NCBI GenBank assembly: GCA_051877535.1
Contig: JBJEIZ010000002.1
Location: forward strand, 945-64,944
Source of the DNA: Brotaphodocola sp.
GTDB taxonomy: Bacteria > Bacillota > Clostridia > Lachnospirales > Lachnospiraceae
Length of the DNA: 64,000 nucleotides
Reading direction: 5' to 3'
The notes under the pieces were generated by a model. The model made no database searches and was not told the DNA's origin. It saw nothing but the letters and a program-made list of their open reading frames with translations. This document shows, one piece after another, positions 1-64,000 of the stretch. The position numbers were made by a program, and so were the translations under genes. Positions within the stretch are counted from its first letter, which is position 1. Each line of letters begins with the position of its first letter.

Positions 1-1
1 A

Positions 2-124
2 TTAAAGGGGAATTTAGCTGGTTTCTGGAGCAGGCGGATCAATGACAAGGACAGACTGATTTACAAAATTGATGAAAACAATGTATATATTTTGGCTTGC
101 AGATATCACTATGGAGATATGTAA
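2..124 (+). CDS. yoeB: YoeB/Txe-family type II toxin, C-terminal part only (5' end off-window)
   Basis: Frame 2 reads LKGNLAGFWSRRINDKDRLIYKIDENNVYILACRYHYGDM*. The pattern WSRRI..(D/H)RL(I/V)Y...(I/V)YIL.CR.HY is typical of YoeB/Txe mRNA interferases. Confidence 0.75.
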   Translation, partial: LKGNLAGFWSRRINDKDRLIYKIDENNVYILACRYHYGDM

Positions 125-164
125 AATACACGGCACCCACACTTGTACAGTGAAGCTCTCCTTG

Positions 165-565
165 CGGGGGGCTTCTTTTTATTGCCGGGAATGGGTGTTC
201 CCCGTGAACACCCATGCATTTGTGATTTGGGTAAAGGGAGGGGCAGAAGAGGATAAGTTGAAGCTGGTTTAGAAATTCATGTATCTCATTTTCCAACAGG
301 TACATCAAAATGGAATAAGGTGGAGCATCGGTTGTTTTGTTATATTTCAAAGAACTGGCAAGGTCAGACACTTATTGATATAGAAACGGTGGTTAATTTG
401 ATCGGATCTACCACAACAGAAAAAGGTCTGACAGTTGTGTGTAGAGTCGATGATAATCACTATGAAACAAGTAAAAAGATTACTGAGGAACAGAAGCAGT
501 CCATTAATATAGAATTTGTGGGGTCAAATGAAAAATGGAACTATATAATTCGACCGAATATTTAA
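165..565 (+). pseudogene. ISAzo13-family (DDE) transposase, C-terminal remnant with upstream frameshifts
   Basis: The frame is open from 257 and reads VEAGLEIHVSHFPTGTSKWNKVEHRLFCYISKNWQGQTLIDIETVVNLIGSTTTEKGLTV...WNYIIRPN. This matches the conserved HFPPGTSKWNKIEHRLF...LIGSTTT C-terminus of ISAzo13-type transposases. Only weak, frame-shifted similarity remains upstream (LLFIAGNG, FVIW.K), and the N-terminal roughly 300 aa are absent. Confidence 0.65.
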
Positions 566-811
566 TTTATTTCATGAAAGTTATCAAATATGTAGAAGAT
601 TGAACGACGATGCGTTTGAGCTGTACCAGCTGCAAATTCTTCCAGTTGCATCTTCTTTCGGATATCCAATTCTCCATATTTAGAATAAGCAGTACAAATA
701 GTACAAACGTATCTTCACATCCAGAATCGAATGAAATACATAATTATCCATAATTTCACAAATAATAACATTCGAAAAGGTACTGCATTCTAAATTCAGG
801 TGGTGATTTTT

Positions 812-931
812 ATGGATCCAATTTCTATCTATCTCATGATCCTAAACGAGAAATTATTTCAAGCAAATGTAATTGATGCAGAAACGAAAGAAAAAATCAG
901 GCAAGCGATCTTGGAATCGACTGCATATTGA
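812..931 (+). CDS. Hypothetical 39-aa ORF upstream of the recombinase (MDPISIYLMILNEKLFQANVIDAETKEKIRQAILESTAY)
   Basis: An ATG is preceded by AGGTGGTG, and the ORF is followed directly by the 12-bp inverted repeat. I recognise no family. It could be an accessory or directionality factor, or noise. Confidence 0.3.
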   Translation: MDPISIYLMILNEKLFQANVIDAETKEKIRQAILESTAY

Positions 932-936
932 GAAAA

Positions 937-977
937 CTCGGGAGTAGAGTTATAATTTAACTGATTCTACTCCCGAG
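937..977. promoter_or_regulatory. Perfect 12-bp inverted repeat (CTCGGGAGTAGA-N17-TCTACTCCCGAG) abutting the recombinase RBS
   Basis: The arms are 937-948 and 966-977. The loop contains TATAAT, no T-tract follows, and the RBS GGGAGA with ATG 993 lies immediately downstream. Confidence 0.6.
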
Positions 978-992
978 AGAAGGGAGAAACCT

Positions 993-2660
993 ATGAATTT
1001 ATATCAGTTAAGAGAACGATTAAAAACGAAGTCTATTTTTGAAATTGAACTGGTCGTATCCTATTATGCACGAGTTAGCACAGATAAAGAGGAACAAAAG
1101 AATTCCATTGAAAATCAGGAACGGCATTTTGAAGATATGATCAAAGCAAACAAACACTGGAAATTTTATAAGGGATATGTGGACGATGGTATTTCCGGTA
1201 TGCATGCAGAAAAACGAGAAGAGTTTCAGCAGATGTTAAGAGATGCCAAGAACCATAAATTTGATTTACTAATTACAAAGGAGATTTCCCGATTTGCACG
1301 TAATACCCTTGACAGTATTCAGTACACAAGAGAACTTTTGTCCTATGGGGTCTGTGTTTGGTTCCAGAATGATAATATCAATACGGCTGATGAAGATTCA
1401 GAACTGCGATTAACCATTATGGCCTGTATTGCCCAGGATGAAATCCGGAAGCTGTCCAGCCGTGTAAAATTTGGTCATGCTCAATCTATTAAGCGAGGGG
1501 TTGTTCTCGGAAATTCTCATATTTACGGATATGACAAAGAAAAAGGGATTCTGCGGATCAATGAAAAAGAGGCCTCGATGGTTCGCGATATTTTTGAAAA
1601 ATACGCAACCGGCGATTGGTCTACACATCGTCTGGAGGATTACTTGTTTCGCTGTGGGTACCGAAATTATAAAGGCGGAAAGATTAGCAGCAGAACAATC
1701 AGGAATATTATCACGAATCCCAAATATAAAGGCTATTACGCCGGCGGGAAAGTCAAAATCGTTGATATGTTTACCAAAAAGCAGCAGTTTTTAGAGGAAA
1801 GCGATTGGGTTATGTTTAAAGATGACGGAAGCCGCGTACCTGCCATTGTCGATGAAATAACCTGGGAAAAGGCCAATCGCTATTTTCGAGAACGTAGTGA
1901 AGCAATCAAAACCCGGCGAACTTCTTTTAAAACGGAAAATTTATTTACCGGAAAAATTAAGTGCGCAGAGGACGGAGCCACGTACTGGATGAAACAGCAT
2001 TCTGTACGAGGAAAAGAGGATGTCAGATGGGTATGCAGTTATCGGATTAAGAATGGAGCCGAAAAATGCCCTTCGTTTGGATTAGCAGAGAGTGAACTAA
2101 AAAAGATGCTCATTGATATCATTCAAGCCTCTGTGATTGATATAGATCAGATTATTGAAAGATATCTTCTGCTTTATCAAAGGGCTATTTCGAAAGAGAA
2201 GGATCACAGCAAGGATATCGAACGCATTGACAAACAGATTCTCACCATTAAAAAGAAGAAAGACAAGATTCTGGATTTTAATTTGAATGGTGATATTACA
2301 GACGAAGAATTTACCGTCAGAAACAAAGAGTTTAATCAGGAACTGCAGCTTCTGGAAGCACAGCGTAAGAGTTTTCAAACTAAAACGGATATCAGTGATG
2401 TAAGAGCTCACCTAAAACATGTAGCGGAACAAATCAAGCGATATACCGTCCTGGAAGAAAAGGATATTACAAAGTCGGTTGTATCTGAAATGATTGATCG
2501 AATTGAGGTCAAGTCAATCGGAGAAAGAAAAGCGCATATCACTTTTTTCTTAAAAAACGGTCAAACATCCGAAAAAACCTATGAAAATCAAGTGTGTTGT
2601 TCTGGAAACACGTTGAAAAAAATGATCGAAGCTCAGGAAAAACAGATGATGGGCAAATAA
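993..2660 (+). CDS. Large serine recombinase (integrase)
   Basis: 555 aa. The N-terminal resolvase catalytic domain has the nucleophile motif YARVSTDKEEQ..SIENQ. A recombinase domain follows, then a Cys-rich zinc-ribbon region (CAEDGATYWMK...WVCSYRIKNGAEKCPS) and a long coiled-coil tail. Confidence 0.9.
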   Translation: MNLYQLRERLKTKSIFEIELVVSYYARVSTDKEEQKNSIENQERHFEDMIKANKHWKFYKGYVDDGISGMHAEKREEFQQMLRDAKNHKFDLLITKEISRFARNTLDSIQYTRELLSYGVCVWFQNDNINTADEDSELRLTIMACIAQDEIRKLSSRVKFGHAQSIKRGVVLGNSHIYGYDKEKGILRINEKEASMVRDIFEKYATGDWSTHRLEDYLFRCGYRNYKGGKISSRTIRNIITNPKYKGYYAGGKVKIVDMFTKKQQFLEESDWVMFKDDGSRVPAIVDEITWEKANRYFRERSEAIKTRRTSFKTENLFTGKIKCAEDGATYWMKQHSVRGKEDVRWVCSYRIKNGAEKCPSFGLAESELKKMLIDIIQASVIDIDQIIERYLLLYQRAISKEKDHSKDIERIDKQILTIKKKKDKILDFNLNGDITDEEFTVRNKEFNQELQLLEAQRKSFQTKTDISDVRAHLKHVAEQIKRYTVLEEKDITKSVVSEMIDRIEVKSIGERKAHITFFLKNGQTSEKTYENQVCCSGNTLKKMIEAQEKQMMGK

Positions 2661-2698
2661 AGAATTCCTTAGAATTCAGTCAAAAGTAAAATAAGAAG

Positions 2699-2747
2699 GC
2701 TGTCGCTTCATTGATTGGAAAATCGTGAAGCGGCAGCTTCCTTTTGT
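2699..2747 (+). terminator. Hairpin plus T-rich tail after the recombinase gene
   Basis: GCTGTCGCTTCA-N15-TGAAGCGGCAGC forms a 12-bp stem with one G-U pair, followed by TTCCTTTTGT. Confidence 0.55.
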
Positions 2748-2840
2748 AAAAAAGACAGTGTGGCTTTATCAGAAAAAGGATTTTCCTGAATTGACAAACA
2801 TGAAGTGTAGGAATAAAATAAAAAAAAGATTATAAATGAT

Positions 2841-3389
2841 ATGGAGAGATTGGAAATTAATAATATGACAGAAAGAGAATTAAAAAAGTTATCAAGAGCT
2901 GATTTATTGGAGATGTTGATTGATCAGAGTAAACAGTTACAGGATACACAAAAGAAACTGGCAGAAGCAGAGGACAAACTGTGCAGCAGAGAGATTATGC
3001 TACAGCAGGCAGGTTCCATTGCAGAAGCCTCTATTCAGATTAATGGTGTATTTGAGGCAGCTCAAGCAGCGAGTCAGCAATATCTGGATAATGTTAGACA
3101 GTTAAGCGAACGACAGAAGTTAATCTGCGAAAAATTAGAGCAGGAAAGCCGAGAAAAAGCACAGCAGAGGATTCAGGAAGCAGAGGAAAAAAGCCGTTCT
3201 ATGGAAGAAATAACAATGAAAAAATGTCAGGACATGGAATCGGAAACTACGGAACGGTGCAATACCATGTTGACGAAAGCAAGAGAAGAGTCAGAAGCAT
3301 ATTGGAAAGATGTTTCTCAGCGCTTAGATGATTTTTACAGCAAATATTCAGGTTTGCGTGAACTTTTGTCCATGACGATTCCCAGATAA
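2841..3389 (+). CDS. Coiled-coil protein of unknown function
   Basis: 182 aa, rich in E/K/Q heptad-like sequence, with the N-terminal motif LSRADLLEMLIDQSKQL. The start codon is uncertain because no clear RBS precedes it. Confidence 0.65.
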   Translation: MERLEINNMTERELKKLSRADLLEMLIDQSKQLQDTQKKLAEAEDKLCSREIMLQQAGSIAEASIQINGVFEAAQAASQQYLDNVRQLSERQKLICEKLEQESREKAQQRIQEAEEKSRSMEEITMKKCQDMESETTERCNTMLTKAREESEAYWKDVSQRLDDFYSKYSGLRELLSMTIPR

Positions 3390-3397
3390 AGCGTGAA

Positions 3398-4006
3398 ATG
3401 ATTGGTATGAAAGAGAAAGTAAAATCGGATGTGCCGGAACTGTGGGAACTGGAAAAAGAACTGAATCGTGAAAAATATAAATATCGATACTGGCAGGTGC
3501 TGAAAAGTACCATCTTTACCTTAGTTGTAGTCGCTGCATTCGCTGTTTTGGTAACGATGCTGTGGTTGCCTGTGCTAAGAATTTATGGAAGTTCAATGAG
3601 TCCTACATTGAATGACGGAGATGTGGTGGTTTCTGTAAAGACTGGGACTTGGCAACCGGGGGATATTATTGCTTTTTATTACAACAATAAAATTTTGGTC
3701 AAGCGCGTGATTGCAGAAGCAGGAGATTGGGTTAATATTACAGACAATGGCGATGTATATGTGAATAATCAGAAATTGGAGGAACCTTATCTGTTTGAGA
3801 AAGCATATGGAGATTGTAATATCGTATTTCCATATCAGGTACCAGAGTCGAGGATTTTTGTCATGGGAGATCATAGAAGTGTCTCTGTTGATTCAAGAAA
3901 TACTGCTGTTGGATGTGTAGCAGAAGAACAGATTGTCGGAAAATTGATTTTCTGTGCATGGCCATTTAGTGAATGTGGCTGGATTGATGCTTCTGTATTA
4001 AATTAA
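3398..4006 (+). CDS. lepB: Signal peptidase I (S26)
   Basis: N-terminal TM segment; Ser box GSSMSPTL; Lys box ILVKRVIAEAGD; GDHRSVSVDSR box. Confidence 0.9.
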   Translation: MIGMKEKVKSDVPELWELEKELNREKYKYRYWQVLKSTIFTLVVVAAFAVLVTMLWLPVLRIYGSSMSPTLNDGDVVVSVKTGTWQPGDIIAFYYNNKILVKRVIAEAGDWVNITDNGDVYVNNQKLEEPYLFEKAYGDCNIVFPYQVPESRIFVMGDHRSVSVDSRNTAVGCVAEEQIVGKLIFCAWPFSECGWIDASVLN

Positions 4007-4070
4007 ATGCTTGTGAAATGAAAAAAGGGACCTTATAATATTGTCGAATATAAGATTAAGGAGATTTGTC

Positions 4071-4625
4071 ATGCGAGTGATAGCAGGCAGTGCGAGACGA
4101 ACCCCATTAAAAACACTGGAAGGTATGAATACCCGTCCGACCACAGACCGTATAAAAGAAACTCTGTTTAATATGCTGCAGTATGACCTGGCGGACTGTT
4201 GTTTTCTGGATTTGTTTGCGGGAAGCGGTGCAATCGGAATCGAAGCGTTGAGCCGCGGAGCGAAGACCTGCGTTTTTGTTGAGCAGAATCCGAAAGCGAT
4301 GGAGTGTATACGTGAGAATCTGAAAGCGACCAAACTGGAGCCGAAAGCGTTGGCTATGAATTGCGATGCGCTTACAGCACTGAAACGATTGGAAGGAAAG
4401 TATCGGTTTGACTATATTTTCATGGATCCGCCGTATGATCATCTTCTGGAGGAACAGATGCTGACGTATCTGGCCGGTTCCTCGTTGATCGATAAACAGA
4501 GCACAGTCATTGTTGAGGCATCGTTAGAAACTGAATTTGATTATCTTGCAGAACTTGGATTTGTTCTGGAAAAAGAAAAAATATACAAGACAAACAAACA
4601 CATGTTTGTATATCGAGGAGAATAA
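4071..4625 (+). CDS. rsmD: 16S rRNA (guanine966-N2)-methyltransferase RsmD
   Basis: [34 protein letters not shown] motif [18 protein letters not shown], and DPPY. The start is taken at the ATG after AAGGAG; the ORF track starts it at 4041. Confidence 0.9.
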
Positions 4626-4629
4626 AGCT

Positions 4630-5139
4630 ATGGCAGTTGCAGTCTATCCGGGAAGTTTTGACCCGGCAACCTTAGGACATCTGGATATTATCGAGCGCAC
4701 CGCCCGCATGATGGACAAGGTGATCATCGGAGTTTTGAACAATAGTTCAAAAACGCCATTGTTTTCTGTTGAAGAACGTGTTAAGATATTAGAGAATTTG
4801 ACTTCCCATCTTCCCAATGTGGAGGTTCAGTCCTTTAACGGTCTGCTTGTGGATTTTGTGCATCAAAACCATGCGGATGTGATCGTCAGAGGACTTCGTG
4901 CGATTACAGATTTCGAGTATGAGCTGCAGTTGGCACAGACGAACCATGTCATTGCGCCGGATGTCGATACGATTTTTTTGACGACGAACCTGAAGTATTC
5001 TTACTTAAGCTCCAGCATTGTGAAGGAAATCGCTGCTTACGATGGTGATATCAGTGAGTTTTTGCATCCGGATATTGTGGATATGGTAAGAGACAAAATG
5101 GCAGAGAGAGGGTTCAGGAAGGATAACCCAACTACATAA
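4630..5139 (+). CDS. coaD: Phosphopantetheine adenylyltransferase
   Basis: [21 protein letters not shown] carries the (T/H)xGH motif, and the length is about 169 aa. The ORF-track start at 4537 lies inside rsmD. Confidence 0.95.
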
Positions 5140-5155
5140 GTAAGGAGAGATTTTA

Positions 5156-5734
5156 ATGAGTAGGATCGAACAGTTAATCGGTGAAATTGAGGAGTACATT
5201 GACAGCTGCAGATTTCAGCCGTTATCGAATACGAAAATTCTTGTAAATAAAGAAGAACTTGAGGAGCTGCTCGTAGAACTGCGTCTGCGTATTCCGGATG
5301 AGATCAAAAAATACCAGAAGATCATCAGCAACCAGGATGCGATTTTAAATGAGGCGCGCACGCAGGCAGACGCGATGTTAGCGGAGGCAACGGCGCAGAC
5401 GAATGAACTGGTCAATGAGCATGAGATCATGCAGAAAGCGTATGCGAGTGCAAACCAGATTGTAGAAGAAGCTCAGATGCAGGCGCAGGCAATCATTGAC
5501 AATGCGATCGAAGAGGCAAACGCAATGCGCCAGGCATCCATCAACTATACAGACGACATGCTGAAGAGCCTGCAGGCAATCATCACACATTCGATGGAAG
5601 GTGCGCAGGGACGGTTTGACGCATTTATCTCTTCCATGCAGTCCAGCTATGATATTGTAACTTCCAACCGCAACGAGCTGGCTGGCAGTGTTTCTGCTAC
5701 GGAAGAAGAACCGGCTGCAGAAGAAAAAGCGTAA
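5156..5734 (+). CDS. Coiled-coil protein (often annotated as ATPase subunit b/H-like); function unknown
   Basis: 192 aa, Ala/Gln/Glu-rich helical repeats, conserved position after coaD. Confidence 0.7.
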   Translation: MSRIEQLIGEIEEYIDSCRFQPLSNTKILVNKEELEELLVELRLRIPDEIKKYQKIISNQDAILNEARTQADAMLAEATAQTNELVNEHEIMQKAYASANQIVEEAQMQAQAIIDNAIEEANAMRQASINYTDDMLKSLQAIITHSMEGAQGRFDAFISSMQSSYDIVTSNRNELAGSVSATEEEPAAEEKA

Positions 5735-6710
5735 TACAGGAAAAACTCGCGTGAAGCAGTTTCCAGATGATATAATGCCGGATGGATAATCCGGCATTTT
5801 TTGCGTTCCCGGGACATGCGGAGAAAGTATCGGTCTGAAGATCGGACTCATTGACCCGTATGACGCTTCTTGTCTGGAAAATCCCGGACAGCCCTCCGAA
5901 AGAAACGGCAGCAATCACCGGAAGCAGCGGAGAAGCGCTTGTTTTGCAGCTGCAGATCTGGTGGATTCCGGTGGTGATTTCTGCAAAACCGGAAAGCAGG
6001 GCTTTGGCTGTTTCCGGAAGAAAGGGCAGTACACCGATCCAGGCGGTAAGAATAGAAAACAGCATGATATATCCTCCGATGACCACCATGGTATCGCAGG
6101 TGGACATGAGGATTTCTTCCAGAGAAAGGCTGCGTGCATTGCTTTTTGTGATGGAGGAAGTTTGCACGGAAATGAGATTTGCCCCATCTGTCACGTTCCG
6201 GCAGCTGGTACGGTTCCTTTTTTTATAAAACCACCTGGATAAAAGCGATATGGGAAAAATCGGCAGATACAGACATAATGGAATCAAAAAAACGGGAATT
6301 CCTGCCGGAAGCTGATTTTTCACATATCCAAGCAAAAACATAGGGCTTGGGTGATTGCAGATGGAAAGCAGGTAGTTGGCATCTTCTTTGCTGATCTGTC
6401 CCCGGCGGTAAAAGTCGGCACACAATTTGGCTCCCAGCGGATAACCGCACAAAAGACCGCAGAGAAGTACATAGCCGCCGGAGGTGTCAAGACCGAATAT
6501 ACGGTGAAAAATCGGGGCAAAGGGGCGCATCAGGATATCGATTCCTCCGAACATGGTGACAAGCTGGGTGCAGATCATAAAGGGAGCCAGTGTCGGGAGC
6601 ACCACATGGAACCACAGCAGCAGTCCATTGGATGCGCCTTGAATGGAAAGGGATGGCATAGTCAGAAGAAGAATCAGCAGAAGGACAGGAATCAAAGGAT
6701 CACTTCGCAA
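5697..6710 (-). CDS. ylbJ: Sporulation integral membrane protein YlbJ (nucleoside-recognition domain family)
   Basis: 337 aa and polytopic. Motifs: GLLLWFHVVLPTLAPFMI, LLCGLLCGYPLGAKL, SICNHPSPMF. The coaD-ylbJ neighbourhood matches Bacillus. The start is TTG, and the 3' end overlaps the convergent gene by 38 nt. Confidence 0.75.
   Translation of the reverse strand: MRSDPLIPVLLLILLLTMPSLSIQGASNGLLLWFHVVLPTLAPFMICTQLVTMFGGIDILMRPFAPIFHRIFGLDTSGGYVLLCGLLCGYPLGAKLCADFYRRGQISKEDANYLLSICNHPSPMFLLGYVKNQLPAGIPVFLIPLCLYLPIFPISLLSRWFYKKRNRTSCRNVTDGANLISVQTSSITKSNARSLSLEEILMSTCDTMVVIGGYIMLFSILTAWIGVLPFLPETAKALLSGFAEITTGIHQICSCKTSASPLLPVIAAVSFGGLSGIFQTRSVIRVNESDLQTDTFSACPGNAKNAGLSIRHYIIWKLLHASFSCITLFLLQPVLLP
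5775..5802 (+). terminator. Rho-independent terminator for the 5156-5734 gene
   Basis: ATGCCGGAT-GGATA-ATCCGGCAT followed by TTTTT. It lies inside the 3' coding region of the convergent ylbJ. Confidence 0.6.
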
Positions 6711-6730
6711 TTGTCATTTTTTTATTCTTA

Positions 6731-6759
6731 TTCCATTGCGGAACGTTTTATGTTATACT
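6731..6759 (+). promoter_or_regulatory. Candidate sigma-A promoter for the methyltransferase gene
   Basis: TTCCAT-17-TATACT with an extended -10 (TGtTATACT). Confidence 0.4.
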
Positions 6760-6811
6760 AAACATTATTTCGGGCTGATATCAGCGTACCGAACAGAAAG
6801 TAGAGTGTTTT

Positions 6812-8185
6812 ATGAGATTGCCAGAATCTTTTTTAGAAAATATGAAGCAGCTTTTGGGGCAGGATTATGATGCGTGGCTGAAAAGTTATGACAAAAGACC
6901 ATTTCAGGGTCTGCGAATCAATCAGACAAAATTAAGTCCTGCTTTGTGGGAAGCAAAAGGACTTTATACAACACGGCGCGTCCCGTGGACGGAAAATGGA
7001 TATTATTGTGAAGATGAGGGCCGACCGTCGAAGGATGCCTATTATTTTGCGGGTCTTTATTATCTGCAGGAACCCAGTGCTATGGCGCCTGCCGCGCTGC
7101 TTCCGGTTGAACCGGGGGACTATGTGCTGGATCTTTGTGCTGCACCGGGAGGAAAAAGCACAGAACTGGGGGCAAAGCTTTGCGGAAAGGGTCTGCTGGT
7201 ATCCAACGACATCAGCAATTCCCGCGCCCGGGCACTTTTAAAGAATCTGGAACTATTCGGGATTCCGAATATTTGTGTGACGAGTGAGGCGCCGGAAAAG
7301 CTGGCGGATACCTTTGGTGCGTATTTTGATAAGATTCTGGTAGATGCGCCATGCTCCGGGGAAGGCATGTTCCGGAAAGATCCGGATCTGATCAAAAGCT
7401 GGCAGGAGCATGGACCGGAATATTATGCTCCGATTCAGAAAGAAATTCTGATGCAGGCAGTCCGTATGTTAAAACCGGGCGGTATGCTGCTTTATTCGAC
7501 CTGCACCTTTGCAAAGATGGAAGACGAAGATGTGATCGACTGGATTTTATCGCGGAATTCCGATATGGAGATCGTTCCGGTGCCGCTCTGGGAAGGGGCT
7601 GCACCTGGTGTGGATGGAAAGCCGGTGGTTCGGCTGTTTCCTCACCGAATCGATGGAGAAGGTCATTTCGCAGCGCTTCTGCATAAAAAAGTGAATGACG
7701 GCAGTTTGCCAAAAATGTCTGGAACATCTGCAAAGAATCCGGATACTGCAAGGATTCGTCAGTTGGAAAAGGAAAGTGATTTTCTGGATTGGGAGCAGCT
7801 TTTGAAATGTCCTCTGGACCGCAGCCGCATGATGATCCGTGATACATCCGTGTATTATCTTCCGGAAGGCTTTGAGCGAAGCTGGAATCTGCGCTATCTG
7901 CGTACCGGTCTGCTTCTGGGAGAATGGAAAAAGAAACGGTTTGAACCGTCTCAGGCGGCTGCAATGGTCTTGAAGCAGGAAGATTTTTCTCAGACATTTT
8001 CTATGTCACGCAGCGATGAACGTGTCATACGCTATTTGAAAGGGGAAACCATTTTTGCAAAAGAGGATGAGCATCCGGCAAAGGGATGGAATCTGGTCTG
8101 TGTGGATGGATATCCGCTCGGCTGGGCAAAGTTTGCTGGAGGCACATGGAAGAATAAATATTATCCGGGATGGCGGTGGCAATGA
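6812..8185 (+). CDS. RsmB/RsmF-family rRNA m5C methyltransferase (NOL1/NOP2/Sun)
   Basis: SAM site LDLCAAPGGKST; catalytic Cys motifs DAPCSGEGMFRKDP and YSTCTF; C-terminal PUA-like extension. Confidence 0.85.
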   Translation: MRLPESFLENMKQLLGQDYDAWLKSYDKRPFQGLRINQTKLSPALWEAKGLYTTRRVPWTENGYYCEDEGRPSKDAYYFAGLYYLQEPSAMAPAALLPVEPGDYVLDLCAAPGGKSTELGAKLCGKGLLVSNDISNSRARALLKNLELFGIPNICVTSEAPEKLADTFGAYFDKILVDAPCSGEGMFRKDPDLIKSWQEHGPEYYAPIQKEILMQAVRMLKPGGMLLYSTCTFAKMEDEDVIDWILSRNSDMEIVPVPLWEGAAPGVDGKPVVRLFPHRIDGEGHFAALLHKKVNDGSLPKMSGTSAKNPDTARIRQLEKESDFLDWEQLLKCPLDRSRMMIRDTSVYYLPEGFERSWNLRYLRTGLLLGEWKKKRFEPSQAAAMVLKQEDFSQTFSMSRSDERVIRYLKGETIFAKEDEHPAKGWNLVCVDGYPLGWAKFAGGTWKNKYYPGWRWQ

Positions 8186-8196
8186 TGGGAAAGAGG

Positions 8197-9651
8197 ATGC
8201 GTTTAGATAAATTTCTGGTTGAGATGAACCGGGGAAGCCGGTCGCAGATCAAGGAAGCCGCGAAAAAGGGCAGGATTCTGGTCAATGGAAACGTCGAAAA
8301 AAAGACCGATATCAAAATTGACCCGGACCAGGATACGGTTCTTTTGGACGGTGTGCCTGTGGTGTATCGCAAAATGGAGTATTATATGCTTTATAAGCCG
8401 CAGGGCGTCGTTTCTGCCACAGAAGATAAATTCCACAAGACAGTAGTGGATCTGATCGACAAAGAGAAACGGTATGATCTGTTTCCCGTGGGAAGACTGG
8501 ATATTGATACCGAAGGATTGCTGCTTTTGACGAATGATGGAGAACTGGCTCATCGTCTGCTGGCACCGAAAAAGCATGTGGATAAAACGTATTTTGCATG
8601 GATTTCGGGTGAGCTTCCTGATGACTCCGCGGAGCAGATGGCATCAGGGATGACTCTGACAGACGGAACACCGGTAAAACCTGGAAGATTGGAAGTCCTT
8701 GGCAGGTTGGACAATGGAATGACACAGATACGACTGACCATTCAGGAGGGCAAATACCATCAGGTAAAACGGATGTTTGAGGCATTGGGTTGTAAGGTGG
8801 AGTATTTAAAACGACTTTCCATGGGAAGTCTCAGGCTGGATGAGGCATTAAAGCCCGGCGAGTACCGAAGCCTGACGGCGGAAGAACTGCAGGCGCTTCA
8901 GACGATCGAATCATCTGAACTTCCGGAAGAATTGCAAAAACCGCAGGGAGCTGCATCTGCAGAAAACCCGGATGCCAGGAATGTTTATCAGATGCTGCAG
9001 ACAAAAAAGGCAGTTTTGTTTGATCTGGATGGCACGTTGATCGACTCCATGTGGATGTGGAAGCAGATTGATATCGAGTACCTGGGAAAATTTGGATACG
9101 AATGTCCGGAAACACTGCAGAAGGTCATCGAGGGCATGAGTTTTACGGAAACAGCAGTTTATTTTAAAGAAACCTTTTCTATACCGGACAGCCTGGAAGA
9201 GATTAAGCAGACCTGGATTGATATGAGCATCGATAAATACAGAAAGGAAGTACCGCTGAAACGAGGCGCAGGGGAATTTCTGGAATATTTAAAAGAACAT
9301 GGGATCAAAGCCGGAATCGCCACCAGCAATGGGCAGGATATGGTGGATGCGGTGCTGACTGCTTTAAAGATTGCTCCTTATTTTCAGGTGATTACCACGG
9401 CCTGCGAGGTGGCTCACGGCAAACCGGCACCGGATATTTATCTGAAAGTTGCCGAGTCGCTTGGTGTTGCTCCGGAAGACTGCATGGTATTTGAGGATGT
9501 CCCTGCCGGAATCATGGCAGGAAAAGCAGCCGGAATGGCAGTATGCGCTGTGGAAGATGATTTTTCTGCCGAGATGCGCGAGGAAAAGAAACAGCTTGCA
9601 GACTTTTTTATAGAAGATTACAACGAAATTCTGGAATTAGAAGAGGATTGA
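8197..9651 (+). CDS. Fusion protein: RsuA/RluB-type pseudouridine synthase (N) plus HAD-superfamily phosphatase (C)
   Basis: S4 domain MRLDKFLVEMNRGSRSQ. Catalytic VGRLDIDTEGLLLLTNDGELAHRL and KYHQVKRM. After an acidic linker comes HAD motif I FDLDGTLIDS, then GIATSN and FEDVPAGIMAGKAAGM. The start could also be 8170 or 8185. Confidence 0.85.
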   Translation: MRLDKFLVEMNRGSRSQIKEAAKKGRILVNGNVEKKTDIKIDPDQDTVLLDGVPVVYRKMEYYMLYKPQGVVSATEDKFHKTVVDLIDKEKRYDLFPVGRLDIDTEGLLLLTNDGELAHRLLAPKKHVDKTYFAWISGELPDDSAEQMASGMTLTDGTPVKPGRLEVLGRLDNGMTQIRLTIQEGKYHQVKRMFEALGCKVEYLKRLSMGSLRLDEALKPGEYRSLTAEELQALQTIESSELPEELQKPQGAASAENPDARNVYQMLQTKKAVLFDLDGTLIDSMWMWKQIDIEYLGKFGYECPETLQKVIEGMSFTETAVYFKETFSIPDSLEEIKQTWIDMSIDKYRKEVPLKRGAGEFLEYLKEHGIKAGIATSNGQDMVDAVLTALKIAPYFQVITTACEVAHGKPAPDIYLKVAESLGVAPEDCMVFEDVPAGIMAGKAAGMAVCAVEDDFSAEMREEKKQLADFFIEDYNEILELEED

Positions 9652-9652
9652 T

Positions 9653-11533
9653 ATGATACATGATTATTTACCAGTCAGTCGGGCAGATATGGATGCCCGC
9701 GGCTGGAGGGAATGTGATTTTGTTTATGTGACGGGGGATGCCTATGTAGATCATCCGTCTTTTGGCACGGCGATCATCAGCCGTCTGCTGGAATCACACG
9801 GGTATAAGGTGGGGATCATTTCCCAGCCGGACTGGAAAGATCCGGGCAGTGTTCAGGTGCTCGGAAGACCCCGCCTTGGCTTTCTGGTTTCTGCCGGCAA
9901 TATGGATTCTATGGTGAACCATTATTCCGTTTCCAAGAAACGCAGGCAGCAGGATTCTTATACGCCCGGCGGCGTGATGGGCAAGCGGCCGGATTATGCA
10001 ACCATTGTGTACTGCAATCTGATTCGTTCCGTATATAAAGACGCAGCAATCATCATCGGCGGTATTGAAGCAAGCCTGCGCCGTCTGGCACATTATGATT
10101 ACTGGTCAAACAAACTAAAACGCTCCATTCTTTTGGATTCTCAGGCTGATTTGATCTCTTACGGCATGGGGGAACTGTCAATTGTAGAAATTGCGGATGC
10201 ACTTGACAGCGGCATCGATATCAAAGATATTACGTTTATCAACGGCACGGTATTTAAGACACGGACTCTGGATTCTGTCTATGATTATGAACTTTTGCCG
10301 GATTATGAGGAGCTTTTAGAAGATAAAAAAACATATGCGAAAAGTTTCTATACGCAGTACTCGAACACCGATCCGTTTTCTGGAAAACGGTTGGTGGAGC
10401 CGTACCGCGGAAAGGAGTATGTGGTCCAGAATCCTCCGTCCAGACCGCTTACGGTGGAAGAGATGGATGATATCTATGCGCTGCCTTATATGCGCAGCTA
10501 CCATCCGTCCTACGAGGCAGCAGGTGGTGTCCCGGCAGTGAGAGAGATTAAATTCAGCCTGATCAGCAACCGCGGATGCTTTGGGGCATGCAGTTTCTGT
10601 GCTTTGACATTTCATCAGGGGCGCATCATTCAAGTGCGCAGTCATGAATCTCTGGTGGAAGAAGCAAAAATGCTGACGGAAGACCCGGATTTCAAGGGTT
10701 ACATTCACGATGTAGGCGGTCCGACTGCCAATTTCCGGTTCCCGGCGTGTGAAAAACAGTTAAAGCACGGTGCCTGCCCGCACAAGCAGTGTCTGTTCCC
10801 TCAGCCGTGTAAAAATCTGAAGGCTGACCATTCGGATTATATCGAACTGCTGCGAAAGCTTCGTTCTCTGCCGAAAGTTAAGAAAGTGTTTGTCCGCTCC
10901 GGTATCCGTTTTGACTATCTGCTGGCGGATAAGAGCCGCGATTTTCTGAGGGAGCTTTGCGAATATCACGTCAGCGGACAGTTGAAAGTAGCTCCGGAAC
11001 ATGTGGCAGATCCGGTGCTGAAATTGATGGGTAAACCGAGAAATGAGGTTTATCGTCAGTTTATCAGAGAATATCAGGCGATGAATCAAAAGCTTCACAA
11101 AGATCAATATCTGGTTCCCTATCTGATGTCTTCCCACCCGGGTTCTTCTTTGAAGGAAGCGGTGGAACTGGCAGAGTATCTGCGGGACCTGGGGTATATG
11201 CCGGAACAGGTGCAGGATTTTTACCCGACACCGTCCACGATTTCTACATGCATGTACTATACTGGTGTAGATCCGCGCACGATGGAGCCGGTTTATGTTC
11301 CGATCAATCCGCATGAGAAAGCCATGCAGCGGGCATTGATCCAGTACCGGAATCCGGCAAATTATGATCTGGTGGAGGAGGCTTTGCAAAAAGCGGGAAG
11401 AACGGATCTGATCGGTTATGATAAAAAGTGTCTGATACGCCCGCGCAATGCCCGTGGCGGTACACAGGTACAGAAACAAAAGCCGGAGAAGCGGAAAACC
11501 ATTCGCAATGTACACAAAAAAGTAAAGAAATAA
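9653..11533 (+). CDS. ygiQ: YgiQ-family (UPF0313) radical SAM protein
   Basis: The N-terminus DFVYVTGDAYVDHPSFGTAII is typical of the family. The radical-SAM cluster motif is CFGACSFC, and the tail is basic. Confidence 0.9.
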   Translation: MIHDYLPVSRADMDARGWRECDFVYVTGDAYVDHPSFGTAIISRLLESHGYKVGIISQPDWKDPGSVQVLGRPRLGFLVSAGNMDSMVNHYSVSKKRRQQDSYTPGGVMGKRPDYATIVYCNLIRSVYKDAAIIIGGIEASLRRLAHYDYWSNKLKRSILLDSQADLISYGMGELSIVEIADALDSGIDIKDITFINGTVFKTRTLDSVYDYELLPDYEELLEDKKTYAKSFYTQYSNTDPFSGKRLVEPYRGKEYVVQNPPSRPLTVEEMDDIYALPYMRSYHPSYEAAGGVPAVREIKFSLISNRGCFGACSFCALTFHQGRIIQVRSHESLVEEAKMLTEDPDFKGYIHDVGGPTANFRFPACEKQLKHGACPHKQCLFPQPCKNLKADHSDYIELLRKLRSLPKVKKVFVRSGIRFDYLLADKSRDFLRELCEYHVSGQLKVAPEHVADPVLKLMGKPRNEVYRQFIREYQAMNQKLHKDQYLVPYLMSSHPGSSLKEAVELAEYLRDLGYMPEQVQDFYPTPSTISTCMYYTGVDPRTMEPVYVPINPHEKAMQRALIQYRNPANYDLVEEALQKAGRTDLIGYDKKCLIRPRNARGGTQVQKQKPEKRKTIRNVHKKVKK

Positions 11534-11569
11534 ATACGTCAATTGGTATAGAAATAAGGTGTGAAAATC

Positions 11570-12325
11570 ATGAAAATTGCAATCGTGACCGGAGCTTCCT
11601 CCGGCATGGGGCGGGAGGCAGTGCTGCAGATTGCAGAGCGTTTCCCGAAGCTGGAAGAAATATGGGTTGTGGCAAGGCGAGTGGATCGTCTGGAATCATT
11701 GCAGGGGAGTGTTCCGGTTTTGCTCCGTATGTTCCCGCTTGATCTGAAATCGGAACAGAGCATCGAAGTTCTGCGGGAACATCTGGAACGGGAGCAGCCG
11801 GAGGTGAAGATTCTGGTCAATTCTGCCGGCTATGGTAAGAACGGACCGGTCAGCAGCCATGCTCTTTTTGATGAGACCGGTATGGTACGCATTAACTGTG
11901 AAGCACTCTGTGGTGTGACTCATATTGTTCTTCCGTACATGTCGAAGAATAGCCGGGTGATACAGATGGCATCCTCGGCCGGGTTCCTTCCTCAGCCGGA
12001 TTTTGCTGTTTACGCGGCAAGTAAAGCGTTTGTGTTAAGTTATAGCCGTGCATTGCATGCAGAACTGAGGGACCGCCGCATTGCAGTGACAGCCGTTTGT
12101 CCGGGACCGGTCCGTACTGAATTTTTTGATGTTGCACAGACCGGTACAAAAACACCGTTTTATAAAACATTGTTTATGGCAGATCCGAAAAAGGTAGTGC
12201 GAAAAGCGCTTCGCGACAGTATGATGGGAAAAACGGTTTCCGTATATGGGGTTTCTATGAAAGCGTTTGCAGTGCTTTGCAAGATACTTCCTCATGACCT
12301 GATTCTGCGGATCTACCGTCCATAA
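11570..12325 (+). CDS. SDR-family oxidoreductase
   Basis: Cofactor motif IVTGASSGMG; catalytic YAASKAF. The start is taken at the ATG after AAGGTG. Confidence 0.85.
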   Translation: MKIAIVTGASSGMGREAVLQIAERFPKLEEIWVVARRVDRLESLQGSVPVLLRMFPLDLKSEQSIEVLREHLEREQPEVKILVNSAGYGKNGPVSSHALFDETGMVRINCEALCGVTHIVLPYMSKNSRVIQMASSAGFLPQPDFAVYAASKAFVLSYSRALHAELRDRRIAVTAVCPGPVRTEFFDVAQTGTKTPFYKTLFMADPKKVVRKALRDSMMGKTVSVYGVSMKAFAVLCKILPHDLILRIYRP

Positions 12326-12347
12326 AACAAAATATCAGGAGAAAAAC

Positions 12348-12911
12348 ATGAAAAAAAACAAAGGAGAATTCGGATATCGAGACAGTAACCGACGGTTTCG
12401 TCTGATTCTGGTGCTGATCTTTGCAGCAGCAATTCTGGCACAGCTTGCTGCCAGACATTTAACGGATAATCCGTCTGCCAAAAATATATTAACGGTTATG
12501 GCAATCCTTACGGTACTTCCCATGGCGAATCTGGCGTCTCCGCTGCTTGCGTCATGGAAATACAAAACGCCGCCGATATCCTTTTATGAGCAAATTCATC
12601 CCTATGAACAGAAATGTATGATTTTGTATGATCTGATCGTTACGACAAAAGAGGAAGTCATGCCGATGGATGCGGTGGCGGTTCATCCCAATGGCGTATT
12701 TGCTTACTGTACTAAAGCGGTGGATACGGCAAAAGCAGAAAAAGCAATCAACCAGATTTTTTTGAACAATAAGCTGGATCCCAATGTAAAGATTCTGAAA
12801 GACGAGCATGGTTTTCTGCGTCGTCTTGACAGTTTAAAACCGGCAGATACTTATGAGGATGACGGCACAGCGGCATATGCGGCTGCGCTGATGAAGAATC
12901 TGTCTATGTAG
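12348..12911 (+). CDS. Hypothetical membrane-anchored protein
   Basis: 187 aa with a good RBS (AGGAGA) and two N-terminal hydrophobic segments. No family recognised. Confidence 0.65.
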   Translation: MKKNKGEFGYRDSNRRFRLILVLIFAAAILAQLAARHLTDNPSAKNILTVMAILTVLPMANLASPLLASWKYKTPPISFYEQIHPYEQKCMILYDLIVTTKEEVMPMDAVAVHPNGVFAYCTKAVDTAKAEKAINQIFLNNKLDPNVKILKDEHGFLRRLDSLKPADTYEDDGTAAYAAALMKNLSM

Positions 12912-12928
12912 AAGGAAGAGTTCAAAGC

Positions 12929-13933
12929 ATGAAAAGTATTATCGTAAACGGCAATGAGGCGGGGCAGCGGCTGGACAAGCTGTTGGGCAAATACTTAAAT
13001 CTTGCCGGAAAAGGATTTTTATATAAAATGATGCGTAAAAAAAATATTACGCTGAACGGAAAAAGATGCGATGGTTCTGAAAAACTGGCGATGGGAGATG
13101 AAATCAAGCTGTTTTTGTCGGACGAAACCATAGATAAATTTTCGGAAGTTAAGGTGCAGACCGTGCATCACCGGAAACTGGATATTGTTTATGAAGATGC
13201 GCATATTCTGATGATTAATAAGCCATCCGGAATGCTCTCTCAGAAGGCAAAGGATACGGATGAATCTCTGGTTGAATATTTGATTGATTATCTTCTGGAA
13301 TCCGGTCAGCTGAAACGGGAAGATCTCCGCAGTTTCCGCCCGTCCGTATGCAATCGTCTGGACCGAAATACCAGCGGTCTGGTAGCGGCAGGAAAATCTC
13401 TGGCAGGACTCCAGATGCTGTCTGCCGTATTCAAAGATCGTTCTCTGCATAAATATTATGTCTGCGGAGTGAAAGGCGTTTTACAAGAAAAACAGTTGAT
13501 CAGCGGATATCTGAAAAAGGATGAGAAGACCAATCAGGTAACGATCCTGGAGCACGAGGCATCAGATGCACTGCCGATCCAAACAGAATATGAGCCGCTT
13601 TGCACAACCGATGAATATACATTGCTGAAGGTCACGCTGATTACCGGACGCACCCATCAGATCCGTGCGCATCTGGCTTCGATCGGTCATCCGCTGCTGG
13701 GGGATTACAAATATGGTGATGCAAAGGTGAATGAATGGGCAAAAAGTCGCTTTCACATCCATTCTCAGATGCTCCATTCCTGGAAGATGGTATTCCCGGA
13801 ACTGGAAGGCGAATTTGCATATCTGAGCGGGAAAACGATCGAAGCGAAGTGGCCGAAAGAATTTGAACGTGTATTTGGCAGCCGGATTTCCAGGTTTGAT
13901 GGGGAAATGACCGGTCATGAGGAGATGGTTTAA
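12929..13933 (+). CDS. RluA-family pseudouridine synthase
   Basis: S4-like N-terminus, INKPSGMLSQ, catalytic NRLDRNTSGLV, GRTHQIRAHLASIGHPLLGD. Confidence 0.9.
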   Translation: MKSIIVNGNEAGQRLDKLLGKYLNLAGKGFLYKMMRKKNITLNGKRCDGSEKLAMGDEIKLFLSDETIDKFSEVKVQTVHHRKLDIVYEDAHILMINKPSGMLSQKAKDTDESLVEYLIDYLLESGQLKREDLRSFRPSVCNRLDRNTSGLVAAGKSLAGLQMLSAVFKDRSLHKYYVCGVKGVLQEKQLISGYLKKDEKTNQVTILEHEASDALPIQTEYEPLCTTDEYTLLKVTLITGRTHQIRAHLASIGHPLLGDYKYGDAKVNEWAKSRFHIHSQMLHSWKMVFPELEGEFAYLSGKTIEAKWPKEFERVFGSRISRFDGEMTGHEEMV

Positions 13934-14476
13934 ATGGGAACCTGGAAAAGCAGAGGACTTCGCGGCTCTACATTGGAAGATATGCTCAACCACAGCAATG
14001 AGCTGTATCGGGAAAAGAAACTGGCATTGATTCAGAAAATTCCGACTCCGATCACGCCGATTTCTATTGATAAAGACAGCAGACATATTACATTAGCTTA
14101 TTTTGACCAGAAAAGTACGGTTGACTACATCGGAGCAGTACAGGGTATTCCGGTCTGTTTCGATGCAAAAGAGTGTGCGGTAAAGACATTTCCCCTGCAG
14201 AACGTACACGAGCATCAGATCCGGTTCATGCAGCAATTTGAAGAACAAGGCGGAATTGCGTTTATCATTCTCTATTTTACAGCGCTGGATGAGATCTACT
14301 ATCTTCCGTTTCGGGAAATATATCAGTTCTGGAAACGGATGAAAGATGGGGGAAGAAAAAGTTTTACTTATGATGAAATCGATCACAGTTACGCGATCCA
14401 TAGCCATCGGGATATTCTGGTGCATTATCTGGAAATGATCCAGAAAGATATGGATGAACGCGAGAAAGGAATCTGA
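13934..14476 (+). CDS. recU: Holliday-junction resolvase RecU
   Basis: GLRGSTLEDMLNHSNELY, STVDYIGAVQGIPVCFDAKEC, HEHQIRFM. Confidence 0.9.
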   Translation: MGTWKSRGLRGSTLEDMLNHSNELYREKKLALIQKIPTPITPISIDKDSRHITLAYFDQKSTVDYIGAVQGIPVCFDAKECAVKTFPLQNVHEHQIRFMQQFEEQGGIAFIILYFTALDEIYYLPFREIYQFWKRMKDGGRKSFTYDEIDHSYAIHSHRDILVHYLEMIQKDMDEREKGI

Positions 14477-14478
14477 CC

Positions 14479-14784
14479 ATGATCTATTCTATTGTGAGGC
14501 AGTCTATCGAGATTCGCCTGAGATTTGAACAGGTGCCGAAAATCTATGCAGATTCCGAATGCGCTGCGGCCATCGGGATTCTTGCAAAAAAATGCGGTCT
14601 CCCGCTTCCTGTGCGCAGAGAAGATTTTCATACGATGAAAGAAGAGTTGAAGCAGCAGATTGCGCAGATTCCGGAGACAGAGGAAATTGCGAAATTGAAG
14701 CAGATTCTATTTCCATACGACCCAAAGGAATCGGTTACAGATGAAATGTATGATCTGATGACCGAGGCCTATGAGAATACATAA
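14479..14784 (+). CDS. Hypothetical 101-aa protein
   Basis: Tightly packed after recU, acidic C-terminus, no family recognised. Confidence 0.55.
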   Translation: MIYSIVRQSIEIRLRFEQVPKIYADSECAAAIGILAKKCGLPLPVRREDFHTMKEELKQQIAQIPETEEIAKLKQILFPYDPKESVTDEMYDLMTEAYENT

Positions 14785-14797
14785 GGAGGTATCATGA

Positions 14798-15085
14798 ATG
14801 GATGTTGTAACAGCATTGGAAGAACTGAAACAAAAGGCAGGAAAGGACGCGAAGCTGAAAGAGCGTTTCCTTCTCACGAGGAAGGAAGCCGATCCGATGG
14901 CCGCATTTTGCGGTCTGTGCAGAGAACTGGGATATCCGATTTATGAAATGGAGCTCATTCAGGCAGGAGAAGAATTCTATGCGGCAATCAAACGCAGCAC
15001 CAATGGCGGGGGAGAAAACTCGCCGGTACTTGAGGGAGAAGATGACTTTTATGAACTGTTTTTTGCAGAACTGGAAACCAGGTAA
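14798..15085 (+). CDS. Nif11-like domain small protein (95 aa) with an acidic C-terminal tail
   Basis: An AAGGAGG RBS precedes it. ALEELKQKAGKDAKLKERF...DPMAAFCGLCRELGYPIYEMEL fits the two-helix Nif11 pattern (L..F..K...D..L.EKL....A.E.G(F/Y).I...EL). The tail is ...STNGGGENSPVLEGEDDFYELFFAELETR. Confidence 0.55.
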   Translation: MDVVTALEELKQKAGKDAKLKERFLLTRKEADPMAAFCGLCRELGYPIYEMELIQAGEEFYAAIKRSTNGGGENSPVLEGEDDFYELFFAELETR

Positions 15086-15112
15086 CCGCTGCAAAAAAGC
15101 AGCCAAACAACA

Positions 15113-15159
15113 AAAAAGGACTTGAGTCAGGCGAAGAAGCCAAGACCTAAGTCCTTTTT
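15113..15159. terminator. Bidirectional terminator between convergent genes
   Basis: AAAAAGGACTT ... AAGTCCTTTTT forms an 11-bp stem flanked by A- and T-tracts. Confidence 0.7.
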
Positions 15160-15173
15160 GCGTTTTCTTTCTT

Positions 15174-16649
15174 TTATTCCTGTCCGTCCCAGCAGTAGGT
15201 GCAGAGCTTTTCTTTCGGAAGACCGATGGATTCGATCAGATCATCCAGACGATGGAATTTTAAGGTGGTGAAATTCAATCTCCTGCGGATCTCCTCCACC
15301 ATTTCCTCGTAGTTTAAGCTGTCCGGATTCGCGTAATCAGCAAGGAGTTCTTCCGATATATTGTCTCCTTCGCGGTCACGGATGACACGGCGGGCGATCA
15401 GATCCAGCTCGGAGTTGGAGCGGGAGAAGTTCAGATATTTACATCCGTACATGATCGGCGGGCATGCCGGACGGATGTGAACTTCTTTTGCGCCGCTGCT
15501 GTATAAGAACTCAGTAGTTTCACCAAGCTGCGTGCCGCGCACGATGGAATCGTCGATCAGAAGCAGTTTTTTGCCCCGGATCAGTGCGTCAACCGGAATC
15601 AGTTTCATTTTCGCGATGATACGACGCTGATCCTGGCTGGTCGGCATAAAGGAGCGGGACCAGGTAGGAGTGTACTTCATGAACGGTCTTGCGAACGGAA
15701 TGCCGGATGCATTGGCATAACCGATGGCATGTGCCAGACCGGAATCCGGTACACCGGCGATGATGTCGGGATGGATCGTGTCGGTGACGGTTTCTTCTTT
15801 AGAAGCCGCATGTCCCGGACATCCGGAACATTTGCCGCCGCAGCCCATATCACGTTTTGCCAGAATCTCACCGCAGCGATAACGCATTTCTTCTACGTTA
15901 ATGCCCTCATAGGTTGAAGTCGGATAACCGTAGTAAACCCAGAGGAATGAGCAGATTTTCATTTCCTCACGCGCAGCGCTTAACGTCTCATAACCGTCCG
16001 GTTTTACCAGAACAATTTCTCCAGGTCCCAATTCTTTACAGTCATGATAACCAAGGTTAATGTATGCGTGACTCTCGAAAGATACGCAGTGTGCTCCGTC
16101 TTTCTTTCCGATTACTACCGGAGTACGTCCGTAACGATCGCGGGAAGCGTAGATTCCCTCCGGAGTCAGCAGAACAATGGTCATGGAACCCTGAATCATT
16201 TCCTGAGCAAATAACAGACCGTCTACCAGACTTTCTTTCTGATTGATGAGGGCTGCCGTCAGCTCTGTGGCATTAATGCGTCCGCCGCTCATCTCCATGA
16301 AATGGATGTGTCCGTTCTCAAATGCCTGCTTAACCAAATCCTCTTCGTTGGCAATCTTTCCTACCGTAGCGATTGCATAGCTGCCAAGATGAGAATGAAT
16401 CAGCAGCGGCTGAGGCTCATAGTCAGAGATCGAACCGATACCGGAATTTCCCTTTAACTCCATTACATCTTTATCGAATTTGGTACGGAACGGAGAGTTT
16501 TCTATATTGTGGATGCTGCGCTGAAATCCACTCGGTCCGTATACCGCCATACCGCCGCGCCGTGTTCCCAGATGAGAATGATAATCGGTCCCGAAAAAGA
16601 GATCATTTACGCAGTCTTCTTTTGATGTTACACCAAAAAATCCACCCAT
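15174..16649 (-). CDS. Amidophosphoribosyltransferase paralog (PurF-like) lacking the N-terminal Cys nucleophile
   Basis: Class-II GATase fold followed by the PRTase motif LLLIDDSIVRGTQ. The N-terminus is MGGFFGV rather than MCG(I/V).G. Confidence 0.8.
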   Translation of the reverse strand: MGGFFGVTSKEDCVNDLFFGTDYHSHLGTRRGGMAVYGPSGFQRSIHNIENSPFRTKFDKDVMELKGNSGIGSISDYEPQPLLIHSHLGSYAIATVGKIANEEDLVKQAFENGHIHFMEMSGGRINATELTAALINQKESLVDGLLFAQEMIQGSMTIVLLTPEGIYASRDRYGRTPVVIGKKDGAHCVSFESHAYINLGYHDCKELGPGEIVLVKPDGYETLSAAREEMKICSFLWVYYGYPTSTYEGINVEEMRYRCGEILAKRDMGCGGKCSGCPGHAASKEETVTDTIHPDIIAGVPDSGLAHAIGYANASGIPFARPFMKYTPTWSRSFMPTSQDQRRIIAKMKLIPVDALIRGKKLLLIDDSIVRGTQLGETTEFLYSSGAKEVHIRPACPPIMYGCKYLNFSRSNSELDLIARRVIRDREGDNISEELLADYANPDSLNYEEMVEEIRRRLNFTTLKFHRLDDLIESIGLPKEKLCTYCWDGQE

Positions 16650-16806
16650 AAATCTTATTCCTCCAATCTTATATGTGAAGATAACCTGTTTGATAAACGT
16701 CTCTAGTGTAACATAAGTGGTGTGGTTAATACAATAGGTTTTATATATAAGAAATATTAATAAATAGAATAAAAATATGACAAATCCGTGTAATGCTTAG
16801 AAGGGA

Positions 16807-16835
16807 TTGACGGAAATCTGTGCAAAGGGTAAAAT
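16807..16835 (+). promoter_or_regulatory. Candidate promoter P1 of the his operon
   Basis: TTGACG-17-TAAAAT. Confidence 0.5.
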
Positions 16836-16841
16836 AAGCAC

Positions 16842-16870
16842 TAGACAATTTAGAAAATTTACTTTATAAT
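16842..16870 (+). promoter_or_regulatory. Candidate promoter P2 of the his operon
   Basis: TAGACA-17-TATAAT, about 55 nt upstream of the hisZ ATG. Confidence 0.5.
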
Positions 16871-16924
16871 TGTCCCACATCAACAAATTATCACGCTACC
16901 ACGTGAAAGTGAAGTGAGGAGTTT

Positions 16925-18145
16925 ATGAACAATCAATTATTGCATACACCAGAAGGTGTACGGGATATTTATTCGGAAGAATGTGCGAAGAGGCTGACGG
17001 TACAGAAAGAGATTCAGCAAATGTTTCATCTGTATGGCTACCAGAACATAGAGACACCGATCTTTGAATTTTTTGATATTTTTAATAAGGAACGAGGCAG
17101 TGTCATCAGCCGTGAAATGTATAAGTTTTTCGACCGGGACAATAACACTTTGGTACTTCGCCCGGATATCACACCATCCATTGCCCGCTGTGTGGCGAAG
17201 TATTTTATGGATGAGAAAAAGCCGCTGCGTCTGTGCTATCTTGGTCCGACGTTTATCAACAGCACCAGCTATCAGGGACGTTTGAAACAGACCACACAGA
17301 CAGGTGTTGAGCTGATCGGTGATGATACCAGCGATGCGGACGGCGAAATGATCGCTTTGGTGATTGATTCTCTGAAGGCTGCCGGATTGAATGAGTTTCA
17401 GGTAGAACTGGGTCAGGTAGAATTTTACCGGGGTTTGGTGGAAGAAGCCGGGATGGATGAAGAGATGCAGAACCAGCTGCGGATCTTGATTGAGAATAAG
17501 AATTATTTCGGTGTGGAAGAATTGTTATCTGATGCGCAGATTACAGATGATCTGAAGAAATTGTTTTTGAAACTGCCGGAACTTTTTGGCGATATTGAGC
17601 AGATTCGACTGGCGAAGACCATGACGGACAATCCGCGGGCACTGGCGGCCATCGAGCGCCTGGAACGGGTACAGGAGATCGTGGATGCATATGGGCTTGG
17701 AGAGTATGTTTCTTATGATCTGGGAATGCTGAGCAAATATTCCTATTATACAGGCATCATTTTTAAGGCATATACCTACGGAACCGGTGAGTATATCGTG
17801 ACGGGAGGCCGTTATGACAAGCTTCTGGAACAGTTTGGCAAGAAAGCGCCATCCATTGGTTTTGCAATTGAGGTCGATCAGTTAATGCTGGCACTTTCCA
17901 GACAGCAGATTGATATACCGGCAGATCAGGTTGATACCATTATTTTATATGACCATGATGCCCGGCTTGCCGGAATTCGTCTTGCCGGCACATACCGCAA
18001 AGACAAAAAAGCAGTGGAGCTGATTCGCAAACGTTCTTTTGAGACGGTGGAAGAATATCTGGATTATGCAAGGAAATACCATATCCGGACGCTTTTGTAT
18101 CTGGAAAAAGACGGCAGTCAGGTGAAAGAATACAAGATTGGATAG
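16925..18145 (+). CDS. hisZ: ATP phosphoribosyltransferase regulatory subunit HisZ
   Basis: HisRS-like class II core (TPEGVRDIY, YGYQNIETPIFE, LRPDITPS) without an anticodon-binding domain, directly upstream of a short-form hisG. Confidence 0.9.
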   Translation: MNNQLLHTPEGVRDIYSEECAKRLTVQKEIQQMFHLYGYQNIETPIFEFFDIFNKERGSVISREMYKFFDRDNNTLVLRPDITPSIARCVAKYFMDEKKPLRLCYLGPTFINSTSYQGRLKQTTQTGVELIGDDTSDADGEMIALVIDSLKAAGLNEFQVELGQVEFYRGLVEEAGMDEEMQNQLRILIENKNYFGVEELLSDAQITDDLKKLFLKLPELFGDIEQIRLAKTMTDNPRALAAIERLERVQEIVDAYGLGEYVSYDLGMLSKYSYYTGIIFKAYTYGTGEYIVTGGRYDKLLEQFGKKAPSIGFAIEVDQLMLALSRQQIDIPADQVDTIILYDHDARLAGIRLAGTYRKDKKAVELIRKRSFETVEEYLDYARKYHIRTLLYLEKDGSQVKEYKIG

Positions 18146-18160
18146 AATTGAGGATTTGAG

Positions 18161-18805
18161 ATGAGATATCTGACATTTGCGCTGGCGAAGGGACGTCTGG
18201 CGAATAAATCTCTGGAAATGTTTGAGAAGATTGGCATCCGTTGTGAAGAGATGAAAGACAAACAGTCCAGAAAGCTGATTTTTACAAATGAAGAGCTGGG
18301 ATATCGTTTTTTCCTGGCAAAGGCAAATGATGTGCCGACTTATGTAGAGTATGGTGCTGCTGACATCGGGATCGTGGGAAAAGATACGATTCTGGAAGAG
18401 GGAAGAAAATTGTACGAAGTGCTGGACCTTGGTATCGGCAAATGCCGCATGTGCGTCTGCGGTCCAGAGTCAGCAAGAGCGCATCTGGAACATCATGAGC
18501 TGATTCGGGTAGCTACCAAATATCCGGCAATTGCAAAGGATTATTTCTACAATAAAAAGCATCAGACCGTGGAGATCATCAAGCTGAACGGTTCCATCGA
18601 GCTGGCACCGATCGTGGGACTTTCTGAGGTGATCGTTGATATCGTAGAAACCGGTTCCACACTTCGTGAGAACGGTTTGACTGTGTTAGAGGAAGTCTGT
18701 CCGCTTTCCGCCCGCATGGTGGTCAATCAGGTCAGCATGAAGCGAGAACATGAGCGTATTACCAAAATCATCCAGGATTTGAAGAACCTGATACAGGAGG
18801 CATAA
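18161..18805 (+). CDS. hisG: ATP phosphoribosyltransferase, short form
   Basis: 214 aa; [43 protein letters not shown]. Confidence 0.95.
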
Positions 18806-18807
18806 CC

Positions 18808-20097
18808 ATGAGAATTATCAAATTAGACGAGCAGAGCAAGAAAAATATTCTGGAAGACCTGCTGAAGCGTGATCCCAATAATTACACCAAGTATGAATCC
18901 GCAGTTCAGGAAATCGTTGCGGATATTCGTGCCCGCAAGGACGAGGCCGTGTTTGCGTATACAAAAAAATTTGACGGTGCGGATATCCATGCAGGCAACA
19001 TTCGTGTGACGGATGAGGAAATTCAGGAAGCAATGGAGCAGGTGGATCCTTCTCTGTTGGAAGTGATGAAAAAATCAATGAAGAATATCCGGGAATACCA
19101 TGAGAAACAGCGTCAGTACAGCTGGTTTGACAGCCAGCCGAATGGTACGCTGTTGGGACAGAAGGTGACTGCGCTTGCCAGCGTCGGTGTGTATGTTCCG
19201 GGCGGCAAGGCAGCTTATCCGTCTTCTGTTCTGATGAACATCATTCCGGCAGAGGTAGCAGGAGTGAAAAAAATCGTTATGGTTACTCCTCCGGGAAAAG
19301 ACGGCAAGGTGAATCCGGTGACGCTGACTGCAGCGCATCTGGCAGGTGCTACCGAAGTGTATAAGGTGGGCGGTGCACAGGCAGTTGCAGCGCTGGCTTT
19401 TGGTACGGAATCGATTCCGCGCGTCAACAAGATCGTGGGACCGGGCAATATTTTCGTGGCACTGGCGAAAAAGGCTGTTTATGGACATGTAAGCATTGAC
19501 AGCATTGCCGGACCGAGTGAGATTCTGGTGCTGGCAGATGAGACGGCGAATCCGCGTTTTGTAGCTGCGGATCTGTTATCCCAGGCAGAGCATGATGAAC
19601 TGGCATCCGCCATTTTAATCACGACGAGCATGGAACTGGCAAAAAAGGTTTCTGAGGAAGTAGAGCAATTTGTGGAAGGATTGTCCAGAAAAGAGATTCT
19701 GCAGAAATCTCTGGACAATTACGGATATATTCTGGTTGCAGACACTCTGGAGGATGCGATTGATGCAGCAAATGAGATTGCAAGTGAACATATGGAGATC
19801 GTGACGCGCAATCCGTTCGAGGTAATGACAAAGATTCAGAATGCCGGAGCAATTTTCCTTGGAGAATACAGCTCAGAGCCGCTGGGAGATTATTTTGCAG
19901 GTCCGAACCATGTGCTTCCGACCAATGGAACGGCCAAGTTCTTCTCCCCGCTGGGGGTCGATGATTTTATCAAGAAGTCCAGCATCATATACTATTCTAA
20001 AGAGGCGTTAGAGCCGGTACATAAGGATATTGAAGCATTTGCAGAGGCAGAGCATCTGACTGCACATGCAAATTCCATCCGGGTACGCTTCGAATAG
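18808..20097 (+). CDS. hisD: Histidinol dehydrogenase
   Basis: 429 aa; GVYVPGGKAAYPSSVLM, GPGNIFV, IAGPSEILVLADE, SQAEHD. Confidence 0.95.
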   Translation: MRIIKLDEQSKKNILEDLLKRDPNNYTKYESAVQEIVADIRARKDEAVFAYTKKFDGADIHAGNIRVTDEEIQEAMEQVDPSLLEVMKKSMKNIREYHEKQRQYSWFDSQPNGTLLGQKVTALASVGVYVPGGKAAYPSSVLMNIIPAEVAGVKKIVMVTPPGKDGKVNPVTLTAAHLAGATEVYKVGGAQAVAALAFGTESIPRVNKIVGPGNIFVALAKKAVYGHVSIDSIAGPSEILVLADETANPRFVAADLLSQAEHDELASAILITTSMELAKKVSEEVEQFVEGLSRKEILQKSLDNYGYILVADTLEDAIDAANEIASEHMEIVTRNPFEVMTKIQNAGAIFLGEYSSEPLGDYFAGPNHVLPTNGTAKFFSPLGVDDFIKKSSIIYYSKEALEPVHKDIEAFAEAEHLTAHANSIRVRFE

Positions 20098-20106
20098 GAG
20101 GATATC

Positions 20107-20697
20107 ATGGCTGAACGAATAGCAACCATAACAAGAAATACAAAAGAAACGGAGATTTCCATGACATTGAATCTGGATGGAAGCGGAAAAGCAGATGTTC
20201 ACACCGGAGTCGGTTTTTTTGATCATATGCTTAACAGCTTCGCCAGACACGGCATGTTTGATCTGAGTCTGCAGGTGAAGGGAGATCTGGATGTAGACAC
20301 CCATCATACGATTGAAGATGTGGGAATTGTGCTCGGAAAGGCGATCCGTGAAGCAGTGGGAGATAAAAAGGGCATGGTCCGTTACGGTTCTGCGCTCCTG
20401 CCGATGGATGAAGCACTGCTTCTGTGCGCGCTGGATCTGTGCGGAAGGCCGTATCTGGTCTATCACCTGAATCTGACCCGTGAGTTTGTAGGAACGTTGG
20501 AAACGGAGATGATCCGCGAATTTTTCTATGCGGTTTCTTATGGTGCAGAGATGAATCTGCACATCAGGCAGTTGGATGGTGTCAATAATCACCATATCAT
20601 TGAAGGCGCATTCAAAGCATTTGCGAAAGCACTGGATCAGGCAACAGGAATTGATCCGCGTATTACCGATGTATTGTCGACGAAAGGAAGTTTGTAA
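20107..20697 (+). CDS. hisB: Imidazoleglycerol-phosphate dehydratase
   Basis: RNTKETEISMTLNLDG, DTHHTIEDVGIVLG, NNHHIIEGAFKAFAKAL. Confidence 0.95.
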   Translation: MAERIATITRNTKETEISMTLNLDGSGKADVHTGVGFFDHMLNSFARHGMFDLSLQVKGDLDVDTHHTIEDVGIVLGKAIREAVGDKKGMVRYGSALLPMDEALLLCALDLCGRPYLVYHLNLTREFVGTLETEMIREFFYAVSYGAEMNLHIRQLDGVNNHHIIEGAFKAFAKALDQATGIDPRITDVLSTKGSL

Positions 20698-20698
20698 G

Positions 20699-21424
20699 AT
20701 GCAGTTATACCCGGCAATCGATATGAAAGGCGGCAAGTGTGTCCGCCTGACTCAGGGATTATTTGATAATGTGAAAGTATATTCCGATACTCCGGCTGAC
20801 ATGGCGAAGCTATGGGTCAGCCAGGGGGCATCGTTTCTGCATATCGTAGATCTGGATGGAGCACTGGCCGGCCGTTCGGTCAATGAAGATGCCATTCGTG
20901 CAATCGTGAAGCGTGCAGATGTGCCGATCCAGCTGGGAGGCGGAATCCGCAGTGCCGAAGCTGTTGAGTATATGCTGAATCTTGGCATTACCCGCTGCAT
21001 TATCGGAACACGTGCAGTGGAGCAGCCGGAGTTTATCCGGGAGCTGATCGAACAGTTTGGTCCGGAGCACATTGTAGTAGGTGTGGATGCGAAAAACGGC
21101 ATGGTTGCGGTCGAGGGCTGGGAGAAAGTCAGCAGCCTTTCTGCGGTTGATCTGTGTATGCAGATGAAAGCATATGGCGTGGAGCACATCGTGTATACCG
21201 ATATTTCCCGCGACGGAACTCTGACCGGTCCGAATGTTCCTTATACGAAAATGCTGACGGATCGTACCGGCATGGATATCATTGCTTCCGGCGGTATGTC
21301 CTGTATGGAGGATTTGATTACTTTAAATGAAAATGGAATCAAAGGTGCTATCATCGGAAAAGCTTTATACGAGAAAAAAATCAGCCTTCCGGATGCAGTA
21401 GCACGCTTTGAGGGAAGGAGATAG
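20699..21424 (+). CDS. hisA: ProFAR isomerase HisA
   Basis: MQLYPAIDMKGGKCVRL, HIVDLDGA, ASGGMS. The start is 1 nt after the hisB stop; the ORF-track start at 20576 lies inside hisB. Confidence 0.9.
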   Translation: MQLYPAIDMKGGKCVRLTQGLFDNVKVYSDTPADMAKLWVSQGASFLHIVDLDGALAGRSVNEDAIRAIVKRADVPIQLGGGIRSAEAVEYMLNLGITRCIIGTRAVEQPEFIRELIEQFGPEHIVVGVDAKNGMVAVEGWEKVSSLSAVDLCMQMKAYGVEHIVYTDISRDGTLTGPNVPYTKMLTDRTGMDIIASGGMSCMEDLITLNENGIKGAIIGKALYEKKISLPDAVARFEGRR

Positions 21425-21427
21425 GGC

Positions 21428-22723
21428 ATGGCAGATTTCAAACGCCTGATCGCGGCAGTCGGATGCAAGGAAGGAAACGCGATCTTTTTAAATGACGGCT
21501 GTGTCAGCAGTATTTCTTTAAAAGAACTTGCTCATCATTATAATAACAATGGAGCGGACGGTCTTCTGATCTGGGACTGTTCCGAAACAGACGATGACCA
21601 CGAGGCAGTGATCGGTCAGATAAAAGAACTTGCCCGTGAAATTGATATTTCTATTCTCACAGGCGGAAGAGTGAAACGTCTGGAGGATGTGAAAAAATAT
21701 CTGTATGCCGGGGCAAAAGCCGTGGTTTTAGACGGAGCAAATGAGACGAATATTGATCTGATCAAAGAAGCTTCCGATCGTTTTGGAAGTGAAAAAATTT
21801 ATGTAAAAATAGCAGATGAAAAACAGTTGAAACGCATGGAAGAGTTTGAGCAGCTTGGAGCATCCGGGCTGGTTTTGGACAGCAGTATTTTTTCAGCTGC
21901 GATGGGTTCTCATGCATCGGACCTGCAGAGTGCCCTTATTTTGCTTATCTCGGATGGTACGAATGAAGACGCGTTTGCTTCCTGTATGAAAGAGAAAGCA
22001 GCAGGTGGCATGATTCTGACAGCGCCGGAACTGGCTGATAAGAATTTTATGGAGATAAAGCAGAATCTTGCAGAACAGGGAATTGCTGTGGATGTTTTCC
22101 ATGCATCAATGGAGTGGAATCAATTTAAGACCAATTCAGACGGACTGGTTCCAGTGATCGTTCAGGATTATAAAACTTCAGAAGTGCTGATGCTTGCCTA
22201 TATGAATGAACAGGCATATCTGGATACGATCCGCACCGGAAAGATGCATTATTACAGCAGAAGCCGTCAGGCTCAGTGGATGAAAGGCGAGACGTCCGGT
22301 CATTTCCAGTATGTGAAATCCCTGAAACTGGACTGTGACAATGACACAATGCTGGCGAAAGTGCATCAGATCGGACCGGCATGTCATACCGGTTCCCGCA
22401 GCTGTTTCTTCCAGACGCTGACTGAAAAAGAATATAAAGAAACGAACCCGCTGAAAGTATTTGAACATGTATTTCAGGTGATTCTGGACCGCAAGGCTCA
22501 TCCAAAAGAAGGTTCTTATACCAACTATCTGTTTGATAAGGGCATTGATAAGATTCTGAAAAAGGTAGGAGAGGAAGCAACGGAAATCGTTATCGCAGCG
22601 AAGAATCCGGATCCGGAAGAAATCAAATATGAGATTTCTGATTTTCTTTATCATGTGATGGTGCTGATGGCGGTGAAAGGTGTGACCTGGGAAGAGATTA
22701 CAGAAGAACTGGCGAACCGCTAA
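21428..22723 (+). CDS. hisI: HisIE (PR-AMP cyclohydrolase / PR-ATP pyrophosphatase) with a degenerate HisF/HisA-like barrel of about 225 aa fused at the N-terminus
   Basis: The C-terminal two thirds hold HisI (GLVPVIVQD...[10 protein letters not shown]...DCDNDT...[12 protein letters not shown]) and HisE ([24 protein letters not shown]). The N-terminal part aligns to HisF ([47 protein letters not shown]) but lacks its catalytic and phosphate-binding residues. Confidence 0.85.
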
Positions 22724-22747
22724 ATGGATAGAATGGGAGAGAAAACG

Positions 22748-23980
22748 ATGTCAACCGTTACAGATAAATTTTTGCGTTATGTTGCAGTAGATACGCAGTC
22801 CATGGAAGATCAGGCATGTTATCCGAGTACGGAAAAACAGAAAAATCTGGGACATATGCTGGAGGCTGAATTAAAGGAGATGGGCGCTTCCAATGTACGC
22901 ATGGATTCGTATGGATATGTGATGGCAGAGATCCCTGCCACGACAAAGAAAAAGGTTCCTGTTCTGGGGCTGATCGCGCACATGGATACTTCACCGGCAT
23001 GCTCCGGTGCGGATATCAGACCGCAGATCGTGAAACAGTATGATGGAGGATTCATTCTTTTAAATCCTGAGACCGGTGAGTCGATGGGACCGGACCGGTT
23101 TCCGGAATTGAAACAGTATGTGGGACTGGACTTGATCACTACAGATGGTACGACACTACTTGGCGCAGATGATAAAGCAGGTGTGGCGGAAATCATGGCT
23201 GCAGCGGAATATCTCCTGGCACATCCGGAAATTCCTCACGGAAAACTGTGCATTGCATTTACACCGGATGAAGAAGTGGGACGCGGTACCGATTTTTTTG
23301 ATGTTGAGGCGTTTGGGGCAGAGGTTGCCTATACCGTTGACGGAGGAGAACTGGGCGAACTGGAATTTGAAAATTTCAATGCAGCTTCTGCCAGGCTGAC
23401 GGTTCACGGTATCAGCATCCATCCTGGTTCAGCCAAGTGGAAAATGAAAAACGCAATGCTGATTGCCATGGAACTGCAGGCCTTGCTTCCAAAGTTTGAA
23501 GATCCGGCATGTACAGAAGGGTATGAGGGATTCTTTCATCTCACGAATATTAATGGTGATGTGGAAAAGACAGTGATGAAATATATCATCCGTGATCATG
23601 ATCTGGAAAAGTTCCAGCAGAAAAAACAGATGATGGAACAGGCAGCAGCTTTCCTGAATTATAAATACGGGGAAGGGACAGTTGAGCTGGAACTTCAGGA
23701 TTCTTATTTTAATATGCTGGAAAAAATCCGACCGCACGCATATCTGGTAGATATTGCTAAGCAGTGCATGCAGGATCTGGGAATCGTGCCGAAAGTCAGC
23801 CCGATTCGCGGAGGCACAGATGGAGCGCGGTTGTCCTACAAAGGACTTCCATGCCCGAATCTCTGCACCGGCGGACATAACTACCACGGACGCCATGAAT
23901 ATGTGTGTATTCAGTCTATGGAAAAGATTACAGAACTGCTCATTGAGATTGTAAAAACGTTTGAATTGCGTGAAAAATAA
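22748..23980 (+). CDS. pepT: Peptidase T (tripeptide aminopeptidase, M20B)
   Basis: DKFLRYVAVDTQS, IAHMDTSP, LGADDKAGVAEIM, FTPDEEVGRG, GGTDGA. The start is taken at the ATG after GGGAGAG. Confidence 0.9.
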   Translation: MSTVTDKFLRYVAVDTQSMEDQACYPSTEKQKNLGHMLEAELKEMGASNVRMDSYGYVMAEIPATTKKKVPVLGLIAHMDTSPACSGADIRPQIVKQYDGGFILLNPETGESMGPDRFPELKQYVGLDLITTDGTTLLGADDKAGVAEIMAAAEYLLAHPEIPHGKLCIAFTPDEEVGRGTDFFDVEAFGAEVAYTVDGGELGELEFENFNAASARLTVHGISIHPGSAKWKMKNAMLIAMELQALLPKFEDPACTEGYEGFFHLTNINGDVEKTVMKYIIRDHDLEKFQQKKQMMEQAAAFLNYKYGEGTVELELQDSYFNMLEKIRPHAYLVDIAKQCMQDLGIVPKVSPIRGGTDGARLSYKGLPCPNLCTGGHNYHGRHEYVCIQSMEKITELLIEIVKTFELREK

Positions 23981-24126
23981 AAGAATCTTAAGTTTTTTGA
24001 TGTAATAACTTAATAAACAGCGGTAGTCGAAAACTGCTTTTTTCGTTATAATAAGAGCATAGATCATAATGGGCGGCAAAATACGTTTTGACGCTCATAC
24101 CATTTTATAAAGGAGTGATATGCCTC

Positions 24127-25422
24127 ATGAAATGTGGGAAAATCCTGACCGGCTTTTTCGCGATGATTCTTTCAGCCGCTTTATCAGTTCCCGCTTTTGG
24201 AGCAGTCTACCGACAGAGCAAAGACCGCTACCCGGATGCTTCGTTTATGATCATTTTTGAGTCAGAAGGCAATGGTTCGTATGCTCTTGGTGTAAAAGAC
24301 GGAGCATGGGTACTTCGTTCTTTATATGATATCAAAGCAGTGAACAACAAAGATCCGGATTACCTGTTCACTTTCGAGGAACGGAGCAGTGATAAGAATT
24401 TAAAAACCAGTGACCGTCTATGGAATGCGAATCATTCTATGGCAATCCGATGTTCTGAAGGATATTTGGATTTTGACAGCACAGGTGTAGAGTTTTTGAA
24501 TTCTGTGCCTGTTATATCAAAAGAACCGCAGTATCGCTGGCAGTATATCGAGTCAGGCGAGAGTGGAGAAGATAATTATCTCAAATATAAAAACGCATAT
24601 GGTTCCGGAGGCAAGTCCGGTGCGATCTGGGCGAAGGCGAATGCACAGGAAACCTTCATTATGCTGACGACCTGCGGAAAGGGTTCATCTGTCTATCTGT
24701 ATGAAGAGTCGGAAGGAGAAGAAATTCCGGTCCCCTCCAAAGGCGGCTGGCAGGAATATACCAACAGTTATAACGAACATGGATGGAAATACATCAATCC
24801 GGATGGTACACTCAAGCAGGATGAATGGCATGTGGATGACGGAAAATCCTATTATCTGGGATCGGATGGGGTCACTCTGTTTGGATATCACCAACTTCCG
24901 AACGGAAAGTATTATTATTTTCGTCCGGATGGAAGTTTGTTGACTAATTCGGAGATCAGTATCAAGGGAGTTCCATATCGAATGGGGCGTGACGGCGTAT
25001 GCCGCATGGTTTCCAAATCTGCACCGGAAAGAACGACGGTTTCCACCAAGCAATATGCTTCAGATGATGAGGTCATCAACTGGATCAATCTGAAACGTGC
25101 AGAGCTGGGGCTGAATCCGCTCTACCGTGATAACCGGCTTGCGTCTATGGCAGAGGATATCGTGGTTCTGGATGCTGATCTGGAGGACTGGCAGCTCCTT
25201 GACGATATTGCGGCGGACAGTGACATTGAATTCAAACGTCAGGCCAGTTTTCGGTTCAACTGGAATGAGAAGATCCGGAGATTTTCTTTGGAAGAGTATT
25301 ACAATAAAGGAAGTTTTAGGCAGCTGGTGGAGGATCCCCGTCTGAATCACATCGGAGTCTACAGTAATCAAAGAAGCGGAGCTGCTTCGAGAGATGTACT
25401 GATCATGGTGGGATATTATTAG
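24127..25422 (+). CDS. Secreted protein with cell-wall-binding repeats and a C-terminal CAP/SCP-like domain
   Basis: Signal peptide MKCGKILTGFFAMILSAALSVPAFG. CW_binding-type repeats (GWKYINPDGTL, GKSYYLGSDGV, GKYYYFRPDGSL). The C-terminal segment INLKRAELGLNPLYRDNRLASMAEDI is CAP-like. Confidence 0.7.
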   Translation: MKCGKILTGFFAMILSAALSVPAFGAVYRQSKDRYPDASFMIIFESEGNGSYALGVKDGAWVLRSLYDIKAVNNKDPDYLFTFEERSSDKNLKTSDRLWNANHSMAIRCSEGYLDFDSTGVEFLNSVPVISKEPQYRWQYIESGESGEDNYLKYKNAYGSGGKSGAIWAKANAQETFIMLTTCGKGSSVYLYEESEGEEIPVPSKGGWQEYTNSYNEHGWKYINPDGTLKQDEWHVDDGKSYYLGSDGVTLFGYHQLPNGKYYYFRPDGSLLTNSEISIKGVPYRMGRDGVCRMVSKSAPERTTVSTKQYASDDEVINWINLKRAELGLNPLYRDNRLASMAEDIVVLDADLEDWQLLDDIAADSDIEFKRQASFRFNWNEKIRRFSLEEYYNKGSFRQLVEDPRLNHIGVYSNQRSGAASRDVLIMVGYY

Positions 25423-25460
25423 ATGATGTTGGGGAGCAAAAGGTGATCACAGGATAACAG

Positions 25461-25485
25461 TGGGACGCGTTTATAACGCGTCCCA
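25461..25485. terminator. Hairpin between convergent genes (11-bp stem, 3-nt loop, weak T-tract)
   Basis: TGGGACGCGTT-TAT-AACGCGTCCCA. Confidence 0.5.
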
Positions 25486-25509
25486 TAGCATTACAAGGTA
25501 ACCGACCAT

Positions 25510-26082
25510 CTAATCTTCAAAAAAATCTTTGTCTGTAAACATACATACATTTTCTACAAATTCCTCGATTGAAATCTGATTTTCCAATTCCAGATAACAG
25601 GTGACGATGCTGAAATAGAATTCCGCCAACAGGATTGCAAAGATGGGCAGGCAAATTTTTAATTTCAGACCATTTTTCTGGGCATGCAGGATTTTTTCAG
25701 TAAGGATCTGCTTCAAATCCTGTTTAATGATCTCCATGAGAATCCCGTCTTTGTTGGTGAGATAGATTTTCTGATACTGTTCCCGATGTTCGGCGATGTG
25801 ACGAATCAGGATCAGTAAAAATTCCTGAATGGATTCCATATTTTTAAAACAAATGACATCTTCTGTCAAGTGCATATCCTCGGTCAAAGACTGCAGGCAA
25901 TAGCGCAGGAGATCATATTTATCTTCAAAATACCGATAAAACGTAGAGCGCGGAACCATCGAGGCATTGCAGATCTCTGTCAAAGTCAGTTTTTCAAAAG
26001 AAGACTCCGAAAGCAGAGCGTACATCTGATCTTTTAATAATGTGTAAGTTCGCTTTGTTGAAATGTTATTTTTAATATTCAA
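25510..26082 (-). CDS. TetR/AcrR-family transcriptional regulator
   Basis: N-terminal HTH LTLTEICNASMVPRSTFYRYFEDKYDLL. It is divergent from the MMPL gene. Confidence 0.85.
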   Translation of the reverse strand: MNIKNNISTKRTYTLLKDQMYALLSESSFEKLTLTEICNASMVPRSTFYRYFEDKYDLLRYCLQSLTEDMHLTEDVICFKNMESIQEFLLILIRHIAEHREQYQKIYLTNKDGILMEIIKQDLKQILTEKILHAQKNGLKLKICLPIFAILLAEFYFSIVTCYLELENQISIEEFVENVCMFTDKDFFED

Positions 26083-26235
26083 GACAAATCCTCACTTTAT
26101 GTATCAAAATGGACAGATTTACTAAAATGTCTCATTTCAGGCATTTCAAAAAATCTGACTCTTGAATATTTTATCATAACCTAGGATAATTAGGCAAGCT
26201 ATGAAATTCAGAAGAGAGAGGAACGGAACAAGTTT

Positions 26236-34461: not shown

Positions 34462-35097
34462 ATGAAGAACAGAGAAAATCTGGAACAGGAAATTCTGGAC
34501 AGAGAGTGGAACATGTTTACCAATGTGCAGAATGAGGGAGAACGTGCATCATGTCAGGATGACCGTGTAACCTTTGAAGTCATGAGACGGAGTCAGCTGA
34601 CGGTATGGGATGAAGCCTCGATGGCATCCTGGCTGAACGATCTGGAGTCTGCCGAGGCAGAGGGACGCAATCTTATGGCAGACAAATACGGTTTTATGAT
34701 GCAGGATACTGCACCGCAGCAGTACGAAATGGTTCGAGAGTTTTTGCCGGAGCTGAGTCCGGAAAAGAGAACATTGGTGGATAAGCTGACAGACATGCAA
34801 GTACGCTGGATGGAACAATTCCATGAGCAATATCCCTGTTTTGGGGCACAGGGACGGCCAGTTCATAAAGAAGACGCTTGCTGTGGAGATACTTCTCTTG
34901 AAACATATGCCAGAGGGGAATTGTCTTCTTACTCGGAAAATACTCTCCGTCTGCTGATGGAAGATTTTCAAATGCTGGAAAGCCAGGAACAGAATCCGGG
35001 TATGCGGATCATGGAATATATTGCTCATGCCTATGGGTTTGACTCTGTAGATGCAGCGGAAGAGCAGTTGAGAAAACAGCGGGAAAGCAGGAAATGA
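34462..35097 (+). CDS. DUF4125-family protein
   Basis: ILDREWNMFTNVQNEGERASCQDD..TFEVMRRSQ matches my recollection of the DUF4125 signature (EW.MF..V.N.GGRA.CQ). The start is taken at the ATG after AGGAGGA. Confidence 0.65.
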   Translation: MKNRENLEQEILDREWNMFTNVQNEGERASCQDDRVTFEVMRRSQLTVWDEASMASWLNDLESAEAEGRNLMADKYGFMMQDTAPQQYEMVREFLPELSPEKRTLVDKLTDMQVRWMEQFHEQYPCFGAQGRPVHKEDACCGDTSLETYARGELSSYSENTLRLLMEDFQMLESQEQNPGMRIMEYIAHAYGFDSVDAAEEQLRKQRESRK

Positions 35098-35978
35098 TGA
35101 ATATAATGTTTGATTTGGAACAGTTTTATGCAAATCTGGATGAGCACTATGCGGCGCATGACAACCAGGCAACTGAGATTTTTTTACTGCAAAGTCGAGA
35201 GATGGCATTGAATTCACTGCAAAAACCAAATATGGCGTATGTTTCTGTGTGTAATGAACTGGCATGTTTTTATCGTGGACTGAGCCGGTGGAACGAATCG
35301 TTGGAAACTTTTTCACTTGCACAGCAGGAACTGGAATTTGCTTCTTGTCAGGGAACGGAAGAATATGCGACGGTTTTGCTCAATAAAGCAGGCACATATC
35401 GCTATATGAGGGATCTGGACAGTGCGATTTCTCTTTTCAGACAGGCGGCAGATATTCTGGAAATCACAGACGGCAGAAAAGAGATTCTGGCAGGTCTTTA
35501 TAACAATATGGGACTTGTATATCTTGATCTTAGAAATCCGAATCAAGCATTGTCCTATTTTCACAAAGCTCTTCTGATTGTGCAGGAATATGCTCACCAG
35601 ATCGTGGAACAGGGAACAACCTGGAATAATCTGGCGGCTGCTTATCAGGCAGCGGGGGATCAGGAAAAAGCGAAGGAGGCGGCTGCGCATGCAGTTTCTA
35701 TTTTGTCAAAGCTGGATTGCGGAGTGAATCCTCATTATCCTGCAGCTCTGAATACGAGAGGAACGCTTGCGTATCAGGAAGGCCGCTATGAACAGGCGCT
35801 CGCAGATTTTCAGGAGGCATTGGAAAAGACGAAGCTGGTGTATGGGGAGAATGTCGAGTATGCCTGTGGATGTGAAAATTGTGCAGCTGTATGCAGAAAA
35901 CTGGGGAAAAATGCAGAAGCGGAGGTATGGATGCAAAAAGGAACGGCTCTCAGAAAAAAGCTGGGAATGAAGGAATAA
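35094..35978 (+). CDS. Tetratricopeptide-repeat protein
   Basis: It contains multiple TPR units (LLNKAGTYRYMRDLDSAISLFRQA, LYNNMGLVYLDLRNPNQALSYFHKAL, and others). Its ATG overlaps the DUF4125 stop as ATGA. Confidence 0.8.
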   Translation: MMNIMFDLEQFYANLDEHYAAHDNQATEIFLLQSREMALNSLQKPNMAYVSVCNELACFYRGLSRWNESLETFSLAQQELEFASCQGTEEYATVLLNKAGTYRYMRDLDSAISLFRQAADILEITDGRKEILAGLYNNMGLVYLDLRNPNQALSYFHKALLIVQEYAHQIVEQGTTWNNLAAAYQAAGDQEKAKEAAAHAVSILSKLDCGVNPHYPAALNTRGTLAYQEGRYEQALADFQEALEKTKLVYGENVEYACGCENCAAVCRKLGKNAEAEVWMQKGTALRKKLGMKE

Positions 35979-36029
35979 GTCCTTTGTAAAGCGGGCACGA
36001 TCAGAAAGTATGCAAAAGGAGAACGAAAT

Positions 36030-36956
36030 ATGAGAGGAATAGAATTATCCCGCGGATATTACGAAACCTACGGCAAACTGATGATTCACGAACAATTTCC
36101 GGAGTATGAACATCGGATCGCTGTTGGTCTCGTAGGGGAAGGTTCCGAATGCTTTGGATTTGATGATGAAATTTCGCGGGATCATGATTTCGGTCCGGCA
36201 TTTTGCATGTGGCTGAATCATGAAGATATAGCAGCAATTGGAAAACAGCTGCAGGAAGCATATGAAAATCTTCCTGGAGAATATGGTGGTTTGCCGGTAC
36301 GGAGAGATCACAAAATGACCGGGCACAGAACCGGTGTGTGGGAAATTGGTGATTTTTACAATCACTTTTTGGGGACTCCGGGTGTTTTTCAGGATTCTAT
36401 GCGTTGGCTGCATTTGCCGGAACATTATTTTGCAGTAGCAGTCAATGGCGAGGTGTTCTGTGATGAGGCAGGGGAATTTACTGCGATTCGGGAACAACTG
36501 CTTCAGGGTTATCCGGAAGATATCCGGATTAAAAAGATGGTTGCCCGGGCAGCGACAATGTCTCAGTCCGGACAGTATAATTATCCGCGCTCAGTCAATC
36601 GTGGGGAACCGGTAGCGGCCGAATTGGCATTGTCAGAATTTATCAAAAATGGGATGTCTATGATTTATTTGCTGAACCATCGATATGCACCTTTTTATAA
36701 ATGGATGCATCGCGGGTTGAGGGATTTACCGATTTTTCCGGAATCATGGGAATTGTTCCTGTCTCTGACCGATGATCACGCAGATGCATACAGCCGTATG
36801 GATGCGATAGAAACGATCTGTATGCGGATTGCAGAAGAGTGGAAGCGGCAGGGATTAGTGGAAAGATGCGATCCGTTTTTGCAGAATCTGCTGCCGGAAT
36901 TGATGGAAAAAATCAGTGACAGCCGTATTCGTGGGCTGCATTGGATGGAAGGATAA
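36030..36956 (+). CDS. DUF4037-domain protein with an N-terminal nucleotidyltransferase-fold motif
   Basis: MRGIELSRGYYETYGKLMI..FPEY..RIAVGLVGEGSECFGFDDEISRDHDFGP carries a Pol-beta NTase-like G(S)x..D.D pattern and the typical DUF4037 N-terminus. Confidence 0.65.
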   Translation: MRGIELSRGYYETYGKLMIHEQFPEYEHRIAVGLVGEGSECFGFDDEISRDHDFGPAFCMWLNHEDIAAIGKQLQEAYENLPGEYGGLPVRRDHKMTGHRTGVWEIGDFYNHFLGTPGVFQDSMRWLHLPEHYFAVAVNGEVFCDEAGEFTAIREQLLQGYPEDIRIKKMVARAATMSQSGQYNYPRSVNRGEPVAAELALSEFIKNGMSMIYLLNHRYAPFYKWMHRGLRDLPIFPESWELFLSLTDDHADAYSRMDAIETICMRIAEEWKRQGLVERCDPFLQNLLPELMEKISDSRIRGLHWMEG

Positions 36957-36968
36957 GAGATGTATGCA

Positions 36969-37001
36969 TATAAGGCGAGCTGTCTGGCAGCTCGCCTTAT
37001 A
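36969..37001. terminator. Bidirectional terminator (14-bp stem)
   Basis: TATAAGGCGAGCTG-TCTGG-CAGCTCGCCTTATA. Confidence 0.75.
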
Positions 37002-37020
37002 TGTCTTTTAAGATAAAAAT

Positions 37021-38454
37021 TTAGTATCCCACTGGTTCCCCAATATGGCGGATATTCGTATATTTTGCAATATCGTGGTCAGTTGTCACCAGGCAGTCAA
37101 CAGACAGATCATGTACGGAATGGCGGCCGGTAACACGGGCAAATGTTTTTAATTCTGCCAGAGAGACATTCAGATAGTTGGCTACTCTCTGTGCTGCAGC
37201 TTCGGTGTGCAGTCTTGCACGAAGCTCCGGGTCCTGGGTTGCAATGCCGACCGGACATTTGCCGCTGCCGCAGATGCGGTACTGCTGGCAGGCAGCGGCA
37301 ATCATGGCTCCGCTGGCTACTGCGACGGCATCTGCACCCATAGCGAGAGCTTTGGCAAAATCAGCAGAAACGCGCAGTCCTCCGGTGATGACCAGAGAAA
37401 TATCGGAGCGAACGGAGTCTAAATATTTTCTGGCACGGTAAAGAGCATAAATGGTTGGTATCGTAGTGGCTTCTCTGAGGAAGAGCGGACTGGAGCCGGT
37501 TGCGCCTCCTCTGCCGTCAATGGTGATGAAATCCGGCTGTGCGAATACACAATATTCCAGATCTGCTTCGATTCTTCCAGCTGCAATCTTGATACCGATC
37601 GGTCTGCCGTCGGAACGTGCCCGCAGCATATCAACCATAGCTTTCAGATCTTCTTTAGAATTTAGTTCCGGGAATTTGCTTGGACTCTGAATATCATTTC
37701 CAGGCTTCTTACCGCGAATAGCAGCGATTTCTGCTGTAACCTTTTCTCCAGGCAGATGTCCGCCCATACCAGGTTTCGTTCCCTGACCGATCTTGATCTC
37801 AATGGCATCAGCTCTGCGCAGATTTTCATCAGTCACACTATATTTATTTGGAATGTACTCAAAAATATATTTATAAGCGGCCTCACGTTCTTCTGGAAGA
37901 ATGCCTCCTTCGCCGCTGCACATTGCTGTCTTTGCAAGGGCAGAACCTTTAGCCAGAGCAATTTTCGTTTCTTTGGACAGGGCACCGAAGGACATATGGG
38001 AAATATAAATCGGGCTTCCAAGAATCATCGGCCTTTTTGCATGTTTTCCAATGACCGTAGTCGTATCCACCGGGTCTTCATCATTTAAAGGCGGAGGATT
38101 CAACTGTGCTCCAAGCATCAGGATATCATCCCAGCCGGGCATTGGCATTTGAGTACACATTGCACCGCTCAATGAGTGTCCCGTCACTGCCATCTGATGG
38201 ATTTCAGCCATGTAACGGCAAGTAGGGTCAATTCTGGAAGTGGCGGCATCGTAATCAAGTGTGCCGGAAGGAGTTGGTGCTGCAGTTTCACTGGAAATGG
38301 ATGATGCTGCAGACGGTGCTGCTTCATCGGAAATCAGAACAAACCTGGATGCAGGTTGTTTACAAATCGGGCAGCAGGAAAGTTCCGAAATCGGAAGTCC
38401 CTCTTTTTCCTCATCGTAGATTGCGCCGCAGACTGAGCATTTGTAAATCGCCAT
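37021..38454 (-). CDS. Glutamate-synthase-related FMN-binding protein (GltB domain-2 type) with an N-terminal rubredoxin-like zinc ribbon
   Basis: The N-terminus reads YKCSVCGAIYDEE...CCPICKQPASRF. The core has GEGG, GQGTKPGMGGHLPG, IDGRGGATGSSP and ITGGLR. The start is taken at the ATG after GGGGAGG. Confidence 0.8.
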   Translation of the reverse strand: MAIYKCSVCGAIYDEEKEGLPISELSCCPICKQPASRFVLISDEAAPSAASSISSETAAPTPSGTLDYDAATSRIDPTCRYMAEIHQMAVTGHSLSGAMCTQMPMPGWDDILMLGAQLNPPPLNDEDPVDTTTVIGKHAKRPMILGSPIYISHMSFGALSKETKIALAKGSALAKTAMCSGEGGILPEEREAAYKYIFEYIPNKYSVTDENLRRADAIEIKIGQGTKPGMGGHLPGEKVTAEIAAIRGKKPGNDIQSPSKFPELNSKEDLKAMVDMLRARSDGRPIGIKIAAGRIEADLEYCVFAQPDFITIDGRGGATGSSPLFLREATTIPTIYALYRARKYLDSVRSDISLVITGGLRVSADFAKALAMGADAVAVASGAMIAAACQQYRICGSGKCPVGIATQDPELRARLHTEAAAQRVANYLNVSLAELKTFARVTGRHSVHDLSVDCLVTTDHDIAKYTNIRHIGEPVGY

Positions 38455-38857
38455 AAAATACCTCCCCAATATAAAATTTCAACACATACAATAATAGTAT
38501 TTATTACTATTATCTATCATATTAGTCGATTTGTCAAGACAATTATGATTTTCCGGCATTAGTCATTTGATCCTTACAGACGGGTATTGCATTTTGACGA
38601 GCAGCAGTTCATCGCCGACGCTGCCTAGTATGGTTACGCTATCTTAACCCAGCAAAAGATGGTCCCCTTTTTTGATATTTTTTGTTAAAAAAATCAATTG
38701 CTTTTTCCCAGTGTTTAAGGTAAATTATGATACCAAGTTTTTTTTAAATTAATAAGAGAATTGCGGGAGTGCAAAGCATGAAGCAATTCGGTATCAGAGG
38801 TGTCAAAAGACCTTTTGCCACCCAACATCTTAATGAAGAAAGGTTCAGGATGAAAGC

Positions 38858-40231
38858 ATGGACAATAAAATAATGAAGGATATGACGATCGGTTCACCAA
38901 CGAAACTTCTGCTGGGGTTTTTCTTTCCAATGCTTTTAGGAATGTTGTTTCAGCAATTTTATAATATGGTGGACACCATTATTGTAGGAAAATATCTTGG
39001 TGTACAGGCATTGGCGGCTGTTGGTTCTACGGGTTCCATCAACTTTATGATCATTGGTTTCTGCATGGGTGTGTGCAATGGTTTTGCGATTCCGGTAGCA
39101 CAGAAATTCGGAGAGAAGAATTACAGTCAACTGCGCAAATTCGTGGCAAATGGTGCCTGGCTGTCGATTTTGTTTGCCGGCGTTATGACTGTGGTGGTCT
39201 GCATACTCTGCAGGGACATTTTGGTATGGATGGATACGCCGAATGATATACTGGATGGGGCTTATGCTTACATCTTTGTGATTTTTCTTGGGATTCCGGC
39301 TACTTATCTCTATAATATAGTATCCGGTGTGATCCGTTCTCTGGGAGACAGCAAAACACCTTTGGTTTTTCTGATTATTTCTTCCGTCATGAATATCATA
39401 CTGGATCTGATTATGATCGTGGTATTTCAGATGGGAGTGGCAGGTGCAGCCTGGGCTACGGTCATTGCACAGGCAGTTTCCGGAATTTCCTGTTTGGTGT
39501 ATATGGCGAAACACTATGAAGTTCTTCGTATGACGCGGGATGAGGCACAGCCGGACGGAAATATCATGAAAATCCTCTGCAATATGGGAATACCGATGGG
39601 CATTCAGTATTCCATTACTGCAATCGGAAGCGTTGTGCTGCAGACAGCAGTAAATGGTCTGGGATCTATGGCAGTAGCTGCAGTTACCGCCGGTTCAAAA
39701 ATCGGTATGTTTTTCTGCTGTCCATATGATGCGCTTGGTTCAACAATGGCAACCTACGGCGGTCAGAACATAGGAGCAAACAAGCTGGATCGTATCAACG
39801 AAGGTCTGCGGGCTGCTGTGATCATGGGCGGCGTTTACTCGGCAGCGGCAATTGTGATTCTAATTGTATTCGGAAGACCTTTGGGGCTTCTCTTTCTGGA
39901 TGCAGGACAGGAGGAAATATTGAGTCAGGTACATCTGTTTTTGATCGTCAATGCCGCTTTTTATTTTCCTCTGGCGCTGGTTAATATTGTCCGGTTCCTG
40001 ATTCAGGGAATGGGGTATTCGAAATTAGCTGTTCTGGCAGGTGTCTGTGAGATGTTTGCCCGTTCTTTTGTGGGTTTTTGTATGGTTCCTCTGTTTGGAT
40101 ATCTGGCAGTCTGTTTTGCCAGTCCGTGCGCGTGGATTGCAGCAGATGCATTTCTGGTTCCATCGTATTGGAGTATCATGAAAAAGTTGAAGGGGAGGCA
40201 GATAGGAATTGAGTTTTCCTCAAAAAGATAG
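38858..40231 (+). CDS. MATE-family efflux transporter
   Basis: 457 aa with 12 predicted TM segments. MATE N-terminal pattern PTKLLLGFFFPMLLGMLFQQFYNMVDTIIVGKYLG. Confidence 0.85.
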   Translation: MDNKIMKDMTIGSPTKLLLGFFFPMLLGMLFQQFYNMVDTIIVGKYLGVQALAAVGSTGSINFMIIGFCMGVCNGFAIPVAQKFGEKNYSQLRKFVANGAWLSILFAGVMTVVVCILCRDILVWMDTPNDILDGAYAYIFVIFLGIPATYLYNIVSGVIRSLGDSKTPLVFLIISSVMNIILDLIMIVVFQMGVAGAAWATVIAQAVSGISCLVYMAKHYEVLRMTRDEAQPDGNIMKILCNMGIPMGIQYSITAIGSVVLQTAVNGLGSMAVAAVTAGSKIGMFFCCPYDALGSTMATYGGQNIGANKLDRINEGLRAAVIMGGVYSAAAIVILIVFGRPLGLLFLDAGQEEILSQVHLFLIVNAAFYFPLALVNIVRFLIQGMGYSKLAVLAGVCEMFARSFVGFCMVPLFGYLAVCFASPCAWIAADAFLVPSYWSIMKKLKGRQIGIEFSSKR

Positions 40232-40274
40232 TATAAATACTTTATAAATGCTATGAAAGGAAAGAGGGCTAGGT

Positions 40275-41558
40275 ATGAACATACGTTTTTATAATGCGGA
40301 AATTCTCTCCATGAATCAGACGATGAATTTGGTTCATGGAGAAGTATGGGTGGAAGGAAATCGTATTACCTATGTGGGACCTGCACGAATCGGTACAGAA
40401 ATAAGCCATATGCCGGTCTGGGATCGTGAAATCGATGCGGATGGGAATATGATCATGCCGGGATTTAAAAATGCTCATACCCACTCTGCTATGACGTTTC
40501 TGCGTTCTTATGCGGATGATCTTCCGCTCCAGGAGTGGCTGAATCATCGGGTGTTTCCGATGGAAGCAAAATTAAAACCACGGCATATTTACTGGCTTTC
40601 CAAGCTGGCGATCATGGAATACCTGACCAGCGGCATTACGTCCGCTTTTGATATGTACCTCAACCCGGAAATGATGGCGAAAGCCTCGATGGAATGTGGT
40701 TTTCGCACGGTACTGGTCAGCGGTCTCAATGATTTTTCCTTTTCGCTTCCGGAGATTGCATCATACTATCAGACATATAATCAGATGGATGAACGAATCC
40801 GGTACTGTCTTGGTTTTCATGCGGAATATACCTGCTCAGAAGAATTACTGAGAGGGGTTGCCGAACTTGCGCATAAGTATCAGGCACCGGTATTTGCTCA
40901 TCTTTCCGAGACGTGCAATGAGGTGGAAGGATGCGTGCAGCGTCACGGCAAGACTCCGGTATCTTATCTGGATTCTCTTGGGATGTTCGATTACGGAGGA
41001 GGTGGGTATCATTGTGTCTGGCTGACAGAAGAGGAGATGGAAATTTTCCGTCAAAAGGAACTGACAGCAGTGACCAATCCGGGTTCTAATGTGAAGCTTG
41101 CCAGTGGTATGGCAAACACTTCGGAATTGTTAAAACGTGGTATTAACGTGGCGATTGGAACCGATGGACCGGCGAGCAATAACTGCCTTGACATGTTTCG
41201 TGAGATGTTCCTTGTGACGGGGCTTGCAAAGCTGCGTGATAAGAATGCAGCAGCAGTACCGGCAGAGGATGTGCTTCGGATGGCAGTATGTGGCGGTGCA
41301 AAAGCGATGGGATTAGATGATTGTGACTGTCTGGCAGAAGGAAAACTGGCAGATCTGATTATGATCGATATGCATCAGCCGAATATGCAGCCAGTCAATC
41401 ATCCGGTGAAGAATCTGGTCTACAGCGGCAGTAAGCAGAATGTTAAGCTGACGATGGTCAATGGAACCATTCTTTATGAAGATCAGAAATTTTTTATCGG
41501 TGTGGAGCCGGAAGAGGTTTATCGGAAAGCAAATGAGATTATTGCGGGTATGCGGTGA
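40275..41558 (+). CDS. Amidohydrolase (MtaD / chlorohydrolase-type deaminase family)
   Basis: Metal-binding motif PGFKNAHTHSAM..., HLSE, GTDGPASNN and about 427 aa. The substrate is not assignable from sequence alone. Confidence 0.7.
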   Translation: MNIRFYNAEILSMNQTMNLVHGEVWVEGNRITYVGPARIGTEISHMPVWDREIDADGNMIMPGFKNAHTHSAMTFLRSYADDLPLQEWLNHRVFPMEAKLKPRHIYWLSKLAIMEYLTSGITSAFDMYLNPEMMAKASMECGFRTVLVSGLNDFSFSLPEIASYYQTYNQMDERIRYCLGFHAEYTCSEELLRGVAELAHKYQAPVFAHLSETCNEVEGCVQRHGKTPVSYLDSLGMFDYGGGGYHCVWLTEEEMEIFRQKELTAVTNPGSNVKLASGMANTSELLKRGINVAIGTDGPASNNCLDMFREMFLVTGLAKLRDKNAAAVPAEDVLRMAVCGGAKAMGLDDCDCLAEGKLADLIMIDMHQPNMQPVNHPVKNLVYSGSKQNVKLTMVNGTILYEDQKFFIGVEPEEVYRKANEIIAGMR

Positions 41559-41582
41559 TAAAAAAAGGAAAATCCAGCAAAG

Positions 41583-41635
41583 AAAAAGGAGTTTTGCGAT
41601 CATGATTTTAATCACGGTCACAAAACTCCTTTTTT
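41583..41635. terminator. Bidirectional terminator
   Basis: AAAAAGGAGTTTTG ... CAAAACTCCTTTTT. Confidence 0.75.
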
Positions 41636-41664
41636 ATCTATATGTAGGTTGCCTGCATCTGCAA

Positions 41665-43155
41665 TCAATCACTTTCATTCAGTTCTTTTGCAGCTTCCTT
41701 CTGGATATCCGGGAAGGCAGAGAGCATTGGCTCTTCATCGATACCGCGGATATGACGGTCTACATAGTTTTTCGTAATCTTACAAACAATCGGTGACAGG
41801 CTCAGGACACCAATTAAGTTCGGAATTGCCATTAGTCCGTTGAATGTATCGGATAAATCCCATGCAAGATCCAGACTCATGGTTGCGCCGCCGAGAATGA
41901 ATACGATAAAGATTACCCGGTAAATGATAGTTGCTCCCGGTCCAAACAGATACTGGAAAGCAATGGTGCCATAGTGACTCCATCCAAGAACTGTTGAGAA
42001 TGCAAACAGCAGGATGGCAAGAGCGATAAATGCAGGTCCTGCCTGACCAAATACGGTTGCAAATGCTTCTCCAACCAGTGCGGAGCCTTCAGAAGAGCTG
42101 ATAACGGCGCCGGTTTCAAGGTCTACGAGACCGGATGATAATACGGTAAATGCAGTCAGGCTGCAGACTACAATAGTGTCTGCAAATACTTCAAAGATAC
42201 CCCACATACCCTGACGTACAGGTTCTTTTACGTTTGAGCTGGAGTGAACCATTACGGAAGAACCAAGACCTGCTTCATTCGAGAACACACCTCGTTTCAT
42301 ACCCCAGGTAACAGCCATCTTGATGCCGGAACCGACGATACCGCCGCCAACGGCTTTCATGGCAAATGCGCCTTTAAAAATGGATGTCAGAACTGCACCC
42401 AACTGATCAGCATTGGAAATGCAGATGATCAGGGAACCAATGACATAAATAATTGCCATAAAAGGAACCAGTTTTTCGGTTACAGATGCAATTCTCTTAA
42501 TACCACCCAGAATAACCAGACCTGCCAGGATCATCAGGACAATACCGGTTACCACATTCGGAATGCCAAAAGCAGCTTTCATGTTGCCGGCAATGGAGTT
42601 GATCTGGCTCATATTGCCGATACCAAAGGATGCCAACAGACAGAAAACGGAAAACAGAACAGCCAGAATCGCTCCGACCTGGCTCATTCCCTTCTTGGCG
42701 CCGAGACCGTCTCTTAAATAGTACATGGCGCCTCCGCACCATTCTCCTTTTACATTTTTTCTGCGGTAGTAGATACCCAGAACATTTTCAGAATAGTTTG
42801 TCATCATTCCGAAGAAAGCAACGATCCACATCCAGAAAATGGCACCTGGACCACCAAACAGAAGTGCGGAAGCCACGCCGACAATATTGCCGGTGCCGAT
42901 TGTGGCAGCCAGAGCGGTACAGAGAGACTGGAACTGGGATATGGATTTATCATCCTCACCTGTGTGTCGGGTGATGTGTTTGTCTGTAAAAATGCTGCCC
43001 AATGTGTGCCGCATCCAGTAGCCGATGTGGGAAATCTGAAAAACTTTTGTCAGTATGGTCATCAGAATTCCGGTTCCAACCAACAGCACCAGCATGGGGA
43101 GTCCCCAGACAAAGCCGTTAATGATTCCGTTGATATGCGCGATCTTTTCAATCAT
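41665..43155 (-). CDS. Alanine/glycine:cation symporter (AGCS family)
   Basis: TIGTGNIVGVASALLFGGPGAIFWMW and GVFSNEAGLGS. The start is taken at the ATG after GGAGGA. Confidence 0.85.
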   Translation of the reverse strand: MIEKIAHINGIINGFVWGLPMLVLLVGTGILMTILTKVFQISHIGYWMRHTLGSIFTDKHITRHTGEDDKSISQFQSLCTALAATIGTGNIVGVASALLFGGPGAIFWMWIVAFFGMMTNYSENVLGIYYRRKNVKGEWCGGAMYYLRDGLGAKKGMSQVGAILAVLFSVFCLLASFGIGNMSQINSIAGNMKAAFGIPNVVTGIVLMILAGLVILGGIKRIASVTEKLVPFMAIIYVIGSLIICISNADQLGAVLTSIFKGAFAMKAVGGGIVGSGIKMAVTWGMKRGVFSNEAGLGSSVMVHSSSNVKEPVRQGMWGIFEVFADTIVVCSLTAFTVLSSGLVDLETGAVISSSEGSALVGEAFATVFGQAGPAFIALAILLFAFSTVLGWSHYGTIAFQYLFGPGATIIYRVIFIVFILGGATMSLDLAWDLSDTFNGLMAIPNLIGVLSLSPIVCKITKNYVDRHIRGIDEEPMLSAFPDIQKEAAKELNESD

Positions 43156-43261
43156 ACTCAAATCCTCCTCGATATCTGTGTATAGAGTAAACAAAACAAA
43201 AACCTCTGTTTCAAGTAAATGCAGTGTGATGCGTCACCGGCACGCTGCCTTGCATTCCGTG

Positions 43262-43295
43262 AATAGAAAAGCAGGGGGTGATCGATTCCTCCTGC
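43262..43295 (-). terminator. Candidate attenuator inside the 5' leader of the AGCS gene
   Basis: The minus strand reads GCAGGAGG-AATCGATCAC-CCCCTGC followed by TTTTCTATT, about 110 nt upstream of the ATG. Confidence 0.4.
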
Positions 43296-43399
43296 TCTTG
43301 ATACTTGTGTATACAGAAATTCGTCAGTCGGGGACACCATAAATAAATATCTGCCCCATTGCAAATACCTGTTTTGTGCTCTGTTCACTTTACCATAAC

Positions 43400-43428
43400 A
43401 AAATATCACAGCAGCAAAGGCTTGTCAA
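43400..43428 (-). promoter_or_regulatory. Candidate promoter of the AGCS gene
   Basis: The minus strand reads TTGACA-17-TATTTT with an extended -10 (TGaTATTTT). This leaves a leader of about 240 nt. Confidence 0.45.
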
Positions 43429-43496
43429 GATAAAAGTTCCGGGCGTTTGTATCTCTTTTGTATTTATAGCGGGTTTTCTGGTTGCACTTTCTGGAT

Positions 43497-43895
43497 TTAC
43501 AGAGGTAACCCAAGAAACATGGTAAAAATTCCTGCGGCGAGCAGTGTTCCTTCCTGATTTGTTATTTCTACCTGATGCACAGCTGTTTTTTTCCCTTTAT
43601 GCATGACATTCGCTTCCACATAAATGGTTCCGGAGTGAATCCCCTTAAAAAAACTGAAACTGCTGCATTGAGTAACGTTGGAAATCCCATAGGCGTAGGT
43701 AGCCATTCCGGCTACTGCGTCGCAAATAGAAAATAAAAAACCGCCATGAGCATTTCCGTATAAGTTCCGTGCATCTTCTGTAATAGATATGGAAACTTTG
43801 GCATGTCCCGGTTCAATTTCCAGAATTTCGGCATTCCGAAAACTGCCGATCGGCTTTAAATGTTGCCGGATGCCGTCCATAAGATCAGATCTCAT
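43497..43895 (-). CDS. PaaI-family (hotdog) acyl-CoA thioesterase
   Basis: NLYGNAHGGFLFSICDAVAGMA. The start is taken at the ATG after AGGAGG. Confidence 0.8.
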   Translation of the reverse strand: MRSDLMDGIRQHLKPIGSFRNAEILEIEPGHAKVSISITEDARNLYGNAHGGFLFSICDAVAGMATYAYGISNVTQCSSFSFFKGIHSGTIYVEANVMHKGKKTAVHQVEITNQEGTLLAAGIFTMFLGLPL

Positions 43896-44039
43896 CGATG
43901 AAAACCTCCTTAAAATGGTCAAAGATTGTTAATAAAATTACATAAAAATACTATAACATTGTATAAATGCAAATACAATCAAAAGAATGATTGATAGGAA
44001 TTAGCTATTAATTACGAAAAAAAGGTCGATTACAGCCGA

Positions 44040-44069
44040 TTGGATATTTGTTTGCATAGTTGCTATAAT
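44040..44069 (+). promoter_or_regulatory. Candidate promoter of the acyl-CoA operon
   Basis: TTGGAT-18-TATAAT. Confidence 0.5.
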
Positions 44070-44082
44070 CAAACCATAGAAA

Positions 44083-44104
44083 TTGTTAAACAAATACTTA
44101 ACAA
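44083..44104. promoter_or_regulatory. Operator-like palindrome TTGTTAA-N8-TTAACAA between the -10 box and the RBS
   Basis: Perfect 7-bp arms, 14 nt downstream of the TATAAT box. Confidence 0.45.
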
Positions 44105-44128
44105 ATAAGAAACAAGGAGGATTTATTA

Positions 44129-45313
44129 ATGAGTAAATTAACCAACGAAGAATTCCAGGCATACTTAAAACAGATTCGTGAGCTGGCTGAGGGACCGCTT
44201 GAGGAGATTCAGAAAGAGGTTGAAGTTACCAACAAATTCCCGCAGGAGTTTTACGATCTGGCAATCGAGAACAATCTGTATCGTTGCTCTCTTCCGGAAG
44301 AGTACGGCGGATGGGGCTTAAATGAACTTGAGATTCTTCAGGTACAGGAAGAGTTCTCCAGAGGACCGGGCGGAATGAGAATGCATTTGCACTATGCAAT
44401 GGATCTGAACTGGAGAATCCTGGATGACTACGGCAGCGATGAGCTGAAAGCAGAGTATATGCCGAAGTTCCAGAATAAAGAAGTATTCACCTGCTTCGCT
44501 TTGACTGAGGCAACCGGCGGTACCGGCGCTGACTTACATACCACTGCTGTGAAAGATGGAGACTGCTATGTACTGAACGGCGAAAAGACCCTGATCTCCC
44601 ACACAGACTGCTGTGAATTCGCTTATGTGATCGCTGTTACCAATCCGGCATCCGATAAGAACGACAGACTGTCTGCTTTCTTCGTACCGATGGATGCACC
44701 TGGATTCGAAGTAATCAACATGCCTCACATGATGGGCTGCCGCGGTGCAGGACATGGCGAACTGAAATTTACCAATTGCCGTATCGACAAGAAGTATCTG
44801 TTAGGTAAAGAAGGTCAGGGTCTCGAGATCGCAATGCACTCCCTGTCTGTATCCCGTGCACACATCGCAGCTTCCAACCTGGGCATGGCACAGAGAATGT
44901 TAGAGCTGTCTCTGAAATATGCAGCTGATCGTGTAACCTTCGGCAAACCGATCGGAACCCGTCAGGCAATCCGCTGCAAGATCGCTGATATGTCCATGAT
45001 GGTACATGCACTGCGCTGCATGGTTTATGATTTCGCAAAATCCTACATGGAGAACCCGACCGGCGAGTATATCGAAGAGAAGGCTGCTATGTGTAAGCTG
45101 TACAGCATTGACACCACCAGAAGAGTCAGCGATGAGATGCTTGAGATCTTCGGCGGCGTAGGCTACTTCGAAGACTGCAAGTACGGCCCGGTTGAGAGAC
45201 TGTATCGTGACTGCCGTGCAATGTGGTTAGAGGAAGGCGCTCCGACTGTTCAGAGAATTACCATTTCCAGAAACACCATTAAGCATGATGCAAAAATGGA
45301 GTATGTACTGTAA
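44129..45313 (+). CDS. Acyl-CoA dehydrogenase-family flavoprotein (divergent, 394 aa)
   Basis: ACAD fold: CFALTEATGGTGADL, GEKTLISH, catalytic-Glu region MWLEEGAPTVQR. Confidence 0.8.
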   Translation: MSKLTNEEFQAYLKQIRELAEGPLEEIQKEVEVTNKFPQEFYDLAIENNLYRCSLPEEYGGWGLNELEILQVQEEFSRGPGGMRMHLHYAMDLNWRILDDYGSDELKAEYMPKFQNKEVFTCFALTEATGGTGADLHTTAVKDGDCYVLNGEKTLISHTDCCEFAYVIAVTNPASDKNDRLSAFFVPMDAPGFEVINMPHMMGCRGAGHGELKFTNCRIDKKYLLGKEGQGLEIAMHSLSVSRAHIAASNLGMAQRMLELSLKYAADRVTFGKPIGTRQAIRCKIADMSMMVHALRCMVYDFAKSYMENPTGEYIEEKAAMCKLYSIDTTRRVSDEMLEIFGGVGYFEDCKYGPVERLYRDCRAMWLEEGAPTVQRITISRNTIKHDAKMEYVL

Positions 45314-45402
45314 TTTTATAGAAAGTTGACGAAGGGTCGCCGGGTTCTGTCGTTGGACCTGGTGACCCTTTCGAATATATGTTATCAGAAATAGATGGAG
45401 GA

Positions 45403-46635
45403 ATGACCGTGAAACCATTAGAAGGAGTAAAGGTTGTAGATTTAACCACTTATCTGGCTGCTCCCACCACAGTTCGTGTGCTTGGTGAATGGGGTGCTGA
45501 CTGTATCAAAATCGAATCTCATAAAGGAGATCCTGCAAGAACTCAGGGTGCGGTATTCAATATGCCGTTTACAGATGAGGAAAACCTTGCTTTCGATGTG
45601 GCAAACTTAAATAAGAGATTTATTACCCTGAATTTAAAGACGGAAAAAGGACTGGAGATATGCTACAAGCTTCTGGAAGAAGCAGATGTATTTGTTACCA
45701 ATAACCGGACCAAAGCGCTGGTAAAACTCGGTCTTGATTATGAAACCTTAAAAGAGAAATTCCCGAAACTGATCTTTGCACAGGTTCTTGGCTATGGAGA
45801 AAAGGGACCGGAGAAAGATACTGCAGGTTTTGATGTTACTTGCTATATGGCAAGAGGCGGTGTATTCGGAACTACCGTAAACCGCGGAGATGCCCCGATG
45901 ATCCCGACCAATGGATTTGGCGATTTCCAGGTAGCAATGGCACTGGCTTCCGGTATCTGTGCAGCTTTGTACCGCAGAGAGAAAACAGGTCTGGGCGATA
46001 AAGTTACCATCGGACTTCACCACGCAGCAGTTTATGCATTGAGTACCGGGCTGATTTCCGCACAGTATGGCAATCAGTATCCGAAGAGCAGAAAAGAAGT
46101 TCCGAACCCGTTCAATAACGTATTCCGTACGAAAGACGAGAAATGGGTTTGCATCTGCTGTCCGGAATATGACCGTGACTACACGAAGATGTTCACACTT
46201 CTGGGATGTCCGGAGATGCTTGAGAAAGATCAGTATAAACATTGCGCAGATGTCAACAACAATCATTTGAACAAAGAAGTGACAGATGTTCTGGATGCTG
46301 CAATCGCTAAAATCAACCGGGATGATCTGATGAAGATGCTGAAAGAAAATGATATGCCGTGTGAAGCAGCATATGAACCGCTTGATATTTACGAAGACGA
46401 GCAGGCATGGGCTAATGATGTACTGACGAAGATTCCTTATGCGTCAGGCGGAAAAATCATGCCGACCAACCCGGTTAATTTTGCATCTCTGGGCAAGCCG
46501 GAATATGTGATCGGCGGCAAACAGGGTGCACATACGATTGAGATCATGAAGCATCTGGGATACAGCGATGCAGAAATAGATGAGGCAATCGAATCCGGAG
46601 CTGCACAGGGAGCTGTCGGATTGAGACAACTGTGA
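45403..46635 (+). CDS. Family III CoA-transferase (CaiB/BaiF/Frc type)
   Basis: MTVKPLEGVKVVDLTTYLAAPTTVRVLGEWGADCIKIE...GDPAR. The start is taken at the ATG after GGAGGA. Confidence 0.85.
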   Translation: MTVKPLEGVKVVDLTTYLAAPTTVRVLGEWGADCIKIESHKGDPARTQGAVFNMPFTDEENLAFDVANLNKRFITLNLKTEKGLEICYKLLEEADVFVTNNRTKALVKLGLDYETLKEKFPKLIFAQVLGYGEKGPEKDTAGFDVTCYMARGGVFGTTVNRGDAPMIPTNGFGDFQVAMALASGICAALYRREKTGLGDKVTIGLHHAAVYALSTGLISAQYGNQYPKSRKEVPNPFNNVFRTKDEKWVCICCPEYDRDYTKMFTLLGCPEMLEKDQYKHCADVNNNHLNKEVTDVLDAAIAKINRDDLMKMLKENDMPCEAAYEPLDIYEDEQAWANDVLTKIPYASGGKIMPTNPVNFASLGKPEYVIGGKQGAHTIEIMKHLGYSDAEIDEAIESGAAQGAVGLRQL

Positions 46636-46663
46636 TTTCAGGAAAGGAACAGGTGAAAATAAC

Positions 46664-47806
46664 ATGAGCTTACTTTACACCGAAGAACAAAAAGCACTGA
46701 TCGCTCTGGTCAGGGAAATGGCAGAGAATGAGATCAAGCCTTATGTAAAAGAAGCAGACGAAAAGGGAGAATGCCCGAAAGAACTGTATAAATGGGGCTT
46801 TGATATGGGACTTCATATGTTGGAAATTCCGGAAGAATATGGCGGAACCGGATTGAGCTATGAAACAACAGCCATGATTTTCGAAGAACTGGCAAAAGTA
46901 GATGCCGGTTATGCAATCACATTTGTAACGAGTTTCGTAGCATTGCGCAACGTGATTCTGGCAGGAACCAAAGAGCAGGGACAGTATTTTGCAGATAAGG
47001 TTGCTCCCGGTAAATTCGCAGGTTTTGCTCTGACGGAGCCGAACGCAGGTTCCGACCCGGCAGGTATGCGTGCAACGGCAGTGAAGGATGGCGATGAGTA
47101 CATCCTAAACGGTACCAAGACCTTTATTACCAATGGTGCAATTTCCGATATATTTGTAGCATTTTTCAAGACCAGCCCGGAAAAAGGATCGAAAGGAATT
47201 TCGGCATTCATCGTAGACGCGGATACTCCTGGCGTGACCGTAGGAGCTCATGAAAACAAGATGGGTCTTCGTCTTTCCAATACGACCGACCTGATCTTTG
47301 AAAATGTACGTGTCAAAGCATCCGCAATGGTTGGACCGGAAGGTTCCGGTTTTAAACTGGCTCTGAATGCACTGAATCTTTCCCGCGCATTCGTGGCAAC
47401 TTTGGCAGTTGGTATCATGCAGCGTGCGCTGGATGAATCTGTGAAATATGCAAAAGAGAGAAAACAGTTTGGCAAGCCGATTATCAAATTCCAGATGGTA
47501 CAGGCTATGCTGGCGGATATGGCAATGAAGACAGAAGCCTGCAGATGTCTGGTAAACAACACCATGAAAATGATGGATGCAGGCATTATGGTTCAGAAAG
47601 AAGGTTCCATCTGTAAAGCGTTTGTTTCTGACTGCGCACAGGAAGTAACTTCCAACGCGGTTCAGGTCTTCGGCGGATACGGCTACAGCAAAGAGTATCC
47701 GGTAGAAAAACTGATGCGTGATGTCAAGGTATTCCAGATCTTTGAGGGTGCGAACCAGATTCAGAGAATGACCATTGCGGGCGTACTGGAGAAGGAATAT
47801 AAGTAA
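46664..47806 (+). CDS. Acyl-CoA dehydrogenase, butyryl-CoA-dehydrogenase-like (380 aa)
   Basis: GFALTEPNAGSD, GTKTFITNG, catalytic-Glu motif QIFEGANQIQR. Confidence 0.85.
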   Translation: MSLLYTEEQKALIALVREMAENEIKPYVKEADEKGECPKELYKWGFDMGLHMLEIPEEYGGTGLSYETTAMIFEELAKVDAGYAITFVTSFVALRNVILAGTKEQGQYFADKVAPGKFAGFALTEPNAGSDPAGMRATAVKDGDEYILNGTKTFITNGAISDIFVAFFKTSPEKGSKGISAFIVDADTPGVTVGAHENKMGLRLSNTTDLIFENVRVKASAMVGPEGSGFKLALNALNLSRAFVATLAVGIMQRALDESVKYAKERKQFGKPIIKFQMVQAMLADMAMKTEACRCLVNNTMKMMDAGIMVQKEGSICKAFVSDCAQEVTSNAVQVFGGYGYSKEYPVEKLMRDVKVFQIFEGANQIQRMTIAGVLEKEYK

Positions 47807-47834
47807 CGTAAGAATGCCAACAGGAGGAATGAAG

Positions 47835-48623
47835 ATGAATATCGTTGTTTGTATAAAACAGGTTCCTGATACCACTGAAATCAAGATCGATCCGGTAAAG
47901 AACACACTGATTCGTACCGGTGTTCCGAGTATCATGAACCCATTTGATAAAAATGCTCTGGAAACCGGCCTTCAGCTGAGAGATCAGTATGGCGGAAAAG
48001 TAACGGTAATTTCCATGGGACCGCCGCAGGCAAAGGCAGTGTTGCGAGAGGCACTGGCTATGGGTGCAGATGAGGCATATCTGGTTACGGACCGTGCATT
48101 CGGTGGTTCTGACACCTATGCAACCAGCTATATCTTGTCTCAGGCAATTAAAAAACTTGGCGCATATGATGTGATTCTGGGCGGCAAGCAGGCGATTGAC
48201 GGCGATACCGGTCAGACTGCCCCATCCATTGCAGAACATCTGAAAGCAACCCGCCTGACCTATGTGCTGGATCTGAAGGTGGATGGCGATAAGGTAATTG
48301 CAAGACGTCAGGTGGAAGAAGGCGTGGAAGTGATTGAGACGAAGTTCCCGGTACTCTGCACCGCAACAAAGGAGAGCAACAAGCCGAGATACGCAACCGT
48401 GAAAGGTGTGATCAGCTCTCTGAAAGCAGAAATCGGTGAGATCACGCTGGCTGATCTTCCGGATGCCGATATTTCCAAAATGGGTCTGAAAGGTTCACCG
48501 ACCAAGGTTAAGAAAACCTTTACTCCACAGAGAACTGCCAATTGTGTAAATATCGAAGGCAACAGCCCAATTGAGGTTGCAGATGCTCTGATCGGTAAAC
48601 TGGTTGACGCGAAAGTTCTGTAA
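47835..48623 (+). CDS. etfB: Electron transfer flavoprotein, beta subunit
   Basis: MNIVVCIKQVPDTTEIKID, GADEAYLVTD, GKQAIDGDTGQ. Confidence 0.9.
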   Translation: MNIVVCIKQVPDTTEIKIDPVKNTLIRTGVPSIMNPFDKNALETGLQLRDQYGGKVTVISMGPPQAKAVLREALAMGADEAYLVTDRAFGGSDTYATSYILSQAIKKLGAYDVILGGKQAIDGDTGQTAPSIAEHLKATRLTYVLDLKVDGDKVIARRQVEEGVEVIETKFPVLCTATKESNKPRYATVKGVISSLKAEIGEITLADLPDADISKMGLKGSPTKVKKTFTPQRTANCVNIEGNSPIEVADALIGKLVDAKVL

Positions 48624-48648
48624 GAAGGTCGAAGGAGGTCACGAAGAG

Positions 48649-49662
48649 ATGAGTTTTGAGACATGTAAAGACGTTTGGGTATTTATCGAGTGTTTCCAGG
48701 GAAAGCCGAAGAGTGTTGGCCTTGAACTTCTGGGACAGGGCCGCAAGCTTGCAGATGGACTGAAACAGAAACTGTGCGCGGTTGTTATCGGGAAAGATGT
48801 GGATGAAGCTGTGAAAGAAGCCGGTGCATACGGCGCAGAAAAGATTTATGTGGTAAAGGGCGATGAGTATGAGAACTACTCCGCTGATGGATATGGCAAT
48901 GTATTTTTAAAGCTTTGTGAGAAATATGATCCGAATACGATTCTGGTTGGCGCTACCGTTAACGGCAGAGATTTGGGTTCCAAGATTGCAGTCAGCCTGC
49001 GTACCGGTCTGACAGCAGACTGTACCGCACTGAGTGTGGAAGAGGATACCGGAAACGTTGTATGGGAGAGACCGGCATTTGGAGGCAACCTGTATGCACA
49101 GATCCTCTGCTCAGAGACAAGACCGCAGATGGGTACCTGCAGACCGGGTGCATTTAAGAAACCGGAGAGAAATCCGGATAACAAACCGGAGATTATCGCA
49201 GAAGAGATTCATACGCCGGCAGAAGAAATCCGGACAAAGGTTGTCGAATTTATCAAAGCATGTGAAGAAAACGATATAAGGCTGGATGAGGCGGATGTAA
49301 TCGTGTCCGGCGGACGCGGCATGAAGAATGCAGAGAATTTTGCAATCTTAAAAGAACTGGCTGATGTGCTTGGCGGAACAGTTGGATGTTCCCGCGCAGC
49401 GGTTGATGCAGGATGGATGCCGCAGACCAAGCAGGTGGGACAGACCGGTTCCACGGTATCCCCGAAAATTTACTTTGCATGTGCAATATCCGGTGCGGTT
49501 CAGCATGTAGCAGGCATGAGCGAGTCCGGAACCATTATTGCAATCAATAAAGATGAGACAGCACCGATTTTCGAGGTTGCTGATTATGGCATTGTAGGCG
49601 ATGTATTTGAAATCGTTCCTGCACTTGTGAAGGAGTTAAAGGCAAGACAGCAGAACGGTTGA
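48649..49662 (+). CDS. etfA: Electron transfer flavoprotein, alpha subunit
   Basis: [26 protein letters not shown]. Confidence 0.9.
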
Positions 49663-49684
49663 TGTTCCGATGGGAGGACGGATT

Positions 49685-51322
49685 ATGTTCGAAGAGATTA
49701 AAATTAATCCGGAATTAAGAGAGCAGTATCGTAAAAAAGGATACTGGACGGACCAGACCCTGTTGGACTGTTGGGAAGCAACCGTCGATCGGTTCCCGGA
49801 CCGGGAATATATCGTGGATGACCGGGGCTTCCGTTACACCTATCGGCAAATGGATGAGGCTGCCGCCAGAGTGGCAGCCTATCTCCTGGACATTGGCATT
49901 CGCCCGCGGGATGTGGTTTCCTACCAGTTACCGATCTGGAGTGAATTTGCCATGCTGACCATTGCCTGCTACAAGGCAGGAGCGACAGCCCATCCGATTG
50001 CCATGTCTTATGAGGAAAAAGAACTGATCCGGAGTATGAATGTAACGGAATCAAAGGTCTATTTCGGTCCGACCTTTTTCTATAAGACAGATTATGAAAA
50101 GCGGATTCTTGCAGTGAAGGATGAGATCCCGACTTTAAAAGGCATTGTTCTGGTGGATTATGCGAAGGAGCGGGAAAACGATCTTCCGGTTCTGCGGGAA
50201 ATTCTGGAAAAATACCAGCCGCTTGCGCGGGAATCCTGTGTACATGAACTGACCGGGCAGGATATTGCAGTGATTCTTTGTACCTCCGGAACTACAGGAG
50301 GAACCAAAGGCGTGCTTCTGACCCATGACAATGTCAGATATAGTGAAGATACGTTCAATCGGGAACTGAATCTGACCGAAGAGGATATCATGTTCATGCC
50401 GGCTCCGCTGCATCATGCTACAGGATTCCATCATGCGATTATTGCGCCGATGCTTCATGGTGCAAAAACGGTTCTTCAGCAGAAGTACTGCTGCAGAGAA
50501 GCCATTGAACTGATGAACCGGGAAAAGTGCACCTATTCCATGGGTGCGACTCCGTTCATTTATGATATTATCCGGGAACTGGATACGAATGGCGGAGGAA
50601 TTCCAACTTTGAAGTTCTATCTGTGCGGAGGTGCACCGGTACCGGGTTATATGGTGCAGCGTGCATGGAAATTTGGGATCCTGCTTTGTGAGGTGTATGG
50701 ATCTACCGAAAGTGTCCCCCATGTGTTTGTCCATCCGGAGGAAGCGCTGGCACTGGACGGAACAACATCCGGCAGACCGATTGCCGGAGTGGAAGTTCGA
50801 GTCGTTGATGATGACGGCAACGATGTCCCGATTGGAACACCGGGAGAGGAATTATCCAGGGGACCCAGTCTTTTTGTCGGATATTTAAAGGCAAGAGATA
50901 TTACGGACGGGGTACTGGATGATGACGGATGGTTCCACAGCGGCGATCTTTGTGTGATGGATGAAAAGGGCAATATCCGGATCATCGGACGCAAGAAAGA
51001 TATGATCGTGCGCGGAGGGGAAAACTTAAATTCCAATGAGATCAACGATGCACTGGAAGGGTGTCCGGGAATGGGAGATCATGCAATCATCGGTATGCCG
51101 GATGAACGCCTCGGAGAACGCATCTGCGCGTTTGCCGTTCTGAAACCCGGATATAAAAATCTATGTTTGGAAGATGTGGTGGCATATCTGAAAGAAAAAA
51201 ATGTTCCGAAACGATTCTGGCCGGAACGATTGGAACTGATTGACAGGATTCCGCATACCGGCAGCGGAAAAGTGAAGAAATATCTGCTGCTGGAAGAACT
51301 GAAAAAGCGAATGAAAGGGTGA
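49685..51322 (+). CDS. AMP-forming acyl-CoA ligase (ANL superfamily)
   Basis: LCTSGTTGGTKGV, YGSTE, GWFHSGDL, RKKDMIVRGGEN, and a C-terminal GKVKK. Confidence 0.85.
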   Translation: MFEEIKINPELREQYRKKGYWTDQTLLDCWEATVDRFPDREYIVDDRGFRYTYRQMDEAAARVAAYLLDIGIRPRDVVSYQLPIWSEFAMLTIACYKAGATAHPIAMSYEEKELIRSMNVTESKVYFGPTFFYKTDYEKRILAVKDEIPTLKGIVLVDYAKERENDLPVLREILEKYQPLARESCVHELTGQDIAVILCTSGTTGGTKGVLLTHDNVRYSEDTFNRELNLTEEDIMFMPAPLHHATGFHHAIIAPMLHGAKTVLQQKYCCREAIELMNREKCTYSMGATPFIYDIIRELDTNGGGIPTLKFYLCGGAPVPGYMVQRAWKFGILLCEVYGSTESVPHVFVHPEEALALDGTTSGRPIAGVEVRVVDDDGNDVPIGTPGEELSRGPSLFVGYLKARDITDGVLDDDGWFHSGDLCVMDEKGNIRIIGRKKDMIVRGGENLNSNEINDALEGCPGMGDHAIIGMPDERLGERICAFAVLKPGYKNLCLEDVVAYLKEKNVPKRFWPERLELIDRIPHTGSGKVKKYLLLEELKKRMKG

Positions 51323-51328
51323 TGCGGC

Positions 51329-51880
51329 ATGATCGAACAGAAATTCGGACCAAGAAGGTGCCGTGATACGAGAAAACCACGAGAGTCAGAATGTCCGGAT
51401 GTTGTATTTTACCGCTGCGAAAAATGTGGGGCATTATTTCCGGTGACCGGAGGACAGGATATGGAGAAAATTGAGATCCTGTGCTGCGGTCAAAAAGCCG
51501 GGCGCCTGATCCCTGCAGCAGCCGAACCTGCTGCAGACAGGATAACCGTTGCTTACCAGATTACCGGCGGCTACAATGACAATGCAGTACGGGTCAGCTG
51601 GAAGATGAATACACCTGGAGAACATCCGGACTGGATCTACTTAAAGACATTTACCGGAGGTTATCTGAAATACATCAGAGATACAAAGCGCTCTCCGATG
51701 GTATTTGCACTGGCTGATACCGATGCATTTGCCTATTGTGATGAAGATCCTTGTTTGGAATGTGTGTTTCGATGTAAGAGAGGATTTATCATTTATGTAT
51801 ATGAAAAACAGGCAGGTTTGATCGAGATTCCGTTGGATAAGATGAATGCCCAGTGGCAGTCAGGCGCGAAAAAACAGTAA
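51329..51880 (+). CDS. Desulfoferrodoxin-like protein with an intact N-terminal desulforedoxin-type CxxC...CC site and a degenerate SOR-like domain
   Basis: FYRCEKCGALFPVTGGQDMEKIEILCCGQ resembles the Dfx centre I pattern YKCxxCGN...GG..LVCCG. The C-terminal domain contains a single His (GEHPDWIYL) and no CxxH. Confidence 0.55.
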   Translation: MIEQKFGPRRCRDTRKPRESECPDVVFYRCEKCGALFPVTGGQDMEKIEILCCGQKAGRLIPAAAEPAADRITVAYQITGGYNDNAVRVSWKMNTPGEHPDWIYLKTFTGGYLKYIRDTKRSPMVFALADTDAFAYCDEDPCLECVFRCKRGFIIYVYEKQAGLIEIPLDKMNAQWQSGAKKQ

Positions 51881-51949
51881 GATAAAAATGTTTTTTTACC
51901 CTATTTGTTAAAAAAATAACAATAGGAAGATGAACACGGGGGTAATAAA

Positions 51950-53245
51950 GTGGGAAATTCAGTAAATAATTCAAATAACAAGGTAGACTGGAAGACTGTA
52001 TTGGTCTTTGTTTCGATTGCTTTCAGTTCTCAGTGCGGCGGAGGTTTTGCTTCGGGCTCAACGCCGTGGACTTATTTTTTCCGCAACACAGGTTTTTACG
52101 GAATGCTTCCGGTAGTCGCACAGCCGTATTTCTGTCTGGCTATGCCATTTGTGGTTGCGGCAATCAACTGTTTTATCATTTATTTCTTTATGAAGTTTGC
52201 AATGGACTTTAGAACGTTTGACTACAGTAACTTTCTGAAAAAATATGGCTCTCGATTCTGTGGAGGTATTTTTGCAAAACCGATGCAGTATATTTATGAA
52301 TTTAATTTTAACTGGCTGCTGATCGTATGTATGGCATTGGCTTATTCGACTTCCGGTTCTGCACTTCAGGAACTGACAGGTATTCCATATCTGGCATCGA
52401 CCTTTATTATTGGAGTCATTATGTTTGTACTTTGTATGAAAGGTACGGAACTGGTGCGTAAGAATGCGGTATTTATGAGTGCGGTGATCTTTATTGCACT
52501 GGTTGCTGTACACGTTCCGAATATCATTTTTAATGTAGCTTCCGGAAGACTTGCGGCGGAAATGGGTGTTATGAGTGAACTCCTGAATAACGATATCGCT
52601 GCAGGTGTGGGAAGCTATGTGAAGTATCTTCTGATTGCATTTTGCTGGGCTTATATTTTCTCCGGTCAGAATCTGGCAGGATTCGGTGCTTATGTCAATC
52701 ATGCACAGCTCTTTACCAATAAGAAAACGCTTCGCTGGGCAGTCGTTCTGTCTGTGATCGTAAACTGGGCGTTCCTGGAGATGAATGTTTTGAATCTGGC
52801 ATCCAATTATTCTGCAGTATATGACGGATGGTCCAGTGGAAAAGCGGTTTATACGATCCTTGTTGTTCAGAATGGAGTTGGTTCCGGTGCAATTAAGGCT
52901 GTGCTGCTGACTTTGATTACGATTGCGATTTTCTTCGCAACCATTTCCACTGCTATCAACTATGCGCAGGGCTTCAATGATCGTATCCTGAACTGGTATC
53001 AGAAATACAAGAACGAGGATCCGAAAGTTTCTGAGGAAAAGCGTAACAAACGAGGAGCAGTACTGACTCTGGCTTATGTTATTCTGACCTGGGCAGTGGC
53101 TCAGATGGGTCTGACCGCGCTTGTATCCAAAGGACTTACCTTTGCTTCCATCATTACGCTGTTTACGTTGATCTTCCCGACCATCATCAATGTGGTAATG
53201 ACCTGGCCGGACGCAGATTATGCGCAGTTAAAAAAAGAAAAATAA
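51950..53245 (+). CDS. Polytopic membrane protein, YkvI-like / APC-superfamily putative transporter
   Basis: 431 aa with about 11-12 TM segments. The N-terminal GGGFASG motif resembles the GAGFA(T/S)G motif of YkvI. The start is GTG. Confidence 0.5.
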   Translation: MGNSVNNSNNKVDWKTVLVFVSIAFSSQCGGGFASGSTPWTYFFRNTGFYGMLPVVAQPYFCLAMPFVVAAINCFIIYFFMKFAMDFRTFDYSNFLKKYGSRFCGGIFAKPMQYIYEFNFNWLLIVCMALAYSTSGSALQELTGIPYLASTFIIGVIMFVLCMKGTELVRKNAVFMSAVIFIALVAVHVPNIIFNVASGRLAAEMGVMSELLNNDIAAGVGSYVKYLLIAFCWAYIFSGQNLAGFGAYVNHAQLFTNKKTLRWAVVLSVIVNWAFLEMNVLNLASNYSAVYDGWSSGKAVYTILVVQNGVGSGAIKAVLLTLITIAIFFATISTAINYAQGFNDRILNWYQKYKNEDPKVSEEKRNKRGAVLTLAYVILTWAVAQMGLTALVSKGLTFASIITLFTLIFPTIINVVMTWPDADYAQLKKEK

Positions 53246-53262
53246 ATTAGGGGGAAATACAT

Positions 53263-54564
53263 ATGTTATCTGCAATTGGTTTGATTATTGCTGTTGCCCT
53301 GTTTATCCTCATGATCATCAAAGGTGTGGATATGGTAACATCAGCAGTTGTAACAGCAGCAATTATTCTGCTGACAAGCGGACTTGATTTCTGGGAAGGT
53401 CTTTTGACCACGTTCTCAGCCGGAGCCGGCAGCTTCTGTACTTCCTGGTTCATCATCCTGGCACTGGGCGGCATTTTTGGTGAACTGGTCAATCAGACCG
53501 GTCTGGCTACTAAAATCGCCAAATCCTTGTCTGCTGCATTGGGTGCAAAACGTGTAGGTCTGATCATGCTGATCTGTACCTTTTTCATTACCCTTCTGGG
53601 TATCAACGGCTATATCATGGTATTCGTACTGTATCCGATCGCAGACAGCCTGCTTCGCGAAAACAAGATGGATCGCCGTCTGCTTCCGTTTTTGATGATC
53701 TGCGGCGGTGCAAATGCAAACTGTTTTGCGTTTTCCATGGATATCTGTAATGTAATTCCGGCAAATTTCCTTGGTACATCCCTTGGTGTTGCACCGGGTC
53801 TGTCTCTGATCTTCTCAGCTATTACCTGTACCTGGTATGTGATCTACTTCAACTATGCACAGAAGAAGAGCATGGAAAAATACACCGAGGAAGAACTTCT
53901 TTCCATGTATCAGGATAACAATGTTGTGATATCGGACGATCAGCTTCCTGGGCTGGTTGTGTCTCTGTTACCGTTCGTACTGGTACTGGCAGTTGTAGTA
54001 GCTACAACCGGAATGGGCACCAGTGCCAGCCTGGCATGCGGTCTGTTAACCGGTGTGATCGTGATCCTGGCAACCCAGTTTAAGAAAGTTAAGGACTTGA
54101 AAGGCACACTGAAATCCGGCGGTATGTCCGGTTTAAGTACGATGCTTACAGTAGCAGCAGTTGTGGGTCTTTCCAAGGTGCTGACTGCGGCTCCTGCATT
54201 TACATCCGTACAGCAGTTTGTATTAAATATCTCTCTTCCGATCTATTTCAAGACCTGGATCGGTACTATGATCTGCGGCGCACTGACCGGTTCTGCGATT
54301 ACTGCAGAAACCCTGTTTCTGGAAAGTTTTGGTCAGGAGTTTCTGGCAGCAGGAGCGAATATCAGCGCACTGCACCGCATCTGTGGAGAGGCTGGTATTA
54401 CTTTGAACAAACTTCCGAATGCTTCTCCGGTTGTTATGGAAACTTCTGTATGTAAGTGTACGCTGGCAGAGAGTTACAAGCATGTGGTATTTGGTTCTAT
54501 TATTGCATGTATTTTTGCTGGATTTATTATTACCACAATGGCGACGATGGGATTTATTTTCTAA
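53263..54564 (+). CDS. GntP-family organic-anion permease
   Basis: 433 aa. GntP-like N-terminus (short TM1-TM2 hairpin, GGIFGELVNQTGLATKIAKSL) and overall topology. Confidence 0.65.
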   Translation: MLSAIGLIIAVALFILMIIKGVDMVTSAVVTAAIILLTSGLDFWEGLLTTFSAGAGSFCTSWFIILALGGIFGELVNQTGLATKIAKSLSAALGAKRVGLIMLICTFFITLLGINGYIMVFVLYPIADSLLRENKMDRRLLPFLMICGGANANCFAFSMDICNVIPANFLGTSLGVAPGLSLIFSAITCTWYVIYFNYAQKKSMEKYTEEELLSMYQDNNVVISDDQLPGLVVSLLPFVLVLAVVVATTGMGTSASLACGLLTGVIVILATQFKKVKDLKGTLKSGGMSGLSTMLTVAAVVGLSKVLTAAPAFTSVQQFVLNISLPIYFKTWIGTMICGALTGSAITAETLFLESFGQEFLAAGANISALHRICGEAGITLNKLPNASPVVMETSVCKCTLAESYKHVVFGSIIACIFAGFIITTMATMGFIF

Positions 54565-54601
54565 ATTGTTATCGTTGATTCATATATCAGACACAAAGCA
54601 G

Positions 54602-54635
54602 TCGAACCGATCCAAAAGGTCGGTTCGATATTTTT
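54602..54635 (+). terminator. Rho-independent terminator ending the acyl-CoA/transport operon
   Basis: TCGAACCGA-N9-TCGGTTCGA followed by TATTTTT. Confidence 0.8.
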
Positions 54636-54735
54636 GACATCATGTGTCATTTTTTTGTCAATTTTTGTTAAATTAAGCTGTTATTTTTTTGTCAAGTGTA
54701 ATATAATAGATAATAAAGCTCAGATCGGAGGAAAT

Positions 54736-55641
54736 ATGAACTTACAGCAGCTATATTATTTTCACAAACTGGCAAGGGTGCAGCATTATACGGAAGCTGC
54801 CAAAGAGCTATATATCACGCAGCCCAGCCTCAGTGATTCAATTTCTTCTCTGGAAAAGGAATTAGGAGTTTCTTTGTTTCAGAAAAAAGGACGTAATATT
54901 AAGCTGACCAAATATGGAATGGATTTTTTCTATTATGTCGATAAAGCTCTGAAATGTCTGGAAGAAGGAATCGCATCAGTCAAGGCGAATACCGGAGAGA
55001 TAAGCGGAACCATTGATATTGGATGTATCCCGACGCTTCTGGGGGATTTTCTTCCTGATGTCATGGATCGATACTATAAAAAGAATCCGCATACCCAGTT
55101 CAATACCTATTATGGAATGTCCGTGGATGTGGCGCTGGGAGTTTCTTCCGGAAAATACGATATCGGATTCTGTTCCATGGTGGACGATATGCCGGATCTG
55201 GTATTTGTTCCTATTACGTACCAGGAGCTGATTGCTATTGTCCAGAATACGCATCCTCTGGCAAAACGGGATGCGATAAATCTGTCAGAACTGAAGGACT
55301 ATAAGCTTTCTACTTACCGGGAGAATATTCCGATCGGAAAAGTCGTTCGGAAGCTGCTGAAAGAAAACGGGGTGGAAGCACAGTATTCTTATGATGATGA
55401 GATTTCCATAGCGGGCCGGATCTGTAAATCATCCAAGGTTGCGATCTGTGCAGATACGCCGTTTTTAAAACAGTTTGATAACCTGAAAAAGATCAAGCTA
55501 TTAGATGTACCTCTTGATACCCGAATGCTATATATGGTTTACAGCAGCAAAAATTTCAAGACTTCTGCGGTTCAGGTATTTGCTAATTTTATGGTGGCAG
55601 AGTGTTTGAATCTGCCTCCGGAGTCCAATAAAGAAGGATAG
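54736..55641 (+). CDS. LysR-family transcriptional regulator
   Basis: MNLQQLYYFHKLARVQHYTEAAKELYITQPSLSDSISSLEKELG. The start is taken at the ATG after GGAGGA; the ORF-track start at 54634 is upstream of the promoter region. Confidence 0.9.
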   Translation: MNLQQLYYFHKLARVQHYTEAAKELYITQPSLSDSISSLEKELGVSLFQKKGRNIKLTKYGMDFFYYVDKALKCLEEGIASVKANTGEISGTIDIGCIPTLLGDFLPDVMDRYYKKNPHTQFNTYYGMSVDVALGVSSGKYDIGFCSMVDDMPDLVFVPITYQELIAIVQNTHPLAKRDAINLSELKDYKLSTYRENIPIGKVVRKLLKENGVEAQYSYDDEISIAGRICKSSKVAICADTPFLKQFDNLKKIKLLDVPLDTRMLYMVYSSKNFKTSAVQVFANFMVAECLNLPPESNKEG

Positions 55642-55662
55642 AGAATAATAGGTGGAATTTTC

Positions 55663-55691
55663 TTGACATCGGCCTTTCGAATGATTATAAT
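55663..55691 (+). promoter_or_regulatory. Consensus sigma-A promoter of the marR-ABC operon
   Basis: TTGACA-17-TATAAT. The TTG used as the start in the ORF track is the -35 box. Confidence 0.65.
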
Positions 55692-55698
55692 CTATAGC

Positions 55699-56145
55699 AT
55701 GCTACATGATATGGAGGGCTGTCTTTTGCCGCAAAAAGATATTGGCTATTTTATAAAAAATATTAATGATAAGCTGAAAGTAAAAGCAGATGCAGATTTA
55801 AAGCATTATAATTTGACATTGACGCAGAGTCGCGTTCTGACTTTTCTGTACAGTAAGGGAGGCAGTGCAACGCAGAAAGAAGTCGAGGAATATCTGGAAG
55901 TATCGCATCCCACGGTTGTCGGCATTATTTCGCGAATGGAACAGAACGGACATGTTGTCTGCTGGATGGATCAGGCTGATAAGCGCAATAAGATTGTCAG
56001 GCTGTCAGAGCAGTCGGAGTCAATTGGAGCGGAGATGGAGCAAAGAATGCTTTTCAGCGAGCAGAGGATGCTTGCTTCCTTATCAAACGAAGAGATTGCC
56101 CAACTTAGAAAGATGCTGATGGTTATTTATAAAAACCTGGAGTAA
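55699..56145 (+). CDS. MarR-family transcriptional regulator
   Basis: Winged-helix region LTLTQSRVLTFLYSKGGSATQKEVEEYLEVSHPTVVGIISRME. The start is ambiguous: ATG 55699 would be nearly leaderless, and TTG 55726 follows GGAGGG. Confidence 0.8.
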   Translation: MLHDMEGCLLPQKDIGYFIKNINDKLKVKADADLKHYNLTLTQSRVLTFLYSKGGSATQKEVEEYLEVSHPTVVGIISRMEQNGHVVCWMDQADKRNKIVRLSEQSESIGAEMEQRMLFSEQRMLASLSNEEIAQLRKMLMVIYKNLE

Positions 56146-56147
56146 AT

Positions 56148-56175
56148 AAGCCGGAATTTTCCGGCTTTTCTTTCC
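56148..56175 (+). terminator. Weak hairpin/attenuator after marR
   Basis: AAGCCGG-AATTTT-CCGGCTT followed by TTCTTTCC. Confidence 0.4.
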
Positions 56176-56183
56176 TTAAAAAG

Positions 56184-56197
56184 TGTAGCGCGCTACA
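56184..56197. promoter_or_regulatory. Perfect 14-bp palindrome TGTAGCGCGCTACA just upstream of the ABC gene RBS
   Basis: It lies 8 nt before AAAGGAGA-ATG 56215. Confidence 0.45.
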
Positions 56198-56214
56198 GAG
56201 AAAGGAGATATCAT

Positions 56215-57960
56215 ATGCTTAAAACATTGAAGAAGAGTCTGAGGGAATATCAAAAAGGCTCTCTGATTACCATTGCTTTGTCCGTTCTGGAGGCGGGATT
56301 TGAGATTTTGATACCGCTTTGTATGGCAAAGGTCATCGACTTTGGAGTGGATGCAGGAAACATGAGTGCGGTGTGGAATTATGGGGCAGTGCTTCTGATG
56401 TTCGCATTTCTCCAGCTTGTGACCGGCGTACTTGCCGCGCATATCGCTGCCCGCACTGCAGTTGGTTTTTCCGCAAATTTGAGGCAGGATATGTATGACA
56501 ATGTGCAGACATTCGCTTTTTCCAATATTGATAAATTTTCTACGGCATCGATTGTAACCCGTCTGACCACGGATGTCACCAATATTCAAAATGCTTATCA
56601 GATGTTATTGCGCATGGCTATCCGGGGACCGGTTATGCTGCTTTTTTCCATGATCGTTTCTTTTCGAATTAACCGCACGATCGCATGGATCTTTTTGGGA
56701 GTGATTCCGCTCATGGCAACTCTGCTTTTACTGATTATCAAAAGGGTTAATCCAATTTTTAACCGGGTTTTTCGTACGTATGACCAGCTGAATAATATAG
56801 TACAGGAAAATGTGCGTGGAATTCGGGTTGTGAAATCTTTTAACCGGGAAGAGTATGAAATCGGAAAGTTTAAGCGTATCTCAGAAGCAATTTTTCATGA
56901 TTTTGCAAAAGGGGAATGTCTGCTTGCCTGCAACTCACCGATTATGCAGTTTTTTATGTATGCCTGCATGATTTTGATTTCCTGGATTGGAGCAAAAGCG
57001 ATTGTGTCAAGCGGGAATAACGCTGCTGTCGGGCTTACGACGGGGGATCTGACGGCTTTATTTTCATATGCGATACAGATCCTGATGAGTCTGATGGCAC
57101 TATCTATGATATTTGCCATGATTACCATTTCTCTGGCATCTGCAAAACGTATTGCAGAAATTCTGAACGAAAAGACAGAAATTTCCAATCCGGCAGAACC
57201 GATTACGGAAGTGAAAGATGGTTCAATCTGCTTTGAGCAGGTGGATTTTGTATATGCGGCCAAAGCAGATAAAAAAGTTTTGGAACAAATCAGTCTCACA
57301 ATCCGTTCGGGAGAAACAGTGGGTATCATCGGAGCTACCGGTTCCTCCAAGTCCAGTTTGGTTCAGCTGATTCCGCGTCTCTATGATGTAACCGGCGGAA
57401 GACTTCTGGTTGGCGGTGTCGATGTCAGAAATTATAATCTGGATGTACTTCGTAATGCTGTGGCTATGGTGCTGCAGAAGAATGAGCTGTTTTCCGGCAC
57501 GATCCGGGAAAATCTTCGCTGGGGCAATGAACAGGCTTCTGATGAGGAACTGGAACAGGCCTGCAGGCTTGCCTGTGCGGATGAGTTTATTCAGAGTTTT
57601 CCGGATCAATATGATACGTATCTGGAACAGGGAGGAACCAATATTTCCGGCGGTCAGAAACAGCGTCTGTGTATTGCTCGTGCACTTTTGAAGAAACCGA
57701 AGGTGCTGATCATGGATGATTCCACGAGCGCGGTGGATACCAGAACGGATGCATCCATTCAGAAGGCTTTTCAGGAATTCATTCCCGATACGACGAAAAT
57801 TATGATTGCGCAGCGTGTCAGTTCTGTACAGCATGCAGATAAGATCGTTGTTCTGGATGACGGGCGGATTGCTGCAGTGGGAACGCATAAGGATCTGCTG
57901 GAAACCTGCAGTATTTATCGGGAAGTTTATGAATCTCAGAAGAAAGGAGAAGACAAGTAA
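56215..57960 (+). CDS. ABC exporter, fused permease/ATPase (type I exporter half-transporter)
   Basis: Six TM segments then the NBD: Walker A GATGSSKSS, signature ISGGQKQR, Walker B LIMDD. Confidence 0.9.
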   Translation: MLKTLKKSLREYQKGSLITIALSVLEAGFEILIPLCMAKVIDFGVDAGNMSAVWNYGAVLLMFAFLQLVTGVLAAHIAARTAVGFSANLRQDMYDNVQTFAFSNIDKFSTASIVTRLTTDVTNIQNAYQMLLRMAIRGPVMLLFSMIVSFRINRTIAWIFLGVIPLMATLLLLIIKRVNPIFNRVFRTYDQLNNIVQENVRGIRVVKSFNREEYEIGKFKRISEAIFHDFAKGECLLACNSPIMQFFMYACMILISWIGAKAIVSSGNNAAVGLTTGDLTALFSYAIQILMSLMALSMIFAMITISLASAKRIAEILNEKTEISNPAEPITEVKDGSICFEQVDFVYAAKADKKVLEQISLTIRSGETVGIIGATGSSKSSLVQLIPRLYDVTGGRLLVGGVDVRNYNLDVLRNAVAMVLQKNELFSGTIRENLRWGNEQASDEELEQACRLACADEFIQSFPDQYDTYLEQGGTNISGGQKQRLCIARALLKKPKVLIMDDSTSAVDTRTDASIQKAFQEFIPDTTKIMIAQRVSSVQHADKIVVLDDGRIAAVGTHKDLLETCSIYREVYESQKKGEDK

Positions 57961-59834
57961 TGAATAGAAAAGATACGATTGCCAGATTGTTGTTTTACAT
58001 GAAGGAATACCAGGGACAGTTGTTTTTTGTGATGGTCTGTATTCTGTTGAGTGTGGTTGCAAATGCTGTTTCTTCGCTGTTTCTACAGATTCTGATTGAT
58101 GAGTATATCGTACCGCTGCTTGGTATGAGCAGCCCGGTATTCACGGGTCTTCTCAAGGTGCTTGTTGTTACAGGAGCGGTGTATCTTGTGGGAGTTCTGG
58201 CAACTTTGTTTTATAATCGTTTTATGGTTACCATTGCACAGGGAACTTTGAAGAAAATTCGTGACGATATGTTTGAAAAAATGCAGAGACTGCCGCTCCG
58301 CGTCTTTGATACCCGTACGCACGGGGATATCATGAGTCTTTATACCAACGATACCGATACACTTCGTCAGATGATCGCACAGTCAATGGCACAGCTGGTA
58401 TCCTCTGTGTTTACGATTGCAGTGGTATTTATCTGCATGTTGTATGTTAGTGTGTGGCTGACTCTGGCTGCAGTTGTGGTCATGTTTCTGATTATGCAGA
58501 TTGTAAAGATGATTACCTCTAAAATTGGAGTTTATTTTATGATGCAGCAGAAAACGCTGGCTGAACTCAACGGCTATGTGGAAGAAATGGTAAACGGTCA
58601 GAAGGTGATTAAAGTATTCTGCAGGGAGGATAAGACAAAGCAAGAGCTTCTGGAGAAAAACAAAGCATGGGCGATGTGTGCTGCGCGTGCCAATGGTCAT
58701 GCAAATTCCGTGATGCCGATGATGAACGCGCTAGGCTATATACAATATGTGGCAATCGCATTTCTGGGTGCTTATATGGCGATTAACGGAATCATGAACC
58801 TTGGACTGACCGGAACCGGAAAACTGACTCTTGGTATGATTGCATCGTTTCTGACACTTTCCCGCAATTTTACAAACCCGGTTTCACAGATTTCCAACCA
58901 GTTTAATGCAATAGAAACTGCTCTTGCAGGAGCTTCCCGCATTTTTGCGTTTATGGATGAAAAGCCGGAGCAGGATGAAGGATATGTGACATTGGTGAAT
59001 GTCAGGGAGGAAAACCATATGCTGATCGAGACAGAGCAGCGCACCGGAATGTGGGCATGGAAATATCCGCACCATGATGGTACCGTGACTTATACCAGAC
59101 TGGAAGGCAGAGTGGTATTGGATGATGTCGATTTCGGGTATGTTCCGGAGAAAAAGGTGCTGCATAACATTTCTGTTTACGCCGAGCCTGGGCAGAAGGT
59201 TGCTTTTGTTGGATCTACCGGAGCGGGAAAGACCACGATTACGAATCTGATCAATCGTTTTTACGATATTGACGATGGAAAGATCCGTTATGACGGGATT
59301 AACATCAATAAAATAAAAAAAGCGGATTTACGCCGTTCTCTGGGAGTGGTATTACAGGATGTAAATCTGTTCACGGGAACGGTGATGGAGAATCTGCGCT
59401 ACGGAAATCTGGATGCAACCGACGAGGAATGTGTTGCCGCTGCACGGCTTGCCAACGCAGACGGGTTTATCCGTATGCTGCCGCAAGGATATCAGACAGT
59501 TCTGAAAGGCGATGGCAGCGGTCTGTCACAGGGGCAGCGTCAGCTAATTTCCATTGCTCGTGCCGCGGTATCGAATCCGCCGGTTATGATTCTGGATGAA
59601 GCGACCTCCTCGATCGATACCCGAACAGAATCACTGGTGCAGGAGGGAATGGACCGGCTTATGGAAGGAAGAACGGTATTTGTCATTGCACATCGTCTGT
59701 CTACGGTACAGAATGCCGATGTGATCATGGTTCTGGATCATGGACGCATCATTGAACGCGGAAACCATGAAAAGCTGATTGCGGAAAAAGGAACCTATTA
59801 TCAGTTGTATACAGGAGCTTTTGAACTGGAATAA
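57960..59834 (+). CDS. ABC exporter, fused permease/ATPase (heterodimer partner)
   Basis: Walker A GSTGAGKTT, signature LSQGQRQ, Walker B ILDEATS. The start overlaps the stop of the previous gene. Confidence 0.9.
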   Translation: MNRKDTIARLLFYMKEYQGQLFFVMVCILLSVVANAVSSLFLQILIDEYIVPLLGMSSPVFTGLLKVLVVTGAVYLVGVLATLFYNRFMVTIAQGTLKKIRDDMFEKMQRLPLRVFDTRTHGDIMSLYTNDTDTLRQMIAQSMAQLVSSVFTIAVVFICMLYVSVWLTLAAVVVMFLIMQIVKMITSKIGVYFMMQQKTLAELNGYVEEMVNGQKVIKVFCREDKTKQELLEKNKAWAMCAARANGHANSVMPMMNALGYIQYVAIAFLGAYMAINGIMNLGLTGTGKLTLGMIASFLTLSRNFTNPVSQISNQFNAIETALAGASRIFAFMDEKPEQDEGYVTLVNVREENHMLIETEQRTGMWAWKYPHHDGTVTYTRLEGRVVLDDVDFGYVPEKKVLHNISVYAEPGQKVAFVGSTGAGKTTITNLINRFYDIDDGKIRYDGININKIKKADLRRSLGVVLQDVNLFTGTVMENLRYGNLDATDEECVAAARLANADGFIRMLPQGYQTVLKGDGSGLSQGQRQLISIARAAVSNPPVMILDEATSSIDTRTESLVQEGMDRLMEGRTVFVIAHRLSTVQNADVIMVLDHGRIIERGNHEKLIAEKGTYYQLYTGAFELE

Positions 59835-59852
59835 GGACAGAAACATTATGGC

Positions 59853-60872
59853 TCAGGGAAGCCGGACGGTGAAGGATGAACCTTTTCCCGGCTGGCTTTC
59901 CACCTCAATGCTTCCTTGACACAGCAAAAGAATCCGTTTCACCAGGGCAAGACCGAGACCGTTGCCGCCGCTGCTGCGGCTTCGGTCCTCCTGATAAAAT
60001 TTATCAAATATATGACTCTGTACTTCCTGGTCCATACCGATACCGGAATCTTGAAAGATAACCTGAATGGTATCCTTGTATTTTCGAAGCCGGATGGTAA
60101 TCGTACCGCCGGACGGTGTATATTTGATGGCATTGGAAAGCAGGTTTGTCCAGACTTGGACCAGCAGATCTTCATTACCCAGACAAGAAACTTCAGCTAA
60201 ATCCACGTCCATTTCCAATTCTTTTTTGTTCCATAAAGGTTCCATGGCCAGAATACAGCATCGCAGCTGCTCATCCAGAGAAAATTGACGGCGCTCCGGT
60301 GTAATCTGCTGATTTTCCAGTTTGGAAAGAAGGAGAATATTACCGGTGAGGGCAGTGAGTCTGCGGCTGCTTTCCAGAATTCTCTGTACATATTCGTTTT
60401 GTTCTTCCGACAATTTTGACGCAGACAGAAGAGAGGCGTATCCCTCCACGGTTGCCAGGGGGGTCTTGATTTCGTGGGACACATTCTGAATGAAATCGGA
60501 CTGAAGCAGTTCGATGGAATTGAGTTCTTTCACCATTCGATTAAAATTCACATTCATTTCCCGGATATCACTCCATCTTGCCTGTTCCAGAAGGTGTACG
60601 TTAAAATCCCCGCTGGTGACGGCTTTCAGTGCCTTGGTCAACTCGTGGATCGGGTGAAAAAACATCCGGGAGATGACCATCGTCAGGCTGAAGGAAAAGA
60701 TAGCCGCGGCAATGGCTGTCCCAATCATCGGAAGTTCGTGTACTGGCTTGCTTAAGGAGATGAGATCCATCTGAATACCAATGAATACCATAAACCCGGT
60801 GACTAGAAAACCGAAGAAAAAGGTCATAGAAATTGCACAGGTAAATAAAAACCACAGACGGAAATTTTTCAT
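59853..60872 (-). CDS. Sensor histidine kinase (2 TM, HAMP, HisKA, HATPase_c)
   Basis: H-box NVSHEIKTPLA, N-box LLSNAIKYTP, G-boxes DSGIGM and GGNGLGLALV. Confidence 0.9.
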   Translation of the reverse strand: MKNFRLWFLFTCAISMTFFFGFLVTGFMVFIGIQMDLISLSKPVHELPMIGTAIAAAIFSFSLTMVISRMFFHPIHELTKALKAVTSGDFNVHLLEQARWSDIREMNVNFNRMVKELNSIELLQSDFIQNVSHEIKTPLATVEGYASLLSASKLSEEQNEYVQRILESSRRLTALTGNILLLSKLENQQITPERRQFSLDEQLRCCILAMEPLWNKKELEMDVDLAEVSCLGNEDLLVQVWTNLLSNAIKYTPSGGTITIRLRKYKDTIQVIFQDSGIGMDQEVQSHIFDKFYQEDRSRSSGGNGLGLALVKRILLLCQGSIEVESQPGKGSSFTVRLP

Positions 60873-61549
60873 GACCGGATCACCGCCTTATAGCCGAGTC
60901 CGCGGATCGTCTGGATCTCAAAGTCAGGATTATTTTCAAAACGCCTGCGAATCCGGTTGATGTGGACATCAATAGTCTGGATATCAGACTGGCTGTCCAT
61001 CCCCCAGATTTCTTCCATAAGCTGCCGACGGGTAAAAATTTTATTCGGATAGGACAGCAGTTTATACAATAAGAAAAATTCTTTTGGCGGTATTGTGATG
61101 GATTCCTTTCGGTAGGTAATAGAAAGGGAGTCGTAATCCAGCAAAGTGCTGCGGAGCGTTAGCTGCCTTGAAGTCGCGATATTGGCACGGCGGAGCAATG
61201 CTTTGACACGCAGTACCATCTCGTCAAGGTCCACTGGTTTTGTCATATAGTCATCCGTTCCAAGGGAAAATCCCATACTCTTGGATGCAAAATCATCTTT
61301 TGCGGTGATCATCAGTACCGGGAGTTGGGGATTGTATTCCCGCAGTGTACGGACGAATTCGTAACCGTCCATCACCGGCATCATCACATCAGTGATTACA
61401 AGATCAATGTGTTTCGTTTCCATAATCTTCCATGCTTCTTCCCCATTGTGTGCCAGAAAGGTAGCATATCCTTCTTTTTTCAGAACAATCTGATAAAGTT
61501 TTAAGATTGGTTCTTCATCTTCTACGATCAGAATTTTCAGCATTAACAT
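60869..61549 (-). CDS. OmpR/PhoB-family response regulator
   Basis: Receiver domain KILIVEDEEP...DLVITDVMMP...TAKD. Winged-helix output IQTIRGLGYKA. The start is taken at the ATG after GGGAGGG, and the stop overlaps the kinase start. Confidence 0.9.
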   Translation of the reverse strand: MLMLKILIVEDEEPILKLYQIVLKKEGYATFLAHNGEEAWKIMETKHIDLVITDVMMPVMDGYEFVRTLREYNPQLPVLMITAKDDFASKSMGFSLGTDDYMTKPVDLDEMVLRVKALLRRANIATSRQLTLRSTLLDYDSLSITYRKESITIPPKEFFLLYKLLSYPNKIFTRRQLMEEIWGMDSQSDIQTIDVHINRIRRRFENNPDFEIQTIRGLGYKAVIRS

Positions 61550-61601
61550 TGTGGATCCCTCCCATTGCTCAGTTCCTGTTTTCATATCCTGATTATACAG
61601 G

Positions 61602-61623
61602 ACAATCATGAACTTTAGATGAA
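61602..61623 (-). promoter_or_regulatory. Two TTCAT direct repeats 11 bp apart upstream of the response-regulator -10 box
   Basis: The minus strand reads TTCATCTAAAG TTCATGATTGT CCTG TATAAT. Confidence 0.45.
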
Positions 61624-61643
61624 TTTTTACAGAGAAGGGAAAA

Positions 61644-61674
61644 AAATCACAGAGCTGTGAAATTTCTGTGATTT
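61644..61674. promoter_or_regulatory. 9-bp inverted repeat AAATCACAG-N13-CTGTGATTT (with inner palindrome TCACAG-AG-CTGTGA)
   Basis: It sits centrally in the divergent intergenic region. Confidence 0.5.
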
Positions 61675-61713
61675 CATCTTGAGTTCATCTTTATTTCAGG
61701 TCTTATTCATGAA
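61673..61713 (+). promoter_or_regulatory. Four TTCA-type direct repeats phased at 11 bp (TTCATCTT, TTCATCTT, TTCAGGTC, TTCATGAA) overlapping the -35 region of the MFP/RND promoter
   Basis: The repeats start at 61673, 61684, 61695 and 61706. An extended -10 (TGaTAAAGT) follows at 61718-61726. Confidence 0.5.
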
Positions 61714-61780
61714 CATGTGATAAAGTGACACACAGCACGAAGAATGATATCTCATTTATGAAGAACAGAAGGGAGACAAC

Positions 61781-62908
61781 ATGAAGAAAACAGTAATCAT
61801 CGGCAGTGTGATTGTAATTGCCGCCTGTGCATTGATTTTACCAAAGTTATTGACAAAGAAACCGTTTGCAGAAGCTGTGGCAGATCCCGTGGTTGAAGTG
61901 ACCCAGCCTGAAATCCGGGATATCCGGCTGACAACCGGTCTGGTAGGTAAGGTGGAGCCGGAAGAGGTGGTTTATGTTTATCCGAAAGCTGCAGGAGAAG
62001 TAAAAGAAGTTTACGTAAAACCAGGAGAACTGGTAGAAGAGGGGCAGACACTCTGTGTTCTGGATACAAAGCAGGTGGATGGTGCTAAAAGCAGTCTGGA
62101 TTCCGCAGAACTGGCATTAAAACAGGCGCAGGATGAATTATCCAGACAGTCGGTGCTCTATGCAGGCGGAGGAATCTCACAGCAGGCTTATGAACAGTAT
62201 CAGAATAATGTAAAGTCTGCTCAGATTGCCTACGACAATGCGAAGGTAAATTATGACAACCAGATATCCTACAGCCAGATTCAGGCTCCCATTTCCGGAA
62301 TTGTAGAAATCTGTAATATCGAAGTTTTTGATCAGGTTTCTCAGGGTAATCTGCTTTGCGTTATTTCCGGTCAAGGTGCAAAAATGGTTTCCTTCTCTGT
62401 GACAGAACGCATCCGCAATTATCTGCGGGAGGGAGATCAGATTGTGGTGGAAAAGGATCGGGAAAATTATGACGGTGAGGTGACGGAAGTCAGTTCTATG
62501 GCAGATTCCTCTACTGGTCTGTTTAAGGTAAAGGCACGGTTGGATAATAATCTGGATGAGACGAAACTGCCGACCGGTTCCATGGTAAAGCTTTATGTGA
62601 TATCAGAAAAAGTGGATGGGGTCATCGCAGTGCCGGTGGACTCGGTCTACTATGACGGCGGTCTGCCTTATGTGTATACTTACGACCCGGAAAATCAGTG
62701 TCTTCACAAAATCCAGGTTGAAGTGGGGCTGTATGATTCTGACTGGATTGAGGTCAAGTCAGGCATTGACCTGGATGTTCAGGTACTTACCACCTGGAGT
62801 TCAGAACTCTATGAGGGAACTAAAGTGCGTTTGAAAGATGATTGTGCAGCGAATCCGGAAAGTGTGTCCGAAAACGTGACAGAAGAGACACCACAGACCG
62901 TGCAGTAG
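61781..62908 (+). CDS. Efflux RND periplasmic adaptor (MFP/HlyD family)
   Basis: N-terminal anchor, lipoyl-like hairpin (GKVEPEEVVYVYPKAAGEVKEVYVKPGELVEEGQTL), coiled-coil region and beta-barrel region. Confidence 0.85.
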   Translation: MKKTVIIGSVIVIAACALILPKLLTKKPFAEAVADPVVEVTQPEIRDIRLTTGLVGKVEPEEVVYVYPKAAGEVKEVYVKPGELVEEGQTLCVLDTKQVDGAKSSLDSAELALKQAQDELSRQSVLYAGGGISQQAYEQYQNNVKSAQIAYDNAKVNYDNQISYSQIQAPISGIVEICNIEVFDQVSQGNLLCVISGQGAKMVSFSVTERIRNYLREGDQIVVEKDRENYDGEVTEVSSMADSSTGLFKVKARLDNNLDETKLPTGSMVKLYVISEKVDGVIAVPVDSVYYDGGLPYVYTYDPENQCLHKIQVEVGLYDSDWIEVKSGIDLDVQVLTTWSSELYEGTKVRLKDDCAANPESVSENVTEETPQTVQ

Positions 62909-62923
62909 AAGGGGGAGAAAAAC

Positions 62924-64000: not shown

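Follow-up and report, generated by a model that had tools for sequence, protein, structure and literature searches.

The window, a 64,000-nucleotide stretch of contig JBJEIZ010000002.1 from Brotaphodocola sp., carries the genes and candidate control elements listed in Table 1. All eleven genes (11/11) that an earlier note had recognized from the sequence were confirmed at these positions with Pfam and NCBIfam, and its gene list, gene order and family assignments are thereby borne out, apart from the revisions given below.

Table 1. Genes and control elements of the locus (positions in the window).
Feature	Position	Strand	Basis
Hotdog-fold 4HBT/PaaI-like acyl-CoA thioesterase	43497..43922	-	Pfam 4HBT, E=6.7e-13
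Candidate LysR-type box ATAGGAATTAGCTAT (ATAG-N7-CTAT, T-N11-A)	43994..44008	+	Upstream of promoter
Promoter-like site TGGATA-17-TATAAT, extended TG	44041..44069	+	Consensus scan, 10/12
ACAD1, acyl-CoA dehydrogenase-fold flavoprotein, 394 aa	44129..45313	+	All three ACAD domains (Pfam)
Family III (CaiB/BaiF-type) CoA-transferase	45379..46635	+	Pfam CoA_transf_3, E=7.7e-86
ACAD2, Bcd-like enoyl-CoA reductase/acyl-CoA dehydrogenase, 380 aa	46664..47806	+	All ACAD domains
EtfB, small subunit, predicted bifurcating type	47835..48623	+	PDB matches, Gly123
EtfA, large subunit	48649..49662	+	PDB matches
AMP-forming acyl-CoA ligase (LIG), FadK (YdiD) type	49670..51322	+	NCBIfam PRK06087
CYS, 183-aa desulfoferrodoxin-fold protein, two Cys4 sites	51329..51880	+	AF2/Foldseek, family alignment
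MEM, 431-aa membrane protein	51950..53245	+	LeuT/APC-superfamily fold (AF2 + Foldseek)
GntP-family-like organic anion permease	53263..54564	+	Pfam GntP_permease, E=1.9e-15
Intrinsic terminator, operon end	54601..54629	+	12-bp stem, 6 GC pairs, then T-run
LysR-type transcriptional regulator	54736..55641	+	Pfam HTH_1 + LysR_substrate

Operon layout and component proteins

From ACAD1 to the permease the plus-strand genes are separated by intergenic gaps of only 6–69 bp and share one promoter and one LysR-type box, both conserved, as well as a strong terminator; they form a single tight operon, probably under LysR control. In 50 distinct regions upstream of ACAD1 homologues, the ATAGG...CTAT of the candidate box is kept to at least 70%, the alignment of such regions shows the -35 and -10 elements to be likewise kept, and a ribosome-binding site, AAGGAGG, lies between the promoter-like site and ACAD1. 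While the order of terminator and LysR gene in the earlier note stands, its LysR start (TTG 54634), which had left the terminator inside an over-extended open reading frame, gives way to ATG 54736 on the evidence of start codon and ribosome-binding site. The thioesterase gene is transcribed divergently from the operon, probably from a Met at 43895, and its product scores 67 bits with the NCBIfam PaaI model, under the 119-bit cut-off.

The ligase scores 758.8 bits with the FadK equivalog PRK06087 (cut-off 736 bits), has a cyclohexanecarboxylate-CoA ligase as its second-best NCBIfam match, and is 41% identical to E. coli FadK over 554 aa. The CoA-transferase, which may start at Met9 (45403), falls under the cut-off of every NCBIfam equivalog, and its nearest solved structures are uncharacterised CaiB/BaiF proteins, YfdW and SUGCT. 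ACAD2 has its catalytic Glu within FEG, matches C. difficile Bcd, CarC and M. elsdenii Bcd about equally well (296–320 bits), and reaches 379 bits with NCBIfam AcrC, against a cut-off of 640 bits. The best PDB matches of EtfB are CarD and the A. fermentans and C. difficile EtfBs; those of EtfA are CarE (from CarE residue 71) and the A. fermentans, T. maritima and C. difficile EtfAs, at 280–351 bits, compared with about 160 bits for the canonical human and Paracoccus Etfs. Taken with the conserved EtfB Gly123 in DGDTGQTAP, a glycine used as a criterion for bifurcating-type EtfB (PMC12630350), the closeness to CarDE and to the A. fermentans and C. difficile Etfs indicates that EtfAB is of the bifurcating type.

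The label "YkvI-like" for MEM finds no support, as the protein has no Pfam or NCBIfam match, and in its family of 325 clusters, where most homologues lack a source name, every named one is "hypothetical". Its AF2 model (pLDDT 68) matches Nramp, BasC, BetP, SiaT and LeuT in Foldseek at TM 0.5–0.6, and MEM is probably a transporter specific to the cluster. The assignment of the neighbouring permease to the GntP family is supported by a Pfam match above the gathering score, albeit a weak one (57 bits versus 22.5) confined to the N-terminal half (residues 5–251). In Clostridium, Acetobacterium and Sporomusa loci this permease is swapped for an ACS-family (D-galactonate-type) MFS protein. Both GntP and ACS/D-galactonate MFS are sugar-acid transporter families.

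Conservation and relation to characterised systems

Among 80 genome loci surveyed with CYS as the seed, the full seven-gene core occurs in 59, in identical order wherever it is complete, while the LysR gene is present in 76, the MEM gene in 34 and the thioesterase gene in 32. The gene order recurs in Hungatella, Lacrimispora, Enterocloster, Clostridium ljungdahlii/ragsdalei, Acetobacterium and Sporomusa, as well as in metagenome loci. The cluster is a real operon, uncharacterised but widely conserved among gut and acetogenic anaerobes.

The earlier note likened the cluster to the Car, Cai, Bcd and Bbu systems. The architecture, with a ligase for priming, a CoA-transferase for recycling and an ACAD-type enoyl-CoA reductase with EtfAB, is indeed shared, and the CoA-transferase is proposed to run the kind of CoA loop known from caffeate respiration, but orthology fails for every part. 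The window proteins score far under the NCBIfam cut-offs for CaiA, CaiB and CaiC; ACAD1 is 28% identical to BbuA, whereas the bbu authors set a criterion of >70%; ACAD2 is no nearer to CarC than to generic Bcd-type ACADs, and EtfA lacks the N-terminal extension (~70 residues) of CarE; and the likeness to ordinary Bcd systems is architectural, with no part orthologous. The operon is unassigned, as had been claimed: neither an orthologous characterised pathway nor a publication on the cluster was found.

ACAD1 and the cysteine-rich protein CYS

ACAD1 had been called divergent, and it does belong to a separate family, yet it keeps the canonical catalytic glutamate (E369, in ...WLEEG...). Family members from different phyla are 70–98% identical, and full-length relatives outside the family share at most 41%; among 1.84 billion representatives identity drops from 74% to 41% or less, which makes this a tight, isolated and discrete family. 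Identity to ACAD2 is 34%, and to YdiO 26%. The family-specific invariant residues (R84, H86, H88, Y89, D92, H158, D160, C161, C162, H209, H245, S249, R278 and E368) are polar, and the predicted pocket is unusually so. In a gap-free alignment R84 falls on an Arg of Thermus glutaryl-CoA dehydrogenase, which we take to be the counterpart of the carboxylate-binding R94 of human GCDH. We propose that ACAD1 takes a polar acyl-CoA as substrate and is either a flavin-dependent eliminase/dehydroxylase or the first reductase.

CYS has no Pfam or NCBIfam match, and its family of 347 clusters is, where named, "hypothetical" or "desulfoferrodoxin N-terminal domain". The top Foldseek matches of its AF2 model (pLDDT 76) are 2Fe-SOR/desulfoferrodoxin structures, at TM 0.69–0.76 of the target, and the previous label "Dfx-like" is therefore apt for the fold. 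It does not extend to function: the cysteines of both Cys4 sites (C30, C33, C52, C53 and C137, C142, C145, C149) are invariant in the family, but there is no invariant His anywhere in it, and since the superoxide-reductase histidines are absent and Pfam gives no match, a superoxide reductase is ruled out. CYS lies directly 3' of ACAD1 in Sporomusa, Pelotomaculum and Syntrophomonadaceae and 3' of the ligase elsewhere, and the minimal module is ACAD1-CYS-LysR. ACAD1 and CYS are a conserved pair, which the earlier note had missed, and we speculate that CYS could be a metal/redox partner of ACAD1.

A candidate substrate and pathway

Among the 160 loci surveyed, shikimate/quinate genes turn up in no more than about 10, and because several of these are close relatives, they amount to about four independent arrangements plus E. 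coli. In one locus (L083) the stretch between LysR/ligase/CYS and CoA-transferase/ACAD1/ACAD2 encodes a pair of YdiB-like quinate/shikimate dehydrogenases, a type I dehydroquinase with 53% identity to E. coli AroD, and a YdiN/YdiM-like MFS protein. YdiB-like genes also lie directly 3' of LysR (L011, L013, L014, L016, L017, L018 and L100), upstream of the thioesterase (L149), or next to a dienoyl-CoA-reductase-like gene, EtfB, ACAD2, LIG and CYS (L087), and in the closest relative (L010) LysR is followed by a chorismate mutase/shikimate kinase gene. The closest model-organism analogue, overlooked previously, is the E. coli ydi locus, annotated in K-12 as ydiN-ydiB-aroD-ydiF-ydiO-ydiP-ydiQRST-fadK; the Pelotomaculum LIG, FixC and FixX share 55%, 45% and 36% identity with FadK, YdiS and YdiT, respectively. 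Since the dehydroquinase encoded by E. coli aroD serves biosynthesis, the gene may neighbour the ydi genes by chance.

From these neighbours, the FadK-type ligase, the sugar-acid transporters and the polar ACAD1 pocket, we infer that the substrate is a polar, probably hydroxylated alicyclic carboxylic acid used as an electron sink, most likely shikimate of plant origin, or plant quinate after conversion to shikimate. The best reading, at a probability of roughly 0.4, is a reductive "respiration" of shikimate/quinate-type acids via their CoA esters. It draws on gene neighbourhood in a minority of loci and not on the window, which itself has no shikimate/quinate gene; still, given the dehydrogenase, dehydroquinase and YdiN-like neighbours in related loci, the earlier statement that the substrate cannot be read off was too pessimistic. 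As a precedent for such chemistry, a shikimoyl-CoA synthetase and an FAD-dependent dehydratase are named, for cyclohexanecarboxyl-CoA biosynthesis, in the title of Skyrud et al. (2020; cited in PMC13304725 and PMC13213483). Against shikimate, three hydroxyl eliminations and four reductions are a lot to ask of two ACADs only, and the cluster encodes neither an SDR-type reductase nor an isomerase. The alignment of R84 would fit a dicarboxylyl-CoA substrate at least as well.

For a shikimate/quinate-type acid, import would be by the GntP-like permease and/or the LeuT-fold MEM, and the ligase would prime the acid to its CoA thioester, while in later rounds the CoA-transferase would activate it with CoA drawn from the product ester. 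The two ACADs would divide the labour: ACAD1 with CYS would remove ring hydroxyls, by flavin-dependent (1,4-)elimination or reductive dehydroxylation, and ACAD2 with EtfAB would use NADH to reduce the resulting enoyl/dienoyl-CoA double bonds, probably with concurrent reduction of ferredoxin. The CoA-transferase would then free the reduced acid, a cyclohexene- or cyclohexane-carboxylate, possibly partly hydroxylated, and the thioesterase may serve as a safety valve.

Operon layout and distribution of the cluster

Profile searches and the ORF listing recovered every gene that the earlier note had named, each where the note had placed it. Among the ten plus-strand genes the intergenic gaps are 6–69 bp. 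Since the true start of the LysR gene is the ATG at 54736, the terminator is located between the operon and lysR, as had been claimed. When 50 distinct upstream regions of related loci were aligned, three elements proved conserved, namely the -35, the -10 and the ATAGG-N5-CTAT dyad, and this pattern would fit LysR control of a single transcription unit.

Genes and candidate regulatory signals of the cluster
Feature	Position	Strand	Basis or remark
4HBT/PaaI-like thioesterase	43497-43922	-	ORF listing and profile searches
Candidate LysR box, ATAGG-N5-CTAT dyad of the T-N11-A type	43994-44008		upstream-region alignment
Promoter-like site	44041-44069	+	followed by a strong RBS ahead of ACAD1
ACAD1, ACAD of 394 aa	44129-45313	+	ORF listing and profile searches
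Family III CoA-transferase	45379-46635	+	ORF listing and profile searches
ACAD2, Bcd-like, 380 aa	46664-47806	+	ORF listing and profile searches
EtfB	47835-48623	+	ORF listing and profile searches
EtfA, 337 aa	48649-49662	+	ORF listing and profile searches
AMP-forming ligase	49670-51322	+	ORF listing and profile searches
CYS, Cys-rich protein of 183 aa	51329-51880	+	ORF listing
MEM, membrane protein of 431 aa	51950-53245	+	ORF listing
GntP-family permease	53263-54564	+	profile match weak but significant
Terminator, 12-bp stem	54601-54629	+	3' of the permease
LysR regulator	54736-55641	+	true start is ATG

The flanks of the cluster are unrelated to it, with MatE, amidohydrolase and Na/alanine symporter genes upstream (and a histidine-biosynthesis region farther upstream) and MarR and two ABC exporter genes downstream. 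Rfam and tRNA scans of the 64-kb window returned no matches. A perfect sigma-70 consensus, TTGACA-17-TATAAT (12/12), at 55663–55691 overlaps the TTG start of the MarR ORF (55663–56145), which lies upstream of the two ABC exporter genes (56215–59834); the MarR gene probably starts farther downstream than this TTG. Elsewhere, a large serine recombinase (Resolvase, Recombinase and Zn-ribbon; ORF 993–2660) is encoded in a low-GC part of the window (1–4000, 38% as against about 45–48% elsewhere), and this stretch may be the edge of an integrated mobile element. A second low-GC stretch occupies 32001–34000 (36.6%, otherwise 44–48%), and two ORFs gave no Pfam match at E<=1e-5, one of 1084 aa (28493–31747) directly after an MMPL-family transporter (26236–28572) and the other of 491 aa (15174–16649, minus strand).

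The earlier note had called for a survey of the cluster's distribution, and the survey revealed wide spread with strict synteny. A scan seeded with an alignment of the Cys-rich protein CYS, using one genome per species, found 121 loci, of which 80 were kept. In these 80, CYS co-occurs with ACAD1 in 69, ACAD2 in 74, the CoA-transferase in 69, Etf in 71–72, the ligase in 76 and LysR in 76. The complete seven-gene core is present in 59, in the order ACAD1-CoA-transferase-ACAD2-EtfB-EtfA-ligase-CYS, the others being variants or cut by contig ends. The hosts include Hungatella hathewayi, H. effluvii, Lacrimispora spp., Enterocloster spp. and many mouse and human gut Lachnospiraceae, as well as C. 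ljungdahlii, C. ragsdalei, Acetobacterium wieringae, A. paludosum and Sporomusa. Human-gut metagenome contigs mostly show the same arrangements; the accessory genes annotated in three metagenome loci (L148, L170 and L173 among the related loci, which carry L-numbers here) are housekeeping genes, genes with no known function, or part of a neighbouring butyrate-pathway cluster.

The variable part of the cluster is the transporter, which in gut Lachnospiraceae is a GntP-like permease, with or without MEM, and in Clostridium, Acetobacterium and Sporomusa consists of one MFS protein or two, all from the anion:cation symporter (D-galactonate) family. Accessory genes in the Acetobacterium, Sporomusa and Enterocloster variants are mostly extra MFS transporters, and the rest of them give no substrate clue. 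Several variants are built differently around ACAD1 and CYS: ACAD1-CYS-CoA-transferase-UbiD(VdcC-like)-LpdD in Sporomusa acidovorans, ACAD1-CYS-LysR-MFS-MFS-SDR-ZnADH-CoA-transferase-UbiD in another Sporomusa, ACAD1-CYS-nitroreductase-FixC-FixX-ACAD2-ligase in Pelotomaculum, and only ACAD1-CYS-LysR on a Syntrophomonadaceae contig. ACAD1 and CYS are thus a pair able to do without neighbouring Etf genes, which speaks against ACAD1 being merely a second reductase dependent on Etf.

Proteins of the core

ACAD1 has the three ACAD domains, retains the canonical Glu (E369 in WLEEG) and is 34% identical to ACAD2. Its exact sequence gave no database record on look-up; homologues 73–98% identical to it occur in lineages as far apart as Lachnospiraceae, Clostridium, Sporomusa, Pelotomaculum, Syntrophomonadaceae and Eggerthellaceae. 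Among 1.84 billion representatives at 50% identity, the family has one full-length representative, at 74%, and the next full-length relatives are at most 41% identical. ACAD1 is also the most conserved protein of the cluster across the 80 related loci, with a median identity to the window copy of 92%, followed by ACAD2 (89%), EtfA (87%), EtfB (83%), the CoA-transferase (78%), the ligase (73%), CYS (65%), LysR (63%) and the permease (60%).

Comparison of 59 ACAD1-family with 75 ACAD2-family sequences identified R84, H86, H88, Y89, D92, H158, D160, C161, C162, C204, H209, H245, S249, R278 and E368 as ACAD1-specific invariants. Because the numbering of ACAD1 agrees, at S157/T157, with that of the ACAD whose chamber served for comparison, many of the ACAD1-specific polar residues fall on or beside positions of that chamber. 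When residues 75–103 of ACAD1 are aligned without gaps (phmmer) to the Thermus glutaryl-CoA dehydrogenase (GCDH), R84 falls opposite an Arg and H88 opposite a Ser, positions that we equate with human R94 and S98, which bind the carboxylate. D92 adjoins the position of the extra catalytic Asp91 of a cyclic-diene-forming ACAD, the gapped and ungapped alignments differing by one residue. From these residues we infer that the acyl group of ACAD1 would be polar or anionic rather than a plain fatty or cinnamoyl chain.

Two further observations concern relatives of ACAD1. Among its best non-family matches in the representative library are proteins of about 770 aa (P0365–P0367, P0376 and P0377) that match it in two stretches and are tandem double-ACAD fusions. 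An Eggerthellaceae MAG (L004/L005) has a differently built variant, in which an ACAD1 73% identical to that of the window occurs with a ligase, an enoyl-CoA hydratase, a CoA-transferase, two further ACADs, Etf and a protein of about 700 aa that is OYE/2,4-dienoyl-CoA-reductase-like; a CYS gene was not recognisable there.

CYS matched no Pfam family at E<=1 and no NCBIfam family, and its own family is small (347 clusters at 90% identity). Three distant members have nine invariant Cys in common; across 32 aligned members, eight Cys but no His are invariant. The motifs are CxxC...CC (C30, C33, C52 and C53) and C-x4-C-x2-C-x3-C (C137, C142, C145 and C149). The AlphaFold model (pLDDT 76) matches 2Fe superoxide reductases and desulfoferrodoxin in Foldseek (1y07 and 1dfx; E 1e-5 to 1e-4, target TM 0.69–0.76). 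The Dfx likeness claimed in the earlier note extends to the fold and to the N-terminal desulforedoxin-like CxxC...CC motif and stops at the superoxide reductase site: in CYS the second Cys4 motif lies within an insertion, the His ligands of centre II are absent, and the gene is tied to ACAD1 or the ligase. As modelled, CYS has a Dfx fold with a desulforedoxin-like site, a second Cys4 site apparently replacing the catalytic His4Cys iron site, and could plausibly bind metal or transfer electrons. Superoxide reductase activity was rejected, there being no conserved His to serve in the Fe(His)4Cys site of centre II. For MEM there was no Pfam or NCBIfam assignment, its source-named homologues are all called 'hypothetical protein' and most homologues are nameless; the model (pLDDT 68) has a LeuT/APC-type fold. 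The YkvI identity proposed for MEM was confirmable neither from family searches nor from homologue names, which leaves the LeuT-type fold.

ACAD2 is a conventional Bcd-like enzyme with its catalytic Glu in FEG, about equally like C. difficile Bcd, CarC and M. elsdenii Bcd (296–320 bits). For both Etf subunits, the best matches of solved structure come without exception from bifurcating Etfs (CarDE, A. fermentans, C. difficile, LctBC and T. maritima), and canonical Etfs score half as much. EtfB retains Gly123 (A. fermentans numbering; DGDTGQTAP aligned to DGDTAQVGP), the residue that separates FAD-binding, bifurcating beta subunits from AMP-binding, canonical ones and allows a second FAD to bind (PMC12630350). 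By its sequence the Etf is of the bifurcating type, and it is predicted to couple the NADH-dependent reduction of ferredoxin to that of enoyl-CoA. The ligase passes the NCBIfam model for E. coli FadK/YdiD (PRK06087, 758.8 bits against a cut-off of 736) and is 41% identical to FadK; its second-best NCBIfam match is cyclohexanecarboxylate-CoA ligase. The CoA-transferase matched no characterised NCBIfam equivalog, and its best named relatives act on dicarboxylates (formyl-CoA/oxalate, succinate-glutarate and SUGCT).

Quinate and shikimate genes near related clusters, and candidate substrates

Most accessory genes are uninformative, the one recurrent class being genes of a quinate/shikimate module. 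In an Oscillospiraceae MAG (L083), a complete quinate-to-shikimate module at 11739–16190 lies between ligase-CYS-LysR and CoA-transferase-ACAD1/ACAD2. It comprises two genes of the shikimate dehydrogenase family, whose products share 44% and 49% identity with E. coli YdiB, together with a type I 3-dehydroquinase (53% to AroD) and an MFS protein (28–29% to YdiN and YdiM). In seven loci (L011, L013, L014, L016, L017, L018 and L100), six from mouse-gut Lachnospiraceae genomes and one from a metagenome contig, a YdiB-like gene directly follows lysR; in L149 one precedes the thioesterase, and in L087 one stands beside an OYE/2,4-dienoyl-CoA-reductase-like gene, EtfB, ACAD2, the ligase and CYS. Two of these YdiB-adjacent loci came from the metagenome scan. 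In the closest relative of the window (L010, ACAD1 98% identical), a chorismate mutase/shikimate kinase fusion gene (14342–15172) follows lysR, unlike the window, where MarR and ABC exporter genes occupy this position. No shikimate or quinate gene is present in the window, and YdiB-type neighbours occur in a minority of the related loci.

A similar neighbourhood is annotated in E. coli K-12, in the order ydiM, ydiN (MFS), ydiB (quinate/shikimate dehydrogenase), aroD, ydiF, ydiO, ydiP, ydiQRST, fadK, with products mostly termed 'putative' in RefSeq. Each of the two loci has its own local regulator and joins an MFS transporter with a CoA-transferase, an ACAD, EtfBA and a FadK-type ligase, and variant clusters carry YdiB-, AroD-, YdiN/M-, YdiS- and YdiT-like genes: the Pelotomaculum ligase, FixC and FixX are 55%, 45% and 36% identical to FadK, YdiS and YdiT, and neighbours in Eggerthellaceae share 39% and 41% identity with YdiO and YdiQ. 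The E. coli locus differs, however, in having one ACAD only (YdiO, 26% identical to ACAD1 and 30% to ACAD2), an Etf just 25–29% identical to that of the window (YdiQ and YdiR), FixCX-like YdiST in place of a stand-alone bifurcating-type Etf, and no annotated CYS or MEM homologue. The window proteins fall below the NCBIfam cut-offs for the YdiO, YdiQ and YdiR equivalogs (PRK12341, 191/257 vs 537; PRK12342, 106 vs 338; PRK11916, 144 vs 528). YdiF, presumably a family I CoA-transferase, has no BLAST match to any window protein or locus ORF, and the window transferase belongs to Pfam family III. What the cluster shares with the ydi locus is a ligase orthologue and the overall theme only.

The adjacency to quinate/shikimate genes amounts to roughly four independent arrangements plus that of E. 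coli. As there are only one to three such dehydrogenase genes per genome, chance adjacency this often is unlikely (our own rough estimate is 1e-3). A polyhydroxy alicyclic acid as substrate also agrees with transporters of sugar-acid families, with second-best NCBIfam matches to cyclohexanecarboxylate-metabolism enzymes for both ACADs and the ligase, with the polar ACAD1 pocket and D92 beside the position of the extra catalytic Asp, and with the hydroxyarylic-acid decarboxylase of the Sporomusa variants, protocatechuate being the aromatic product of dehydroshikimate. The second-best matches of the two ACADs are the Ch1DH/ChDH-type enzymes, with which they would share the use of two consecutive ACADs on alicyclic dienoyl/enoyl-CoA; the scores are far below the equivalog cut-offs, and ACAD1 differs from Ch1DH in retaining the canonical Glu that Ch1DH lacks and in having a polar rather than a hydrophobic pocket. 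We tentatively suggest that the operon reduces a shikimate/quinate-type acid via its CoA esters, with a probability of about 0.4. The earlier note had held that the substrate could not be read off; the operon indeed matched none of the characterised pathways compared, but the neighbours in related loci yield a testable substrate hypothesis.

Among other explanations, a dicarboxylate pathway such as glutarate to butyrate and CO2, redox-neutral overall, is unlikely but survives best. After CoA activation, ACAD1 would oxidise the substrate in the manner of GCDH, with or without decarboxylation, and pass electrons through Etf to ACAD2, which would reduce the resulting enoyl-CoA. The placing of R84 and H88 on the Thermus GCDH residues points this way, as do the high rank of GCDHs for the ACAD1 helix-E fragment, the dicarboxylate enzymes nearest to the CoA-transferase, the anions carried by the transporters and the UbiD decarboxylase of the Sporomusa variants, and two ACADs on one Etf have a precedent in LDH-Etf-Bcd (PMC12630350). 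Yet ACAD1 scores 170 bits against the cut-off of 470 for the NCBIfam glutaryl-CoA dehydrogenase equivalog, most clusters encode no decarboxylase, little or no energy would be conserved, and the recurrent quinate/shikimate genes are left unexplained. In addition, by alignment two further GCDH pocket residues, human E87 and Y369, presumably correspond to S77 and E368 in ACAD1.

Distinctly unlikely is Car-like respiration of phenylacrylates (caffeate, ferulate, coumarate or cinnamate) by a CoA loop and a bifurcating enoyl-CoA reductase, a possibility raised in the earlier note. CarABCDE of Acetobacterium woodii resembles the cluster in composition only, with a ligase, a CoA-transferase loop, an ACAD-type enoyl-CoA reductase and bifurcating-type EtfBA in one operon. 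Of the solved structures, CarD and CarE come closest to the window EtfB and EtfA, acetogens carry the cluster (Acetobacterium, Sporomusa and C. ljungdahlii), the thioesterase is PaaI-like, and the S. acidovorans variant has a VdcC-like hydroxyarylic acid decarboxylase with an LpdD-like subunit. However, ACAD2 is no nearer to CarC (300.9 bits) than to unrelated Bcd-type ACADs (315–320 bits; ACAD1 scores 182.9 bits against CarC), and EtfA, whose alignment begins at CarE residue 71/396, is without the N-terminal extension of about 70 residues that we take to be a ferredoxin-like domain. The cluster has ACAD1 and CYS in addition, and a Car-like system would leave unexplained the second, highly conserved ACAD with its polar pocket and the shikimate/quinate neighbours. 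The transporters are from sugar-acid rather than aromatic-acid families, and the substrate class is probably another. Of the match to Car, Cai, Bbu and Bcd that the earlier note drew, the Car-like composition and bifurcating-type Etf stand; by scores and identities orthology does not, and in sequence comparisons the cluster fell outside Car, Cai, Bbu, GCDH and SOR. For Cai, all equivalogs remained below their NCBIfam cut-offs (CaiA 152/213 vs 540, CaiB 113 vs 413 and CaiC 192 vs 651). Profile searches of the operon found no ECH (CaiD-type) and no BCCT (CaiT-type) gene, the latter absence having been noted before.

A Bbu-like gamma-elimination, in which ACAD1 would act as a lyase expelling an amine, sulfur or phosphate substituent from a short acyl-CoA and ACAD2-EtfAB would reduce the enoyl-CoA, has little specific support and is very unlikely, although ACAD1 carries extra acid/base residues and the gene set parallels the bbu cluster of Emergencia timonensis (an ACAD-fold elimination enzyme, proposed or shown, a class III CoA-transferase, a small Fe-S protein, a thioesterase and a transporter; PMC8364193). 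The bbu cluster has two transferases (BbuB/C) where the window has one and a BCCT transporter where the window has anion carriers, it lacks a ligase, ACAD2 and Etf, and the neighbouring genes of our cluster suggest no candidate substrate for such an elimination. Orthology of ACAD1 to BbuA was rejected, the identity being 28% over 331 aa (BbuA sequence from the supplement of PMC8364193) as against the criterion of >70% used by its authors. Ordinary short- or medium-chain fatty acid metabolism, with a FadK-type ligase and Bcd-Etf in beta-oxidation or butyrate/valerate formation, likewise has little specific support and is the least probable: the ligase passes a 'medium-chain fatty-acid-CoA ligase' model, ACAD2 is Bcd-like and one metagenome locus adjoins a butyrate-pathway cluster, but genes for thiolase, hydroxyacyl-CoA dehydrogenase and crotonase are all missing from the operon, which encodes anion transporters of its own, a LysR regulator and an ACAD1 with a polar pocket. 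The cluster moreover occurs in C. ljungdahlii and C. ragsdalei, which are not known to make butyrate. The remaining probability falls to other substrates not considered here.

Full-text literature searches found no published description of the cluster, the ACAD1 family or the Cys-rich protein. The indolelactate cluster of Enterocloster aldenensis (PMC12064059) is a different, fldBC-containing locus.

A possible route for hydroaromatic acids

Whatever the substrate, we consider it very probable that this hitherto uncharacterised operon is controlled by LysR, that it serves to take up a polar carboxylic acid, activate it with CoA and reduce it by way of Etf, and that it is no orthologue of the Car, Cai, Bbu or Bcd systems. 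Shikimate is an alpha,beta-unsaturated acid with three hydroxyls; on the way to cyclohexanecarboxylate it gives up three waters and takes on four electron pairs, and is thus an excellent electron sink. In the shikimate/quinate reading, the substrate would be taken up, primed by the FadK-type ligase and thereafter activated through CoA recycling by the family III transferase, with quinate entering via the YdiB-like dehydrogenases and dehydroquinase where these are present. ACAD1 with CYS would then remove hydroxyls, either by flavin-dependent 1,4-elimination, in which case CYS might keep the flavin in the right redox state, or by reductive dehydroxylation, in which case it might deliver electrons. 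ACAD2-EtfAB and NADH would reduce the enoyl/dienoyl-CoA intermediates, probably with reduction of ferredoxin, before the reduced acid is released. It is possible, though doubtful, that ACAD1 and CYS are a previously unrecognised two-component flavin/iron enzyme removing ring hydroxyls from shikimoyl-CoA-type thioesters and that, together with the bifurcating ACAD2-EtfAB, the operon is a system for 'hydroaromatic acid respiration'.

The proposal has several precedents. On the shikimate ring, chorismate synthase catalyses a 1,4-elimination that depends on flavin, and the logic of a CoA loop with a bifurcating reductase is taken, by analogy, from caffeate respiration. The actinomycete cyclohexanecarboxyl-CoA pathway is biosynthetic and presumably uses the SDR reductase ChcA, whereas the route proposed here would be catabolic/respiratory, with ACAD-Etf, a CoA-transferase loop, transporters and CYS. 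To judge by the title of one paper on that pathway (Skyrud, Flores & Zhang, ACS Catal 2020, cited in PMC13304725 and PMC13213483), in which a shikimoyl-CoA synthetase is named together with an "FAD-dependent dehydratase", the two would share AMP-forming shikimate activation, flavin-dependent non-redox dehydration of a hydroxylated cyclohexenoyl-CoA and enoyl-CoA reductions. BbuA provides the example of an ACAD-fold lyase (PMC8364193). In outline, then, the cluster is an Etf-linked acyl-CoA reductive pathway with a CoA loop, and possibly a new enzyme pair, that probably works like caffeate respiration with a chemistry related to the shikimate-to-cyclohexanecarboxyl-CoA pathway.

Quinate and shikimate are abundant plant acids, and chlorogenic acid contains quinate as its non-phenolic half. 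The reduction of dietary shikimate and quinate to cyclohexanecarboxylate by gut microbes has been known for a long time; from the product the host makes hippurate, a widely used urinary marker of microbiome diversity. In the literature searched, we found no genes assigned to this conversion. If the shikimate/quinate reading is right, the cluster would supply these missing genes and a gene marker for the process, a testable function for the E. coli ydi/fadK locus, a new electron-acceptor metabolism of acetogens and Lachnospiraceae parallel to caffeate respiration, and possibly a new flavin/iron eliminase. Even if the substrate is guessed wrongly, the ACAD1-CYS pair, the isolation of ACAD1 (from 74% to 41%) and its unusually high conservation across phyla mark a testable enzyme system. 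New here are the breadth and strict synteny of the cluster, the discreteness and extreme conservation of ACAD1, its linkage to CYS, the bifurcating-type Etf, the FadK/ydi connection and a concrete, testable substrate hypothesis.

One variant locus contains further genes for acyl-CoA chemistry. In S. acidovorans (L003/L085), the region about 900–9800 upstream of ACAD1, ahead of the ACAD1-CYS-CoA-transferase-UbiD-LpdD genes, encodes a pair of HgdAB-like 2-hydroxyacyl-CoA dehydratase subunits with a BcrAD/BadFG-type activator and a 669-aa HdrD/CCG Fe-S oxidoreductase. It is a speculation that this alpha-hydroxyacyl-CoA dehydratase could dehydrate quinoyl-CoA.
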